Part shown: in pieces, positions 1 to 64,000 of the stretch
How positions within the stretch are numbered: the first letter of the stretch is position 1
Layout: each line of letters opens with the position of its first letter
Assembly (NCBI RefSeq): GCF_054482595.1
Contig: NZ_CM137008.1
Reading direction: 5' to 3' (one strand)
Length of the DNA stretch: 64,000 nt
Notes under the pieces: generated by a model
Seen by the model: only the letters and a program-made list of their open reading frames with translations
Told to the model about the DNA's origin: nothing
Databases searched by the model: none
Position numbers and translations under genes: made by a program

Positions 1-2781
1 AATGTCAAAAATTTCCATACGTTGGCGCTTCTGCTGCCGCTCCAGTAGCTTCAGCTTTTCCTGGTTTTGCTTTTGTTCTTCGATCGATTGTGCCAGTCTG
101 GCTTCTCGCTTCAACGACTTGATTTGCATTTTGGTATCGCGTAATGCTTCTTCCGCCGCAAAGATCATGTCTTCAGCCCATTTTTCCAGCTTATCTCTTT
201 CCGCTTCAAAAAGGACATTGTTCTGCTCCAAAACTTCCGCAAGCCTGGCGTCAATTTGCCTGTTCTTGAGTAAGATCAAGTCATCAGGTAATGCATCTAA
301 ACTTGCCGAATTATCCAGCTTTTCGTTGGTTATTGCAGACAAGTTGAACAGACGTTTACAAGCCTCACCATCTACCACACGGCCGCTGTCAGTTTTCGCG
401 GTAAAGACTAAAAATTGCTGCCGGTTAAACGCATCAACAGTAAGCAAATTTAGTGTTAACCACCCTGATAGCCCTTTCAGCTGCTCAGCCACCGAGACTT
501 TCGTTGTGTGGTTACTGTAATCGAAGATGACTTCAGCTGTTTTCGTCTCCTGGGCTTTGGCTCCCTCAATGACGTACTCACCCAGCGGATGATTGATCCG
601 ATATGCAAAACTGTGGTGATCCTGCATTTGTAACGCACTATTTTGCCTGCCATCTTTGCGCAACAGCTGATACTGCCCCACAGGCAGTTCATTGACTGAC
701 TCACGTAAAGTAAAACGATGATGCTCATGATCAAAATCAGCATATTGTTTGAGCTGCTGACAGGTAACGGCCCAAAACCAACGACCGACTTTATCCAGAC
801 GCTCCCGAGCTTCATCAAGCCTTATTTTAAGGATATCGTGAATATCTTCATCAAAATGCTCAAGCAACTGTTCCTGCGTCTTCTGCATCTTGAGATTGAT
901 TTCATCTTCCAGCTCTTTCTGCAACCTTTCAAAAGCCAGCTCTATCTCCTCGGGGGTACGGCATGACTCATAAATTGACTGGATCCTTTTTTCAAAATCC
1001 ACTCCATTTTCTATGCTGCCAAGCACACTATCCGATGCACCAAACACGCCATCAAACAGGCTGAACTTTTCAGTTAAGAGTTCAAGAACTCGTTGATCGG
1101 CCTGGTTTCGCTGATTGAGGAAGTTAATAACAACCACATCAAACTTTTGCCCGTATCGGTGACAACGCCCAATACGCTGTTCAATGCGTTGTGGATTCCA
1201 GGGTAAATCGTAATTGATCAGTAGCGAACAAAATTGCAGGTTCACCCCTTCAGCTGCAGCTTCTGTAGCTATCATGATTTCAGCATGATCTTTGAAGTGG
1301 TCGATCAAAGCCGAGCGTTTATCAATTTGCGCCGACCCGGTAATACGAGAAGATCCCTGATATTCCTCGCGCCATTGCTGGTAGATCTTGTTTGCCTGCG
1401 GTGTATTGTTTGTGCCACTAAAGGTTACTACTTTCCCCTGGTAGCCATTGTTTTCCAGAAAATGTGCAAGATACTGTTGAGTTCGCATTGACTCCGTGAA
1501 GATGATGACTTTTTTTGCAGCCCCCATTTCGGCAAGCTGTGCAAAACCTTGCTCCAGGCCAGAAAGCAACTCTTTTGATTTGGTATCAGTGCCAATCTGT
1601 TCTGCTTTGACAATGAGTGATTCCAGCTCATTGATTTCTGCCTGAAGCGCGTCTGAATCGACAACTTTGCACTCGGTATCTAAAGCCACTGATTCGGCAT
1701 CTTCCACGATGTCATCTTCAAGATCGTCATCCATTATGATCTGTTGGATGATGTTCATATCATCTTCAACGATACCTTCCAGCTTTAACCTTTCTAAACG
1801 ACTCTTAAGGATCTGCAAGTTATTCAATACAGCTTTCGTACTTGAGGAAAGTAGCTTTCTGAGAATAAGCCCCGTCAGATGCCGGTGTCGTTTTGGTAAG
1901 GCATAGCTATCCTCACGTTCAAGCAATTTTTGTACGCGTTCATAAAGATCCTGCTCCTGTTCGCTCGGATAGAAAGGAATAGTGATCGCTTTACGTTCTG
2001 TATACTTGATGTACTCCAGCACATTCTTGCGTAAAGTTCGTTTGATAAAACGCGACAATCGCCCCTTCAACTCCGCAATATCGCTATCTGCCTGCATATA
2101 TTGCTTTCTGAACGCTTTAACTTCGCCGAAGGTATGTTCATCTATAAGCGTCGACATGCCATACAGTTCCATTAACGAATTCTGTAAAGGCGTTGCGGTC
2201 AGTAGTAATTTTTTCCGCCCATCAAGCGCACGCTTTAACGCTTGCCCCATTTTGTTACTTTCTCGATGAGCATTACGCAGTTTATGGGCTTCGTCGATAA
2301 CAACCAGATCCCACATTTCAGCCACCAATTTTTCTTCTAACCGAGCAGCATAGTGGTATGACATGATAGTGATCGATTTATTATTTAAGGGATTATGGAT
2401 CCCTTCTTTTTGAAGCTGGCTATACGTTTTCGCGTCCAACACCTGAGAAGGTAGATTGAACTTTTCCTGTAACTCGCTCGCCCATTGGCGACGCAGTGAA
2501 GCAGGACAAATGATCAACAGTTTACGTTTTCTTTCAGCCCACAACTGGCAAAGCACTAACCCCGCTTCAATGGTTTTACCTAAACCAACTTCATCGGCAA
2601 GCACAACACCTTTGCTTAGCGGATTTTCAATAGCAAAAAGAGCCGCCTCAATTTGATGAGGATTTAGATCTACGCTTGCATCAAACAGCGATTGAGACAG
2701 ACGGTCCACCCCATTGTTTGAATGGAGAATGGAAAGTTCATGCGCAAAATATTTCGCATGATAAGGTGTTGTACCAATCAT
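1..2781 (-). CDS. SNF2-family helicase (N-terminal ~927 aa; gene runs off window start)
   Basis: Minus-strand ORF from ATG at 2781 with an in-frame TGA just upstream (2830-2832), read through to position 1 without a stop. Translated motifs: LADEVGLGKT (Walker A), VIDEAHKLRN (DEAH box), DLPWNPQRIEQRIGRCHRYGQ (motif VI); K/E/Q-rich coiled-coil-like C-terminal part. Absent from the ORF track because no stop lies inside the window. Confidence 0.8.
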   Translation of the reverse strand, partial: MIGTTPYHAKYFAHELSILHSNNGVDRLSQSLFDASVDLNPHQIEAALFAIENPLSKGVVLADEVGLGKTIEAGLVLCQLWAERKRKLLIICPASLRRQWASELQEKFNLPSQVLDAKTYSQLQKEGIHNPLNNKSITIMSYHYAARLEEKLVAEMWDLVVIDEAHKLRNAHRESNKMGQALKRALDGRKKLLLTATPLQNSLMELYGMSTLIDEHTFGEVKAFRKQYMQADSDIAELKGRLSRFIKRTLRKNVLEYIKYTERKAITIPFYPSEQEQDLYERVQKLLEREDSYALPKRHRHLTGLILRKLLSSSTKAVLNNLQILKSRLERLKLEGIVEDDMNIIQQIIMDDDLEDDIVEDAESVALDTECKVVDSDALQAEINELESLIVKAEQIGTDTKSKELLSGLEQGFAQLAEMGAAKKVIIFTESMRTQQYLAHFLENNGYQGKVVTFSGTNNTPQANKIYQQWREEYQGSSRITGSAQIDKRSALIDHFKDHAEIMIATEAAAEGVNLQFCSLLINYDLPWNPQRIEQRIGRCHRYGQKFDVVVINFLNQRNQADQRVLELLTEKFSLFDGVFGASDSVLGSIENGVDFEKRIQSIYESCRTPEEIELAFERLQKELEDEINLKMQKTQEQLLEHFDEDIHDILKIRLDEARERLDKVGRWFWAVTCQQLKQYADFDHEHHRFTLRESVNELPVGQYQLLRKDGRQNSALQMQDHHSFAYRINHPLGEYVIEGAKAQETKTAEVIFDYSNHTTKVSVAEQLKGLSGWLTLNLLTVDAFNRQQFLVFTAKTDSGRVVDGEACKRLFNLSAITNEKLDNSASLDALPDDLILLKNRQIDARLAEVLEQNNVLFEAERDKLEKWAEDMIFAAEEALRDTKMQIKSLKREARLAQSIEEQKQNQEKLKLLERQQKRQRMEIFDI

Positions 2782-3170
2782 CTTTTCTCTCTCTTCGCTG
2801 TACTTTTGACGATAACCTGCTGAATTGAATCAAGATAGTAAAAGGATACGCCAATAGTGGTTGATCCTTGAAGTAAGGACATCTCCGGTTGCGGGCCTTT
2901 GACACATAAAATCAGCAATTTTACGCATCGTTTCATGGCTAAACAATGGCACATTAAGAATGCCACTCGCTAAATGCAATCTATTTCCTGAGCCATTAGA
3001 CCAAGGCAATGAAGTTTTATATCTACTTAATTTTCAGGATGATGAATGAACATCATTGATGGGAATGGGGCTTCCGAAGTTCTTAGATTATCAGCGTTAC
3101 ATACAAACAAAGTAGTGAAAACACAGGCACAAAAAAAGCCGCCCTTGAGCGACTCGATTTGCATACGATG

Positions 3171-3193
3171 TGGTGCGAAGGCCGGACTCGAAC
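3171..3193 (-). repeat. tRNA 3'-end-derived repeat (acceptor/T-arm fragment ending CCA), probable island att remnant
   Basis: Reverse complement reads GTTCGAGTCCGGCCTTCGCACCA, as I recall a 1-nt-deleted match to the 3' end of tRNA-Leu (leuX); no cloverleaf upstream, so a partial copy rather than a gene. Confidence 0.5.
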
Positions 3194-3433
3194 ATGTGAC
3201 TTAACCTCATGATTTAAAATTGTTAATAATAAACAATATCATCTTATACCAACACAGATACCAACACGAAAAATCACTGGTTTTCGGCATCGAACCAGGA
3301 CAATCAGCTCCTGATTGAGATACCGAGCTCTGTTACTCGTCATCTTCCTCGACAGGCTTCATTGCATCAAGTAGTACTCGCACCATCGCGATAGAACCAA
3401 TCCGGATAAAAGCATCTTCTCCATCTATATCTG

Positions 3434-3580
3434 TTAACTGATATCGCTCACTTGATGCCGGATAAGTGTGTCGATTTGCAGCTGTGTACTCTTTTGTACA
3501 GCCAGAATGTGGCTGACTGAGGTGGAGCAGATAATGTCCCCGTTGACCACTTCCGGACGGGAGGCTGTGATTTCAGACAT
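3434..3580 (-). CDS. small hypothetical protein (48 aa)
   Basis: ATG at 3580 preceded by AAGGA; MSEITASRPEVVNGDII...; no recognisable family; below the ORF-track size cut-off. Confidence 0.2.
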   Translation of the reverse strand: MSEITASRPEVVNGDIICSTSVSHILAVQKSTQLQIDTLIRHQVSDIS

Positions 3581-3599
3581 AATTGATATTCCTTTTTGC

Positions 3600-3636
3600 A
3601 GATAAATGAAAACGCCAGCCCTGTTCAGGCTGGCGT
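3600..3636 (-). terminator. Rho-independent terminator-like hairpin
   Basis: GCCAGCC / GGCTGGC stem with 7-nt loop, followed on the minus strand by GTTTTCATTT. Confidence 0.45.
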
Positions 3637-3881
3637 CAGTGGAATGAAGTATGGTGAGTAATATTTATCGGTTCTGGTGCAGAAGCTGCAGTTGGCGCAG
3701 GGTACGGATACCCTCCCTGGCCTGTTCGATACAGGGCAACAGTGCTGCCGAATCCGTTTTATCCTCATCGTTGTCAAAGATAATTCCCGATTCGCAGTCG
3801 ATATTGTCCTGCAGCCACACAATCAGAATATCCAGCGCCGTTTCTGTGGTTAATGATTTCATCCTGTGTCTTTTGTCCTGG

Positions 3882-4370
3882 TTACCAGTTGAAAGTGGGT
3901 AAATCCTGCAGACATTCAGCACCGGCATCCAGATGAATGAGACTGACGCCATAACGCCGGATGAGTGTGACAACCAGACGGCGGAACGTTCTGGACAGCC
4001 CCAGGCGTTTAAGCCGCAGAACCGGGTATGACCACGCATCGGTACGTAACAGATATCCGCTACCTGTGAAATGAATCCATTCTGATTCGCCGGTGTCATT
4101 CGTCTGATTTGACAGCGAGTACAACCAGGCATTGTCCGTTTCCGTGATATGTGCGGTACTGCAGCGTATGCCGGTAAGGGCCGCAGATGGTGGCGTGCGC
4201 TCTGCTGATGTCCGGTCAGATTCATCAACAACACGAAGGGAGTAACCGTTATCGCAGACCACGTTAATCAGTTCAGCGAGAGTAACACCATCGACGTCAA
4301 CGACAATGCGCCCCATGTTCAGTGCCTGCACGTTAATGCTGTCGGCTTCCAGCGTCAGGGCCAGTTTCAT
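3882..4370 (-). CDS. YeeW-like protein of CP4-type prophage remnants
   Basis: ORF-track product ...[38 protein letters not shown]...; sits immediately after the CbtA-like toxin as in K-12 CP4-44 (recollection). Start taken at the MKLALT ATG. Confidence 0.55.
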
Positions 4371-4744
4371 TGTTTCGCCCACGGATGTTTACCCAGGGTA
4401 ATGTTATTTACCGTTCTGTAATTGTCGCGGGCCATCAGGCCGGTTGCCCGGCGGGCCCGGAGGATATCAATACTGTTTATTAACTGAGAACGAGTACAGA
4501 CGCTGAATCCCGGCTGGTCGGTACGCACCAGTGCGTATTTTTCAACGAGAAAGTTCACCGCATCACACAGTGAAATGCCTGCCTCAATATGCTGCTCAAT
4601 CACACGTTCATCAGCGAACGGTGTGTCATTCAGTGTGAGGCCGTAATGCTGGTCCAGCAGTCGGGTGAGCAGTGTCTGCCAGATGGTGACGGGAGACTGG
4701 CAATGCGATGCCTCCCGTACGTGTGTATCGGGTAATGTGTTCAT
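4367..4744 (-). CDS. cbtA: CbtA/YeeV-family type IV toxin (cytoskeleton-targeting)
   Basis: Start set at internal ATG 4744 ([14 protein letters not shown]...); near-identical over most of its length to K-12 CbtA as I recall it (...[52 protein letters not shown]...). The ORF-track N-extension is rejected. Confidence 0.85.
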
Positions 4745-4833
4745 ACTGAAGATTTTCCTGATATGCAGAGATGAAAAATGGAAAAGTGGCGTGGTGAAAG
4801 CACCAGGCCGGAGAAGAAGGTTATTCTGGAGAG

Positions 4834-5202
4834 TTACTTTTTCGTTTCGGGCGTCGGATAAACAGCCATATAAACGTAGCCACAACTGCCGAGGGTGTCG
4901 GCTTCGCAGGTCAGCCTTTTTGCATACAGCGTGACGGTATGCTGATGGCGGGGATTCAGTTCACCGCTGGTGAGCATGAGTTCCAGTTGTTTCATCAGCA
5001 GCGGAAAGGCCTGGTCCAGATGGTACGCATCCGCGTCGCTGAACCGGCCTCTGATACCGGCGCGGTCTGCAAGGTAATGCAACCGGTTACCCTCCTGCAC
5101 CAGACGTGCCCCAAAACAGGGCGTCACGGTGCAGGGCAGTCCCCACCAGGTGCGGTCGTTATTGTCGTCGGGAAGCGTTGTCCCGGGGAGTGTGTCTGAC
5201 AC
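4834..5202 (-). CDS. cbeA: CbeA/YeeU-family antitoxin
   Basis: 122-aa ORF immediately upstream of the toxin; [50 protein letters not shown]... matches the YeeU/YfjZ/YafW family. Confidence 0.85.
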
Positions 5203-5281
5203 GATAAAATCCTCACAGAAAATTGGTTAAGAATGGTCCGGTGGTGGCGATAATTCTGCTCTTCTGAATGCCCTTCCAGAC

Positions 5282-5503
5282 TCAGTTCAGGGTGACGCTC
5301 ATCAGCCGGACATACGGACCAAAACTGTCCTTACGGCGTTCTGCAAACACAGCCAGCACACCGGGAATATCCTGTACTTCACGGCCGGTATATGTATCCG
5401 TGCTACCGTGCCAGCGGTATTTACCGGTACAGAACGGAAAAAGACGGGATGCAGGATGCTGACGGTGAATACGCATGGCTTCACCACGGGTGATGATTTT
5501 CAT
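5282..5503 (-). CDS. YeeT/YpjJ-like DUF987 protein
   Basis: 73 aa; MKIITRGEAMRIHRQHPASRLFPFCTGKYRWHGSTDTYTGREVQDIPGVLAVFAERR; conserved partner upstream of cbeA. Confidence 0.75.
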   Translation of the reverse strand: MKIITRGEAMRIHRQHPASRLFPFCTGKYRWHGSTDTYTGREVQDIPGVLAVFAERRKDSFGPYVRLMSVTLN

Positions 5504-5589
5504 GAGAATAGTCCTCCTGAATGTGAAAGTAAGAAACAGCTGAGAAAGAGAAACTGAAGTGATATGAAGGTGATTGTGACGGTGACGGG

Positions 5590-6066
5590 TTAAAGCAGAC
5601 CGTGTTCGGCAAAGGAGAATACCTGGCTGCCACCGACTATCAGATGGTCCGGCACCCGGATATCCACCAGGGCCAGCGCCTGTACCAGACGTTCAGTGAT
5701 AAGCCGGTCTGCCTTACTGGGGGTGACTTCACCGGACGGGTGATTGTGCGCCAGCACCACGGCAGCGGCATTGTGGTACAGGGCACGTTTAATCACCTCC
5801 CGGGGATGGACTTCTGTGCGGTTGATGGTGCCTGTGAAGAGGGTTTCACCCGCAATCAGCTGATTCTGGTTGTTCAGATACAGCACCCGGAACTCTTCCC
5901 GCTCCAGTCCTGCCATGTTCAGAATCAGCCATTCCCGTGCCGCATGCGTGGAGGTGAAGGCCACGCCGGGTTCATGAAGATGGCGGTCCAGGGTTTTCAG
6001 GGCCCGCTGAATGAGGCTGCGCTCGCCGGGCGTCATCTCTCCGGGCAGAAAGGAAAGCTGTTGCAT
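5590..6066 (-). CDS. RadC-like JAB-domain protein (YeeS/YkfG/YfjY family)
   Basis: 158 aa with the JAMM-type motif ...VVLAHNHPSGEVTPSKADRLITERL... Confidence 0.85.
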   Translation of the reverse strand: MQQLSFLPGEMTPGERSLIQRALKTLDRHLHEPGVAFTSTHAAREWLILNMAGLEREEFRVLYLNNQNQLIAGETLFTGTINRTEVHPREVIKRALYHNAAAVVLAHNHPSGEVTPSKADRLITERLVQALALVDIRVPDHLIVGGSQVFSFAEHGLL

Positions 6067-6080
6067 TGTTCCGGCCCCTT

Positions 6081-6566
6081 TCAGTCAATGATGCGCATAA
6101 TGGCGTTGCATTCCGGATGTTGCAGGGCGTAATCCCGCAACCGATAATAATGGACCGTCATGGCATAACACTCCGTACGACAGGCATGATGACTGTACGT
6201 CATCAGACAGGCAGCAATGCCGGCGGCTTCCGGGCTCATTTCAGCGCGGTTACCGTTCATGGCATTGAACAGTACCCAGGTTTCTCCATCATCTTCATCC
6301 GGTTCGGGCGCCATAAATGCGCCGCCGTTATTCAGGGTGTACAGATTCCAGATACCACCGCAGTAGTCTTCACACAGACGGTCCATCCAGCCGAAGACAC
6401 GGGGCTCCAGGGTCACCCACTGTGGAATGAGGCCAAAGTGCTGCGGCCAGAAGCTGATGCGCTGTTCATCAGGGACGGGAGTGGCAACCAGTTGAGACTG
6501 GTTATTCCCTGATGCAGTAGTTACGGAAACAGAAGGTGTGGTGGAATTATGCGAAGAGGTTGTCAT
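6081..6566 (-). CDS. antirestriction protein (KlcA/ArdB-like; YfjX/YafX family)
   Basis: Start set at ATG 6566 (MTTSSHNSTTPS...); FWPQHFGLIPQWVTLEPRVFGWMDRLCEDYCGGIWNLYTLNNGGAFMAPE... is typical of CP4-type antirestriction proteins. Confidence 0.8.
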   Translation of the reverse strand: MTTSSHNSTTPSVSVTTASGNNQSQLVATPVPDEQRISFWPQHFGLIPQWVTLEPRVFGWMDRLCEDYCGGIWNLYTLNNGGAFMAPEPDEDDGETWVLFNAMNGNRAEMSPEAAGIAACLMTYSHHACRTECYAMTVHYYRLRDYALQHPECNAIMRIID

Positions 6567-6657
6567 GAGATTATTCCTTATAAAAAGCAAATGAATGGAA
6601 GAATGCCTGGGGACTGGTACAGACGTGAGTCAGGGCTGCACTTTCAGGGAAACAGCA

Positions 6658-7476
6658 TCAGCGCATGCTCTCCAGCAGCGTTTCTGCCATCACCCACAAT
6701 GCGCGGTTGAGCTTAATATCGGTGTCGATGCTGTGAATGGCACGGGTGTGGATACGTTTTCCTCTGGCACTGCGACCGGAAATTCCGCCTTTCAGCATAT
6801 TCTCCTGGATGGTCTGATAAGCACTCCACAGGTCCTTACCGTAATCCTCCCGGCGTCGTGGTGTCAGAATGTCGGCAGTGGTGACTGGCTGATGTTTGTC
6901 ACCATAACGGTAAGTCAGTGCCGCCTGTGCCAGCGCCTGGCGTGCCGGTGGCGGCAGGACCAGCGACTGCATGGCATCACGCTTCTCCTCTATCCGGTCA
7001 AAAACCCCCACCACCTCGTAAGCCCCTTCAATAACTTTCTCCACCACATTTCCCCGGTGCGGAACACGCACTTCCCCCAGAGACTGACCACAGACGCATC
7101 CGTTCTGGCAGACGAACCTGAAGTAACCCGGCAGCATCTGGTAGCTGGAGGTACCGTCATGAGAGTTGAGCAGAATAATTTCAGGGACATGTTCTCCGTT
7201 TATCTCTCCGGCCCGCCGCAGACGCAGCATATGTTTGGTGTATCCCCGGCGGCCCGGGTCGCGCACACGGGTCTGGCAGGCGAAGAACGGCTGAAAGCCT
7301 TCCCGCTGCAGACTTTCCAGCACGGTGATGGTGGGGATATACGTATAGCGTTCACTGCGGGAGGTATGCCGGTCTTCCCCAAAAATACCGGGTACATAGT
7401 GCATCAGTTCTTCGTGTGTCAGCGGACGGTCACGGCGTATCTGATTCGCATAACCAAAACGACTGGCTAATTGCAT
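6658..7476 (-). CDS. DUF932-family protein (YfjQ/YafZ-like)
   Basis: 272-aa ORF; family assigned by recollection of CP4-6/CP4-57 gene content. Confidence 0.75.
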   Translation of the reverse strand: MQLASRFGYANQIRRDRPLTHEELMHYVPGIFGEDRHTSRSERYTYIPTITVLESLQREGFQPFFACQTRVRDPGRRGYTKHMLRLRRAGEINGEHVPEIILLNSHDGTSSYQMLPGYFRFVCQNGCVCGQSLGEVRVPHRGNVVEKVIEGAYEVVGVFDRIEEKRDAMQSLVLPPPARQALAQAALTYRYGDKHQPVTTADILTPRRREDYGKDLWSAYQTIQENMLKGGISGRSARGKRIHTRAIHSIDTDIKLNRALWVMAETLLESMR

Positions 7477-7565
7477 ACTTTGCTCCTTATGAATGAATTA
7501 GCGGTATAAACGAAAAGGCCGCGTCTCCCGGAGAAGACGCGGCCTGATGGATGAAATGAAGACGT

Positions 7566-7775
7566 TTATTGCCTGAGAATTCCCTCACTGGCGAGATACG
7601 AATTTAGCTGTTTTCCGGCATCAGGTTCAAAATTCCAGCACCGCCAGCGTAGCTGCCCTTCGGCATTGCGGATAACCAGCCGGAAATGCGTTCCCTGGTC
7701 ATCTTCAATAAGCACATTGCGGTAAGCTGTTGTGACGGCAACCGCCTGTTCGCGTGAGAAAGGGCCTTCGGGCAA
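7566..7775 (-). CDS. DUF905 protein (YkfF/YfjT-like)
   Basis: 69 aa; [54 protein letters not shown] resembles K-12 YkfF. Confidence 0.7.
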
Positions 7776-7804
7776 TAAAACAGGGTGGCAGTCCTACATA
7801 CCGG

Positions 7805-8482
7805 CTATTTTCCGATAAATTCAACGCTGGCGCCGGTGGCATTACCGTCAGCACCAACCGTGACGGTCACTTTGTCGTACGCACGGTCTTCAGGATTGAA
7901 TACTTCAAACTCAACCTTATTGCCTTTTACTTCGTAAGAGCCAAAATCAGCGGTTTCTGTTGTTTCCTCGTCATATTCCCGGGCGTATGCCTGCCGGGCA
8001 GCCTGCAGGACGGAATCTTTATCAATAGTGGTCGTCTGTTTCGGGGAAAAACCGGCAAGTGATGTGACAAATTTCGGACAGACCTTCAGCATATCACCGC
8101 GGGTGAATTCCATTCGTACACCAAATGCCTGTAAAACGGACACATCACGCTCTGCTATGGAGTGAACGGCTTTTTTGACCATTTCCGGCGCCTGTCCGAT
8201 TTCCACCTCAACAGCCCTGAATCCCGTCTGCTGATTACACATTTGTGATGTGGGGATCAGGTTACCGTTAATACTGATACGGCTGCCCAGGAGCGTCTGT
8301 ACACCATTCGGGCATCCCTGCATCAGGCCGGTAATACCAATCGTGCCATTTTTCAGCATTACCAGCGCCTGACCATCTTCCGTCATGGTCTGACACCAGC
8401 CGTTTTTGACAGCCCAGTTGCCGGCGGAGGCGGAGAATGATGCCACAGTGAACAGCAGGGGAAAAAGAGCTCTGGTATTCAT
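7805..8482 (-). CDS. secreted protein of unknown function (signal-peptide bearing)
   Basis: Start set at ATG 8482 (MNTRALFPLLFTVASFSASA...), a typical Sec signal; the longer ORF-track N-extension is rejected. Confidence 0.5.
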   Translation of the reverse strand: MNTRALFPLLFTVASFSASAGNWAVKNGWCQTMTEDGQALVMLKNGTIGITGLMQGCPNGVQTLLGSRISINGNLIPTSQMCNQQTGFRAVEVEIGQAPEMVKKAVHSIAERDVSVLQAFGVRMEFTRGDMLKVCPKFVTSLAGFSPKQTTTIDKDSVLQAARQAYAREYDEETTETADFGSYEVKGNKVEFEVFNPEDRAYDKVTVTVGADGNATGASVEFIGK

Positions 8483-8629
8483 GACTGACCTCTGAAATGA
8501 ACGTACGGTGTTATTGATAATGATGGAAGGTATGCAGTGACTGTTCAGGGAATGACGTAGCCGTATATTTAGTTTTCTGTTCAACATATTGTCTCCATAC
8601 CTGTCGGGACGGCTTTGGCAGGCCGGCAA

Positions 8630-9310
8630 TCACAGGTTAAAGGTGTTGATAAGTTTATGGATGAAAGAGAAATGTGGCAGGGCGGAGATAAAACGCTCTT
8701 CAGCGACCAGACTGTGGATGTGGCCTCTCCGTTCAAACCGTTCTGATGTCAGGCTGACTGATTTGATATCTGCCAGAGGAAAGACCTGCAGTTTTCCCTT
8801 CTGTAACGCGATCAGATACCAGCTACCGCTGTAATAAATGAGCCGGCAGGGCTCCAGTGACGGATACCATCGCTCAGTCATCAGAGAGATGTGGATACAC
8901 TGTCTTATTGCCAGGATGAGTTGCGAGAAACACTCGGGGAACGTTGCAGTGATATCCGGCGCCGGTAGCCAGATAAGGCAGGGAGAGGGCTCCTGGTTGT
9001 CGGTAAGACAGGTTATCAGTCGTCCGTTCCGGAGCGGAAGTATCCGTGCGATCCCGGTATTCTGTATAAAAGAAAGCATTTCAGGGATCGCACCTGGGCT
9101 GCTCTGTCGTCTGAGGCTGTACCTGCCATTTCTGTACTCTAAATCCAGGTGAACCAGACGCTGATGAAAATCGCGCTGTAAAGTACGTTCTGTAACGCCA
9201 AATTCATCTGACAGTGTTTTTAGTGACAGAGATTCTCCGGCCATCAGTCGGCTGATAATGAGTGATAAGCGAACCGCCAGGCGATCATGCCGGGAACGAT
9301 TATCAGACAT
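8630..9310 (-). CDS. WYL-domain transcriptional regulator (YfjR-like, HTH N-terminus)
   Basis: 226 aa; N-terminal HTH (LKTLSDEFGVTERTLQRDF), C-terminal region with YYSGSWYLIA, consistent with a WYL domain. Confidence 0.7.
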   Translation of the reverse strand: MSDNRSRHDRLAVRLSLIISRLMAGESLSLKTLSDEFGVTERTLQRDFHQRLVHLDLEYRNGRYSLRRQSSPGAIPEMLSFIQNTGIARILPLRNGRLITCLTDNQEPSPCLIWLPAPDITATFPECFSQLILAIRQCIHISLMTERWYPSLEPCRLIYYSGSWYLIALQKGKLQVFPLADIKSVSLTSERFERRGHIHSLVAEERFISALPHFSFIHKLINTFNL

Positions 9311-9512
9311 AGATGTGCACTCCGTAAGAAAACATCTTTTATTTCATGATGTTATTATGCATCATGATGTTGAAAGGATGTGTCGCATCCGGATAATCAG
9401 GAATAAAATGCAGCAGAAAAAATATTCTTTTAATTATCTGATTTTTAAGCATGATTTCATAAAAAGAAGAATGCTCGTTAATCCAGCGACACATCCTGTC
9501 GGCGTGAGTGTG

Positions 9513-10397
9513 TCAGAACAGACGCTCCCACAGTGTGATCAGCAGGTGGATAATGCGGTCCCGGGCTTTACGCAGAAGCTGTAACATCCAGGCCGGAAAA
9601 CTGAAACGGGCAACGGCGACGTCAAAACTTTTCCCGATGGTTTCACCAAAAGTCTGTTGTGCGTGTTTCTGGGCCTGTTCAGAGCGGTTTTCTCCCCGGA
9701 TATGTGAATACACCGCGCTGGTTGCCTGTGGTGGCAGTGCGTGGATCATCAGCGACACAAACGCCGGAAGGTTCCAGCCGACAGGTGCAGCAACGGAGAG
9801 TACCGGAAATGATGAAGGGAACAGGGTTGCCACCCGGGCTGTCACCGTCGCCAGTGAGAGCGCCTGCTGACGGGACGGGCATTTTTCTGTGGCATTCCAT
9901 TCTTCAGCAGGAAACACGCGATCGGCATGGCTGAGAACAAACAGAAAACGCGAGGGATCTGCGCCTTCATTCAGTAAAAACTGATGCATGGTAATGTCGG
10001 CGGCATACGCGCGTTCATCTGCCCGCAGGATCCAGATAATCAAATCCACTTCCGGCAGTAACTGACGGTAAAGCGCCCGGTATTCCTGATCATGTTGCGG
10101 CGTCTCTCCAATGCCGGGCAGATCGACCAGCGTCATTCTGCGTTCACCGATCTGCAGGGTAAGACGATGAGCCTGGCGGGTGCAGCCGTTCAGGGGATGT
10201 GTGGCACAGATATGGGACTGAAAAATAGCATTACACAGGCTACTTTTGCCGGTGCCGGATTTACCCATAATGCCAATCACGGGTTCGTAATGAATAACGC
10301 TGTGGAGATGTTCAAGAATTTTCTGACGAATTTCTTCAGGAAGAAACGTCAGATATGATTTCACTTGTGCGGAGAGGGAAGAATGGCTGAATGACAT
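9513..10397 (-). CDS. GTPase of YfjP/YkfA family (50S-ribosome-binding GTPase-like)
   Basis: 294 aa with P-loop GIMGKSGTGKSS and G3 DLPGIGE. Confidence 0.8.
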   Translation of the reverse strand: MSFSHSSLSAQVKSYLTFLPEEIRQKILEHLHSVIHYEPVIGIMGKSGTGKSSLCNAIFQSHICATHPLNGCTRQAHRLTLQIGERRMTLVDLPGIGETPQHDQEYRALYRQLLPEVDLIIWILRADERAYAADITMHQFLLNEGADPSRFLFVLSHADRVFPAEEWNATEKCPSRQQALSLATVTARVATLFPSSFPVLSVAAPVGWNLPAFVSLMIHALPPQATSAVYSHIRGENRSEQAQKHAQQTFGETIGKSFDVAVARFSFPAWMLQLLRKARDRIIHLLITLWERLF

Positions 10398-10581
10398 ACC
10401 GGTATCCTGTTGATTTCACTGAACCGGATCACACTAATCCGGTTTATCATTCAGGTAATATGGACGTGAAAAATGATGGAATGTCTGAATTACGGATATT
10501 ATTGTTAAAGTGTAATGGAGTATGAAGTGAGTTTTTCAGAACGGGAACTAATGACATACTGCGGTTTCAGGAGATGAGAGG

Positions 10582-11712
10582 ATGACCGGACGTAAAAACA
10601 AATGCGTCAGAAAAAATTGTAACAATCAGGTTTTCTCAGTAAAAATGGCAGTGGAGAAAAGACTGTGCAGAAAACATTATGAGAGGTTTTGTGAGCTCAA
10701 AAAAAGAAGAGAGCAAAATCCTGTTCACAGATTAAATGAAGCATTGCCAAGAAAGATAAAAGGACCCAAAAGTAAGAAAAAATTAGTAAAAGAAAGAGAA
10801 ATCATTAACAGCAGGAAGAAACATAAACAGGAGCAGGGACCATCGCTGGTTGAACTTAATAAAAAAGTTCGTGAGATACTGAAAACTCCGGCATGGAGAA
10901 CGCTGGAAACGAGAATTCGAAGAAACGGTATCACATTTAAATCAAAAGCAGAGTTAGATGTACTTTCTGAACTTTATGCAATTTATTCATGGGTTTCATA
11001 TTGCAAACGGAGCGATAATTATTCTGTGTGGTTTTTGAATTGTCCGGATGTAAATATAAATCTTCATGTGTGCGAATGCAGGTCTTCTGAAAGCGATTGT
11101 TATCTACCATCCCGTTTTATTATTCTTCCAGCTCCATTAAGGCAAAAAGTAAAAAGAAAATACCCTGCTAATTCGTCTGGAGTGTCAGGATATAGTGATT
11201 CAAAAAGTCTTTATAAGACTGTTTTGTCTGTTTGTGGTGGGAAAAGAGAAACCGAATTGTTCTTTTATTCACTGCCAGTAAAGACTAATCATCATCCTTA
11301 CTGGATTAAAAGTGGTGTGGTTAAAAGATTTCCGCCTATTTTTGGCTTGTTGTTTTATGAACAGGAAAGGTTAACAGGAGGTGTTTTTCGTTATGTGTTG
11401 ATAAAGTTTTATAATGCTTTTAAGGAGAATTTGTTTTTTGTTGAGATTATCTCGTGCTGTTTTCTTGTTGAGTTTTTTCATGATATTGATTCATTTTTTA
11501 TAAATCAACGATTAAGTAAGTTGGAAATTTTTATAGATAAGTGGAGGGAGGGTAAAGAAATCTGGATAAAAGCATATCTACAACTGATACATAATGCATT
11601 GGGAATAACTGAAACAGAAAAACTCGTCAATCTATATAATTCATTTTTTACTGATAAAGTGGTTCTCTGGGATGAATCAGTAAAAAAAGTTAAGTGGATT
11701 TATGAGAAATAG
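10582..11712 (+). CDS. hypothetical protein, Cys-rich basic N-terminus, strongly AT-rich gene
   Basis: 376-aa ORF with GGA RBS-like purines upstream; N-terminal C-x5-C...C-x-K-H-x4-C cluster and K/R-rich stretch; no recognised domain; divergent from the GTPase gene. Confidence 0.5.
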   Translation: MTGRKNKCVRKNCNNQVFSVKMAVEKRLCRKHYERFCELKKRREQNPVHRLNEALPRKIKGPKSKKKLVKEREIINSRKKHKQEQGPSLVELNKKVREILKTPAWRTLETRIRRNGITFKSKAELDVLSELYAIYSWVSYCKRSDNYSVWFLNCPDVNINLHVCECRSSESDCYLPSRFIILPAPLRQKVKRKYPANSSGVSGYSDSKSLYKTVLSVCGGKRETELFFYSLPVKTNHHPYWIKSGVVKRFPPIFGLLFYEQERLTGGVFRYVLIKFYNAFKENLFFVEIISCCFLVEFFHDIDSFFINQRLSKLEIFIDKWREGKEIWIKAYLQLIHNALGITETEKLVNLYNSFFTDKVVLWDESVKKVKWIYEK

Positions 11713-12252
11713 CACCATTTAACTGAAAGCTACCATAACGTCTTTTTGATCACACGCATGATAATGCGTCTCATTTAAATTTCGTTTTTTGGGTCATGGA
11801 AATTTTCCGAACATCAGTGATAATGAGGGTTTTGTTGTTTTTGTTTCTGCAATGTTTGAGGGCTGTTCCTGGAGACGATTCGTTGCTTGTGAGCAAGTGG
11901 TGGTCCGCTTTACTGGACGAGTTTTGCATTTGTTGAGTGGTGAAATGGAAGTAAAAAGAGCCCCTTTCTGGCAATGACTGAAAAAGTCAGTAGCGTGTAA
12001 CAGTAAAAACTAACATAAAGTGATTATCGTATGATTATGACAATAACTTATAACTTTTATGAAAAGAACAACAGAAACTACGAAGCCATAACAGATTCCT
12101 GAGACCATGTTTTCTGAGGTAGAGAAAATAATTCAAGAGTAAACCAGTTTGTTTTTTGGTCAGTAAAGAACCATGCCTGATGTGAAAACGGGTAATCAAC
12201 ATTCAGTCTGCATGGATGTTTGGAAGAGTTGAGAATGTCGGTATGATACTAT

Positions 12253-12360
12253 ATACACGTATTTTTACTAAGCATTTCAGTAAGTGTTATACACGTATTT
12301 TTACTAAGCATTTCAGTAAGTGTTATACACGTATTTTCATAAACACTTCTACAAGTGTTT
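12253..12360. repeat. tandem direct repeats (2 perfect 36-bp units plus a degenerate third)
   Basis: ATACACGTATTTTTACTAAGCATTTCAGTAAGTGTT at 12253-12288 and 12289-12324, then a diverged copy beginning ATACACGTATTTTCATAAACACTT. Confidence 0.85.
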
Positions 12361-13228
12361 TCGTTAAGCATTGCTATACACATCCAGTTTAGTAAATCTT
12401 TACGTTAACTAAATCAGTTTAATGCTGCTGTAAAACCTTTCTGCTTCAGCAATCAATCTGCTATTCGATTTTACTGATGTTACGTTTAACCTTTCCTGAT
12501 ATTTCGAGTTTCGACGTTAGCATGAGAAAAGTATCTTTACGCTAAATCAACCCGAACTTTCCTGAAGTAATCTGACGTTCTTTTCGATGTGCTTACGACG
12601 ATTCTGTTAAACGACTTTCTGGATGTTTTGATAACAATCAGATTTAGGCATTAACGATTCCTGACGTTTTTCTTTTCCGTGTAAGGTCATTGTTTTCGTC
12701 ATGATGTGACTCTTCTTGCATTGCGAAAGTGTGATGAACGGTTTTGGTGTTTTGATTCAGATGAAGTTTACGTTATCGATGGTTAATCGTTTTTATGGTG
12801 CGTAGTGAAACGTAACGCTTTCAGGAAGGGAAAATCGATTCTGATGGGGATGATCGTGTAACGGCGTTATCTGTAAACAGGTTTTAAACATGTCATTCGC
12901 ATCCGTGATTAAGTTGTGTGATTAAGCTGTAGGTTTTGGCGTTGTTGTTGATTTGCATTACCAGGAAGCGTTCTGGTTGCGTTTCTGGTGTTTTGTTTGA
13001 ATGTTCTGTGGATCCTTTTCCCTTCTGACTTTTCTCGTTGTCCATGTCGTTTTTAAATCCATTCGCTGTTCTTGAGTGTTTTTACCCTGTGTGTAGGATT
13101 ATCTTTTTGTTCCGTTTCAATCACTCTTAATCAGAAAGTTGTAGCATTGCTCAATGCCGGATGCCGTAAAGTTTTACCGCGGTGATTAATGATGTGAAGT
13201 CAATCCAAATCAACGGAGATCTCTCATC

Positions 13229-13960
13229 ATGAATCAACCAATACACAATGCTTACTGGTTATCCCGTTTTGAAAGTATTCTCAACGGTGCCCTGGCGCAA
13301 CACCGTGCCGTCTCGTTAATCCGGGTGGATTTACGTTTCCCTGAGTATATGCCTGCCACCATCATGGATACCGATTTAGATTCAGCGGTGATTTCTCGTT
13401 TTTTTGCATCCCTGAAAGCAAAAATTCAGGCTTACCAGCGGAAAAAACGACGTGCCAACAAGCGTGTGCGTGCAACCACTCTGCGTTATTTCTGGTGTCG
13501 GGAGTTTGGCAAGGAAAAAGGCAGGAAACATTATCACGTGATATTACTGCTCAACAAAGATACCTGGTGCTCGCCAGGGGATTTCACCGTTCCTTCTTCG
13601 CTGGCGACGCTGATCCAACTGGCATGGTGCAGTGCTCTGCATCTTGAGCCCTGGCAGGGTAATGGACTGGTTCACTTTTCCAGGCGGACGCCTTTCCGTA
13701 AACCGACATCATCTGATGCTCGCCCTTCTTCCGATGATACGCCTGTGCCTGGTGGATGTTCTGATACCCGGAAGGATTCTGACAAAAAATCTGGTGGATC
13801 CGCTGTTCTCTGGGTCAAGCGTGGTGATGTGGAAGCGATGCAGAAAGCCATGGAGAGAGCCCGTTATCTCGTGAAGTATGAGACGAAGCAGCATGACGGT
13901 TCTGGTCAACGTAATTATGGTTGCAGTCGTGGGCTGGGGCGTCTACTGGATGGCAGGTGA
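13229..13960 (+). CDS. YagK/YfjJ-family protein (inovirus Gp2-like family of CP4 islands)
   Basis: 243 aa; MNQPIHNAYWLSRFESILNGAL...HYHVILLLNKD; paralogous to the ORF at 19172-19738. Confidence 0.7.
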   Translation: MNQPIHNAYWLSRFESILNGALAQHRAVSLIRVDLRFPEYMPATIMDTDLDSAVISRFFASLKAKIQAYQRKKRRANKRVRATTLRYFWCREFGKEKGRKHYHVILLLNKDTWCSPGDFTVPSSLATLIQLAWCSALHLEPWQGNGLVHFSRRTPFRKPTSSDARPSSDDTPVPGGCSDTRKDSDKKSGGSAVLWVKRGDVEAMQKAMERARYLVKYETKQHDGSGQRNYGCSRGLGRLLDGR

Positions 13961-14287
13961 ACCCTGTAAAACAGCATCCGATGCCTGAGTTTATGCCAAC
14001 GCCCTTAGCTCGCTTTCTGAAAAGTCGTCCTGAAGTAATGCAATGGATTGCCATCTACTTCCGTTCGTGACACATAAGTCGAAAAACCTTTGGTTGTTCT
14101 GGTTATTTGCATTTACTGCCATTCATAGAAATGAACAGATCGATTGGTAGGACTCAAATGTTATAGCGTCTCTCTTCTCATAGTCTGCTTTGTACCAGAC
14201 GCGGAATCCCCTAATGCTGGTGTACAGGTTCTGACTCATTTCCTCCCCCACTTTCATCCCGTTATACTGTGAAAAAAGGAGGTAGGC

Positions 14288-15166
14288 GTGAAACTGAAAA
14301 TGCAGGATTTGAGGCTGTTTAATATTGTGTTCGAGAGCGATCCTGGCTGGATACTGGATTTCTCTAACCGCACCTTGTCTGCTTTTTTCGATGAAGAATT
14401 GAACATTGATATTGATGATGAACGTTATCAGAAAGAGGGGACGTCAAAAGCCAAACGAGTTAGATGCTTGCTGAAACAGGTTGATCGTGAGACCGCTCTG
14501 CGGGTTCTTGGTGCGCTCTGGCAGTATAAAACGGAATCCATGCCTGAACAGGCTGAACAAAGCCGTAATGACTATCTTGCACTGATTTCCCGCTTAGAAA
14601 ACGCTGACACCGATGAAGCCAAAGGCGTTAAGCCTGTCCAGGCATGGCATGGTGTTGACTGGCATTCACTTATCGCTGAAATGAACGAGATGAAATCTCT
14701 GCCGCCACATCCACGTGGTTTTCGGTTTGAAGCCTGGCTTGCTGAACTGTTCAGTATCTTTAAGCTTGCTCCCCGTTCGTCTTTCCGAAATACAGGCGAA
14801 CAGATTGACGGAAGTTTCCGACTGAATGATGAATTTTACCTGATGGAGGCAAAGTGGCATCAGAAAAGAACGTCGGCTGCCGACCTCCATGTATTTGAAG
14901 GAAAGCTCAGTACCAAGGCAACCTGGACACGCGGTGTTTTTATCAGTTGGATGGGCTTTACGCCTGAAGGCCTGACGGCTTTTGGTAAAGGGAAGCGGGT
15001 TATCTGTGTCAGTGGTTATGATCTTTACCACTCACTGAATCATAGGATCCCTTTACCCGACCTTCTGGATGCTAAAACCCGGCACGCGGCTGAAACGGGA
15101 GAGCCCTATGCTGAGTTCGACCGACTATATGCACTGAAAGACAAACAGTTCGGCACGCTGAAATAA
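14288..15166 (+). CDS. Mrr-like (PD-(D/E)xK) restriction-endonuclease-domain protein with unrelated N-terminal domain
   Basis: GTG 14288 preceded by AGGAGG (alternative ATG 14300). C-terminal GEQIDGSF...[10 protein letters not shown]...[11 protein letters not shown] parallels the Mrr catalytic region (GDGGIDG...VQAKRW...RGVFITTSGFT) as I recall it. Confidence 0.6.
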
Positions 15167-15180
15167 CGGGTTGGGAAGCG

Positions 15181-15794
15181 ATGACCTGCTCCCCGTTGTT
15201 TCACACAGAATCGTGTACAGGGTCGAAGTTCTGGCTCAATGTGCTGACTGAACTGAAAAACCGCGGTCTGAACGATATCCTCATCACCTGTGTAGATAGC
15301 CTGAAAGGCTTTCCAGATGCCATCAACACAGTATATCCGGAGGCCAGCATCCAGTTATGCATCGTGCATATGGTGCGCAACAGCCTGCGCTTCGTGTCAT
15401 GGAAGGACTACAAAGCCGTCACTCGCGACCTGAAAGAGATTTAATCAGGCACCCACGGAAGAGACAGGCTAGCAAGCACTAGATAAGTCGGAGCTGGCAG
15501 GCTAACTGACCGAATCTTACCACGTTCTTCGCTTATCTGACGGACATTCGCAAAGTGCGCTATACGACGAATGCCATCGAGTCACTAAACAGTGTGATCC
15601 GCCATGCGATCAAAAAGCGTAAAGTGTTCCCGACAGACGACTCGGTGAAAAAAGTGGTGTGGCTGGCAATCCAGTCTGCGTCCCAGAAATGGACGGTGTC
15701 GTTGAAGGACAGGTGTATGGCAATGAGCCGCTTTATTATCGAGTTCGGTGACTGCCTGTCACTTCTGAAAAAAGGCATTTACACAGAATCCTAA
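15181..15794 (+). pseudogene. IS256-family (mutator-type) transposase, fragmented
   Basis: Two ORF pieces (15181-15444, 15555-15794) with [18 protein letters not shown] and TTNAIESLNSVIR; N-terminal part missing. Confidence 0.65.
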
Positions 15795-15914
15795 ACAGGT
15801 TCCGACATTCCCCACTCATACTAAACACCTTGTCACTTGACGCAGGGCTGAACATTTTACAACAACGGTATACCAATATGATATTGGTTTACTAAATTTT
15901 TTGGGAATCCCTCA

Positions 15915-16794
15915 GGGAATTTCTCCCTATACTTCCAGACATCTGTTATCATTTAACCCATTACTGATCCGCTGCCGCATATATACCTGCGGCGAGCGAT
16001 AACTTAGAACTATGCTGCATTGTAATGTTCGATTGCTACTGCATGGTTATGCAATGCCGTCATTAACATCTGGCTTGGGCATGAACACGATGTAGTCACG
16101 CTTTATCGTTTTCACGAAGCTCTCTGCTATTCTGTTACTCTCCGGACTCCGCACCGCCGTGTTCTTCGATTCAAGTCCCAACATCCGAGCGAACTGGCGT
16201 GTTTCATTAGCCCGGTAGCATGAACCATTATCTGTCAGCCACTCCACTGGAGACGCCGGAAGCTCGTTGCCGAAGCGGCGTTCCACCGCTCCTGGCATGA
16301 CGTCCTGTACTGTTTCACTGTTGAAGCCGCCGGTAGTGACCGCCCAGTGCATCACCCCGGCAATAAGGGAGCGTGCGCTATCCACTTTTTGCACGTCCAT
16401 ATTCAACGGCTTCTTTAATGAGTTCATTTTCCATCGTTTTGTTCCGGGCAGGCGCTGGCGTTCTTTAATCTGCCTTATGGCAGCAGCAAGTTCAGAGGCA
16501 GGAACGATCTGTTCCCCAGCAGTCACCGCAGTAAGACTTCCCTCCTGGTATTGCTTGCGCCAGAGAAGTAACTGGCTGCTACACCATGTTGCCGGGCAAC
16601 GAGGGAGACCGTCATTCCTGGTTCAAAGCTCTTCTGAACATTAGCGATCTTTTCCTGTGCAGTATGCCGTCTGAGTTTCTCCGGTCCTGAGGCATCAATC
16701 ATCTGTTTTCCAATGACCAGTCTAAAAACTAATATTAAGATTATCACTTATTTAAGTGATATTGGTTGACTGGAGATTCAGGGGGCTAGCCTAT
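15915..16794 (-). mobile_element. IS2 remnant with internal deletion (~880 bp vs 1331 bp)
   Basis: IRR-like end ...CCCTATACTTCCAGACATCTGTTATCATTTAACCC near 15915 and IRL GGAGATTCAGGGGGCTAGCCTA at 16773-16794; InsC-like N-terminus (16523-16747) and truncated InsD-like ORF (16047-16526). Confidence 0.75.
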
Positions 16795-16922
16795 CCGGGA
16801 AAGTTCACTCACTTTGAATGAAGTAAATATTAAGTATCACATTTTGTGATGTAGCCATTATTTTTATAAAAAATCACCTGATAGGATTTATCATAAGTTA
16901 ATGATAAGCAGAGTATTGATAG

Positions 16923-17363
16923 ATGAGCAAGAAGAAGTTTTCTGTTGAGAATGAAGATCTCTCTACTGTTCGTACATCACTTCTTAATTCCAACCTTGTC
17001 CGGAAGTTGATCATGGAAATGTCTGATGAAGACTTCAATCAAGTTAAGGATAACCTTGAAAAGGCCATTGAGCAGCGTAATGAGTTGAAGGATTCTTTGG
17101 CAATTATCAAAAAGTACATGGATGACGCAGGTGTAACGGCGGAAGATGTGTATCGTGAATTTGGCAAAAAATTACAGACGGGCAGAAAAAACGATTCAGG
17201 AGAGTCTAATAAGTACAGGTATGAGTATAACGGTCAAATAATGTACTGGAGTGGACAAGGTCGTCGGCCTTCTGTTATTGCAGAAGCAATAAAAGCCGGA
17301 GGTTCTCTTGATGATTTTCTTATATCTCAGGGCACATCATCATCTTGTTCTGATTATGAGTGA
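16923..17363 (+). CDS. H-NS-family nucleoid-associated protein (xenogeneic-silencer paralog)
   Basis: 146 aa; C-terminal YRYEYNGQIMYWSGQGRRPSVIAEAIKAGGSLDDFLI matches the H-NS DNA-binding domain signature; coiled-coil N-terminus. Confidence 0.85.
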   Translation: MSKKKFSVENEDLSTVRTSLLNSNLVRKLIMEMSDEDFNQVKDNLEKAIEQRNELKDSLAIIKKYMDDAGVTAEDVYREFGKKLQTGRKNDSGESNKYRYEYNGQIMYWSGQGRRPSVIAEAIKAGGSLDDFLISQGTSSSCSDYE

Positions 17364-17631
17364 TACATCTAATCGGTTGAATGTTGCTGTAATGCTCGCT
17401 TTTGATGCTTATATGGCAGCGTTACCGTTTATTGTTTTAGTTACAAATTGGTCGTCATGGACATAACCTGAAATTATAACTATCATCGGGTCTTTCAAGT
17501 TGCTTATGCATATAACGCCAGGGAGGAAAACGAGAGTTAAAAAATTGAACTGTTCTCATAGAGACTGTAATTTAAATTGTGTAATTGCCGGTTTTTGATA
17601 TGTTCACTCCAACAACGTAGACAAGTAGATT

Positions 17632-18139
17632 GTGGACGAAAAGACGCTTAAAGTCCTTGCGGCTGAACTGGCTAAAGGCCTCAAAACCGGGGCCGATCTC
17701 AATCAGTTTTCCCGTATGCTGACGAAATTAACTGTCGAAACGGCGCTTAATGCGGAACTCGGTAACGGCTGCAGATGTTCCTGCTCTGGTGTATGCTCAG
17801 CATCCTGTTTTGGTGCGGCGAAGACATGGAAGCGGCGGGAGAACCCCAGCGTATTAACCGCAAAGTTAACTTTGCACCGTTGCCCGGCAACCTCCACCTC
17901 AACTTCGCCCTAGTCGTGCTGGAGCTGGTATCCAGGCTGAGTTTCGAAGCGAACTGTTCTTTTTGACGGACGCATTTTACGTTTGGGCTGGATGTAGTAA
18001 CGCAGCATGGAACGTCCGCCCGTATAACCCATTGCCTGACCGTTCGTTCAGAGCAACCAATCTGAGTCGCAATATCGACAATGTACGCGCCCTGCTGGCG
18101 CATTTGCTTTATCATGTAAAAGTCCTCTCTGCTCAGCAT
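17632..18139. pseudogene. transposase gene fragments (IS256-family N-terminus on +, IS21-like HTH N-terminus on -)
   Basis: + strand ...KTLKVLAAELAKGLKTGADLNQFSRMLTKLTVETALNAEL...; - strand MLSREDFYMIKQMRQQGAYIVDIATQIGCSERTVRQW. Neither is full length. Confidence 0.45.
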
Positions 18140-19171
18140 GTTGATGTCATTTCTGGTGTGAGAACCTTAAGGAAACAACATGTTGGGTGGAGCGGAAAAT
18201 CCAAATGGTGACCGTCTTATTATCGCTGGCGCTGACACCTGAGCGATCACCTTTAATATGGTAGCAATTACACTGAATTACTTACAGATTCGTTATAACG
18301 AACCTCTGTACATAATTATGAAACAGATTTGTATTTACATAAAACATGGATATTTTTAATTTAGGTTTATTACTATTATTATACTCACTCCCTTTTTGAT
18401 ATAATCTCTATTGTTATTTACTTCCTGTCTTTACTCACTCTCTGTTCCTGTTTTCAGTGAAATAATAATTTATTTTAATTTTATCCATCATGAGCTGTAT
18501 TTGCTTAACAATGATTGTTTGCCTGATATGTTTTAACTATTCTGGTGAACATCAATTCTCTGTCATCACTGATTAACTGAATGCTTACGCTTTGATAAGG
18601 TATCCATGATTCCGTCATGTTTAACAGCGCAGAATAAACAATGAAATTAACAGAGTGAATTCCTGATTATGTTTGTTTCGGGTTGTATTGTTTAAGATGC
18701 AGAGTAAAAATCATGCCAGTGGTATTTTTTACTCTGGTAATGTGTGCGGTTAACGTTCATGTCCTTAAGAACAGATTGGATGAGGGCGTATAAGTTTATT
18801 GCGTTGGCCTTGTTCACGTTTTTTTAGAACCACTGAGAGCAAGTTTGTAGTTTATGATTGATTGGTCGAAATATATTTCTTAACCTTCTGGTTGTGGGTT
18901 TTTATCGCGTGTTTTGCAGTATTTCGTGATGTTTATTGATTCTGTATTTTATTCGCTCCTCGTTTATCTCATCTCTTTAGCTAATACCATCAGATAATCC
19001 ATTTATTTCTGCACAACGCTACGTGTCGTTAATAACCGACGTATCCATTCTGTTACAGCATGCCTGATAAATACCGTCTGTAAGTTATTACCGTTTTAGA
19101 TCTGATTATGAGCGAAAGCATTAATTCGTTTACAGCACTTAAAACGTCATTAACTTTCAGGAGTCATCAGC

Positions 19172-19738
19172 ATGCCTAAATCTTACACACCAAACTGGTT
19201 TTTTACCGCTTTACTTGACAATCACATCAATCAAATGATGGCACGCTATTCCTGCCTGCGGGCCTTACGCATGGATTTCTTCTACAGGAAAGATACGCCT
19301 GATTTCTTACAACCTGATCATCGCTGGCTTGAATTGCAGTTGCGTATGCTGCTGGAGCAGGTGGAACAATTTGAAAATATCGTTGGCTTCTTCTGGGTGA
19401 TTGAATGGACGGCTGATCATGGTTTTCATGCGCATGCGGTTTTCTGGATCGATCGTCAGAGGGTTAAAAAAATATATCCCTTTGCGGAGCGGATTACGGA
19501 ATGCTGGCGGTCTATTACGCATAACAGTGGTTCGGCACACCGCTGTACATATCAGCCGCATTATACATACAACATCAACATTCCTGTGCGCCACAACGAT
19601 CCTGAAAGCATCGATAATATTCGCGGTGCCCTGCATTATCTGGCGAAAGAAGAACAAAAAGACGGGCTGTGTGCCTACGGCTGCAATGAAGTTCCTGAAC
19701 GTCCTGCTGCAGGGCGTCCTCGTAAGCCTCACTTCTGA
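19172..19738 (+). CDS. YagK/YfjJ-family protein (second paralog)
   Basis: 188 aa; MPKSYTPNWFFTALLDNHINQMMARYSCLRALRMDFFYRKD...HAHAVFWIDRQ; AT-rich upstream region 18200-19170. Confidence 0.7.
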   Translation: MPKSYTPNWFFTALLDNHINQMMARYSCLRALRMDFFYRKDTPDFLQPDHRWLELQLRMLLEQVEQFENIVGFFWVIEWTADHGFHAHAVFWIDRQRVKKIYPFAERITECWRSITHNSGSAHRCTYQPHYTYNINIPVRHNDPESIDNIRGALHYLAKEEQKDGLCAYGCNEVPERPAAGRPRKPHF

Positions 19739-19985
19739 AAGTTTGAATCATGAGTTTCCTGGCCCGGAAACACTTAGTCGGTAAAAACTTACCTCGATGA
19801 TTAATGATGTGAACTGAAGTCAACGGAGATCATTCACCCTGAACCTGCATCCGGTGTTCTGTCCCTTATCTTCCCGTTCTGCTTCAGTTCTTCACTTATT
19901 CCATCAATCTCATCCGCAAGCCATAACACGTCAGCTCATTCACGGGCAGGACGCATTGTGGGCTGCGCATAACGGAACATATCTT

Positions 19986-20558
19986 ATGAATGCTATTCCT
20001 TATTTCGACTATAGCCTGGCCCCCTTCTGGCCATCTTATCAGAACAAAGTCATCGGCGTCCTTGAGCGTGCGCTGCGTGAACAGTCCTGCTCCCGGGTAC
20101 GGCGGATCCTGCTTCGTCTGCCGTGGGAACATGACAACGCCTTCAGTTGCAGAAAGACCTGGTTAGGCATGGATTTTATCGAAACCGTCAGTGCGCTGAT
20201 GAATGCAACCCCCGGACGCGACCTTTGCTGGATCCTAACCCGTCATCCTGAAAAGCCGGAATACCACGTGGTGCTGTGCGTCAGACAGGAGTATTTCGAT
20301 GGCCCTGAACTGGACCGGCTGATTCTGGATGCCTGGAGCAACGTACTGGGCTTCGCGTCACCGGGTGAAGCGGCACCGTACCAGAAACAGATAACACGGG
20401 ATGTGGTGCTGGACAGTCGTTCACCGGACTGCGAAGACATCCTCAAAGAGTTGATATGGGCGTTCAGTGATTTCGCCCGCGATCGTCGTGGTGTGCGCGA
20501 TCCGGAAGCCCGTTACCTCGCCGGTAACCCCTGGTATCCCGTAGCAGGCCAGTTCTGA
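19986..20558 (+). CDS. hypothetical island protein
   Basis: Start set at ATG 19986 (MNAIPYFDYSLAPFWPSY...); the ORF-track upstream extension has no RBS support. Confidence 0.45.
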   Translation: MNAIPYFDYSLAPFWPSYQNKVIGVLERALREQSCSRVRRILLRLPWEHDNAFSCRKTWLGMDFIETVSALMNATPGRDLCWILTRHPEKPEYHVVLCVRQEYFDGPELDRLILDAWSNVLGFASPGEAAPYQKQITRDVVLDSRSPDCEDILKELIWAFSDFARDRRGVRDPEARYLAGNPWYPVAGQF

Positions 20559-20626
20559 AAGCTCAGTTCAGCAGATTCACCCGCATTTGCCCAACATTCA
20601 TAAATCTCACAAAGGACATTCTGACC

Positions 20627-20860
20627 ATGTTGACCACAACAAGCCACGACAGCGTATTGCTGCGTGCCGACGATCCCCTGATCGACATGAACTACATCAC
20701 CAGTTTCACCGGTATGACCGATAAATGGTTTTACAAGCTGATCAGTGAAGGTCATTTCCCTAAACCCATCAAACTGGGGCGTAGCAGCCGCTGGTACAAA
20801 AGTGAAGTGGAGCAGTGGATGCAGCAGCGAATTGAGGAATCACGAGGAGCAGCAGCATGA
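20627..20860 (+). CDS. AlpA-family phage/island transcriptional regulator (HTH)
   Basis: ...ITSFTGMTDKWFYKLISEGHFPKPIKLGRSSRWYKSEVEQWM fits the AlpA pattern; alternative start at ATG 20687. Confidence 0.75.
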   Translation: MLTTTSHDSVLLRADDPLIDMNYITSFTGMTDKWFYKLISEGHFPKPIKLGRSSRWYKSEVEQWMQQRIEESRGAAA

Positions 20861-21052
20861 AACGTGTTGTAATGCCAGTACGCTGGCAATGTGCGAAATG
20901 CCGGCGCTGGTATTGTGGAAATCAGCCCTGTCCCTGGTGCTGGCGCTGACAACTCCCGCTCATCTTTCTGCTGGCACCCTCTGGCCAGCCAACTGTTTGT
21001 CATCATTTCCTGACTGATTCGTCATTCCCTTCGTCCCGCCAGTCACTGGTGT

Positions 21053-21691
21053 TTGTATCGTATCGTGCCGGTGTCGATGTGCGCTTTCCGTGTGTCTGCA
21101 CCGGCTGAACAAAATTCAACAGGGTTTGAAAAGGAACATTTCGTGCAAATAACCGAAGCATTAATTTCAGAGCCGGGAGACATCCGGCGTTTTATTCAGC
21201 AGGCGGTGGACCACTGGCCGCATTTGCTGGCATTTTACTTCACACTCCATTCGGCAGAAGGAAATATCAACGGGCAACAGATTCATGCATTCTGTACTTC
21301 CTTTTACCGACAGGTGCACGAACGTATTACTGAGCGTAATCACACGGCCAGTCCATCCTCGCCGGTGGTATTACGCTGGTTGCGGGAACAACATGGAGGA
21401 GCAACAATACGATGCCTGTTGCTGTTCAGCCAGGAGCTTTTCTGCCATCCGCGAGCCAGTGTGACAGTTGATGAAGAATGTTCGCAAGTGGTGGATTTAC
21501 TGCAACAGAGCTGGCAGGTGATAAGTGCTGGCGGACAATGCCGGGTGGAAAAGCGTTTTCAGGTCGCCCGGGGTGATACATCTGGCCAGTATGTTGCGTT
21601 AAAAACAGTCGCATTGTCTCTGGGGTTACCGGTTGTGACCGCCATTATCTATCGTCCGGTACAGCGCTGTACATTGATTACAGCTCAGTGA
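21053..21691 (+). CDS. hypothetical protein
   Basis: 212-aa ORF downstream of the AlpA-like gene; no recognisable motifs; start uncertain. Confidence 0.35.
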   Translation: MYRIVPVSMCAFRVSAPAEQNSTGFEKEHFVQITEALISEPGDIRRFIQQAVDHWPHLLAFYFTLHSAEGNINGQQIHAFCTSFYRQVHERITERNHTASPSSPVVLRWLREQHGGATIRCLLLFSQELFCHPRASVTVDEECSQVVDLLQQSWQVISAGGQCRVEKRFQVARGDTSGQYVALKTVALSLGLPVVTAIIYRPVQRCTLITAQ

Positions 21692-21709
21692 ATCAGCGCA
21701 GTTGTGCAG

Positions 21710-22055
21710 TCAACGATATTTTCTGGCTTTTCGTCGGTCATTCAGCATCATTAAACGGGTCTCTGCCTCTTTCTGTTCCTGTGGTGTCACTTCCCCGCAC
21801 GGCTGACCGTTCAGGTTGTAACGGGCGCCACCTGCTATTAACGCACGGTAATAGCGCGGAGACTGCACATAAGACGCCACTGCTGCATGTAATGTACCAG
21901 CGCCAAACGCCAGTTCTCGGATGGCGATATCCTGTATCAGGTCGTCAGGTATCCCCACTTTAAGTGGTTTTGTTTTTTTCCCGGTTGAATGACTCAGGCC
22001 AGAGTTCCACAAGACGAATAATGCGCTTACGGTTTTTGCTCTGGCGTTTTGTCAT
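21710..22055 (-). pseudogene. ProQ/FinO-domain protein gene, frameshifted in an A-run
   Basis: From ATG 22055 the frame reads MTKRQSKNRKRIIRLVELWPESFNREKNKTT-stop; the remainder (...PLKVGIPDDLIQDIAIRELAFGAG...) continues in another frame (ORF 21710-22012). The intact N-terminus is seen in the copy at 58862-59092. Confidence 0.5.
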
Positions 22056-22069
22056 GTCGCCACGGTGTT

Positions 22070-23252
22070 TGGATTTGCCCCTATATTTCCAGACACCTGT
22101 TATCACTTAACCCATTACTGGCTTGCTGCCGTAGATATTCCCGTGGCGAGCGATAACCCAGTGCACTATGCGGATGCCATTCGTTATAATGCTCGAACGC
22201 CTCTGCAAGGTTCTTTGCTGCCGTTAACCCGTCTGGTTTGGGCATGATACTGATGTAGTCACGCTTTATCGTTTTCACGAAGCTCTCTGCTATTCCGTTA
22301 CTCTCCGGACTCCGCACCGCCGTGTTCTTCGGTTCAAGTCCCAACATCCGGGCGAACTGGCGTGTTTCATTAGCCCGGTAGCATGAACCATTATCCGTCA
22401 GCCACTCCACTGGAGACGACGGAAGATCGTTGCCGAAGCGGCGTTCCACCGCTCCCAGCATGACGTCCTGTACTGTTTCACTGTTGAAGCCGCCGGTAGT
22501 CACCGCCCAGTGCAGTGCCTCACGATCACAGCAGTCCAGCGCGAACGTGACACGCAGTCTCTCTCCGTTATCACAGCAGAACTCGAACCCGTCAGAGCAC
22601 CATCGCTGATTGCTTTCTTTCACGGCCACTCTGCCTGTATGTGCCCGTTTCGATGGCGGTACAGTAGGTTTTCGCTCAAGCAACAGCGCATTCTGGCGCA
22701 TGATCCGGTAAACACGTTTGGCATTCACTAACGGTAGTCCTTCATTTAGGGACTGCCGCCTGAGTATCGCCCAGAACACGGCTTACCGGGGCTATTCCTT
22801 GTCCGAAGGTAACAAGGGCACATGCGCTATCCATTTTCGCGATTGCGCATACTCCACCACTTCTTTGAGGATCTAAACTTCCATGGTTTTTTACCCAGCA
22901 AGAGCTGTAACTCTTTTATTTGTTTTATAGCGGCAGGCAGTTCTGAGGCAGGAACGACACCCTCTCCTGAAGCAACAGCAGTGAGACTTCCTTCCAGAGA
23001 TTGTTTTTCCACTTAAACAACAGGCAGGGCTGAATACAACGCAAACGCGCCACATGTGACACCGCCATGCCAGGCTCCATTGTCTGCTGAATAATGCCAA
23101 TTTTTTCCTGAGGAGTTTTACGTTTACGAAGCTCCAGCCCCGGCAAAGTTCCAGTCATCTCAAAATTAGAACCAGTGTCAGACATATATCCAAGCCTGTC
23201 TCTTATTTTAAGATACATCCACTATCTGGCGTTTCAAGGGGCTGGTCCAGCT
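22070..23252 (-). mobile_element. IS2-like (IS3-family) element, degenerate
   Basis: IS2 IRR TGGATTTGCCCCTATATTTCCAGACACCTGTTATCACTTAACCC at 22070; InsD-like ORF 22081-22779 (...[47 protein letters not shown]...); orfA-like fragments to ~23218; degenerate IRL-like sequence near 23236-23252. Confidence 0.7.
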
Positions 23253-24291
23253 ACAAATATTATTGAAAGAGATTTTTATGAAAACGAAGCTTTTTACGAT
23301 TTCTATCGGCATTGATGTAATATAGAAGAGTTATATAAATTATTCAAATCAAATTTTCTATTGAAGATTTTCATTCACAGAGTGAGAAAGATGTAAAATA
23401 AAAATACAGGCTCATATATTATTACTTAACCTTACATGGATATCCTGAAATGACATTAATTATTAAGATAATAACGTTTTCATCGGTAGTAGTAGAAATA
23501 AACAAAATTTTAATTTCAAAAACTGCTTGTTTCTCGTAGTGAGGTACTTGTCTTTACTGATTCGGATAACAGGAAAACATTTAAAATCATTCTGTTGCGC
23601 TCTTTCTGAGAGGCTGATTGCAAAATGGCATCTGAATCGATCGCAGTTGTATGACTCAGCGAGTAAGGCCAGGGAGGTGTTACCCACGAAAATATGTACG
23701 GCCCAGAACGCGCTGGAACTCTTTTGATGCTCCAGCAAGAACTTAACCGAATGCCATTGGTACGCTGCCCCACAGAAAATTCCGTCACTAATGGCGGTAG
23801 CCGACAGATTCACATGGCGTCACCGCAGTAAACCAAGATGGATCTTGATTGCGTCCTCAACAGACAACATATCTGCTTTGGACAACGAGCCAATATGTGT
23901 TTTGAGACAGGACTTATCCGCCGCCATAATCTGCTCTACAATCGCTTTGCTGCTCTGACACCTACGGTCACAACAGCCTCACTTGGATACACTCGCTCTG
24001 TGTTACTGGTCAGAGGAACGACGACTACTCGAGCGAGGTTCCTGTTTGCTGCGTCATTGCTCACGATCACTGCCGGACATGTCTTGCGGATTTCACTGTC
24101 AACAGCAGGATCAAATTCAATCCACCACGTCTCACCTGTGCCGTCACTGCTCTGTCATCTTTCTAACACTTTACTGTCTAACACATGTAATAAAAAAGTT
24201 ATTTTTCTGCAATTCGGGCATGATATTTAATCCCACGAGCATGAAACGTGTGAATTCGCTCATCAGGTACAACAAGCAAGAGAGATAAACG

Positions 24292-25608
24292 ATGAAACCG
24301 TTACATTATACAGCTTCAGCACTGGTGCTCGGACTGACGTTAATGGGGAATGCACAGGCAGTGACGACCATTCCGTTCTGGCACTCTATGGAAGGGGAAC
24401 TGGGTAAAGAGGTGAATTCTCTGGTCCAACGTTTTAACGCCGAAAACCCGGATTACAAAATTATACCGACTTATAAAGGCAACTACGAAGAGAGTTTAAG
24501 TGCGGGGATCGCAGCATTTCGTACCGGTAACGCTCCGGCTATTTTGCAGGTTTATGAAGTTGGCACCGCCACCATGATGGCGTCGAAAGCCATTAAACCG
24601 GTGTATGACGTGTTTAAAGAGGCGGGGATTAACTTTGATGAGTCGCAGTTTGTGCCGACGGTTTCAGGCTACTACTCCGACAGTAAAACCGGACACTTAC
24701 TCTCCCAGCCGTTCAACAGCTCGACTCCTGTTCTCTATTACAACAAAGATGCTTTCAAGAAAGCAGGATTAGACCCGGAACAGCCGCCGAAAACCTGGCA
24801 GGATCTGGCGGACTATGCCGCGAAACTGAAAGCCTCCGGTATGAAGTGCGGCTACTCCAGCGGCTGGCAGGGCTGGATCCAACTGGAAAACTTTAGCGCC
24901 TGGAACGGTCTGCCGTTTGCCAGCAAAAACAACGGCTTTGACGGCACAGATGCGGTGCTGGAGTTCAACAAGCCGGAGCAGGTGAAACACATCGCCATGC
25001 TCGAAGAGATGAACAAGAAAGGCGATTTCAGCTACGTCGGGCGTAAGGATGAATCCACCGAGAAGTTCTATAACGGTGATTGCGCAATGACGACTGCCTC
25101 TTCTGGTTCTCTTGCCAGCATTCGCGAGTACGCCAAATTCAACTACGGCGTAGGCATGATGCCTTACGACGCTGACGCGAAAGATGCACCACAAAACGCC
25201 ATTATCGGCGGAGCCAGCCTGTGGGTGATGCAGGGCAAAGATAAAGAAACGTATACCGGCGTGGCGAAGTTCCTCGACTTCCTCGCGAAGCCAGAAAATG
25301 CTGCCGAGTGGCACCAGAAAACCGGTTATCTGCCAATCACCAAAGCGGCGTATGACCTGACCCGTGAGCAGGGCTTTTACGAGAAAAACCCAGGGGCGGA
25401 TATCGCGACACGTCAGATGCTGAACAAACCGTCGTTACCGTTCACCAAAGGACTACGTCTGGGCAACATGCCGCAGATCAGAGCGATTGTGGATGAAGAG
25501 CTTGAGAGCGTGTGGACCGGTAAGAAGACGCCACAGCAGGCGCTGGATACCGCCGTTGAGCGTGGGAATCAGTTACTACGCCGCTTTGAGAAATCGACGA
25601 AGTCTTAA
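24292..25608 (+). CDS. ugpB: sn-glycerol-3-phosphate ABC transporter periplasmic binding protein
   Basis: 438 aa, near-identical over its length to E. coli UgpB as I recall it ([11 protein letters not shown]...GNAQA signal, ...[10 protein letters not shown]-terminus). Confidence 0.9.
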
Positions 25609-25742
25609 CCAGTGTAATGTCGGATACGTTTCGCCTATCTGAGCTAACATCGCGTGTAGGCCGATGTGATTGACATCTTCCTCCTTACGGCATCAACGTT
25701 CCAGACTGAGATGTACCCAGTTCCCTGGTGGAGAAGTCAGTC

Positions 25743-26650
25743 ATGAATATTAATCGTATTGGTTTCGATCTTGCCGAAAAATGTTTTTCAAATCCACGGC
25801 GTTGATCACAATGAATAGTGGTACGGAGAAAAACGCTGAGCCCTCCCCACATGATGACGTTTTTCTCCGGGCTTTCTCCCTGCCTCATCAGCATCGAAGT
25901 CTGTGGCTCTTCCCATTCTGGGCACGGGAACTCATTCCGTATGGGGCCTACCGTGCGCATTATTCCGTAGAAACTTGTCAAATCTTATCTCAAAGGTAAC
26001 AAAAACGACGCTAATAATGCAGCTGCCATCTGTGAGGCCGTCAGCAGGCCCGGCATGCGATTTGTTGTTTTCATATCGGAATCCCAGCAGACGTTACAGG
26101 AAGAATACCGGGTCCGGGCCAGAATCATCCGCGAGCGAACGGCGTTGCGTAATGAAATCCGGGGGCTGTTGAGTGAATTTGGTCTGCTGCTGCCTGTGGG
26201 GATAAGGCACGTGCGTAAAATCCAGCAGGGAATACTGCCCAGGGGCAGTGGAATGACCCTTCATCCGTTTGTTGTGCGAACTGTCAGAGTAAAATGAACT
26301 CATATCGTCTCATGACCACCGTCTTCATGAGGCTGCAAGGGATGATATCCGTATTAAACAGCTGATGGAGCTAAAAGGAGTTGGTCCCACAACAGCCTGT
26401 GCGCTGGTTGCCTGTATCGGTAATGCACATGATTTTAAAAAGGGACGGCAACTGGCAGCCTGGCTGGGCTGACGCTATCACAATACAGCAGCGGCTGAAT
26501 GTCGAAGCTGGGCAGGATAACAAAAGCCGGTGATTCGTATCTGCGAATGCTTCTGGTTCAGGGGGCTCGTTCAGTACTGATTGGTGCTGAGAAAAGGACT
26601 GACTCATTCAGTCGTTGGGTCTGTTCACTGGTTGAACGCAGAGAATACTG
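25743..26650 (+). pseudogene. IS110-family transposase, multiply frameshifted
   Basis: Starts MNINRIGFDLAEK then shifts frame; later pieces ...EYRVRARIIRERTALRNEIRGLLSEFG... and ...LMELKGVGPTTACALVACIGNAHDFKKGRQLAAWLG... in different frames. Confidence 0.6.
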
Positions 26651-27102
26651 ACGCGCTGTTGTGGCCATCGCCGCCAGAAAGGTAAGGCTGTGCTGGGCAT
26701 CATGTCATTACGGTGATGATTTCAGGCTGTATTCAGCCAGCTAAAGCACGCAGCAACCGTATGACTATCTGATCTGCAACTCGTTGATGATAAAGTGTTA
26801 GACCCTGTGAGGTATATCTGATTATTGTACAGGATATACGTATCCGCTTAACGAACAAGAGCCTCACGCGCGTCTTTCATCTGGGCCGAATAGATGAGAT
26901 TCATCATGGTTGTTTATAGTACCGTCGTCTCTCCCCTTTATTTTTACAGAAAAGCAAACAGAAACCATAAATACCGGCGTTGACATGGCGGGGAAGCCGG
27001 CAACGGCTATCCCTACCGTAATCATAATATTTCTGTCATTTCTGCTCCCTACAATGACGTTAGTTTTACTTCTGGGCGATAACAACGAAAGGAGAGTATG
27101 AC

Positions 27103-28446
27103 ATGCACAACTCCAAAATCCGGCTGGCTATACTGGTTGGCTGCATGGCTCTGAGCGCCAACCTGTGGGCCAAAGCGCAGCCGGTGCAGGCAACGCTGGC
27201 CGGGCATGCAATTCTGCCGGCAAAATCCGCTGTTTCAACACCGAAGGATGCGCCGGGCGATTTGCAACAGAGCGGCAAATACACCAGCGGCAAACGCGTC
27301 ACCGAGCTGGGCAGCGTGGCGGGCAAATCCGCAGAACGCCTGACAGGACTCAGCCTGCCGATCAATGGTCAGCCGTTGCAGGGCCACTCAGGTATCAAAC
27401 ACATGCCCGACGGTACCTATTGGGTGCTGACTGACAATGGCTTCGGCAGCAAAGCCAACTCCCCGGATGCCATGCTGTACCTCAACCAATACAAGATAGA
27501 TTTCAAAGACGGCTCGGTAGTACCGCTGAAGACGCTGTTCCTGCATGATCCGGATAAAAAGGTGCCGTTCCACATCATCAACGAGAGCACCGAACTACGC
27601 TATCTGACCGGCAGCGATTTTGATCCGGAAAGCTTCCAGTTTTCCGACGATGCCTTATGGATCGGTGATGAGTTCGGTCCTTACCTGATCAAGACCGACC
27701 TGAACGGCAAGGTGCTGGCGGTGTTCGACACAGAAGTGGACGGTAAGGTGGTTAAATCGCCGGACAACCCGACGCTGACTCTACCTAGCGCTCCGGACGG
27801 TAAGCTGAACTTCCAGGTGGCGCGTTCCAAAGGCTTTGAAGGCATGGCCATCTCGCCGGACGGCAGTAAGCTGTATCCGCTGCTGGAAGGGGCATTGTGG
27901 GACGGTGAGCAGTTCGAGAACGTTGACGGAAAACGCTACCTGCGTGTGCTGGAGTTCGATACCAAACAGCAGGCCTGGACTGGTCGCAGCTGGCAGTACG
28001 TGCTGGAAGACAACCAGAACGCCATCGGCGACTTCAATATGATAGATGATACCCACGGACTGGTGATCGAGCGTGATAACGGCGAAGGCACGGCGGATAA
28101 AGCCTGCGTCGCCGGCGCGCCGACCAACAACTGCTTCAGTCAAGTAGCCAGGTTCAAACGGGTGTATAAAATTGCTTTCTCGGACACTAACGTCGGAAAA
28201 CCTGTCGAAAAACTGGGCTATATTGACCTGATGAAGATTCAGGATCCGAACAAGCTGGCACGCAAGCCGCTGAACGACGGTGTGCTGACCTTCCCGTTCT
28301 TCACCATCGAGAACGTGGATGTGGTTGACACTAACCACATCATCGTAGGCAACGATAATAACTTCCCGTTTTCCTCCAGCCGCTGGCCTAATATGGCGGA
28401 TGACAACGAGTTTATTCTACTGGATGTGAAGGATTTTCTGAAGTAG
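27103..28446 (+). CDS. secreted phytase-like esterase-family protein
   Basis: 447 aa with signal peptide (MHNSKIRLAILVGCMALSANLWA); family call is by recollection only. Confidence 0.5.
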   Translation: MHNSKIRLAILVGCMALSANLWAKAQPVQATLAGHAILPAKSAVSTPKDAPGDLQQSGKYTSGKRVTELGSVAGKSAERLTGLSLPINGQPLQGHSGIKHMPDGTYWVLTDNGFGSKANSPDAMLYLNQYKIDFKDGSVVPLKTLFLHDPDKKVPFHIINESTELRYLTGSDFDPESFQFSDDALWIGDEFGPYLIKTDLNGKVLAVFDTEVDGKVVKSPDNPTLTLPSAPDGKLNFQVARSKGFEGMAISPDGSKLYPLLEGALWDGEQFENVDGKRYLRVLEFDTKQQAWTGRSWQYVLEDNQNAIGDFNMIDDTHGLVIERDNGEGTADKACVAGAPTNNCFSQVARFKRVYKIAFSDTNVGKPVEKLGYIDLMKIQDPNKLARKPLNDGVLTFPFFTIENVDVVDTNHIIVGNDNNFPFSSSRWPNMADDNEFILLDVKDFLK

Positions 28447-28485
28447 GGGGAAGAGCATCTTACGATACTCCTCGCTAATTTAAAA

Positions 28486-28512
28486 ACGAACGGTGCTGAG
28501 CACCGTTTTTAA
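28486..28512 (+). terminator. Rho-independent terminator
   Basis: AACGGTGCT-GA-AGCACCGTT hairpin followed by TTTT, about 40 bp after the stop of the 27103-28446 gene. Confidence 0.6.
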
Positions 28513-28563
28513 TCACCTCGCCAGAACCTACCAGAATATGATGTTGGTGGTAATGACTCCAAC

Positions 28564-29067
28564 TTATTGATAGTGTTTTATGTTCAGATAATGCCCGATG
28601 ACTTTGTCATGCAGCTCCACCGATTTTGAGAACGACAGCGACTTCCGTCCCAGCCGTGCCAGGTGCTGCCTCAGATTCAGGTTATGCCGCTCAATTCGCT
28701 GCGTATATCGCTTGCTGATTACGTGCAGCTTTCCCTTCAGGCGGGATTCATACAGCGGCCAGCCATCCGTCATCCATATCACCACGTCAAAGGGTGACAG
28801 CAGGCTCATAAGACGCCCCAGCGTCGCCATAGTGCGTTCACCGAATACGTGCGCAACAACCGTCTTCCGGAGACTGTCATACGCGTAAAACAGCCAGCGC
28901 TGGCGCGATTTAGCCCCGACATAGCCCCACTGTTCGTCCATTTCCGCGCAGACGATGACGTCACTGCCCGGTTGTATGCGCGAGGTTACCGACTGCGGCC
29001 TGAGTTTTTTAAGTGACGTAAAATCGTGTTGAGGCCAACGCCCATAATGCGGGCTGTTGCCCGGCAT
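28564..29067 (-). CDS. insB: IS1 InsB
   Basis: 167-aa ORF; the functional transposase would be the InsAB' frameshift fusion. Confidence 0.9.
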
Positions 29068-29261
29068 CCAACGCCATTCATGGCCATATCAATGATTTTC
29101 TGGTGCGTACCGGGTTGAGAAGCGGTGTAAGTGAACTGCAGTTGCCATGTTTTACGGCAGTGAGAGCAGAGATAGCGCTGATGTCCGGCGGTGCTTTTGC
29201 CGTTACGCACCACCCCGTCAGTAGCTGAACAGGAGGGACAGCTGATAGAAACAGAAGCCAC
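28986..29261 (-). CDS. insA: IS1 InsA
   Basis: 91 aa; [40 protein letters not shown]... Confidence 0.9.
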
Positions 29262-29396
29262 TGGAGCACCTCAAAAACACCATCATACACTAAATCAGTA
29301 AGTTGGCAGCATCACCCGCAGGACTTAGGTGCCGTAGCCTTAGTACCAAAAGGCGATACCTCTGGCGCTGACCGTAAAGGTCTTTTCAATCGTTCA

Positions 29397-29843
29397 TTGT
29401 TCAAATATGACCAGGAAAAAGATATTTATATTTGCCCGATGGGTGAAGAACTTCAGAACCGATTTACGATGGTTGAGGATGGTTTAGAACAGCAAATGTA
29501 CTTTAACAATATTGCCTGTCGCGATTGCAGTCAGCGGTCAAGGTGCACCACATCAAAACGCGATCCGAGGCGTATAAAGCGCTGGGTTCATGAAGCAGAA
29601 ATGGAAGACATGCAAGCCAGGCTTAATGCATCGCCACAAACAGCTGTCGTGCGAAAGCAAACGGTAGAGCATCCGTTCGGGACAATTAAGATGTGGATGG
29701 GAGCGACTCACTTCCTGACGCAACGGTTTAAAAACGTCAGCACAGAAATCAGTCTGCATGTACTGGCTTATAACCTGAAGAGGATGATGTCCATCTGGGG
29801 GGCCGAAGGATTGGCCATTAAGCTGCGAGAACGATGCAGCTAG
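29397..29843 (+). pseudogene. DDE transposase C-terminal fragment (IS5/IS1182-like), truncated at the IS1 junction
   Basis: ...HPFGTIKMWMGATHFLTQRFKNVSTEISLHVLAYNLKRMMSI is a typical DDE transposase C-terminus; the N-terminal half is absent. Confidence 0.5.
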
Positions 29844-30167
29844 CGGCAGTGGCCGCTTTAACTCCTAATAACTGGCCATTAGTACTCCATATCAAGCCAC
29901 AAAGTCTCGTTTTGCCTCAACATACAAATCACTGCGAATACAGCCCATATCAGGAATATCTTGCATCCCTGCTGGTGTTAGTCCTCAGATACTGAAAAAA
30001 CCGAGTTTTTACACAGCCTGGGCACGAAGCGGACCGCCTGAAGCGCAGCAAGGTCTGCTTTGAACTCACAGCGAAGAGCAGAATATACCGGGAGATATCC
30101 TCTTTCATGAGTTGGCAGCCTCTCTCGCATAATATCGAAAACACGGGAGAGGCCGTTACAGCCGCCG

Positions 30168-30932
30168 TTAGTTAGCACGGAATTCCTGGACGGTATCCCA
30201 TGCCACCTGCTGCAGCGCTTTGGCGGTTTGCTCGGTCATATCGCTGTCGGCAGGCAGTGCGCCGCCTATCGGTGACTGGTCATACAGCGTGGCGAACAGC
30301 ACGCTGGCAGCCAGATAGGTTCCCGCCAGCGAGGGGTGATTTCCATCGCTATGATACAGATTGATTTCAGGATGCGTCTTAATTGCGTTACTGAAGGCCA
30401 GCCCGACCGGCGCGACGTATCCCCCGGTTTTACTGGCTATATTCAGATAGGCTTTCTCCAGTTTTTCAGTTTGCTCGGGTTTATCCTTGCTGGCCCAGGT
30501 CATAAAATAAACCACACGCGAGCCCTCTTTGTGAGCCATATCTGCCATCTTGACGGCGGACTCCGTGAAATAGTGACGCGAATCTTTTTTAGCGGAAAAA
30601 GGCTCTGTTGAATTCCCCTGAAATATCACCACGTCCCATTTTTGCAGCGTATTCTGGAATTCAAGATTCGGAAGGTGCCAGCCTAAACGTCCAGAAGAAA
30701 TGGTGATTCCCCGGAACATATAGTCTTTAGCGCCATTCGGTAACAGCGAACGGCTGAGATCGCGCAGTCGGGTATTTATATTATTGTTATAATGTGTATA
30801 TGAATTTCCGTAGAGCGCAATGGATTTATTGACTCCGCTCAGTTTATCCTGCGGTTTGGCTGCAATAATCGTATCGGCCTGCGCGTCGACCATCAGCGCC
30901 AGTCCTGCCAGCAACAACATGATTTTTTTCAT
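30168..30932 (-). CDS. secreted SGNH/GDSL-type hydrolase (esterase-like)
   Basis: Start set at ATG 30932 (MKKIMLLLAGLALMVDAQA signal); family assignment tentative. Confidence 0.5.
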   Translation of the reverse strand: MKKIMLLLAGLALMVDAQADTIIAAKPQDKLSGVNKSIALYGNSYTHYNNNINTRLRDLSRSLLPNGAKDYMFRGITISSGRLGWHLPNLEFQNTLQKWDVVIFQGNSTEPFSAKKDSRHYFTESAVKMADMAHKEGSRVVYFMTWASKDKPEQTEKLEKAYLNIASKTGGYVAPVGLAFSNAIKTHPEINLYHSDGNHPSLAGTYLAASVLFATLYDQSPIGGALPADSDMTEQTAKALQQVAWDTVQEFRAN

Positions 30933-30942
30933 TATTCTTTCC

Positions 30943-31992
30943 TCAGAAGTCGTAGCGCAACCCGACGATAATGGCGTCATCGTTGACCTTCTCGTTTTTA
31001 CTGGCCAGCGTATTAAGGTAAGTTGCTGATAAATACACATTCTTAGCTAAGGTTAGCTGCGATTCAATTCGCCAGCCCTCGTGTTCGTACACATCCTCGT
31101 CGGCTTCATCCAGGATGCTGTACCCGCCAAGCACTTTGAATTCTTTGGTGAATTGATAGGAGGCAACGGAATCGAAACTCGTATAGTCATTGTCAGATTT
31201 ATTGTCTCTTTCTATGGAGACCTTACCCGCCGTTACGGCTAATGACAAATCGCTATAATCGAACTGCAGCCCGCCCATTACCTGGCTGTGCTTCTTGCGG
31301 CCGTCGGTGGTTTTTACGCCGTCCTGACGGTTATATTGACTGACGGCAATCGCCGGTGTGATTTTTACGTCGCCGAATTTAATCATCTTGCGATAACTGG
31401 CCATCATGCCGTTATCAAGTGCATCGTTGTCGCTATTGCCATTTCCAAAAACGTAAGCCAGTTGCACCTGATGCCCGCTAAAATCACCGTTCCATTGCAG
31501 GGTGCCATCCTGACGGTTAAATTGGTAAGAATCGTCAATAGTGGTAATACCGTAGTTATATACGTTTGGCGTAAAGTTTTTATATTTGTCCGTCATGCGC
31601 ATGACCTGATATAACGGGTTTTTAGTACGACCGGCAATCAGCTCGCCATATTTAGCATGAGAAAGCCCCAGATAGGCGTAACGGGCGTCGAGATCTTTAT
31701 CTTTGGTTTTATTATCATCTTTTTCAGTACGAACCTGCCACTCCAGGCGACCGACAAGTTTAGTATCTTCCAGTAAAGGGAGGTCGCGGGTTAAATAAAT
31801 CCCTAAGCGCCCCCCTATTTGGCTACGGGAGTCATCATTTGCGAATGATGCTTCTCCATTCGCTAACTGCCACTCAATACGCCCGTAAATATCCAGCGTG
31901 GTGGCTTTATCCTCATAAACGCTAATCGCCAGCGCTGACGTGCTAGCCCCAGATAAGGCAATGAATAATAATGTTTTGGCTTTAATGCTCAT
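30943..31992 (-). CDS. outer-membrane beta-barrel porin
   Basis: 349 aa, signal peptide (MSIKAKTLLFIALSGASTSALA), alternating hydrophobic pattern, C-terminal ...GLRYDF with terminal Phe. Confidence 0.6.
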   Translation of the reverse strand: MSIKAKTLLFIALSGASTSALAISVYEDKATTLDIYGRIEWQLANGEASFANDDSRSQIGGRLGIYLTRDLPLLEDTKLVGRLEWQVRTEKDDNKTKDKDLDARYAYLGLSHAKYGELIAGRTKNPLYQVMRMTDKYKNFTPNVYNYGITTIDDSYQFNRQDGTLQWNGDFSGHQVQLAYVFGNGNSDNDALDNGMMASYRKMIKFGDVKITPAIAVSQYNRQDGVKTTDGRKKHSQVMGGLQFDYSDLSLAVTAGKVSIERDNKSDNDYTSFDSVASYQFTKEFKVLGGYSILDEADEDVYEHEGWRIESQLTLAKNVYLSATYLNTLASKNEKVNDDAIIVGLRYDF

Positions 31993-32410
31993 GCTGTTCT
32001 TCCCCTTTAAAAAATAAATATGTTCGCCCTTGATGCAGGATTAAATAGTTGTTATCAGGCGCCATTAATTTTTAGTTACATTAATGCAGAGCGAATACGG
32101 GAATTGCGTTTTCTCATAATAAAATGTGATTTTACGCACATAAAATAGGGCTTAATGGCTGGCGTTGTTATTTGTGAAGATTTCATTGAAAATAAATAAT
32201 AGCGATTTAATTGATTCTCTCCGAACTGAGATATAAATGGCGAATTTATGTTAATCTCATCACGTTTTTCATATTGTGATCCCCGGAACATATGGGAAAT
32301 GCATATTCCCCTGTTTACGCAGTGAGAATTGCTCCAGAATACTCGTTACGCAGTTAAATTTGATTTGAATGATATGCTGTTATCAGCGACGTACGTCACA
32401 GGAGTTTATA

Positions 32411-33781
32411 ATGCCAGGCAGTCAAAGTTCGGTATTTGATTCAGAATTGTATTCCTCTCTCTTCACGCAGCCGGAGATGAAATCAATCTGGTCCGATGAT
32501 AATCTTCTTCGCTGTTGGCTGACCTTTGAAGCAACCATCGCGCATGTGCAGACTGAGTTAGGTATTATTCCCCCTGAAGCCGCCGCGGAAATTTCCGCCG
32601 CCTGCCAGACGCTGAAAATAGACTGGCCGCGCCTCGCCAGGGAAACGCGTTCCGTCGGTATGGCGATTAAGCCTCTGGTTGATCAAATTGCCGATGCGGG
32701 TTCCCCTTTGGTCAAAAAATACCTTCACTGGGGCTGCACGACTCAGGATCTGCTGGATACCGCCCTGGCCATGCGCATGAAGCAAACCCTGCAATTACTG
32801 CGCAGACAGTTGGTGCAGTTGGGCGAAACGTTGAAAGCTATGGCGCTTGAGCACCGACATACGGTGATGGTCGCCAGAACGAATTCCGTCGATGCTTCCG
32901 CCACGACGTGGGGGCTACACGTCAGCAGCTATCTGTCCGAGCTAACCCGCCACCTTCAGCGCCTGGATCGCCTCTACCCGGCAGCGACTACCGGCCTGTT
33001 TGGTGGCGCGGTCGGCAACCTGGCCTCCGTCGGCAGCCAGGGAATGGCGATACGTAAGCAATTAATGGGCGCGTTAGGGTTGTCATGCCCTGTCGGTATG
33101 AGCAATGCCAGTCAGGATCATGTAGTCGAAGTGGTGCAGTTTTTTGCCCTGGTGCATGGCACGCTGTGTCGCATGGCCAACGACGTTGAAACGCAGGGCC
33201 GCACGTCCGTGGGCGAGTTGCGTGAAGGCGAAGGCGGTGGAGGATCCAGTACGATGCCACACAAGACGAATCCCCGCGCGAGCAATATGATCCAGACGCT
33301 TTCCCGCATGGGCTGGAACTATGCCTCTGGTGCAACCAGCCTTCTCGATCAGTGTGACGTGCGTGCTGCCTCCGCCCGCGTACTCAACTGGACGCTGGTA
33401 CCGGAGTCGGCGCTGGCCTTGTCGGCCAGCCTTGAACGTGCTGTCCGGTTAATTACGCATCTGGTGGTGGACAAAGAGAAGATGCGCAGCAACTTCGCCG
33501 CTTCAAAGAACTTCATTATGTCGGAATCCGTCACCATGGTATTGGCTGAGAAAATCGGGCGTGGTGCCGCTTACGATCTGATGAAAGCGTTATTAAAAGA
33601 CGCAGACGGCTCTAAAGACCTGTTGCAGTGCATGCTGGAAAATCAGACCGTTATTGACGCGCTAACTGAGTCGGAGATTGTTGCTGCTTGCGATCCATTG
33701 TCTTATCTGGGCTGCAATGACGCGCTGATCGAAGAAACCGTCATAGCCTTCGACGATTACATTCATGTCCGGACGGCGTAG
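32411..33781 (+). CDS. fumarate-lyase-superfamily enzyme (adenylosuccinate-lyase / 3-carboxymuconate-cycloisomerase-like)
   Basis: ATG 32411 preceded by AGGAG; signature GSSTMPHKTNP (GSSxMPxKxN); substrate not inferable from sequence. Confidence 0.75.
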   Translation: MPGSQSSVFDSELYSSLFTQPEMKSIWSDDNLLRCWLTFEATIAHVQTELGIIPPEAAAEISAACQTLKIDWPRLARETRSVGMAIKPLVDQIADAGSPLVKKYLHWGCTTQDLLDTALAMRMKQTLQLLRRQLVQLGETLKAMALEHRHTVMVARTNSVDASATTWGLHVSSYLSELTRHLQRLDRLYPAATTGLFGGAVGNLASVGSQGMAIRKQLMGALGLSCPVGMSNASQDHVVEVVQFFALVHGTLCRMANDVETQGRTSVGELREGEGGGGSSTMPHKTNPRASNMIQTLSRMGWNYASGATSLLDQCDVRAASARVLNWTLVPESALALSASLERAVRLITHLVVDKEKMRSNFAASKNFIMSESVTMVLAEKIGRGAAYDLMKALLKDADGSKDLLQCMLENQTVIDALTESEIVAACDPLSYLGCNDALIEETVIAFDDYIHVRTA

Positions 33782-33834
33782 TCCAGAGCCATTCGCTTCC
33801 TGCCGAAAGCAGGTGTGCCGACAGGAAGCGGTCA

Positions 33835-34722
33835 TTATCCAGGAAGAGGTGAAAAGGTTTCAAAAAAGACAAACAGTTCCTCCAGTTGCTCGAAATTGCC
33901 CTCGCCTTCGCCTTTTTCATAGGCCAGATGCAACACCAGCTCAATAAAAAAGAAACCTACGATGCGGCTTTTGAATACGGATTGCGTATCGCTCGGCAAC
34001 ACAAACTGCAGATTACAAAATTTGCCGTACGGGTTGGACTCCGAGTTAGTAATCAGCACTACCGTCGCGCCTTTTTTACAACACCATTCGGTAACGCGAA
34101 TCACTACCCGGTTAAAACGGTAGTAGGAGAAAACGATCAGCACGTCCTGATCCGTAACGGTCAGCAATGACTTCGGCAACTCCCCAACGTCCATAGAAAG
34201 CAATGTAACCCGATCGCGGAAATATTTAATCAGCGTAGTAAAATGTTTCGCCATCGCATAGGAAGACGCGGGACCGATTACGTATATATGTCGGTTGGTA
34301 TTCAAAATAATGTCGATAAATTTATCCAGACTGTCAATATTGATATTATCTTTAAAATTCTCGAACAAGGTCGTAACATTCTTATTAAATTCGGAAACAA
34401 TTTGTTCCGTGGTAATCTTTTCTTTTACCTGAATGCGTGATGCCAGCTCAAACGGCGGCACCATTTTTTGCAGTGTCAGCGTATTTTCCAATGCCCGACG
34501 GAAGTCAGCGTAGCCGATAAATCCCAGCTTATTTAAAAAACGCCCAACCGTTGCTTTACTCACCATTGCATTGCGGGCAATGTCGATGATGCCGTGAAAA
34601 GGGAGTTCATTAAAATGTTCACGCATATACGCGTCAAGACGGTGTTCTGACTCGGTTAGTGAACATAACAGCACGGTTTTTGAAATATAGTCCTCTAATG
34701 TTAAAGGGGTATTTTTTTTCAT
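33835..34722 (-). CDS. RpiR/MurR-family transcriptional regulator (HTH + SIS domain)
   Basis: 295 aa; N-terminal HTH (...IIDIARNAMVSKATVGRFLNKLGFIGY...), C-terminal SIS-like region; divergent from the transporter gene. Confidence 0.7.
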   Translation of the reverse strand: MKKNTPLTLEDYISKTVLLCSLTESEHRLDAYMREHFNELPFHGIIDIARNAMVSKATVGRFLNKLGFIGYADFRRALENTLTLQKMVPPFELASRIQVKEKITTEQIVSEFNKNVTTLFENFKDNINIDSLDKFIDIILNTNRHIYVIGPASSYAMAKHFTTLIKYFRDRVTLLSMDVGELPKSLLTVTDQDVLIVFSYYRFNRVVIRVTEWCCKKGATVVLITNSESNPYGKFCNLQFVLPSDTQSVFKSRIVGFFFIELVLHLAYEKGEGEGNFEQLEELFVFFETFSPLPG

Positions 34723-35005
34723 AATTGTCGTCCTTACACACTACGGATAAAAAGATACTATATTCAGTATAGAGAATAACCTTATCACATAATAATGCTA
34801 TGCTATAGCCTTCCGTAAAGTGATTGACATATTTCCTGTTATGAGATCATGCGCACAAACCCCAGCGGGAAAAGCAATTTCTCATAGCTCACATTACCCT
34901 GATTCGATCATGATTTCATTACGGCATCAGTCTCTGAATTTATAGAGAATTAGGCGATCTAAATATAACTAGCCGTCATATATAGGAAAACAAAAGGACG
35001 ATCTC

Positions 35006-36382
35006 ATGACCGCATTTGTAATCGCAATCGTGATCACTATCATTGCAGCATGGTTAATCATCAAGAACTTCCAACCTCAGACGGTATTGCTGCTGGCTGG
35101 TTTGTCTTTACTGACCATTACTGCTGTCTTCTATCCTGATAATAGCATTCTCTACGGTAAGGCTAAATCAACCGGTTCCACCTGGCTGGATATCTTTACG
35201 TTTGCCAAAAATTCACTCTCCACACAGATCGCCGGTATCGGTTTGATCATCATGGCCGCGGGCGGCTTTGCCAGTTATATGGATCATATCAAAGCCTCCA
35301 ATGCAATGGTGAACGTCTGCATTCGTCCCCTGCAAATCATCAAGGCGCCCTACGTGATCCTGGCTGTGGGGTATATTTGCGCACAGTTGCTGCACGTCGC
35401 GATTTCCAGCGCCGCCGGGCTGGCGATGATGTTATTAGTGACGTTCTTCCCGGTGTTGGTACGACTGGGTGTCAGTAAAGCAGCGGCGGCGGCGATGATC
35501 GGTCTGTGCGCCTTTATGGACTTAGGCCCGGCGGTCGGCACGGCCAACCTGGCGGCTAAACATGCCGGTATGGAAGCCGCCGTTTACTTTGCGCACTATC
35601 AGATGCCGGTGGCTGTTGCCGTTATGTTGGTAGTGTCGGTGCTGATTTTCTTTACCGCCAAATATTATGACAAGAAAGATGGTCACGTGATGACCAGCCA
35701 GGTGGCGGACGACACGACGCCTCAGAGTGAGGATAGCGAAAAAGTGCCGGGGCTGTATGCTTTCCTGCCTGTATTCCCTGTGATTCTGGTGCTGGTCTTT
35801 AGCCCGTTGGTCATCTCCACCATTAAAATCGACGTAGTTACCGCCATGATTGTCGGCACAATACTGGCGTTCGTCTGCGAACTGTTCGTTAAACGCGACT
35901 TCCGTGCCTGCTGTAAAGGTGTACAGGTATTTTTTAAAGGAATGGGCGGGATGTTTACCAGCGTGGTTTCATTGTTAGTGTGTGCGGATATCTACGCGCA
36001 GGGAATGCAAAAAATCGGCGCGGTGGATTACCTGTTGGAGATGGTGCAGAACGCGGGCTTTGGCTTTGCCAGCATGACCGTGGTGATGACGCTGCTGGTA
36101 GGTATAACCGCTGTACTGACGGGCTCCGGGGTTGCGGCATTTTTCTCTTTCTCCGGCATGGCGCCTGCTATCGCCACTAAATTTGGCGAAAGCGCTGTAC
36201 ATATGATTCTGCCGATGCAACTGATGGCTGGAATGGGACGTTCCATTTCTCCCGTCGCAGGGATCATCATTGCGGTCAGCAAAGCCGGTGAATGTTCACC
36301 GTTCATGATAGTGCGCAGGACCTTAATTCCGGCGCTCGGCGGCATGCTTACCATGTTGCTGGCTAACTACCTGTTGTTCTGA
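35006..36382 (+). CDS. DcuC-family (C4-dicarboxylate-type) membrane transporter
   Basis: 458-aa polytopic membrane protein; size and composition resemble DcuC as I recall it. Confidence 0.55.
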   Translation: MTAFVIAIVITIIAAWLIIKNFQPQTVLLLAGLSLLTITAVFYPDNSILYGKAKSTGSTWLDIFTFAKNSLSTQIAGIGLIIMAAGGFASYMDHIKASNAMVNVCIRPLQIIKAPYVILAVGYICAQLLHVAISSAAGLAMMLLVTFFPVLVRLGVSKAAAAAMIGLCAFMDLGPAVGTANLAAKHAGMEAAVYFAHYQMPVAVAVMLVVSVLIFFTAKYYDKKDGHVMTSQVADDTTPQSEDSEKVPGLYAFLPVFPVILVLVFSPLVISTIKIDVVTAMIVGTILAFVCELFVKRDFRACCKGVQVFFKGMGGMFTSVVSLLVCADIYAQGMQKIGAVDYLLEMVQNAGFGFASMTVVMTLLVGITAVLTGSGVAAFFSFSGMAPAIATKFGESAVHMILPMQLMAGMGRSISPVAGIIIAVSKAGECSPFMIVRRTLIPALGGMLTMLLANYLLF

Positions 36383-36469
36383 AGGACGTGTCGTCAGTGC
36401 GATGCCATTAAATCCAGAGAGCCAGGCGAGAGTACTTTGTTGTCAACATCAGTTAGCCGGACGTAAGTT

Positions 36470-38164
36470 ATGACCCACGAAATCACAGACAATTTACTTT
36501 ATATCCCTTATGCAGGCCCGGTATTACTGGAATCCCCGCTGCTGAACAAAGGCAGCGGGTTTACTGAAACAGAACGCGCAATGTTTAACCTGAGCGGGCT
36601 GTTGCCCGCAGCGGTTGAGACGATTGAAGAGCAGTCGCTGCGGGCCTATCAGCAATTCCTGGATATCAAGTCGGATATTGCCCGTCATATCTTTCTGCGC
36701 AATATTCAGGATACCAACGAGACGCTGTTTTATCACCTTGTGAGCAAGCACCTGGTGGAAATGATGCCGATTATTTATACCCCGGTAGTCGGACATGCGT
36801 GTGAACACTTTTCCGACATCTATCGCCGCGCCAGGGGATTATTCATCGCCTGGCCGGACCGGCATATGATCGACGAAATATTGCATAACGCCACAAAGCA
36901 GAATATTTCGGTGATTGTCGTCACTGACGGGGAGCGGATCCTCGGCCTGGGCGATCAGGGAATTGGCGGCATGGGGATTCCTATCGGCAAACTTTCGTTG
37001 TACACCGCCTGCGGTGGTATTAAGCCGTCGCATACGCTGCCAATCTTATTGGATGCGGGAACGAACAATTCCCAATTGCTCAATGACCCTTTGTATATGG
37101 GTTGGCGTCATCCGCGCATCACCGGCGACGCATATTTTGAGTTCGTCGAGATGTTTATCCGCGCGGTTAAGCGCCGTTGGCCGGACGTGCTATTACAGTT
37201 CGAAGATTTTGCCCAACAGACGGCGATGCCGCTGCTGACCCGCTATCGTGATGAGATCTGCTGTTTTAATGATGATATCCAGGGTACCGCAGCGGTGACT
37301 TTGGGATGCCTGATGGCGGCAAGCCAGGCCTCCCAACGTCGGTTATGTGACCAAACGGTAGTCTTCCTGGGCGCGGGATCGGCCGGATGTGGCATTGCCG
37401 AACATATCGTCACGCAGATGGTGGCTGAAGGGTTGACCGATGAGCAGGCCCGTTCACGCATTTTCATGGTGGATCGCTTTGGCCTGCTTACGGACGATCA
37501 AACTAATCAGGCTCCTTTCCAGTCACCGCTGGCGCAGCCGCGGTCGCGTTTGGCGAGCTGGGGCGGTCAGCAGGAGGCGTACTCGCTGATGGACGTGGTA
37601 AGCCAGGCTAAACCGTCCGTTCTGATTGGCGTCAGCGGGCAGCCAGGACTATTCAGCGAAGCGGTGATCGGGGAAATGTATCGTCACTGTTCGCAACCGA
37701 TAGTTATGCCACTTTCCAACCCAACCTCGCGCGCAGAGGCACGGCCGGAAGATATTCTGCGCTGGACCGATGGTAACGCGTTAATCGCCACCGGCAGCCC
37801 GTTCGAGCCGGTAAGCCACGGGGGAAAATTGTATCCTGTTGCACAATGCAATAATGTTTATGTCTTCCCTGGTGTGGGTCTCGGCGTGATGGTTAGCCGT
37901 GCCACACGCGTCACGGATAACATGATGATGGCGGCCAGCCGCACGCTGGCAAGTTGTTCGCCGCTGGTGCGCGACGGGCGTGGTCCGCTGTTGCCCAGTA
38001 TTAATGACATCCGGCAGGTGACGCAGGCCATCGCCCTTGATGTTGCTCTGGCTGCTCAACGTGATGGCGTCGCCGTAAATATCCCGCAGGAAACCTTGCA
38101 ACATAACATTTCGAGCGGATTCTGGGAGCCGCAGTATCTTCAGTACAAGCGCACCTCATTCTGA
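36470..38164 (+). CDS. NAD-dependent malic enzyme (MaeA/SfcA paralog)
   Basis: 564 aa; ...[22 protein letters not shown]...[34 protein letters not shown]...[13 protein letters not shown]... tracks E. coli MaeA closely but is clearly diverged. Confidence 0.85.
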
Positions 38165-38280
38165 TAAGCAGTCTGTAGCGGGAAGATCTTGATACCGTTG
38201 GTAACGGCGGTATCAATTCCGTAAAAGCCGCATGGCCCGTATCTGTTCCGAGTGTATCCGGTGTTATGGTAGCGCAATCG

Positions 38281-38700
38281 TCACCGGGCATAGCGACCCG
38301 GCAGATTCATACACAGTTTCGTCTCCTCGGCATAGAAATGCGGCAGGTTCCGCTGATAGTCAGACGGCGTTACACCACAAAGCATTTTGAAATCTTTGCT
38401 GAAATGGGCCTGATCATGGAAATCGAGGTCACAAGCAAGGGTGCGCAAATCGACCACGCCGTGATGGATGCGCCGGCACGCTTCATTTACTCTGAGAATA
38501 CGGACAAACGATTTCCAGGAAACGCCAATCCTCTCCTGGCAGAAGCGGTTAATGTGCCGGGCGCTGTATGACGTCATCTCGGACAAGCTATTAAGACGAA
38601 TGCCCCCGTTCAGCGGGGAAGCATGCGTCAGTACCTGACGCAGCAGCGGTTTTTCCTCCAACACAGCGAAGGTGGAAGTTGAGAATAACTCCTTAAGCAA
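38281..38700 (-). pseudogene. AraC-family regulator, HTH domain only (sensor domain cut off by IS1 copy B)
   Basis: 139-aa ORF with an AraC-type HTH; an in-frame stop lies between it and the IS1 end at 38821. Confidence 0.55.
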
Positions 38701-38820
38701 AGGTAGCCCGCAGAAGTATACTGAACGCTATAAAGAATGTAGTGGAGATGCTGGTTGTGAACAGCAGATCCGTAAGGATATGGCGAAAGAATCGGCGGAA
38801 AATGTTCTTAAGTTGAAGTC

Positions 38821-39588
38821 GGTGATGCTGCCAACTTACTGATTTAGTGTATGATGGTGTTTTTGAGGTGCTCCAGTGGCTTCTGTTTCTATCAGCTGTC
38901 CCTCCTGTTCAGCTACTGACGGGGTGGTGCGTAACGGCAAAAGCACCGCCGGACATCAGCGCTATCTCTGCTCTCACTGCCGTAAAACATGGCAACTGCA
39001 GTTCACTTACACCGCTTCTCAACCCGGTACGCACCAGAAAATCATTGATATGGCCATGAATGGCGTTGGATGCCGGGCAACAGCCCGCATTATGGGCGTT
39101 GGCCTCAACACGATTTTACGTCACTTAAAAAACTCAGGCCGCAGTCGGTAACCTCGCGCATACAACCGGGCAGTGACGTCATCGTCTGCGCGGAAATGGA
39201 CGAACAGTGGGGCTATGTCGGGGCTAAATCGCGCCAGCGCTGGCTGTTTTACGCGTATGACAGGCTCCGGAAGACGGTTGTTGCGCACGTATTCGGTGAA
39301 CGCACTATGGCGACGCTGGGGCGTCTTATGAGGCTGCTGTCACCCTTTGACGTGGTGATATGGATGACGGATGGCTGGCCGCTGTATGAATCCCGCCTGA
39401 AGGGAAAGCTGCACGTAATCAGCAAGCGATATACGCAGCGAATTGAGCGGCATAACCTGAATCTGAGGCAGCACCTGGCACGGCTGGGACGGAAGTCGCT
39501 GTCGTTCTCAAAATCGGTGGAGCTGCATGACAAAGTCATCGGGCATTATCTGAACATAAAACACTATCAATAAGTTGGAGTCATTACC
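38821..39588 (+). mobile_element. IS1 (complete, 768 bp), copy B, inverted relative to copy A
   Basis: Starts GGTGATGCTGCCAACTTACTGAT at 38821 and ends ...ATCAATAAGTTGGAGTCATTACC at 39588; insA 38876-39151, insB 39070-39573. InsB differs from copy A at two residues (S65R, S88R), so the copies are not identical. Confidence 0.95.
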
Positions 39589-39594
39589 GACACA

Positions 39595-42500
39595 TCAGAA
39601 ACGATATTCCACACTCAACATGGCAGATGTATTATGGTATCCATGTTCTCCAAGTTGAATGCCTGCATCAGCCCGGAATGCTACTTCTGGTGTTATCATT
39701 CCCACAACACCACCATTTATTTCTCCGATATCACGCGCACCATCCTGGTATATACTTACACCATTCATACTGGTGCCGAAAACACGACTATTGTGCAACC
39801 AGTGTGCCTCCACAAATGGTCTGAACGGAACCGCATACCGCGTATTTTTACCGTTTTTGCTGGTAAGCCATGTTCTTGCTCCCAGGCGGGTGAGAATATT
39901 TCCGTTACCGGTATTTTCAATACTGGTTCCGTTACTTTCATGATATTTGTCTGATTTTACATTCATCCGGACAACCTGAAGCTGCGGCTGAACATACCAT
40001 TCATGACTTCCCTTGTAATTGTCGGTAAACTCTCCAGCCTTCCATGAATATCCTGCTTCCAGAGATACCGTAAACCCTTTTGACTTCCATGACTCAGCAG
40101 GCAGCCGTTCTCCATTTATATGATTATCAAACCAGCTGTATTGCAGCCAGCTATCAAGATAAGAACCATTGTGTGTTTCATCATTGGCATACCATGTTGC
40201 ATAAAGACCCGCTGTGTATCCATTCATTCTTCCTTCCGAATGGTATCCGGTGCTCAGGGCATTCGTACTGTTATTATTATGACCATAGCCAGCCATCATA
40301 CCTGTATGCCAGCGATCGGTACCATTCAGGCTCCACTGAGCTATATCTCCCCCTATTAACACAACGTAGCTATTCCCCCGGGTTCTCAGCTGACTACTGT
40401 TGTCACGCCAGCGATTATGTTTTCCTTTATTATACATCCAGATACCTGCTTCATTTTCTTCTCCTGTCATGTGGCTGATATACAACTCCTGTCCCTGTCG
40501 TTCATACAGATTCGTTACAAACAGATTATTTGCAGCAGCAATACTGGCAACATAGCTACCTGCCTCAGGACGCAAATTATTATCATGGCTTTCCGGTACA
40601 GCTTCAGGTTGTGGTACAGGAATGTCTTTTCTGCTAATCAGATACCAGTTAGTGCTGTTAATCCCCTGACCACGTTTCAGTATGTAATCATAAGCTCCGG
40701 CTGTAATACGTTCCGTCTGAATGAATTCAGCATTATCAGCATTGCCACTGACGTGAATCACTTCAATCCCATTAAGTGTCTCTGCACCAGTACCACCGGC
40801 CTGAGTAACAGCGACACGGGTACGGCCACTGGCATTACCTTTAATCACCAGACGATCTGTTTTCGAATTGTCACCACCTGTTTCTGTCTGGAGGAGAATA
40901 AGTCCATTTCTGCCAGTGTAATTCCCTCCGACAGTCAGTATATTACCCGGCATATATGTAGTGAGATCGACTATACCACTATTGCTCAGATTTCCTGCAA
41001 CGCCCCCAAACCCGGAGAGTTTGCCCTGCTCTTCAACAATGACCTGGTTACTGCCGAGCATCACCGGTGAATCTGCGTTCCCCAGTATCACTGTCCCCTG
41101 AATAATATCTGTCATCCCGGTCCATTTTGCGTTATCGCTAATGTTCAGTGCACCTGCTCCCGTCTTGCGAACATTACCATAACCACTGATATTGTTGGTA
41201 AGCTGCCATGCTGATGTACTGTTCAGAGTTAATGTGCCATAGTTATCAACAAAGGCTGTCCCCAGATTATCAGCCGTGGATACAGCCAAATGAGCCCCCT
41301 TATTCACGGTAAAAACACCGGAAAAATTACGATTATTACCCGTTATATCAAGCATTCCCCCATTTATGTTCAGAGAACCATCCCCTGCAATAGTACCTGC
41401 AGATTCTCCTCCATTATTCAGTATCAGACTTCCGCCATGAATGTTCAGCACAGAGCCTGCAGCCGTCAGTAGTTTGCTTATTGTCTGAGGATACCCATTC
41501 ATATCCAGTTCTGCGCCACGGGATAAATATAAATACTCAGTCCGACCAAGAGCATCAGGTGCAGCAAGAATTAATACGCCAGATTTAACCTCTGTATTTC
41601 CTGTATAATTGTTTGTTGCAGAAAGTATAAGAGTACCATTACCTGATTTTGTCAGACTTTTGCCGTCCCAGCCATCATATAATAAAGGTGAAAGATTATC
41701 GGAAAGAGAAACGCCTATGTTCAGAGTGGCATCTTTTTCTATATTAAAGGTTCCATATCCCATCCCTTTTGTATTATTCCATCTCAGCATGGATATCAGT
41801 TTGTTATCGTCGTCATTTAAAGACGTATAAACATAACTTTCAGCACCTTCTGTCAGTAATACATTGTATTGTACAATGTGACTATTATCAGCGATCGAGA
41901 TACCTGTGTCTGACGACAATAATGTGTAATAGTCCTGAGTCCAGTTCTTAATTGATGTGTCTATATTAAGCCATGAATCACTTTTTAATGTAATAGTATT
42001 TGCGTGAACATTAGCATTTCCTACAGACAGGTTCATAGATGCGTCTTCATCAATACTTATATTTCCGTTAAAAATGGAGTTCTTGCCTGACAGATAAACA
42101 GATGAGCCATTCCCAATCATTAGCCCACCATTAATTGCTGTTGCGTTATTGATGTTTTTAATAATTAATTCATTTGTACCATTAACAGGTATACTAGCTA
42201 GTTTAATATCACCATTAATCACAGAATCTGAATAAATATCTAATGAATTATACCCGCCAGAAAAAATTATTGATGTATTATAAGCATCTTTTTGGCTATT
42301 ATATAATCCTGAAAGATTACCATGATTATTAATATGGATATCTTCTCCATAAACAGAGCAACCACCGTCGGGGCCATATCCCCCCTGAACAATACCGTTA
42401 TTATTCAAAGTGATTTGATTTCCAGAAATAGCATCTCCCCCTTGTTTTATTCCATATCCTCCAGATATCATGTTGTCGTTAGTAATGAAAAGATTACTAC

Positions 42501-43092
42501 CATTAATACCATCACCACCGTTTACGCCATTACCGCCCAATATTCCTCCGGAATTATGCACTGTAATATTGCTACCGGTTACACCGGAACCACCTGTCCC
42601 ACCTACATCATCACCTCCGTATATACTTCTGTAATTATCAACTATAATATCATCCCCGCTTAACCCTGCACCTCCGCTACTTCCTGAGCCACCAAGACCA
42701 TTACCCCCATATACATTTCTGTAATTGTTTATAGATATTTTGTTGCCACTAACAGCAATTCCACCATTATATCCATCTCCTCCCCAAACACTACCATTAT
42801 TATTTAGCGTAAAGTTTTCACCGTAGACACCTGCACCACCGATTGATGTATTGCTTGTTCCTCCTTTGATGTTAATACTGCTTTCAACAGATAGTATATT
42901 TTGAGTATAACTTGTTTTATACGGCACGCTGATATTAAGCGCCGCGTTTCCATCAACACCTGTAATACTCCTGGTTATACTTTCAGGTATACCATTACCA
43001 TTCAGTTGTATTGTTTGCGCACCAGAAAAATGAGACTGCACAGAATAAAGTATACTGACCAGAAATTGTAAAATTCGTATATTCTTATTCAT
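39595..43092 (-). CDS. autotransporter adhesin (type Va), AIDA/pertactin-like Gly-rich passenger
   Basis: 1165 aa; signal peptide; repeated GG-x-G and NxS/T passenger repeats; C-terminal beta-barrel ending ...SAMLSVEYRF; AT-rich gene. Confidence 0.8.
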   Translation of the reverse strand: MNKNIRILQFLVSILYSVQSHFSGAQTIQLNGNGIPESITRSITGVDGNAALNISVPYKTSYTQNILSVESSINIKGGTSNTSIGGAGVYGENFTLNNNGSVWGGDGYNGGIAVSGNKISINNYRNVYGGNGLGGSGSSGGAGLSGDDIIVDNYRSIYGGDDVGGTGGSGVTGSNITVHNSGGILGGNGVNGGDGINGSNLFITNDNMISGGYGIKQGGDAISGNQITLNNNGIVQGGYGPDGGCSVYGEDIHINNHGNLSGLYNSQKDAYNTSIIFSGGYNSLDIYSDSVINGDIKLASIPVNGTNELIIKNINNATAINGGLMIGNGSSVYLSGKNSIFNGNISIDEDASMNLSVGNANVHANTITLKSDSWLNIDTSIKNWTQDYYTLLSSDTGISIADNSHIVQYNVLLTEGAESYVYTSLNDDDNKLISMLRWNNTKGMGYGTFNIEKDATLNIGVSLSDNLSPLLYDGWDGKSLTKSGNGTLILSATNNYTGNTEVKSGVLILAAPDALGRTEYLYLSRGAELDMNGYPQTISKLLTAAGSVLNIHGGSLILNNGGESAGTIAGDGSLNINGGMLDITGNNRNFSGVFTVNKGAHLAVSTADNLGTAFVDNYGTLTLNSTSAWQLTNNISGYGNVRKTGAGALNISDNAKWTGMTDIIQGTVILGNADSPVMLGSNQVIVEEQGKLSGFGGVAGNLSNSGIVDLTTYMPGNILTVGGNYTGRNGLILLQTETGGDNSKTDRLVIKGNASGRTRVAVTQAGGTGAETLNGIEVIHVSGNADNAEFIQTERITAGAYDYILKRGQGINSTNWYLISRKDIPVPQPEAVPESHDNNLRPEAGSYVASIAAANNLFVTNLYERQGQELYISHMTGEENEAGIWMYNKGKHNRWRDNSSQLRTRGNSYVVLIGGDIAQWSLNGTDRWHTGMMAGYGHNNNSTNALSTGYHSEGRMNGYTAGLYATWYANDETHNGSYLDSWLQYSWFDNHINGERLPAESWKSKGFTVSLEAGYSWKAGEFTDNYKGSHEWYVQPQLQVVRMNVKSDKYHESNGTSIENTGNGNILTRLGARTWLTSKNGKNTRYAVPFRPFVEAHWLHNSRVFGTSMNGVSIYQDGARDIGEINGGVVGMITPEVAFRADAGIQLGEHGYHNTSAMLSVEYRF

Positions 43093-43676
43093 ACTGTTTT
43101 TTCTTTAGTGATGCATTTTTTATCAACCATACAAGCACATTATTTCATTGATACTAATCACATCAGGATGAATGTTTTTTCTCAATAGAAATAAGTGTCT
43201 TTATTCCTTACCAATTTATTCTGGTTATTCCTCTTATCCAGACGTCTCGTGATACTCCCTGTATTTATTATAGAGTATATATATGTACTGCGTTTAAATC
43301 ATGAAGACGACAACCTGTTTTACATAAATTATTCCTAAGTATTTTTCCAGAGAAGACCTAGGTATAATGATGTGCACTGTCTGGTTTTCTTACAACTGAC
43401 TTAGCGATCTGCATATCCGTGATAACGCCTGAATAAATAGGACGAGAGAACTCTTAACCAAATAATCTAACACTTTTAATCGACAGGAATTAAAAACCCG
43501 GGGAGGTTAAAAAAACACAAAAAAATGGATGTTTATTCAACTCTGGTTACGTACCATGAGGACTGCATCCACAATGCACCGGCAATTAAATGGCTTTCAT
43601 TGATTGATTTTTTATATCTGTGATGATTTTTTGCTCCATTCCTCAAAAAATGGACGCAACTTCCCCTCTGCGGCTC

Positions 43677-44030
43677 TCAGCTGTATACCCGCTGTCGTGC
43701 CAGTGGCTCATGCATCATGACCAGCTCTGCCAGACGGTAGCCCCGCTTCAGCCCCGTAAACCGCATCTGACCTCCGCACAGGATGCACTTCAGCGGGTCA
43801 ACCTTCAGTAACCGCTGATACACCCTTCTCCGCCTGATTTGCATCGCCGTTTTTCTCTCCGTTTCTGTTATGACGTACACAACATTTTCCAGTAACCGGC
43901 GCTTCACCGGACTCAGGAACCCGTTGTCAACGCCACGATGTTTGACCGTTCTGGGGATGCGGACGATTTCCTGGACTGCTTTATCATTCCAGCCCGCATT
44001 GTTGGCGGTACATTTTGGGGCTGACTGCAC
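43677..44030 (-). pseudogene. transposase C-terminal fragment with Cys-x2-Cys zinc-ribbon-like motif (possibly IS91-like)
   Basis: ...KVDPLKCILCGGQMRFTGL...; family uncertain; overlaps the end of the adjacent IS3-family ORF. Confidence 0.3.
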
Positions 44031-45135
44031 CCGGCGATAATTTTATACGCCGCTCGTTATACCATCTGATGTAAGTATCCACTTGCTGCATGAACTTTTC
44101 TGGCGTGATGCCCGACCATTTACGCCCATGATACATTTCCGTTTTCAGTCTGCCGAAAAAGCCTTCGCATGCCGCATTATCAGGTGAACATCCTTTGCGG
44201 GACATTGAGCGAATAAGACCTTCTGCATTCACTCTTTCCAGCCAGCCTGACCAGCGATAATGCCCACCTCTGTCACTGTGTATCACCGGTCGTTCGCCAG
44301 CATTTAACGTTTCGACAGCGCTATCCAGCATAGTGTTGACCAGTTCAGCATCGGGGCGTGTACTGAGAGACCAGCTCACAACTTTTCCATCGAAGCAGTC
44401 CACCACCGATGATAGCCAGACTTTACCTGCAGGGAGGTGGAACTCCGTGATATCTGTCAGCCATTTCTGATTAGGTTGCTCCGCCTTAAAATCTCTGGCG
44501 ATAAGGTTATCCGGAGCCGGTCCGATTTCTCCGCAATATGAGCTGTAGCGGCGACGACGGTTACGGCTGACGACAAGCTGTTCTTCCACCATAAGTCTGC
44601 GTACAACCTTTTCTGATAGCCGCCCCCCCTCATGCCTGAGCATCGCATGCAGGCGACGATAGCCATAACACTGGTAATTACTGTTAAATATATCTGTCAG
44701 CATCGTACGTATCGTGGCGTATTTATCACCGGCTTTCAGTGCAGCCCGGTGATAAAAATAACTGCTACGGGCAAGGCCCAGAACATGCAGTAATTCTGTC
44801 AGGGGATATGTTTGTCTCTGGGCATCAGCGATCTTCGTTTTCTCTCTGTTGTTCAGGTGACTGATACTGATGCCCGGGTCTTTTTTTATGATTTCCTCCG
44901 CCTTTTTCAGAATATCCAGCTCCATCTGCCGGCGGCGTATTTCCTGATTCAGTCGGGCGACTTCCTCCCGCAACGCATCGCGTTCTGCCTCCAGGGAAGG
45001 TTCGTTATGTTTACGCATAGTCTGGTAAGCACTGTTGCCGATAATTTTATCTTTCCATTTATACAATACCGCACGACTGACACCAATACGCCTGGCGATT
45101 TCACTGGCTGATACTTGTCGTGTACAGAGTGCCAT
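43984..45135 (-). CDS. IS3-family transposase (single fused HTH + DDE ORF)
   Basis: 383 aa; N-terminal HTH and leucine-zipper-like region, DDE region ...HSDRGGHY...SPDNAACEGFFGRLKTE... Confidence 0.7.
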   Translation of the reverse strand: MALCTRQVSASEIARRIGVSRAVLYKWKDKIIGNSAYQTMRKHNEPSLEAERDALREEVARLNQEIRRRQMELDILKKAEEIIKKDPGISISHLNNREKTKIADAQRQTYPLTELLHVLGLARSSYFYHRAALKAGDKYATIRTMLTDIFNSNYQCYGYRRLHAMLRHEGGRLSEKVVRRLMVEEQLVVSRNRRRRYSSYCGEIGPAPDNLIARDFKAEQPNQKWLTDITEFHLPAGKVWLSSVVDCFDGKVVSWSLSTRPDAELVNTMLDSAVETLNAGERPVIHSDRGGHYRWSGWLERVNAEGLIRSMSRKGCSPDNAACEGFFGRLKTEMYHGRKWSGITPEKFMQQVDTYIRWYNERRIKLSPGAVSPKMYRQQCGLE

Positions 45136-45594
45136 GACAGCCTGACGTTTGACTTCTGGTTCAAAGGGCGCAACCGGGTTGGCCTTACTGGTAAATATAC
45201 GTCGTCTGTCGGGATAAAGGTAAGCGTAAACTGACCGCCGTATGTAGCCATCAGACGAGAATTGGTAACTTAGACGCCCATCTGATATAGACGGACATCT
45301 AAGTATGGAATTACAGGACTGGCGAAAAGAACCTCGTAAAAACTATTCGAATGAATTCAAACTTCGTATGGTGGAACTGGCATCACAACCTGGAGCTTGT
45401 GTTGCACAGATTGCACGTGAAAATGGCGTCAATGATAATGTTATTTTCAAATGGCTCAGGCTCTGGCAGAACGAAGGGCGTGTTTCGCGGCGTCTTCCGG
45501 TAACGACCTCTTCTGACACTGGCGTTGAATTATTACGGGTATACGGATTTAATGGTTGATGGGGCACCTTTACCCCACCAACCTGATACCATTA

Positions 45595-46872
45595 TCAGAT
45601 GGTTGATAGATCGACCCCGTAGTTGAGTTCCTCTGCGAAGTCCGGCAGTCCGTAACCGATGGTTTTCTTGTAGAACGGAGAGACCTTCGCGGTCGGGGCC
45701 TTCTTCTTGTGCTTCGTGGTGTAGAGCATTCGTGCCCGCATCACCTCGAAGGAGTAACCACGTCCTTCACGGTTCTTGTCCTTGGCCAGTCGGTTGATGG
45801 ACTCCGTGTAAGCGTTGGTGACGGGCATGTCCGTCTCGAAGTAGGTCATGATCTCTTCGCGCCAGTTGCCTACAGCCCTGACCAGATCGCTCCAGACTTC
45901 CTTCTGGCCCTTCGGGATGGTGGCTATCCACTCGTCCAGGGCGGCTTCTGCCTGGGGCCGTGTGGTAGCGTCCCAGATGCCGTAGAAACGTTCCTTGTGC
46001 TCGTAGGCGGCCAGCAGTTGTGGGAATGCGCCGGTCCAGGTCTCCATGATGAGGCGTTCCCGGTTTGAGACTTCGTGAGCGCGTTTCAGCAGGATTTTCC
46101 GGTCACCCTTGAGGGTTCGGCTCTGGGAGGGCATCAGCTCCTTCCTGAGGCCCTTGCGCACCTTCTCCAGGGCATCGTTGGCCATGCGCACCACATGGAA
46201 CTTATCGACCACGATGCGGGCCTGTGGCAGCACCGCCTTGACCGCTGCTCGGTAGGGATTCCACATGTCCATGCTGACGATCTTGACCTTCTGCCGGTCT
46301 TTCATCTTCATCAGGTAGTTGGTCACCACGTCCTGACGGCGGGTGGCCAGCAGGTCGAGCAGGGTCCTCTCCTCGATGTTGGTCAGGATGCAGCGGTAGC
46401 GCTTGTTCAGGTACAACTCGTCAATGCCGAGAATGCGGGGCGTCTCGAAGCGGTGCCAGCGCCCCAGGAATTCGGCGCGGGCGTTGAAAATGTCGCGTAC
46501 CGTCTTCTCGTCCAGGCCCGTGGTATCAGCCACGTAGGCGTAGGGGTGATTGAAGGCTTCCTTCTCCACGTACTCATGCAACCGCAGCGTCATGCGGAAG
46601 CCGTCCACCATCTCCGGTAGCTGGGGCCTGAAGGTGGTCTTGCAGGCCCGGCAGGTGTACCGGCGACGAACTACCCAGAGGGTGACCCGCTTGCCGTGGA
46701 TGGGCAGGTCACGATAGGGAACATCACGCTTGCCGAACCGCACGAACTCACCCTGCACGCAGCACCCCTCGCAGGCTACTGGTGTAGGTGCTTCAAGCCG
46801 AAAATGTATGTCTTCATTCTGCTCATCAGAATCCACCAACTGGTAACCAGGAAGGCTTAACGAATTAATCAT
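45595..46872 (-). CDS. ISL3-family transposase
   Basis: 425-aa ORF; N-terminal Cys cluster (CEGCC...CRAC) and DDE-type core; family by recollection. Confidence 0.7.
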   Translation of the reverse strand: MINSLSLPGYQLVDSDEQNEDIHFRLEAPTPVACEGCCVQGEFVRFGKRDVPYRDLPIHGKRVTLWVVRRRYTCRACKTTFRPQLPEMVDGFRMTLRLHEYVEKEAFNHPYAYVADTTGLDEKTVRDIFNARAEFLGRWHRFETPRILGIDELYLNKRYRCILTNIEERTLLDLLATRRQDVVTNYLMKMKDRQKVKIVSMDMWNPYRAAVKAVLPQARIVVDKFHVVRMANDALEKVRKGLRKELMPSQSRTLKGDRKILLKRAHEVSNRERLIMETWTGAFPQLLAAYEHKERFYGIWDATTRPQAEAALDEWIATIPKGQKEVWSDLVRAVGNWREEIMTYFETDMPVTNAYTESINRLAKDKNREGRGYSFEVMRARMLYTTKHKKKAPTAKVSPFYKKTIGYGLPDFAEELNYGVDLSTI

Positions 46873-46884
46873 CTCCCGCCTTGA

Positions 46885-47919
46885 TCAGAAAAACAGGTAG
46901 GTGGCGTAACCGGCAATCATCGCCATAGCAAAAATGACTGCTAAAAACGCCGCTAAAAGCTTCAGCGTGAACAAAGAGCGCAACAGAATGAGCTCAGTCA
47001 GGCTGGCTCCGGCACTGCCGATGATCAACGCAAGCACCGTCCCGGCACCCACGCCTTTGGCCATCAGAGCCGCTGCCAGAGGTATGACGGCTTCAGCGCG
47101 AATATACAACGGCACGCCGATGACAGCGGCAACTGGAATGGCAAAGGGATTATCTGGGCCTGCATACTGCTCCAATAAGTCAGTGGGCATGAAACCATAG
47201 ATCACGCTGCCAATCGCAATAGCGATGAGCAGGTAAGGCAACACATCGATAAAGTCCGACCAAGCTTCCCGCCACACACCATTGTACTTCCCTTCTTTCT
47301 TAACCGTGACAGTGGGTTGACTGTCACAGCATTCGCTAGACGTAGAGACTGTTGTCTTCCTATCAGCCCCGCAAGAAGCCGTCTTCGGAGTGGTGTCGCA
47401 GCTGTTGGTGCCGCAACTCGATGCGGTCGATGTAGCACTGCACGGGCTTGCTGATGAACTACATCCACTGCTCTCTTGTGTCGCCGTCCGGCGCACATAA
47501 CGCTCGAAGCCAAGCGTGTGAAGCAGCCATCCGGCACCTACCGCGACCACCAAAGCGGCGAGCACATAGATAGCAGTAAGTGTCCATCCAAACGTGGCAA
47601 CCAGCAGGCCGACGACGATAGGATTCAGCAACGGAGATGTGAAAAGAAACACCATCATCGGCCCAAAACCGGCCCGTGCCTGAATCAACCCTTTCAACAT
47701 GGGGATAGTCGAGCAACTACAGAAGGGCGTTATAGCTCCTAAACCAGCAGCAAGAAAATAGCCTCGCTTCCCACTGGAAGTCAGTAACGCTTCCACCTTG
47801 GATGGTGGGATGTGACGTTGAAGAACTCCGACCAGCAAGCTAATGCCAATGAATAAAACCGATAGCTCGATAGCGAGAAAGGCGAACATGCCTAGAGCGT
47901 CTTGGAGTTGAGGTGACAT
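46885..47919 (-). CDS. ArsP-like / DUF318-type permease with Cys/Ser/Thr-rich central loop
   Basis: 344-aa polytopic membrane protein with a low-complexity Cys-rich loop (...SSGCSSSASPCSATSTASSCGTNSCD...). Confidence 0.5.
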   Translation of the reverse strand: MSPQLQDALGMFAFLAIELSVLFIGISLLVGVLQRHIPPSKVEALLTSSGKRGYFLAAGLGAITPFCSCSTIPMLKGLIQARAGFGPMMVFLFTSPLLNPIVVGLLVATFGWTLTAIYVLAALVVAVGAGWLLHTLGFERYVRRTATQESSGCSSSASPCSATSTASSCGTNSCDTTPKTASCGADRKTTVSTSSECCDSQPTVTVKKEGKYNGVWREAWSDFIDVLPYLLIAIAIGSVIYGFMPTDLLEQYAGPDNPFAIPVAAVIGVPLYIRAEAVIPLAAALMAKGVGAGTVLALIIGSAGASLTELILLRSLFTLKLLAAFLAVIFAMAMIAGYATYLFF

Positions 47920-48018
47920 TCAATATTACTCCTATATTTCTAGTTTTATCGAAATGATGTACGCAGTCTACTTGCGTTTATCCGACCTGTCAACTATAAT
48001 TCTAGAAACATCGAATTA

Positions 48019-48345
48019 TTGGGGCGTGCTATGGATCACGAAAAGGTTGCAGCCAGCTTAGCTGAGCTAGGGAATAGTCACCGACTGTCCGTGTTCCGCT
48101 TTCTGGTCAAAGCTGGCCATGATGGGGCTTCGGTCGGAGATATCCAGAAGGGGCTGGGTATTCCTGCTTCGACGCTATCACATCACCTTGCGCGCATGGC
48201 CAAGGTAGGGCTGATCCGGCAGGAGAAACATAGCCGCACGATTGTCTGTATACCCGAGTATGGGCACCTAGAGAATTTGATCGGTTTCTTACAAGAGGAA
48301 TGTTGTGCAGGTGTCCGGATTGCGCATGAACCAGAACCGCTTTGA
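48019..48345 (+). CDS. ArsR/SmtB-family metalloregulator
   Basis: 108 aa; HTH ...VGDIQKGLGIPASTLSHHLARMAKVGLIRQEK...; divergent from the permease gene. Confidence 0.7.
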   Translation: MGRAMDHEKVAASLAELGNSHRLSVFRFLVKAGHDGASVGDIQKGLGIPASTLSHHLARMAKVGLIRQEKHSRTIVCIPEYGHLENLIGFLQEECCAGVRIAHEPEPL

Positions 48346-48719
48346 CGCTTGCCCAGCTCTCGCTGTCCTCCCTAGTCAGCATCGCTATGAAGACTCAGGC
48401 GAAGGTGGAAACAGAAAATTGGCAGTAGAGTAGGCTGAAGAGGATCAATCAGATAATCCGCTGAGAAAGATTTTCTTCTTTACATCTTTGACATTTTATC
48501 AACCAGAAATTCCGGATACCCATTATTACCTGTAGAAATAACGCCGGATGAGCAGAAAGAACCTGTGGCGGCCATTGCGCCGTCTTTATCCACTTCCACT
48601 CAGACCAGAGTCAGTGCCAGTTCCTGCAAGGTGGAATTCCGTCACGGTAACATGACGCTGGAAAATCCATCGCCAGAGCTGCTCACGGTGTTGATCCGTG
48701 AACTGACCGGGAGGGGAAG

Positions 48720-49070
48720 ATGATCTCACTCCCATCAGGTACCCGTATCTGGCTCGTTGCCGGCGTTACCGATATGCGTAAATCCTTCAACGGACTGGGA
48801 GAACAGGTACAACATGTGCTGAATGATAATCCCTTCTCCGGTCACCTGTTTATCTTCCGTGGCCGACGGGGTGACACCGTTAAAATTCTTTGGGCTGATG
48901 CTGATGGTCTGTGCCTGTTCACCAAACGCCTGGAGGAAGGCCAGTTTATCTGGCCTGCGGTACGTGACGGCAAGGTATCCATTACCCGCTCGCAACTGGC
49001 AATGCTCCTCGATAAGCTGGACTGGCGTCAGCCAAAAACATTCCGCCTTAACGCACTGACAATGTTGTAA
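48720..49070 (+). CDS. IS66-family TnpB (orf2)
   Basis: 116 aa; MISLPSGTRIWLVAGVTDMRKSFNGLGEQVQHVLNDNPFSGHLFIFRGRRGD...; start overlaps tnpA stop (ATGA). Confidence 0.85.
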   Translation: MISLPSGTRIWLVAGVTDMRKSFNGLGEQVQHVLNDNPFSGHLFIFRGRRGDTVKILWADADGLCLFTKRLEEGQFIWPAVRDGKVSITRSQLAMLLDKLDWRQPKTFRLNALTML

Positions 49071-49100
49071 AAAACGCCTGGCCGCATTATAAAAACGGCC

Positions 49101-50486
49101 ATGAGTCAGAAATACCTCATTCGCATTGCAGAACTGGAAAGCCAGCTCCGTCAGAAAGACCAGCAACTGAGTCTGGTTGAAGAGACGGAGGCCTTCCTGC
49201 GCTCTGCACTGGCACGTGCCGAAGAAAAGATCGAAGAAGATGAACGGGAAATAGAACATCTGCGGGCTCAGATAGAAAAACTGCACCGGATGCTGTTCGG
49301 TACCCGTTCTGAAAAACTGCGTCGTGAAGTTGAACTGGCTGAGGCTCTGCTGAAACAACGTGAACAGGACAGCGATCGTTACAGTGGGCGGGAAGACGAT
49401 CCTCAGGTTCCCCGCCAGTTGCGACAGTCGCGCCATCGTCGTCCGTTACCGGCACACCTTCCCCGTGAAATACACCGCCTGGAGCCAGAAGAAAGCTGTT
49501 GCCCGGAGTGTGGCGGTGAGCTGGATTATCTGGGGGAAGTCAGCGCTGAACAGCTGGAACTGGTGAGCAGTGCCCTGAAAGTGATCCGCACAGAACGGGT
49601 AAAAAAAGCCTGTACAAAATGTGACTGTATTGTTGAAGCACCGGCGCCGTCCCGCCCGATAGAGCGTGGTATCGCGGGCCCCGGATTACTTGCCCGCGTG
49701 TTAACGGGAAAATACTGCGAACATCTGCCACTGTATCGTCAGAGTGAAATCTTTGCCCGCCAGGGTGTCGAACTGAGCCGGGCCTTACTCTCCAACTGGG
49801 TTGACGCGTGCTGCCAGTTAATGACACCGGTGAATGATGCCCTGTACCGTTATGTAATGAATACCCGCAAGGTTCACACTGATGACACACCGGTAAAGGT
49901 ACTGGCACCGGGTCAGAAAAAGGCGAAAACAGGGTGTATCTGGACGTATGTCCGGGATGATCGCAATGTGGGTTCGTCATCTCCTCCAGCGGTCTGGTTC
50001 GCGTACTCGCCGAACCGGCAGGGGAAACACCCGGAGCAACACCTTCGCCCCTTCCGGGGTATCCTGCAGGCGGATGCGTTCACAGGTTACGACAGGTTGT
50101 TCAGTGCAGAACGTGAAGGTGGTGCACTGACAGAAGTTGCGTGCTGGGCCCATGCCCGGCGAAAAATCCACGATGTATACATCAGCAGCAAAAGTGCGAC
50201 GGCAGAAGAAGCCCTGAAGCGAATCAGTGAACTGTACGCCATCGAGGATGAAATACGGGGGTTACCAGAGTCAGAGCGTCTTGCAGCCAGGCAGCAGCGA
50301 AGCAAAGCGTTACTGACGTCGCTGCATGAATGGATGGTGGAGAAGAATGGCACGCTGTCGAAAAAATCCAGACTGGGCGAAGCGTTCAGCTATGTACTGA
50401 ATCAGTGGGACGCCCTCTGTTATTACAGTGATGATGGTTTGGCAGAAGCGGACAATAACACAGCTCAAAAAAGATTTCGTTCGTGA
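49101..50486 (+). CDS. IS66-family transposase TnpC (orf3), C-terminally truncated
   Basis: 461 aa with leucine-zipper-like N-terminus, CPECGG zinc motif and DDE core; ends ...ADNNTAQKRFRS, short of the usual length. Confidence 0.8.
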   Translation: MSQKYLIRIAELESQLRQKDQQLSLVEETEAFLRSALARAEEKIEEDEREIEHLRAQIEKLHRMLFGTRSEKLRREVELAEALLKQREQDSDRYSGREDDPQVPRQLRQSRHRRPLPAHLPREIHRLEPEESCCPECGGELDYLGEVSAEQLELVSSALKVIRTERVKKACTKCDCIVEAPAPSRPIERGIAGPGLLARVLTGKYCEHLPLYRQSEIFARQGVELSRALLSNWVDACCQLMTPVNDALYRYVMNTRKVHTDDTPVKVLAPGQKKAKTGCIWTYVRDDRNVGSSSPPAVWFAYSPNRQGKHPEQHLRPFRGILQADAFTGYDRLFSAEREGGALTEVACWAHARRKIHDVYISSKSATAEEALKRISELYAIEDEIRGLPESERLAARQQRSKALLTSLHEWMVEKNGTLSKKSRLGEAFSYVLNQWDALCYYSDDGLAEADNNTAQKRFRS

Positions 50487-50597
50487 GGTCATGATGCAGT
50501 AAGCTTCATTTCGCGCACAGCCATCCCCCTGAAATCTGGCTGACTGTTATTTCGCAACAGTTATTGAGTAAATCTTTAACCTGTTAACAGAGGGTTT

Positions 50598-51122
50598 ATG
50601 AAACGTAAACTTATTGCCTTTGTGATTCTGGCTACATCATCCTGTGGATATGCAGCCACCAAAGATGTAACAATGAATCTTGTTGATAGTGACGGAAAAG
50701 AGCGAAATATTGGTAAAATAACCATCCAGAAGACACCCTACGGGCTGCTGTTCACCCCTGATCTTCACTCCTTACCCGCCGGCATTCATGGTTTTCATGT
50801 ACATGAAAACGCAAGTTGTGCTCCTGCCCTGAAAGATGGAAAAACTGTCGCTGCTTTATCTGCAGGTGGTCACTTTGACCCGGAAAAAACAGGGAAGCAT
50901 CTCGGTCCATGGTCTCCTGATGGCCACCTAGGTGATCTCCCTGCGCTTTATGTCACTCATGACGGAAAAGCAACCTACCCGGTGCTTGCGCCAAGACTAT
51001 CTGAATTAAAGGAGCTCGATGGCCGTTCGCTAATGCTCCACGCAGGAGGTGATAATCATGATGACCATCCTGAACCTCTAGGTGGCGGTGGTGCAAGAAT
51101 TGCCTGTGGTATCATCCCATAA
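50598..51122 (+). CDS. sodC: periplasmic Cu,Zn superoxide dismutase
   Basis: 174 aa with signal peptide; [10 protein letters not shown]...[17 protein letters not shown]...[11 protein letters not shown]...[12 protein letters not shown] matches the SodC metal-ligand pattern; diverged from chromosomal E. coli SodC as I recall it. Confidence 0.9.
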
Positions 51123-52412
51123 TCAATCAGGTAAGGGATATCCTCCCTTACCCTTAATCTTCCCTGGCTGCATGTGCATATCTTTCAGTTACTGTGAGAT
51201 ACCTGTATTACGGTGTCTTTTTAGCTCACAGAAATATCAGACAGCCCGTTTCAGTGTTTTATTACCTTAATCTTTTTACGGCATTCTTCAGCTCTTGCGC
51301 ATGCTATTTTTTCACCTGTTTCATAACATTGCTGGCAGCCTAATCCAAATTTCATCGCCATATCATAACCTTCCCGAAAACCTCGGAACCACGCGTTACG
51401 AAGGTATTCATCATATTCCCCGCAGTCAATAATAACCATTTTATTTTCATGGGATTTTCCGGTATTCTCACTCATTTTCGATACCTCAATGCTTACAACA
51501 GAAAAGTATACTTTTACGAAGTTCGCCTTTGCAGGACTATATAAAGTTATCACTGGATGCAAGAGCCGGAAATCCTGTATATCAGGATCAACTTTGTAAT
51601 TCAATAACATATTATCCAGTGAAAAATTAAGTATATTTAAGCTGGGGAAGGAGAAGGGGGACTTGATTTGATAGTTTCATCAATAATATTATTTTACCTC
51701 CTCCATTATTCATTCAGGCCTGGTTCCGGGCGTAATTCCGATTTCTCTGTTGAAGCGATGCATTTATATTTAAATATTCACCTGTCATTGAATTTTATTT
51801 GAAATAGGAGAAAATCTCCTCCTGTACTACAGATAACCCGGAATGTTCCTCGAAAGAAAATTCTGGCGCAGAATTCACGCCCGGTTCTGTTCAACATCAT
51901 GCAGGATAACGATACCGAAACGTTAAACTCTGGCAATTCTCGTGTTATACACAGGCAGGAGTGATTACTACGGTAAGAATTGCTGAAAAGGGGAGAACAC
52001 TGAAGGCCTTATTCGCGAAGAATAAAGGAGACATTTCATGTAAATTATTATCAGAGATAACCTTCTCCAGGCGCTTTTGTTCGCTTCCTGAATTGCTACC
52101 TGATACATATTTACGGGATGCCAGCCTAGCGACTATAACTCCGAAAAGACCGATTATTGTATTGCGTGCATCCGGCATGTTTACAATGTACGCTGGTATC
52201 TAACGGAGTCTGACACAGATGCACGCAGGTGTGTATTTTAACGTAATTATCCGGAAAGAACAGTATATTTTAATGCGGGAGTTGCATGAGCGGTATACGG
52301 GAGAAACTATCAGACCATGGGAGCTACAGAGGTGCTTAAGTCTCGTAACATTATAATCTGCTCACCTGACTGGTGCTATTCTCACCTCAACACCAATGCA
52401 CAAATAGCCTAG

Positions 52413-53107
<695 letters not shown>

Positions 53108-64000: not shown

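Follow-up and report, generated by a model that had tools for sequence, protein, structure and literature searches.

The 64-kb stretch of E. coli DNA analysed here (64,000 nucleotides of contig NZ_CM137008.1, hereafter the window) carries two autotransporter genes. The question raised by this locus is whether they are two independent adhesins of one accessory region, as a sequence-only reading had proposed, or genes with separate histories. Our reading, to which we assign a probability of roughly three in four, is that these are two unrelated classical (type Va) autotransporters: aatA, and a second, termed AT2, that a deletion has orphaned from an operon for a family-8 polysaccharide lyase (PL8). 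The overall result is an ordinary one with a single modestly novel lead, AT2.

General features of the two genes and their island

Both open reading frames lie where they had been placed and are free of internal stops. Gene 1 occupies 39595-43092 on the minus strand and encodes 1165 amino acids; gene 2, also on the minus strand, occupies 56187-58874 and encodes 895. Their AT-richness is borne out by GC contents of 41.4% and 42.3%, respectively, versus 47.6% for the window. Intact signal peptides had been claimed for both, and Sec-type features can indeed be read by eye from the sequence at each N-terminus: a basic n-region, a hydrophobic core and small residues at -3/-1 (SGA/Q in gene 1, VNA/A in gene 2). 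A profile search recovered the autotransporter barrels that had been described, in gene 1 with PF03797 (121 bits) and in gene 2 with a Pfam match over residues 619-871.

The accessory region corresponds to the leuX tRNA island, an IS-riddled, mosaic genomic island of E. coli that houses both autotransporters. We place it at leuX because the near-identical strain W2-5 shows the island at that site, between tRNA-Leu/yjgR and nanC/fim; a tRNA search of the window found none. IS1 copy B (38821-39588, plus strand, 768 bp) has its right end 6 bp from the stop codon of gene 1, and the intervening six bases (39589-39594) agree with the spacing given earlier. A simple insertion was considered for this copy and rejected. 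No target-site duplication is visible at its flanks, and in W2-5 the segment bounded by IS1 has the opposite orientation, which makes an IS1-mediated rearrangement more likely than a clean insertion at this gene.

Gene 1 matches aatA

By its sequence, gene 1 is AatA, the already-studied adhesin of poultry E. coli (APEC). The predicted protein is identical to APECO1_O1CoBM96 of pAPEC-O1-ColBM at 1134 of 1165 residues (97%) with 0 gaps, and the DNA homology, at 98.2% identity over ORF and promoter, spans 39593-43346 of the window. The ORF has the published length of 3,498 bp, which it shares, together with the 1165 aa and IS elements on both sides, with AatA of APEC O1 (pAPEC-O1-ColBM), IMT5155 and BL21/REL606. 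The 254-bp upstream region (43093-43346, minus strand) is also that of pAPEC-O1-ColBM aatA (98% shared). Within it, at 43172-43185, lies the sequence reported to bind FNR, ATGTTTTTTCTCAA, exactly conserved 79 bp upstream of aatA; PMC5481319 is the source of the site and of the EMSA evidence. Published experiments with reference alleles have AatA mediating attachment to chicken fibroblasts (DF-1), cell aggregation and virulence (Dai 2010; Barbieri 2017). The 31 substitutions that set the window copy apart from APEC O1 AatA are concentrated in the barrel, and the same barrel-concentrated differences have been reported for BL21 and IMT5155 AatA versus APEC O1 (Dai et al.).

In the window aatA is chromosomal, within the leuX island, whereas the reference lies on plasmid pAPEC-O1-ColBM; 3' of the gene, IS1 follows at 6 bp in place of the ~100 bp of other sequence in pAPEC-O1. 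None of the three variants typed by PCR in PMC2944236 (fecI, ykgN, eitD) has this flank. Of 5426 complete E. coli genomes 664 carry the gene, as do 221 plasmids. It moves as a module of ~3.75 kb, made up of the ORF and the 254-bp promoter with the FNR site and bounded by insertion sequences.

AatA consists of a signal peptide (residues ~1-25), a Gly-rich region with a 25-aa period (~60-300), an IcsA-like VID and central beta-helix, one PATR unit, an AC_1 autochaperone and an AIDA-type barrel. Its N-terminus, MNKNIR-ILQFLVSILYSV-QSHFSGA/Q, has the expected signal-peptide features by eye, and a SignalP prediction has been published (Dai et al.). The description of this protein as Gly-rich and AIDA/pertactin-like held up, since residues 26-300 are 22.5% Gly and AIDA-type, pertactin and AC_1 domains were found. 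The autochaperone (PF18883, 84.6 bits) precedes a C-terminal 12-strand barrel (residues 884-1143; 39664-40443, minus strand) that matches PF03797 and the AIDA-I barrel/transport unit (4mee, 1.4e-73); on these profile and PDB sequence matches AatA belongs to type Va.

Residues 376-549 match the passenger of IcsA/VirG of Shigella flexneri, including its VID domain (5ke1, 2.5e-56), and residues 664-824 match the IcsA autochaperone (3ml3, 2.8e-24). A published phylogeny grouped AatA with IcsA among the Group 8 autotransporters. The matches to IcsA, AIDA-I and AC_1 fit that placement. Group 8 also takes in MisL, ShdA, EhaA and YfaL. Only part of the passenger is common to AatA and IcsA, however, and the N-terminal Gly-rich region with its 25-aa period is AatA's own. 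To our knowledge no role in actin-based motility is known or implied for AatA. The protein would be exported by the Sec pathway, place its C-terminal AIDA-type barrel in the outer membrane and show the IcsA-like beta-helix passenger at the surface. Gene 1 adds nothing new: it is a known, widespread, IS-mobilised, APEC-associated adhesin in one more chromosomal context.

PATR units and passenger length

Gene 2 had been described as a PATR-repeat protein, and the passengers of both genes had been expected to vary in length between strains. Gene 2 has no match to PF12951 or TIGR02601 at E<=0.01. The sole PATR unit in either gene belongs to AatA (residues 480-508; 41569-41655, minus strand; PF12951, 36.6 bits, and TIGR02601), and the label had been given to the wrong gene. 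A TRF search of 39000-59500 for DNA tandem repeats in either gene returned two trivial rows only, of 30 and 20 bp; slippage-prone repeats were rejected on this result, and variation in repeat number between strains is not supported. Lengths are constant within the species: AatA has 1165 aa in every full-length cluster member among the matches listed, and the AT2 proteins of E. coli have 895 aa, those of Salmonella 895 or 897. Only among distant AT2 orthologues does length differ, from 759 to 1164 aa. This range and the protein-level periodicity of both passengers (25 aa in AatA, 21 aa in AT2) are what speaks for the account of two independent adhesin candidates, the second PATR-rich, with strain-variable repeats as phase or size variation. 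Set against the missing PATR of AT2, the lack of DNA tandem repeats in both genes and the constant lengths within species, that account is largely refuted, and we regard it as highly improbable.

Architecture and relatives of AT2

AT2 has a signal peptide (residues ~1-33), a beta-helix passenger with a 21-aa period (~34-560), a helical linker and a C-terminal 12-strand barrel (56262-57020, minus strand) that places it, too, in type Va. In the signal motif, ...SSLLLAVFSLSFISSSVNA/A, which was read by eye, residues F22, S23, L24, V31 and A33 are invariant in 13 homologues. The passenger is modelled as a regular beta-helix of ~25 rungs with strands in a 21-aa register, pLDDT being above 90 across most of residues 130-500; a linker helix (578-592) is predicted at low confidence. 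Because the passenger is acidic (pI 4.7; 25 K+R versus 39 D+E) and without obvious groove-forming insertions, it is unlike a typical polyanion-binding surface. Pfam gave no AC_1 or pertactin autochaperone match (PF18883/PF03212) in AT2, whereas its chimeric relatives P0042 and P0051 do carry an AC_1/pertactin-type autochaperone domain.

A phmmer search of PDB sequences with AT2 found no match at E<=0.01, and no lyase or hydrolase domain of Pfam was matched. The nearest folds to the passenger are those of the Vag8, TibA and Ag43 passengers; sequence identity to these and to the compared barrels (Hbp, AIDA-I, NalP and BrkA) is 8-18%. The passenger type is rare, with only 75 representative clusters among 1.84 billion. 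Assignment of AT2 to a named E. coli autotransporter was tried and rejected, as NCBIfam offers only a generic barrel model and no equivalog and the databases give only generic names. Since the annotations are generic, identity with AatB is unlikely; a literature search for AatB found no description with sequence details. A chimeric autotransporter of 1061 aa joins an AT2-type passenger to an AIDA-type barrel in an IS1/plasmid context with no lyase, so the passenger type can exist apart from the operon described below.

The small lipoprotein-like ORF and shared terminator that had been noted after gene 2 are both present. The ORF (56008-56151, minus strand; 47 aa, MKYIMLFLMVIMLNAC...) begins 35 nt after the AT2 stop and has its own RBS. 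Its lipobox-like L-N-A-C, scored against [LVI][ASTVI][GAS]C, has an atypical N at -2; the 46-aa partner ORF beside the 67%-identical AT2 orthologue has the canonical lipobox LVGC, and beside the 58% and 47% orthologues the ORF is absent. The one terminator-like site beyond the pair, at 55922-55940 on the minus strand, resembles an intrinsic terminator, with a hairpin of 8 pairs (7 G-C) that runs into TTTTT.

The polysaccharide lyase operon linked to AT2

Linkage to PL8 was seen for six AT2 orthologues, with identities of 44-95%, and among 62 E. coli genomes 48 have the PL8-autotransporter junction and 14 have a ProQ junction in its place. In strain Santai PL8 lies 9-15 bp upstream of AT2. The arrangement recurs in Salmonella diarizonae (95% identity) and at the loci of the orthologues with 68%, 67%, 58% and 47% identity. 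At the locus of the orthologue with 44% identity, PL8 is separated from it by a further autotransporter and a lipoprotein-like ORF. The linkage is thus seen in E. coli, in Salmonella subspecies diarizonae and houtenae, and in related loci from assembled sequencing runs. A search for PL8 across the genomes found it at one place per genome, and the 14 ProQ-junction genomes have none beyond a short remnant.

The ancestral gene order is DeoR regulator, mannose-type PTS, GH88, (DUF2264), a 335-aa outer-membrane protein, PL8, AT2 and lipoprotein. PL8 matches chondroitin AC lyase and hyaluronate lyases best, with xanthan lyases close behind, so that its substrate is not fixed by these matches. It carries a Sec signal peptide only, and no dedicated PL8 secretion system was seen in these clusters.

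By gene content the operon looks like an enterobacterial counterpart of the streptococcal cluster for utilisation of glycosaminoglycans (GAG; hyaluronan/chondroitin). The streptococcal cluster comprises a PL8 hyaluronate lyase, UGL/GH88, DhuI, DhuD and a mannose-family PTS EIIABCD. The AT2 operon likewise has PL8, GH88 and mannose/Aga-type PTS IIA-D, and several AT2 loci adjoin an RpiB/LacAB-like gene and an SDR gene. Unlike the streptococcal cluster, it adds an autotransporter, the putative 335-aa outer-membrane protein, often DUF2264, and the 47-aa lipoprotein-like ORF, components that would be suited to a two-membrane envelope. The set of PL8, GH88 and mannose-family PTS that goes with gene 2 in the 48 other E. 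coli genomes and at the six orthologous loci is missing from the window, where only 42 bp of PL8 are left; of the cluster's genes, AT2 and the lipoprotein ORF alone have been kept.

The deletion junction in the window

These 42 bp (58884-58925, minus strand) are the last 13 codons of PL8 (RGSSYSFELSKNK) and its stop, and match the 3' end of intact PL8 in Santai exactly. Aligned together, the window, Santai and strain 55989 show an 11-bp microhomology, CTACTGCCGCG (58915-58925), at the junction of PL8 with a ProQ/FinO-family gene. Recombination at this microhomology deleted all that lay upstream of AT2 apart from the 13 lyase codons, and brought the AT2-lipoprotein pair in behind the ProQ/FinO-family gene next to dndB. 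The junction lies in a fusion ORF of 76 aa (58862-59092, minus strand), composed of the 58 first codons of the ProQ/FinO-family gene and an out-of-frame PL8 tail, which overlaps the AT2 start codon by 13 nt. It is preceded by an intact 57-aa ORF (59089-59262, minus strand) that stands before the ProQ/FinO-family gene in other strains, and these two ORFs now lead a co-directional string into AT2. The window AT2 shows 0 nucleotide differences from the in-operon copy of Santai, so the deletion is recent.

With its operon broken in this way, AT2 in the window is an orphaned relic, though an intact one, and we infer that any expression would come by read-through from a foreign promoter. An alternative that is possible, though rather doubtful, is that in this strain AT2 and the small ORF survive only as silent remnants, heading to decay and contributing to no phenotype. 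The native promoter, the DeoR regulator and all partner genes have been deleted, the deletion is recent, and a promoter scan found no site in the 51 bp that remain upstream of AT2 (overall, promoter-like sites were no more frequent than in shuffled sequence). The RBS of AT2 is kept, however, and because no terminator-like site occurs between AT2 and the two preceding co-directional ORFs, the second of which overlaps its start codon, read-through into AT2 is plausible. In the annotation of this genome, AT2 should be entered as a decoupled remnant and not as a stand-alone virulence adhesin.

A possible function for AT2

Both genes had been put forward as adhesin or biofilm candidates. For gene 1 this was correct, and the protein is the known AatA; for gene 2 a generic adhesin label is plausible but misses the PL8-operon context. 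From that context we infer a binding role. The acidic, very regular passenger of ~25 rungs may be the surface-exposed part of a polysaccharide system, and would bind polysaccharide or a polysaccharide-rich matrix and so keep cell and substrate together; processing and uptake of the fragments would then fall to PL8, which carries a Sec signal peptide, and to the outer-membrane protein. UpaB of uropathogenic E. coli is a precedent for a beta-helix autotransporter that binds glycosaminoglycans, and has a lyase-like site. AT2 has no detectable sequence similarity to UpaB, in which strand extensions and loops form a groove where AT2 has a plain regular helix, and upaB, unlike ancestral AT2, is not within a lyase operon. 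A literature search found no publication or experiment that ties the AT2 family to polysaccharide use. For a connection between autotransporters and PL8/GAG loci in Enterobacteria it gave only UpaB and streptococcal papers.

In its full form our proposal is that the AT2 family is a dedicated surface component of an enterobacterial GAG-utilisation operon, which captures or first cuts host hyaluronan/chondroitin together with a periplasmic PL8, a 335-aa channel and a small lipoprotein, and of which the window copy is a freshly orphaned relic. This is tentative, and we hold it to be possible rather than probable. It may instead be that AT2 serves as an adhesin or biofilm autotransporter of a generic kind, that its adjacency to PL8 is a case of hitch-hiking and that the orphan copy is as functional as any. 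The closest passenger folds, those of Vag8, TibA and Ag43, are indeed adhesins, a passenger of the AT2 type is also found joined to a different barrel away from any lyase, and in the 14 genomes, from varied hosts, the orphan pair is intact. We nevertheless consider this unlikely. Across orthologues whose protein identity falls from 95% to 47%, PL8 stays next to the autotransporter at a spacing of 9-15 bp although the genes on either side differ, a constancy difficult to account for unless the two are co-transcribed and under selection; and since the orphan copy is nucleotide-identical to the in-operon copy, its intactness is uninformative on selection.

The passenger could also itself be a surface beta-helix lyase or depolymerase, making the first extracellular cuts and passing oligosaccharides through the 335-aa protein to periplasmic PL8. 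PL6 and related lyases themselves fold as right-handed beta-helices, UpaB carries its lyase-like site, and AT2 is the only obviously surface-exposed product of the operon, PL8 having a Sec signal only and no secretion system being seen. Autotransporter adhesins outscore lyases in the fold comparison, however, the 21-aa repeat of the passenger is unusually uniform, with neither long loops nor a groove, and no Pfam lyase or hydrolase match was obtained; we consider an enzymatic passenger distinctly improbable.

If AT2 is a surface component of a GAG-utilisation operon, as we tentatively propose, a type V secreted protein would have a role in nutrient acquisition like that of the surface glycan-binding proteins encoded in utilisation loci of Bacteroidetes. 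The AT2-PL8 linkage suggests a route by which some Enterobacteria may feed on or attach to host glycosaminoglycans, and it would hand an unstudied autotransporter family a testable function.

Two autotransporter genes in the leuX island

Both autotransporter ORFs of the window lie on the minus strand and are uninterrupted: aatA (39595-43092, 1165 aa) and a second gene, here called AT2 (56187-58874, 895 aa). A sequence-only reading of this DNA had described them as intact, AT-rich genes with complete barrels, and this is largely correct. Their GC contents are 41.4% and 42.3%, respectively, against 47.6% for the window, and their matches to the Pfam autotransporter beta-domain (121 and 106.6 bits) are far over the cutoff of 26. 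Identical copies of both genes are found across many independent complete genomes, which argues against assembly frameshifts. The expectation that repeat-rich passengers would vary between strains was not borne out. No DNA tandem repeats were found in aatA or AT2, and lengths among the cluster members listed are nearly constant: 1165 aa for AatA in every listed full-length member, and for AT2 895 aa in E. coli but either 895 or 897 aa in Salmonella. AT2 length differs only among distant orthologues (759 to 1164 aa); passenger length shifts on evolutionary timescales, not through strain-level slippage.

The window is a near-identical match to E. coli strain W2-5; among the strains that are 100% identical to it over the regions tested are EC11 and SM107. 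No tRNA was found in the 64-kb window. Since the counterpart region in W2-5 is flanked by tRNA-Leu (leuX)/yjgR and nanC/fim, the window region is the leuX genomic island. The island is crowded with remnants of IS1, IS3, IS66, IS91, IS110, IS256 and ISL3, and also carries the dnd/dpt system for phosphorothioation, a module of dicarboxylate metabolism and sodC. The sodC-like periplasmic superoxide dismutase gene (50598-51122), flanked by IS66 and IS3 remnants, sits halfway between aatA and AT2. The DNA phosphorothioation system (59725-64000) begins directly next to the AT2 junction with dndB (59725-60810) and dndC (60807-62441), followed by dndD; in W2-5 it goes on with dndE, dptF, dptG, dptH and the island integrase adjoining tRNA-Leu. 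At the opposite island end, the W2-5 annotation lists a "phosphorothioated DNA-binding restriction endonuclease".

The aatA gene and its IS1 flank

The first gene can be identified by sequence as the already known aatA. Its ORF has the published length of 3,498 bp (PMC2944236). Compared with the reference AatA, encoded beside the eit operon in pAPEC-O1-ColBM, 1134 of 1165 residues are identical without gaps, and the DNA homology (98.2%) covers window 39593-43346, beginning 2 bp beyond the stop and reaching 254 bp ahead of the start. The differences are concentrated in the barrel, the same pattern as reported between APEC O1 and BL21/IMT5155 alleles (Dai et al., PMC2944236). An FNR site has been predicted at -79 of aatA, and FNR shifted the surrounding promoter fragment in EMSA (Barbieri et al., PMC5481319); the predicted site is exactly conserved here (43172-43185).

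The N-terminal region of AatA is rich in Gly (22.5% in residues 26-300) and has a period of 25 aa. AatA further contains a VID domain like that of IcsA, a single PATR unit (residues 480-508), an autochaperone of the AC_1/pertactin kind and an AIDA-type barrel. PDB sequence matches to AIDA-I (4mee, 1.4e-73) and IcsA (5ke1, 2.5e-56; 3ml3, 2.8e-24) agree with its published placement in "Group 8" with IcsA, MisL, ShdA and EhaA (PMC9289746). DNA resembling aatA was found in 664 of 5426 complete E. coli genomes at a query coverage of at least 80%, and in 221 plasmids. The type Va pathway involves Sec export, BAM-assisted barrel insertion and autochaperone-helped passenger display, and AatA would follow this standard route. 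Published roles of AatA are adhesion, aggregation and virulence (PMC2944236, PMC9289746, PMC5481319), and activation by FNR has been reported (PMC5481319).

Only six bases (39589-39594) lie between IS1 copy B (38821-39588) and the complement of the aatA stop codon, as had been noted, although a clean insertion there is less likely than a rearrangement. No target-site duplication was found at its flanks. A second IS1 (28549-29316), 99.7% identical, lies in inverted orientation, and most of the intervening stretch (30738-38820) is inverted relative to W2-5, which makes this an IS1-mediated inversion polymorphism; the segment 29317-30737 gave no alignment to W2-5 in pieces longer than 1.5 kb. Given the missing duplication and the inverted segment, the neighbourhood has more probably been rearranged by IS1 than simply inserted into. 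The aatA ORF is unaffected and its native 3' flank is lost; the flank in pAPEC-O1 differs, with about 100 bp followed by another IS end. Between them the IS1 pair encloses roughly 9.5 kb of DNA with a malic enzyme gene (36470-38164); in W2-5 this module also carries dcuC, a MurR/RpiR regulator, an aspartase-family gene and a porin.

Architecture of AT2

The barrel is the sole domain of AT2 recognised by Pfam and NCBIfam. Neither detected PATR, AC_1 or pertactin domains, so that the label of PATR-repeat protein was misplaced, the single unit being in AatA. No solved structure matched AT2 by sequence. In autocorrelation the sequence has a sharp period of 21 residues; the consensus is near LN.NA..AI.GG.Q.F...S. 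An AlphaFold2 model based on 13 homologues (mean pLDDT 78, >90 across most of the passenger) predicts a right-handed beta-helix at about residues 44-566, a helical linker of low confidence and 12 long barrel strands; Foldseek comparison with the barrels of BrkA, AIDA-I, EspP, Hbp and NalP gave TM scores of 0.65-0.78 on target. With a pI of 4.7 the passenger is acidic; Asn, Gly, Ser and Thr are abundant in it, and two invariant Cys residues, C39 and C45, sit at its N-terminal cap. This passenger type is rare, matching 75 representative clusters of 1.84 billion at E<=1e-3, only three of them close.

A 1061-aa E. coli/Salmonella autotransporter (P0042-P0048; L016:7001-10186 and L017:1989-5174 in two compared loci) shares 56% identity with residues 30-528 of AT2 in its passenger. 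It differs from AT2 in carrying an AIDA/MisL-type autochaperone and barrel, and its surroundings are plasmid-like, with ParA, ParG, resolvase and IS1 and without a lyase. The passenger module has thus been shuffled between two translocator classes.

The lipoprotein-like ORF and terminator reported behind AT2 are both present. The 47-codon ORF (MKYIMLFLMVIMLNAC followed by ESAQNFKRPELSQQNCDTCNIDDADSPIFDD) starts 35 nt past the AT2 stop, after an AAGGAG ribosome-binding site, and 67 nt beyond it is an 8-pair hairpin followed by TTTTT (55940-55922). It is a real gene, being conserved identically in Salmonella diarizonae and, beside an AT2 orthologue of 67% identity, in a diverged form of 46 aa whose lipobox is the canonical LVGC; the common core is SQQNCD.C...SP.F.D. 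It is absent beside the 58% and 47% orthologues.

The polysaccharide lyase operon and its deletion

AT2 is rare among complete E. coli genomes (62 of 5426), and its sequence cluster also takes in Salmonella enterica subsp. diarizonae and houtenae. The AT2-lipoprotein segment (55949-58925) is 98.4% identical in DNA to two diarizonae loci (L008/L009), far above the usual level between E. coli and Salmonella, which indicates that the whole lyase operon was recently transferred between the genera. In E. coli strain Santai the intact operon encodes, in order, a DeoR regulator, PTS IIB, IIC, IID and IIA (mannose/Aga type), GH88, DUF2264, a 335-aa protein (L013:19403-20407, not in the window), a family-8 polysaccharide lyase (PL8), AT2, which starts 9 bp past the PL8 stop codon, and the lipoprotein-like ORF. 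The 335-aa protein is conserved in all intact operons, immediately ahead of PL8, and belongs to no Pfam family; with its signal peptide, weak outer-membrane beta-barrel matches and C-terminal Phe (...QYNF), it is possibly an oligosaccharide channel.

Among the orthologues whose loci were read, PL8 is directly upstream of those with 95%, 68% (1132 aa), 67%, 58% and 47% identity to AT2; a 44% orthologue shares the PL8 cluster and is separated from the lyase gene by a small ORF and a further autotransporter. In L015, a locus assembled from a sequencing run, PL8 is followed by two autotransporters of 589 aa (4695-6464) and 1164 aa (7001-10495) with a 48-aa ORF (6557-6703) between them, so the autotransporter slot can be duplicated.

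The window retains only the end of this operon. Homology to the intact version ends at 58925, with the last 13 PL8 codons kept at 58884-58925 (RGSSYSFELSKNK followed by the stop). From 58915 upward the sequence is that of a ProQ/FinO-family gene, which in strains such as 55989 is intact and adjoins dndB. The two homologies overlap by 11 bp (CTACTGCCGCG), the signature of microhomology-mediated illegitimate recombination. Junction and PL8 searches split the 62 AT2-positive genomes cleanly, 14 with the ProQ-AT2 junction and 48 with the PL8-AT2 junction. There are no nucleotide differences between the AT2 genes of the window and Santai; the deletion is therefore recent, and the intact frame is uninformative about continued selection. 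AT2 in the window is a decoupled remnant. A 76-aa fusion ORF (59092-58862) overlaps its start codon by 13 nt and is preceded by an intact 57-aa ORF (59262-59089), from which we infer that AT2 could be transcribed by read-through starting at the promoter of the intergenic region near dndB. Two damaged ProQ/FinO-family copies, about 89% identical, are present in the island, one truncated at the PL8 junction (58917-59109) and one beside an IS3 element (about 23299-23490, mapped from positions 4467-4658 of locus L001), which points to a joining of two related island backbones at this place.

A possible role for AT2

Several of the orthologue loci carry RpiB/LacAB-like and SDR genes, which we take to be the family types of streptococcal DhuI and DhuD. 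The PL8 protein resembles chondroitin AC lyase and hyaluronate lyases most, and xanthan lyases only slightly less. The gene set of the operon mirrors the streptococcal glycosaminoglycan (GAG) genetic cluster, which consists of a PL8 lyase, UGL/GH88, DhuI, DhuD and a mannose-family PTS (PMC6837340).

AT2 would be secreted by the same type Va pathway as AatA. No publication on a binding role for AT2 in a GAG cluster was found in a literature search. Counting against such a role are the acidic, featureless passenger and the fact that the same passenger type is found, joined to an AIDA-type barrel, in a plasmid/IS1 setting that lacks a lyase. We nevertheless favour AT2 as the surface binding component of the cluster, because its linkage to PL8 is kept across deep divergence and because no other protein of the operon is obviously exposed at the surface, PL8 having only a Sec signal peptide; UpaB, an autotransporter beta-helix able to bind GAGs, is a precedent. 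AT2 is an uncharacterised autotransporter whose operon context gives a testable lead to its function.

What the first reader, a model, noticed from the sequence alone, without database searches (positions are those of the whole stretch)
45529..48529. Nested transposition: ISL3-family element with metalloregulator and permease passenger genes inserted into IS66 tnpA, with perfect 8-bp TSD
The 2985-bp insert has 26-bp imperfect inverted termini and is flanked by ATTATTAC on both sides. Removing the insert and one repeat copy restores a seamless IS66 tnpA reading frame. Besides its transposase, the element carries an ArsR/SmtB-type regulator and a permease with a Cys-rich loop, and is more GC-rich than its surroundings, suggesting a foreign origin and a mobile metal or organoarsenical resistance unit.
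Basis: seen in the sequence. Interest (0 to 1): 0.55.

Follow-up and report, generated by a model that had tools for sequence, protein, structure and literature searches.

The report
Known ISPst2 element inside IS66
This is an intact copy of a known, widespread jumping gene (ISPst2, ISL3 family) that carries a regulator and a membrane pump, and it has landed inside another insertion sequence in an E. coli chromosome; the event is real but ordinary, and only what the two cargo genes do is still unknown.

Summary
A 2,985-bp insert at 45537-48521 has 24-bp imperfect inverted ends (20 of 24 positions match, not 26 bp). It is flanked by a perfect 8-bp duplication, ATTATTAC. Removing it in silico restores the 141-aa IS66 TnpA frame, and the restored site is 600/600 identical to uninterrupted IS66-like copies.

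The insert is not new. Its length, gene content and both terminal repeats match the published ISPst2 isoform "CLJ-ISL3" (PMC7643977; also PMC5830473, PMC8615141, PMC6947025). Near-complete copies at about 100% identity occur in 82 complete E. coli genomes and more than 100 plasmids, at several sites, each with its own 8-bp duplication. This exact nested insertion is shared by 33 E. coli chromosomes, and about 154 genomes carry the same locus unoccupied. That points to one ancestral event.

The cargo is an ArsR-family regulator read divergently from an ArsP_1-family permease. The permease has an invariant Cys-Ser-Cys (CSC) motif and a variable Cys-rich loop.

- Two conserved operator-like boxes bracket the permease promoter.
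- The transposase gene starts 12 nt after the permease stop, so it may share that regulated transcript (inferred).
- The substrate is unknown. An organoarsenical or a soft metal is plausible but untested.

Verdict: already known, low interest.

The parts
45220..45536 (+). Left part of the host IS66-family element (PGAP: ISEc47-family): left end starting GTAAGCG at 45220, and the 5' part of tnpA (ORF start 45305)
   Evidence: Alignment to an intact 2,532-bp copy, L002. The sequence was read.
45529..45536 (.). Left copy of the 8-bp target-site duplication, ATTATTAC
45537..45560 (+). ISPst2 right inverted repeat (IRR, transposase end), GGGTATACGGATTTAATGGTTGAT
   Evidence: Identical to the IRR printed in PMC7643977.
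45595..46872 (-). ISL3-family DDE transposase, 425 aa, intact
   Evidence: NCBIfam transpos_ISL3, 299.1 bits against a cutoff of 180, profile positions 2-369 of 370. It is WP_000610829.1.
46885..47919 (-). Passenger permease, 344 aa, ArsP_1/DUF318 family. It has an invariant T64-P-F-C67-S-C69-S-T motif and a Cys-rich central loop at about residues 146-200.
   Evidence: Pfam PF03773, E = 8.6e-57. Conservation was measured over 118 homologues. All NCBIfam hits fall below their cutoffs.
47938..47954 (+). Operator-like box, proximal to the permease, TTCTAGTTTTATCGAAA
   Evidence: Conserved in the intergenic regions of Sedimenticola, Xenorhabdus and Marinobacter homologues. The motif occurs only twice in 64 kb, against 0.10 expected.
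47965..47993 (-). Sigma-70-like promoter facing the permease, TTGACA-17-TAGACT
   Evidence: 10 of 12 matches. The TTGACA hexamer is invariant in alignment A2. Function is inferred.
48000..48016 (+). Operator-like box, proximal to arsR, TTCTAGAAACATCGAAT
48031..48345 (+). Passenger ArsR/SmtB-family winged-helix regulator, 104 aa, with conserved Cys73 and Cys91-Cys92
   Evidence: Pfam HTH_20 (3.7e-13) and HTH_5. The best solved-structure match is AfArsR, 6J05, with the CC pairs aligned. Cysteine conservation is shown in alignment A1.
48498..48521 (-). ISPst2 left inverted repeat (IRL, arsR end), GGGTATCCGGAATTTCTGGTTGAT on the minus strand
   Evidence: Identical to the IRL printed in PMC7643977.
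48522..48529 (.). Right copy of the 8-bp target-site duplication, ATTATTAC
48530..50464 (+). Remainder of the host IS66-family element: the 3' part of tnpA (to 48723), tnpB (48720-49070), and tnpC (49101-50486 as an ORF). Homology to the intact copy ends near 50464, so about 259 bp, including the right inverted repeat, are missing.
   Evidence: NCBIfam IS66_TnpB 120.9 bits and transpos_IS66 374.1 bits. BLAST against L002. PGAP marks tnpC as lacking its C-terminus.

Best explanation
The insert is an intact copy of the known insertion sequence ISPst2 (ISL3 family; the 2,985-bp isoform published as CLJ-ISL3). It is an insertion sequence with passenger genes. It entered by ordinary DDE transposition, making an 8-bp staggered cut at ATTATTAC inside tnpA of an IS66-family (ISEc47-like) element in an E. 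coli chromosomal island. That was a single ancestral event, now shared by 33 sequenced chromosomes.

The cargo is a self-contained two-gene module, arsR read divergently from a permease. The proposed mechanism is inferred, not shown. The ArsR-type repressor binds two conserved boxes (consensus ATTTCGAT-N4-CTAGAAWTATAG when read towards the permease). These boxes bracket the permease promoter. A thiol-binding ligand captured by the conserved cysteines (Cys91-Cys92, possibly with Cys73) releases the repressor. The ArsP_1-family permease then exports that ligand using its invariant CSC motif.

The transposase start codon lies 12 nt after the permease stop on the same strand, so the transposase is probably made from the same regulated transcript. 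The ligand is unknown. Candidates are a trivalent (organo)arsenical or a soft metal such as Cu, Zn or Cd.
For: Identity of the element:
- Its length, three-gene content and both 24-bp inverted repeats are letter-for-letter those printed for CLJ-ISL3/ISPst2.
- The ISL3 transposase scores above the curated cutoff.
- Copies at about 100% identity covering at least 80% of the element occur in 82 E. coli genomes and 109 plasmids from many genera.
- Independent sites each have their own perfect 8-bp duplication: CAGAAACA, CTTATTCA and TTTTTGTT.
- The published record shows copy number rising from 6 to 40 in a P. aeruginosa lineage.

The nested event:
- The restored empty site is 100% identical to intact IS66 copies.
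- The left-junction queries, with or without the neighbouring IS3 fragment, are fully covered in 33 genomes. The right-side query (ISPst2 end, rest of IS66, sodC) is covered in 34.
- The same IS3-fragment/IS66 locus is found unoccupied in about 154 genomes at 99.9% identity.

The cargo module:
- Pfam assigns ArsP_1 to the permease and an ArsR-type helix-turn-helix to the regulator.
- The divergent pair is conserved as a unit in Sedimenticola, Xenorhabdus, Marinobacter and Chromohalobacter, within unrelated neighbourhoods.
- Two intergenic boxes and the -35 hexamer are conserved while the spacer between them is not. The motif is unique in the window.
- The CSC motif is invariant, and Cys73 and Cys91/Cys92 are invariant or nearly so.
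- The CC pair aligns with the As(III)-binding Cys95/Cys96 of AfArsR.
Against: Nothing contradicts the identity of the element or the transposition event.

For the functional part:
- No experiment links these two genes to any metal or arsenical, and PMC6947025 states their function is unknown.
- All equivalog-level NCBIfam models fall below cutoff: SO_0444 Cu/Zn efflux 125.6 against 300, SaoE 89 against 325, arsenic_eff 32 against 100, and HTH_metalloreg 51.2 against 55.
- The module is not embedded in ars operons in any locus examined.
- Co-transcription of the transposase is inferred only from the 12-nt gap.
- The operator assignment rests on four aligned sequences.
Confidence: 0.93

Rival explanations
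1. The cargo is specifically a sensor-exporter pair for methylarsenite or aromatic arsenicals. A two-cysteine ArsR like SpArsR would sense MAs(III) or reduced roxarsone, and an ArsP-type permease would export it.
For: - The permease belongs to Pfam ArsP_1.
- The best solved-structure match of the regulator is AfArsR. Its vicinal CC aligns with Cys95/Cys96, and there is no equivalent of Cys102.
- In Xenorhabdus the homologous pair is followed by a methyltransferase whose best family is arsenite methyltransferase (152.6 bits).
- Many carriers come from poultry and pigs.
Against: - A third cysteine, Cys73, is invariant in the family. It could complete a three-coordinate site for As(III) or for a metal.
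- The Xenorhabdus methyltransferase is below its cutoff of 263.
- There are no ars genes near the module elsewhere.
- The permease scores better against a Cu/Zn efflux model than against the arsenic efflux model.
- The apparent livestock bias may simply reflect which genomes get sequenced.
Confidence: 0.3
2. The cargo is a soft-metal (Cu, Zn, Cd or Hg) efflux module, related in function to the SO_0444 family.
For: - The best NCBIfam hit is SO_0444 Cu/Zn efflux (E = 2.5e-36, aligned over residues 22-340).
- The central loop is Cys-rich, with a median of 6 Cys across homologues.
- A SO_0444-family gene is induced by Cd and Cu in Nitratiruptor.
Against: - The score is less than half the curated cutoff (125.6 against 300).
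- The Cys-rich loop varies from 0 to 12 Cys and from 29 to 112 residues, so it is not essential to the family.
- The regulator most resembles an arsenic-responsive ArsR.
Confidence: 0.3
3. The passenger genes chiefly serve the element itself. The ArsR-type protein would act as a transposition regulator that ties transposase expression to a stress signal, and the permease would give the host little or no resistance benefit.
For: - The transposase gene lies 12 nt downstream of the permease on the same strand, behind the only conserved promoter and its two operator-like boxes.
- That 12-nt gap is also present in the 95%-identical Halomonas copy.
Against: - The same arsR-permease pair is conserved without any transposase in several chromosomes, so it has a function independent of the insertion sequence.
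- An internal transposase promoter has not been excluded.
Confidence: 0.2
4. The nested structure is an assembly artefact or a chance resemblance.
For: None found.
Against: - The identical junctions occur in 33 independently assembled complete genomes.
- The empty site is restored perfectly.
- The inverted repeats are identical to those published.
Confidence: 0.01

Closest known systems
ISPst2 (ISL3 family; first found in Pseudomonas stutzeri OX1) and its 2,985-bp isoform CLJ-ISL3 from P. aeruginosa CLJ1/CLJ3
   Same: The length is the same (2,985 bp). The three genes are the same: ISL3 transposase, a 344-aa COG0701 permease and an ArsR-family regulator. Both 24-bp inverted repeats are identical letter for letter, and the duplication is 8 bp.
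   Different: Nothing structural differs. Only the host (E. coli chromosome) and the target (IS66 tnpA) are different. Nucleotide identity to the ISfinder reference entry could not be measured here.
ISEc89a/b and ISProsp1 (derivatives of ISPst2 that carry lnu(G))
   Same: They share the backbone and the 8-bp duplications (PMC8615141). They appear in my plasmid search as two-piece matches spanning 4,097 bp with lnu(G) annotated (H38-H60).
   Different: The window copy has no lnu(G) insertion, and its transposase gene is intact.
AfArsR (Acidithiobacillus ferrooxidans, PDB 6J05) and SpArsR (Shewanella putrefaciens 200)
   Same: The fold is a winged helix. A vicinal Cys pair at the end of the C-terminal helix aligns with AfArsR Cys95/Cys96. 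As in SpArsR, there is no equivalent of Cys102.
   Different: The match is weak (39 bits). There is an additional invariant Cys73 in the beta-hairpin that neither reference is described as using. Ligand response is untested.
ArsP (methylarsenite efflux permease) and the SO_0444 / SaoE transporters of the same Pfam family
   Same: The protein has the PF03773 domain over its full length and the conserved CSC motif.
   Different: It falls below the curated cutoffs of every named subfamily. It is not located in an ars operon. It has a variable Cys/Ser/Thr-rich central loop.
IS66-family element (PGAP: ISEc47 family), the host of the insertion
   Same: It has the tnpA-tnpB-tnpC organisation and a left end starting GTAAGCG. 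The intact relative is 2,532 bp with an 8-bp duplication.
   Different: The window copy is interrupted in tnpA. It also lacks about 259 bp at its right end, including the right inverted repeat, so it is doubly defective.

Membership tests
ISL3 family / ISPst2 | DDE transposase matching the ISL3 profile | tested here: met
   NF033550 scores 299.1 bits against a cutoff of 180, covering profile positions 2-369 of 370.
ISL3 family / ISPst2 | Terminal inverted repeats identical to those of ISPst2 | tested here: met
   The 24-bp repeats equal the IRL and IRR sequences printed in PMC7643977. They also fit the consensus GGGTATMCGGAWTTWMTGGTTGAT in PMC5830473.
ISL3 family / ISPst2 | 8-bp target-site duplication | tested here: met
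   ATTATTAC in the window. CAGAAACA, CTTATTCA and TTTTTGTT at three other sites.
ISL3 family / ISPst2 | At least 95% nucleotide identity to the ISfinder reference sequence (isoform rule) | not testable with these tools
   There is no ISfinder access. The literature reports 97% identity for a 2,985-bp copy and calls the identical-looking CLJ-ISL3 an isoform. The ArsR protein is 100% identical, over 98% of the query, to UniRef entry Q9X7J1.
ISL3 family / ISPst2 | Multiple copies at different loci and in different hosts (mobility) | tested here: met
   138 places in 123 E. coli genomes. Matches in 376 plasmid records across more than 10 genera, of which 109 carry a near-complete copy.
IS66 family (host element) | tnpA, tnpB and tnpC gene set | tested here: met
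   IS66_TnpB 120.9 bits against 50, and transpos_IS66 374.1 bits against 180. TnpA is restored on excision and is identical to annotated TnpA copies.
IS66 family (host element) | Both terminal inverted repeats present (complete element) | tested here: not met
   Homology to the intact 2,532-bp copy stops about 259 bp before its right end. PGAP flags tnpC as missing its C-terminus.
ArsR/SmtB metalloregulators | Winged helix-turn-helix of the ArsR type | tested here: met
   Pfam HTH_20 at 3.7e-13 and HTH_5 at 5.1e-06. NCBIfam HTH_metalloreg scores 51.2 bits, just under its cutoff of 55.
ArsR/SmtB metalloregulators | A recognised As(III) site: type 1 CVC in the DNA-binding helix, or type 2 Cys95/Cys96/Cys102 | tested here: inconclusive
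   There is no CVC motif. The CC pair aligns with AfArsR Cys95/Cys96, but there is no equivalent of Cys102. An extra invariant Cys73 is present.
ArsP organoarsenical exporters | PF03773 domain with the conserved Cys motif | tested here: met
   E = 8.6e-57 over residues 5-340. C67-S-C69 is present in all 118 aligned homologues.
ArsP organoarsenical exporters | Genomic association with ars genes | tested here: not met
   No ars genes lie next to the module in the insertion sequence or in the Sedimenticola, Marinobacter, Chromohalobacter or Denitrovibrio loci. Xenorhabdus alone has an ArsM-like gene, and it is below cutoff.
ArsP organoarsenical exporters | Demonstrated efflux of, or resistance to, MAs(III) or roxarsone | not testable with these tools
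   This requires MIC and transport assays.
SO_0444 Cu/Zn efflux transporters | Score above the curated equivalog cutoff | tested here: not met
   125.6 bits against a cutoff of 300.

The most novel reading that the evidence does not exclude
The ISPst2 cargo could be a sensor-exporter pair of a kind not yet characterised. The ArsR-family repressor would use a cysteine arrangement not among the described ArsR site types: Cys73 in the beta-hairpin plus the vicinal pair Cys91/Cys92. It would control, through two operators, a single transcript encoding both a CSC-motif permease and the transposase. Exposure to the ligand (an organoarsenical or a soft metal) would then switch on efflux and transposition of the element together.
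Probability: 0.2. Interest if true: 0.5.

Novelty: already known. Interest (0 to 1): 0.12.

Why it matters
As a structure it matters little. One insertion sequence landing inside another is routine, and this element is already named and described in several pathogens.

It has some practical value for annotation. PGAP labels the three genes only generically, so the element goes unrecognised. It is an active element: the published record shows it disrupting antibiotic-susceptibility and flagellar genes in P. aeruginosa, and carrying lnu(G) in its derivatives.

The open question is what the ArsR-permease cargo does, and whether the transposase is expressed under the same ligand-responsive control. 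This element is very widely spread. A defined inducer would therefore bear on co-selection by feed additives or metals.

Tried and rejected
- **Solved structures, permease:** only two weak, unrelated matches (E = 0.033 and 0.38), nothing usable.
- **Rfam, 45000-51000:** no RNA family at gathering threshold.
- **Generic promoter and terminator scan of the element:** counts were no higher than in shuffles (2 against 2.1, and 2 against 2.8). Only the promoter that is also phylogenetically conserved was kept. The terminator-like site at 46951-46967 lies inside the permease gene and was dismissed.
- **Outward promoter reported in the arsR-end repeat by PMC5830473:** the scan did not pick it up. By my reading, the spacing between the quoted boxes is too short for a standard sigma-70 promoter, so I make no claim that it drives the downstream IS66 genes.
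- **NCBIfam equivalogs for the permease (SO_0444, SaoE, arsenic_eff):** all were below cutoff, so none was used as a name.
- **Thiohalophilus locus (88% permease identity) as the possible chromosomal source of the cargo:** rejected. DNA homology runs from element position 1 to 1899, covering the left repeat and 250 nt of the transposase gene, so it is a decayed copy of the insertion sequence.
- **Failed look-ups:** the ArsP paper PMC4681449 is not held.
- **Proteins in the cluster look-up:** no source names them 'ISPst2'. The name rests on the literature match.
Full report

Yes. Reading 45300-48800 and checking by script gives a 2,985-bp insert at 45537-48521.

- ATTATTAC lies immediately outside both ends, at 45529-45536 and 48522-48529.
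- The ends are inverted repeats: GGGTATACGGATTTAATGGTTGAT on the left, and GGGTATCCGGAATTTCTGGTTGAT as the reverse complement of the right end.
- They match at 20 of 24 positions.
- The repeat finder's 29-nt arm (I1) runs into the duplication.
- Deleting the insert and one copy of the duplication gives a continuous 141-aa ORF starting at 45305.
- The insert is 54.5% GC, against 43.2% and 47.9% in the 5-kb flanks. The transposase region reaches about 60%.

**2. Independent proof that this is a transposition**

The reconstructed 600-bp empty site is 100% identical to uninterrupted IS66-like tnpA-tnpB copies. Places covering at least 80% of it occur in 2,674 of 5,426 complete E. coli genomes. The chance of an 8-bp match at two fixed positions is 4^-8.

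Three other copies of the same element were read at their junctions. One is in the E. coli Br_190 chromosome, one in a Salmonella IncHI2 plasmid and one in an E. coli IncF plasmid. Each has its own perfect 8-bp duplication: CAGAAACA, CTTATTCA and TTTTTGTT.

**3. What the insert is**

The 425-aa protein passes the curated ISL3 transposase model (299 bits against a cutoff of 180). The literature search identified the whole element.

- PMC7643977 describes "CLJ-ISL3, an isoform of ISPst2". It is 2,985 bp and encodes a transposase, a 344-aa COG0701 permease and an ArsR-family regulator. It prints the two 24-bp repeats, which are letter-for-letter those in the window.
- PMC5830473 gives the same length and the repeat consensus GGGTATMCGGAWTTWMTGGTTGAT.
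- PMC8615141 names the genes tnpA, yraQ and arsR, and describes the lnu(G)-carrying derivatives ISEc89a/b.
- PMC6947025 notes that the functions of the two non-transposase genes are unknown.

The element is widespread.

- 82 E. coli genomes hold a near-complete copy, and the 30 listed are 100% identical.
- 376 plasmid records from Escherichia, Enterobacter, Klebsiella, Salmonella, Acinetobacter, Pseudomonas, Vibrio and others hold a match. Of these, 109 carry a near-complete copy.

**4. The host element and the history of the locus**

The window matches the chromosome of E. coli O157:H16 strain Santai.

The interrupted element is an IS66-family member. PGAP labels an intact relative as ISEc47 family. 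That relative is 2,532 bp with the 8-bp duplication AAACATCG. The window copy starts at 45220 (GTAAGCG...) and loses homology near 50464. About 259 bp, including the right inverted repeat and the end of tnpC, are therefore missing. The host element is thus defective twice over.

The left junction, with or without the neighbouring IS3 fragment, is present in 33 genomes, all chromosomal. The right-side context through sodC is present in 34. The same IS3-fragment/IS66 locus occurs without the insert, at 99.9% identity, in about 154 genomes, including avian pathogenic strains. The simplest reading is a single insertion into an existing island, inherited since then.

**5. The cargo genes**

The permease has a full-length Pfam ArsP_1 domain (E = 8.6e-57). 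It is below the cutoff of every named NCBIfam subfamily: SO_0444 Cu/Zn efflux 125.6 against 300, SaoE 89 against 325, and arsenic efflux 32 against 100.

Across 118 homologues, the motif T-P-F-C67-S-C69-S-T is invariant. The central loop varies from 29 to 112 residues and from 0 to 12 cysteines, with a median of 6. The CSC tripeptide is the hallmark shared by SO_0444 and SaoE.

The regulator is an ArsR-type winged helix. Its best solved relative is AfArsR (6J05). The regulator's Cys91-Cys92 align with the As(III)-binding Cys95-Cys96 of AfArsR, and there is no counterpart of Cys102. According to PMC11868830, SpArsR lacks that third cysteine and responds to methylarsenite but not arsenite.

There is a complication. 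An alignment of 20 homologues shows that Cys73 is invariant, and Cys91/Cys92 are present in 19 of 20. A three-cysteine site, possibly formed between subunits, therefore cannot be excluded. That last point is my inference from the family's fold.

**6. Regulation**

The arsR-permease pair occurs as a unit, without a transposase and in unrelated neighbourhoods, in Sedimenticola, Xenorhabdus, Marinobacter and Chromohalobacter.

Aligning the intergenic regions of the first three with the window shows two conserved boxes, ATTTCGAT-N4-CTAGAAWTATAG, and an invariant TTGACA. The sequence between them is not conserved. The scan places a TTGACA-17-TAGACT promoter, facing the permease, between the boxes. 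The box motif occurs only at these two places in 64 kb, against 0.10 expected.

I infer that these are the repressor's operators. The transposase start codon follows the permease stop by 12 nt on the same strand. The same gap is present in a 95%-identical Halomonas copy. The transposase is therefore probably co-transcribed with the permease. This is inference only.

**7. Source of the cargo**

DNA homology to a chromosomal Marinobacter locus (82%) runs from the arsR stop to 23 nt beyond the permease stop, element positions 177-1660. This suggests capture from a marine or halophilic gammaproteobacterium. A Thiohalophilus locus first looked like a closer source. It turned out to be a decayed copy of the insertion sequence, with homology from position 1 to 1899.

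**8. Verdict**

However, the element is an already described and named insertion sequence, and nesting inside another insertion sequence is commonplace.

The only open matter is the function of the cargo and whether it is coupled to transposition. I estimate roughly equal odds, about 0.3 each, for an (organo)arsenical substrate and a soft-metal substrate. Neither has been tested.

Noticed in passing
window 47938-47954 and 48000-48016: Two copies of an operator-like motif, TTCTAG-N4-ATCGAA, bracket the permease promoter. They are conserved in distant chromosomal homologues. I did not come across them in the papers I read.
   Followed up: partly
window 46872-46885: Only 12 nt separate the permease stop from the transposase start, on the same strand. 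This suggests one transcript under ArsR control.
   Followed up: partly
window 50464-50598: The host IS66-family element ends abruptly about 259 bp short of its right end. This is just upstream of a sodC (Cu,Zn superoxide dismutase) gene at 50598-51122.
   Followed up: partly
window 43984-45219: An IS3-family transposase fragment directly abuts the IS66 left end at 45220. It appears as a 383-aa ORF, and PGAP marks it as missing its N-terminus. An IS91 fragment and an IS1 copy lie further left, so the region is a graveyard of insertion sequences.
   Followed up: no
window 39595-43092: A 1,165-aa autotransporter gene on the minus strand lies in low-GC DNA (31-48%). This is typical of a horizontally acquired island.
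   Followed up: no
L008 7103-8185 (Xenorhabdus nematophila): A 360-aa methyltransferase follows the homologous arsR-permease pair. Its best NCBIfam family is arsenite methyltransferase, at 152.6 bits against a cutoff of 263.
   Followed up: partly
L015 4406-6294 (Thiohalophilus sp.): A decayed ISPst2 relative (84% nucleotide identity, element positions 1-1899, truncated transposase gene) sits just downstream of glmS.
   Followed up: partly
L010 5578-6986 (Marinobacter sp. AL4B): A chromosomal arsR-permease module is 82% identical in DNA to the cargo. Homology ends at the arsR stop on one side and 23 nt past the permease stop on the other. It is a candidate source lineage for the passenger genes.
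   Followed up: partly
plasmid hits H38-H60: Many plasmids from pigs and poultry carry the element split into two pieces spanning 4,097 bp, with lnu(G) inside. These are the ISEc89-type derivatives described in PMC8615141.
   Followed up: no
L011 6001-6948 (Denitrovibrio acetiphilus): A permease 73% identical in protein (81% in DNA) occurs in a Deferribacteres genome. It has no adjacent arsR and lies near other transposase genes, which suggests transfer between phyla.
   Followed up: no
L001 22258-23766: A group II intron reverse transcriptase (ltrA) lies inside another IS3 remnant about 7 kb to the right of the finding. In strain Br_190 (L003) an ISPst2 copy sits immediately next to a similar ltrA gene.
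   Followed up: no

Follow-up and report, generated by a model that had tools for sequence, protein, structure and literature searches.

The product of the sodC-type gene described here is most probably a functional, periplasmic Cu,Zn superoxide dismutase (SOD) of the E. coli prophage SodC-F lineage, and its host carries it as an accessory enzyme in addition to that of the core sodC gene. It appears to form a stand-alone, moron-like cassette of ribosome-binding site, open reading frame (ORF) and terminator within a decayed mosaic genomic island. We put the probability of this reading at about 80%. The window that we analysed, that is, the whole stretch of DNA, is 64,000 nucleotides long, and the features around the gene are collected in Table 1. 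Mobile elements are well known to supply an accessory periplasmic Cu,Zn-SOD in addition to the core sodC, and the island sodC is an ordinary accessory gene in this sense.

Table 1. Features of the sodC neighbourhood in window coordinates.
Feature	Position	Strand	Basis and remarks
IS66 left end: left inverted repeat from GTAAGCG and 5' part of tnpA	45220..45536	+	100% identity to the ISEc23 left end on pESA139_2
ISL3-family transposon inside IS66 tnpA	45537..48521	-	24-nt imperfect terminal inverted repeats; 8-bp target duplication ATTATTAC
IS66-family (ISEc23-like) right-hand part: tnpA 3' end, tnpB, truncated tnpC	48522..50464	+	99.9% identity to an intact copy; junction alignment; Pfam/NCBIfam
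Last 38 bp (with stop codon) of an SBP_bac_8 solute-binding-protein gene	50465..50502	+	intact gene upstream of sodC in other E. coli
5' untranslated/intergenic region	50503..50597	+	50534-50597 alone kept in all contexts
Ribosome-binding site GAGGG	50590..50594	+	sequence; blastn similarity to prophage sodC starts here
sodC-type CDS	50598..51122	+	ORF; Pfam, NCBIfam and PHROG matches; RefSeq annotation in identical loci
Signal peptide, residues 1-20	50598..50657	+	alignment with SodC-F; pattern check; putative cut site
Terminator-like hairpin, 9 pairs, 5 G-C	51130..51152	+	8 nt after stop; inside the stretch conserved with prophage sodC
Right flank	51163..52390	.	present beside sodC in every chromosomal context, as far as an IS3 fragment; unrelated in sequence to the flanks of prophage sodC
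Orphan 74-aa ORF (WP_024210520.1)	51251..51475	-	open frame extends to 51610

The sodC ORF is uninterrupted from ATG to TAA (50598-51122, plus strand; 174 codons, 174 amino acids). Its product is identical to RefSeq WP_000823671.1, which is already annotated as SodC and occurs in more than 1000 public contigs. The Pfam family Sod_Cu (PF00080) matches residues 39-173 over positions 3-133 of its 133 model positions (E 6e-32; 111.3 bits against a cut-off of 28.9). The best NCBIfam model is the SodC equivalog NF007628, matched over positions 1-172 of 172 with 218.4 bits (cut-off 165). Both family matches are far above chance, and PHROG 1975, labelled 'superoxide dismutase precursor, moron', matches as well (E 2.8e-89). 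The closest solved structure is that of Salmonella SodCI (1EQW/6D52; E 1e-64), and E. coli SodC (1ESO) is matched at 1.4e-55. Besides the island gene, no second SodC-like sequence was found in the 64-kb window.

The island SodC was aligned with 14 relatives, including SodCI and E. coli SodC, for which structures have been solved. Residues H67, H69, H92, H101, H110, D113, H148, C74, C170 and R167 are invariant across the 15 sequences. The ligand columns were assigned from established structural work on 1ESO and 1EQW. By this assignment, H67, H69 and H148 are the Cu ligands, H92 the bridging His, and H101, H110 and D113 the Zn ligands, C74 and C170 are the disulfide pair, and R167 is the active-site Arg. 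The ORF encodes an intact Cu,Zn superoxide dismutase with the full catalytic residue set, as the preliminary description had stated of the gene and its metal ligands.

A predicted periplasmic export signal is present. At the N-terminus, a KRK n-region and a hydrophobic core precede GYA followed by A, and this segment aligns with the signal peptides of SodC-F and SodC; signal peptidase I likely cuts after GYA. The signal peptide also contains a lipobox-like ATSSC with Cys16, which fits the lipoprotein pattern in a pattern check. The corresponding lipobox of SodC-F is AASC, whereas K-12 SodC lacks the lipobox Cys. At the positions given in the literature for the dimer interface of the Photobacterium leiognathi enzyme (Y26, V29, M41, W83 and F96), the island SodC has Y48, L51, I63, W105 and Y118, which are hydrophobic as in SodC-F. 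In contrast, the monomeric E. coli SodC has charged K, E and E in place of Y48, L51 and I63, followed by a gap or shortened loop, or E, and by V; its GPEG-AGH loop is one residue shorter and has no equivalent of W105.

SodC-F1 and SodC-F2 of the E. coli O157:H7 prophages are dimeric, with a specific activity about threefold that of core SodC, and they resist proteinase K and EDTA and exceed core SodC, a monomer, in thermal stability (D'Orazio et al., 2008; PMC2569942). They are partly membrane-associated via the lipobox AASC, their signal peptide being cleavable by signal peptidase I or II (PMC2569942). Since the island protein has the Cys16 lipobox and interface residues like those of the 80%-identical SodC-F, it is, by analogy, probably a dimer of higher stability than the monomeric core SodC, perhaps with partial lipid anchoring via Cys16.

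The island SodC shares ~80% amino acid and 76% nucleotide identity with prophage SodC. These 76%-identical genes are the lambdoid-prophage sodC genes of O157, O145, O111 and O80 strains, which lie between the tail genes I and J (gpI/gpJ) in opposite orientation. Two further E. coli alleles are 82-83% identical at the amino acid level. One of them, P0003 (82%), is found on ~100-kb E. coli plasmids, where it adjoins an IS3 element. The other, P0002 (83%), is the closest allele of all, but it is known solely from a 969-bp contig and therefore gives no genomic context. Identity is 61-62% to SodCI and SodCIII, and 64-67% to Serratia and Pseudomonas SodC. In a neighbour-joining tree of the mature region, the island allele, P0002, the prophage alleles and P0003 form a clade with 92% bootstrap support, and SodCI, SodCIII and K-12 SodC fall outside it. 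The comparison with the chromosomal, sodCI and sodCIII alleles that the preliminary description had proposed thus gave the E. coli prophage SodC-F as nearest relative, not SodCI or SodCIII. On this tree, the island SodC is placed within the E. coli prophage SodC-F clade.

SodC-F1 and SodC-F2 resemble the island gene in belonging to the same clade and the same length class, and in being extra copies beside the core sodC. The SodCI gene of Gifsy-2 and the SodCIII gene of Fels-1 in Salmonella likewise encode horizontally acquired second or third periplasmic Cu,Zn-SODs, and they have all catalytic residues in common with the island SodC. However, they sit on separate branches of the tree and are both morons of prophage tail regions, and the SodCI signal peptide has no Cys, unlike that of the island protein. 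Orthology with SodCI did not hold: identity is 61%, the locus is another one, and the SodCI branch groups with an island gene of Salmonella enterica subsp. houtenae. That gene, which lies next to tRNA-Gly, and P0003 on its plasmids are other accessory sodC genes outside phages, likewise solitary and beside IS elements. Yet P0003 and the S. houtenae gene (55% identical, SodCI-like) are different alleles in neighbourhoods different from that of the island sodC.

Between the island allele and the O157 prophage allele, dN/dS is 0.08 at a dS of ~1.5 (Nei-Gojobori), and the lineage has therefore evolved under strong purifying selection. All 125 copies of the island allele are at least 99% identical, so that conservation within the allele says little about selection in its present context.

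We found the cassette in at least four different left-hand contexts, distributed over three species (E. coli, E. albertii and Salmonella). The IS66 junction of our window is one of these, found identically in 34 of 5426 genomes. In a second context, which is present in many chicken isolates including APEC O2-211, an intact gene for a solute-binding protein (SBP) lies upstream. In the third, the end of an IS3-family (IS1203-like) element abuts position 50534, 64 bp before the start codon. This arrangement was found in E. coli XDL, next to sitABCD. The same junction at 50534 occurs in Salmonella enterica directly beside dptFGH, whose sequence is 97.7% identical to the E. coli copies just past the right end of the window. 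The fourth context consists of 6 IncF plasmids of poultry E. coli and E. albertii, in which the insert lies in a backbone 3'-5' exonuclease gene downstream of repA-yacAB and extends from the last ~70 bp of the SBP gene to 51346, 51299 or 51183. The ORF is intact in every context while its flanks are cut, and the upstream sequence is cut at three points in different lineages. The gene upstream of sodC is co-directional with it in each of the four contexts.

The orphan 74-aa ORF downstream stays with sodC wherever the context is chromosomal, and the plasmid inserts do not contain it in full. This ORF, of 74 or 119 amino acids, matched no Pfam or PHROG family, and its homologs were found in a few Enterobacteriaceae only. 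The neighbourhood of sodC is mostly gene debris, namely pseudogenes and IS fragments. Collinearity of the window with strain EC11 throughout was ruled out by an unmatched stretch at 1-3123 and by the inversion of 29317-38820 between two IS1 copies. No tRNA gene, and hence no candidate tRNA integration site, was detected in the window or at the EC11 locus.

Among the 34 genomes with the IS66 junction, 15 came from chicken, turkey, duck or a chicken farm, and 8 represent one clone of dog and hospital-environment origin; the remainder came from humans, sheep, pig, mink and water. About half of an evenly spaced sample of all allele carriers came from chickens. These raw counts, which may include effects of sampling bias and clonality, point to an association of the island allele with poultry.

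We also observed on plasmid pCFSAN083828_2 that the autotransporter gene found at 39595-43092 of the window (99.9% identity) lies one IS3 element away from sodC. The autotransporter protein encoded in the window is 99.7% identical to a protein of REL606, which is a homolog of the APEC adhesin AatA (Dai et al.; PMC2944236).

Expression is the weakest link of the functional reading. A promoter scan of 50300-51700 gave no convincing sigma-70 promoter in 50465-50597, and the sole weak match to the -35/-10 consensus overlaps the sodC start codon. The repeats CTGTTATTT and CAGTTATTG at 50544-50566 have, by eye, a spacing that fits neither a PhoP nor a CRP box. An Rfam scan of 50300-53300 gave two hits only, one isrC-like and below threshold (52392-52474), the other a chance similarity of the junction to a CRISPR repeat. 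The scan of 50300-51700 found no plus-strand terminator between the upstream gene and sodC either. Since the upstream gene is co-oriented and no terminator intervenes, read-through is plausible. Transcription could then come from this gene, which is tnpC in our window, or from a non-canonical promoter within 64 bp of the start codon.

Alternatively, the intact ORF might not be expressed: the deletion upstream would have removed its promoter, and the gene would be a hitch-hiking remnant that has not yet decayed. No good promoter was seen in the 133 bp that separate the start codon from the IS66 break, the three different upstream cuts and the surrounding pseudogenes and IS fragments would suit such a remnant, and the near identity of the copies suggests that they are recent. 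Against this, ORF, ribosome-binding site and terminator have stayed intact in at least four contexts and three species in which the flanks are truncated. The recurrence of a co-oriented upstream gene without terminator in all four contexts also speaks for a transcribed gene, as does the low dN/dS over the long term. We consider a silent remnant unlikely, though it is the most serious competitor of the functional reading.

The preliminary description had placed the gene directly after the broken end of an IS66 element, and the junction agrees with this. IS66 stops inside tnpC at 50464, 133 bp upstream of the sodC start codon, and ~230 bp of the tnpC end and the right inverted repeat are missing; RefSeq calls tnpC 'incomplete, missing C-terminus' in identical loci. 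The intact IS66 copy that matches the right-hand part lies on p14EC020b (L005 1501-3443). The left end, which the preliminary description does not mention, has been kept, parted from the right-hand part by the 2,985-bp ISL3-family transposon, whose genes encode a transposase, an ArsP-type permease and an ArsR-family regulator.

The break at 50464/50465 reads ...AACACAGC/TCAAAA, and the junction in the alignment is ...GACAATAACACAGC/TCAAAAAAGATTTCG (slashes mark the break). Other E. coli genomes, such as that of the chicken isolate E16, match the window at 99.9% identity over the 8.5 kb that begin with sodC and extend to the right, and an intact-looking SBP_bac_8 gene of 353 amino acids lies upstream; in these genomes the gene ends ...GTACAGTACACAGC TCAAAAAAGATTTCGTTCGTGAGGTCATGATGCAGTAA. 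Positions 50465-50502 of the window are therefore its last 38 bp. The motif ACACAGC is common to both parents, IS66 tnpC and the SBP gene, exactly at the break. In the simplest reading, an IS66 copy would have been present upstream of sodC, and a microhomology-mediated deletion would have taken its right end together with most of the SBP gene. Reading the first bases of the plasmid cassette, from 50440, as a 25-bp IS66 remnant was ruled out by the alignment and the E16 locus, which trace these bases to the 3' end of the SBP gene and its resemblance to tnpC.

These observations bear on the idea that sodC is a passenger of IS66, or of an IS66 composite transposon, and was delivered by IS66 transposition. 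The gene does directly adjoin IS66 sequence, on pESA139_2 the same sodC is closely followed by an intact ISEc23, and IS66-family elements recur near sodC on plasmids. However, the end that faces sodC is an internal break without inverted repeat, the window holds no second IS66 end or copy downstream, and no target duplication brackets sodC. Moreover, the genomes with the matching right-hand context carry the intact SBP gene and no IS66, 38 bp of this gene persist in the window, and only 34 of the about 121-125 allele carriers have the IS66 junction. Delivery by IS66 is highly improbable on these grounds. We infer instead that IS66 is a deletion scar beside an already-present sodC, not its vehicle.

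The limits of the cassette are sharp. Similarity to prophage sodC in blastn spans 50590-51162 only, which comprises the ribosome-binding site, the ORF and the hairpin, and it ends 8 nt 5' of the start codon and 40 nt 3' of the stop codon. The ribosome-binding site and terminator hairpin are thus conserved with SodC-F1/F2, whereas the upstream region with the promoter is unrelated; with similarity starting no more than 8 nt before the ATG, the characterised sodC-F promoter region is not shared. Unlike the prophage genes with their place between the tail genes I and J, the island allele is found outside prophages, on islands and IncF plasmids. Its neighbours are IS66, IS3 and the 74-aa orphan ORF rather than lambdoid tail genes. 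No phage structural genes were found within 10 kb of the island sodC, and its flanks are unrelated to phage sequence. The cassette looks like a moron that left its phage, or like a solitary gene that phages also acquired, and a phage origin of the cassette itself is likely. A different matter is whether the gene is a moron in a resident lambdoid prophage, like sodC-F1/F2 or the sodCI of Gifsy-2. Membership of the SodC-F clade and the PHROG 'moron' family would agree with that, but it is scarcely credible for a locus that lacks both the tail genes flanking the prophage copies and any phage structural gene within 10 kb, and at which similarity stops at the cassette limits.

Beside the core gene, the island sodC is an extra copy. 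Core SodC (b1646, 1ESO) shares the family, ligands, disulfide and export route with the island SodC, yet the two proteins have only 57% amino acid identity. A blastn search with the island gene at 65-70% sensitivity did not retrieve core sodC, which agrees with the divergence from the chromosomal gene noted in the preliminary description. K-12 sodC is flanked by ydhK and ydhF, and of 5426 complete E. coli genomes, all but one (5425) have core sodC at ≥95% identity. In contrast, the island allele lies among IS debris and was retrieved at ≥99% identity from 125 records by sensitive blastn (~2% of genomes), together with 571 further records with a 76%-identical prophage-type gene. With core sodC in 5425 of 5426 genomes and the island allele in ~125 records, it follows that the carriers hold both genes. 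The island sodC is hence neither the only sodC of its host nor a syntenic ortholog, and its earlier description as a horizontally acquired extra copy is upheld by these counts and identities. The view that the gene is simply the chromosomal sodC, or a diverged ortholog of that gene, which the shared family, the similar length and the SodC equivalog as best NCBIfam model might suggest, has practically no chance, given the 57% identity, the lack of a blastn connection, the absence of both ydhK-sodC-ydhF synteny and ≥95% nucleotide identity to K-12, and the contrast between a near-universal gene and an allele of ~2% of genomes in another neighbourhood.

Cytoplasmic SodA and SodB cannot protect the periplasm, and extra Cu,Zn-SODs on mobile elements help Salmonella and EHEC to survive host oxidative attack. 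The island enzyme would be exported and bind Cu and Zn. Superoxide that is unable to cross the inner membrane, for instance from the phagocyte oxidative burst, would be converted to O2 and H2O2 at the Cu centre, with Zn in a structural role. In SodC-F1/F2, expression occurs in log phase and anaerobically, is RpoS-independent, and is relatively enriched inside Caco-2 cells; the regulation of sodC-F differs from that of the core gene (PMC2569942). A link of the island allele to oxidative-burst resistance, as suggested in the preliminary description, draws on this literature on its relatives (PMC2569942) and may hold by analogy.

Our literature searches found no experimental study of the island allele. 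The only mention of it that we came across is in a supplementary alignment figure, where it is labelled 'E. coli SodC2' (PMC12352638). What our analysis adds is the placement in the SodC-F clade, the non-phage lifestyle on islands and plasmids in three species, and the corrected reading of the IS66 junction.

A bolder interpretation, which we regard as speculative and on balance doubtful, is that the gene represents a distinct third lineage of periplasmic SOD in E. coli. It would be dimeric and partly lipid-anchored, and islands and IncF plasmids would spread it, along with aatA and a dnd/dpt phosphorothioation island, among poultry-associated E. coli, E. albertii and Salmonella. It would then measurably raise survival in avian or mammalian phagocytes and be an unrecognised fitness factor of ExPEC and APEC. 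More remote still is a variant in which the recurrent position next to dnd/dpt stems from a functional connection of superoxide removal in the periplasm with the oxidant sensitivity of phosphorothioated DNA.

The island sodC leaves current understanding unchallenged. The locus illustrates clearly how deletions mediated by IS elements remodel an island around a single gene that stays intact. Our results show that a prophage-type SOD also circulates outside phages, on a chromosomal island and on conjugative IncF plasmids, often in poultry isolates and close to aatA. Expression of the gene would make it an inexpensive marker of ExPEC and APEC lineages and a candidate for a fitness factor in them.

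Two small features lie to the right of sodC, the gene for the accessory Cu,Zn superoxide dismutase (coordinates of these and the other features are collected in the table below). The first is an orphan ORF with a Cys-rich C-terminus, which had no family match in Pfam or PHROG and has homologs in only a few Enterobacteriaceae. Wherever sodC is chromosomal, this ORF accompanies it; the plasmid copies are truncated. The second is a match to the Rfam family of isrC, a Salmonella island sRNA, which at 33.5 bits (E 1e-4) stayed below the gathering score of 39 and is located just upstream of a degenerate IS3 fragment as annotated in the matching genomes. Further right, the IS3 copy of strain Santai that matches window ~54380-55600 contains a group II intron (ltrA; L001 25395-26903), which is absent from the window.

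Features flanking sodC in the window
Feature	Position	Strand	Remarks
IS1, two copies	28539-29316 and 38821-39597		
Autotransporter gene, 1165 aa	39595-43092	-	99.7% identity to the REL606 (E. coli B) protein, a homolog of APEC adhesin AatA (PMC2944236)
ISL3-family transposon	45537-48521		inserted in IS66 tnpA
Orphan ORF	51251-51610	-	74 aa annotated, 119 aa as open frame
isrC-like match	52392-52474	+	
Second autotransporter gene, 895 aa	56187-58874	-	
dndBCDE DNA-phosphorothioation cluster	59725-64000 and beyond		starts near right end of window; in EC11, L003 33226-48078

What comes after the 895-aa autotransporter gene differs between genomes: a polysaccharide lyase 8 / GH88 / aga-type PTS cluster in some relatives (Santai, E16), but a ProQ fragment and dndB in the window and in strain EC11. 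Hence, the right-hand neighbourhood is variable. The restriction genes dptFGH come after dndBCDE in EC11, together with a remnant of an integrase, and a phosphorothioate-dependent restriction endonuclease gene is found further left (L012 17207-18079).

To the left of sodC, the ISL3-family transposon is bounded by imperfect inverted repeats of 24 nt and an 8-bp target duplication, ATTATTAC. In addition to the transposase gene, two others are present, for an ArsP_1-type permease (344 aa; one loop is rich in Cys, Ser and Thr) and an ArsR/SmtB regulator. Possibly, these two genes form a passenger module for metal or metalloid resistance. The 1165-aa autotransporter gene is bordered by IS1 and IS91/IS3 fragments, and it recurs with the same sodC on plasmid pCFSAN083828_2 (L008), where one IS3 element lies between them. 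The two IS1 copies bracket a segment of ~9.5 kb (malic enzyme, dcuC, a fumarase/aspartase-family gene and a porin), which is inverted relative to EC11. Window 1-3123 had no counterpart within the EC11 stretch examined.

Other accessory sodC genes also occur outside phages. Salmonella enterica subsp. houtenae has a SodCI-like gene (55% identity to the island enzyme; L015 4001-4531) in an islet adjoining tRNA-Gly, beside an autotransporter barrel gene. The P0003 allele (82% identical; L016-L019 6001-6528) resides on E. coli plasmids of ~100 kb, where it has an IS3-family element on one side and a NERD/UvrD-helicase gene on the other, with P1-type ParAB genes nearby. At least two unrelated backbones of plasmids therefore carry a prophage-type sodC.

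A near-identical sodC with the 74-aa ORF (99.3%) was also found in Salmonella enterica GCA_004360265.1 (L022 1-8982), directly adjoining dptFGH genes that are 97.7% identical to those of E. coli. An IS3-family end fragment forms the joint between the two parts. This arrangement points to a recent inter-genus transfer of the sodC-dptFGH island segment.
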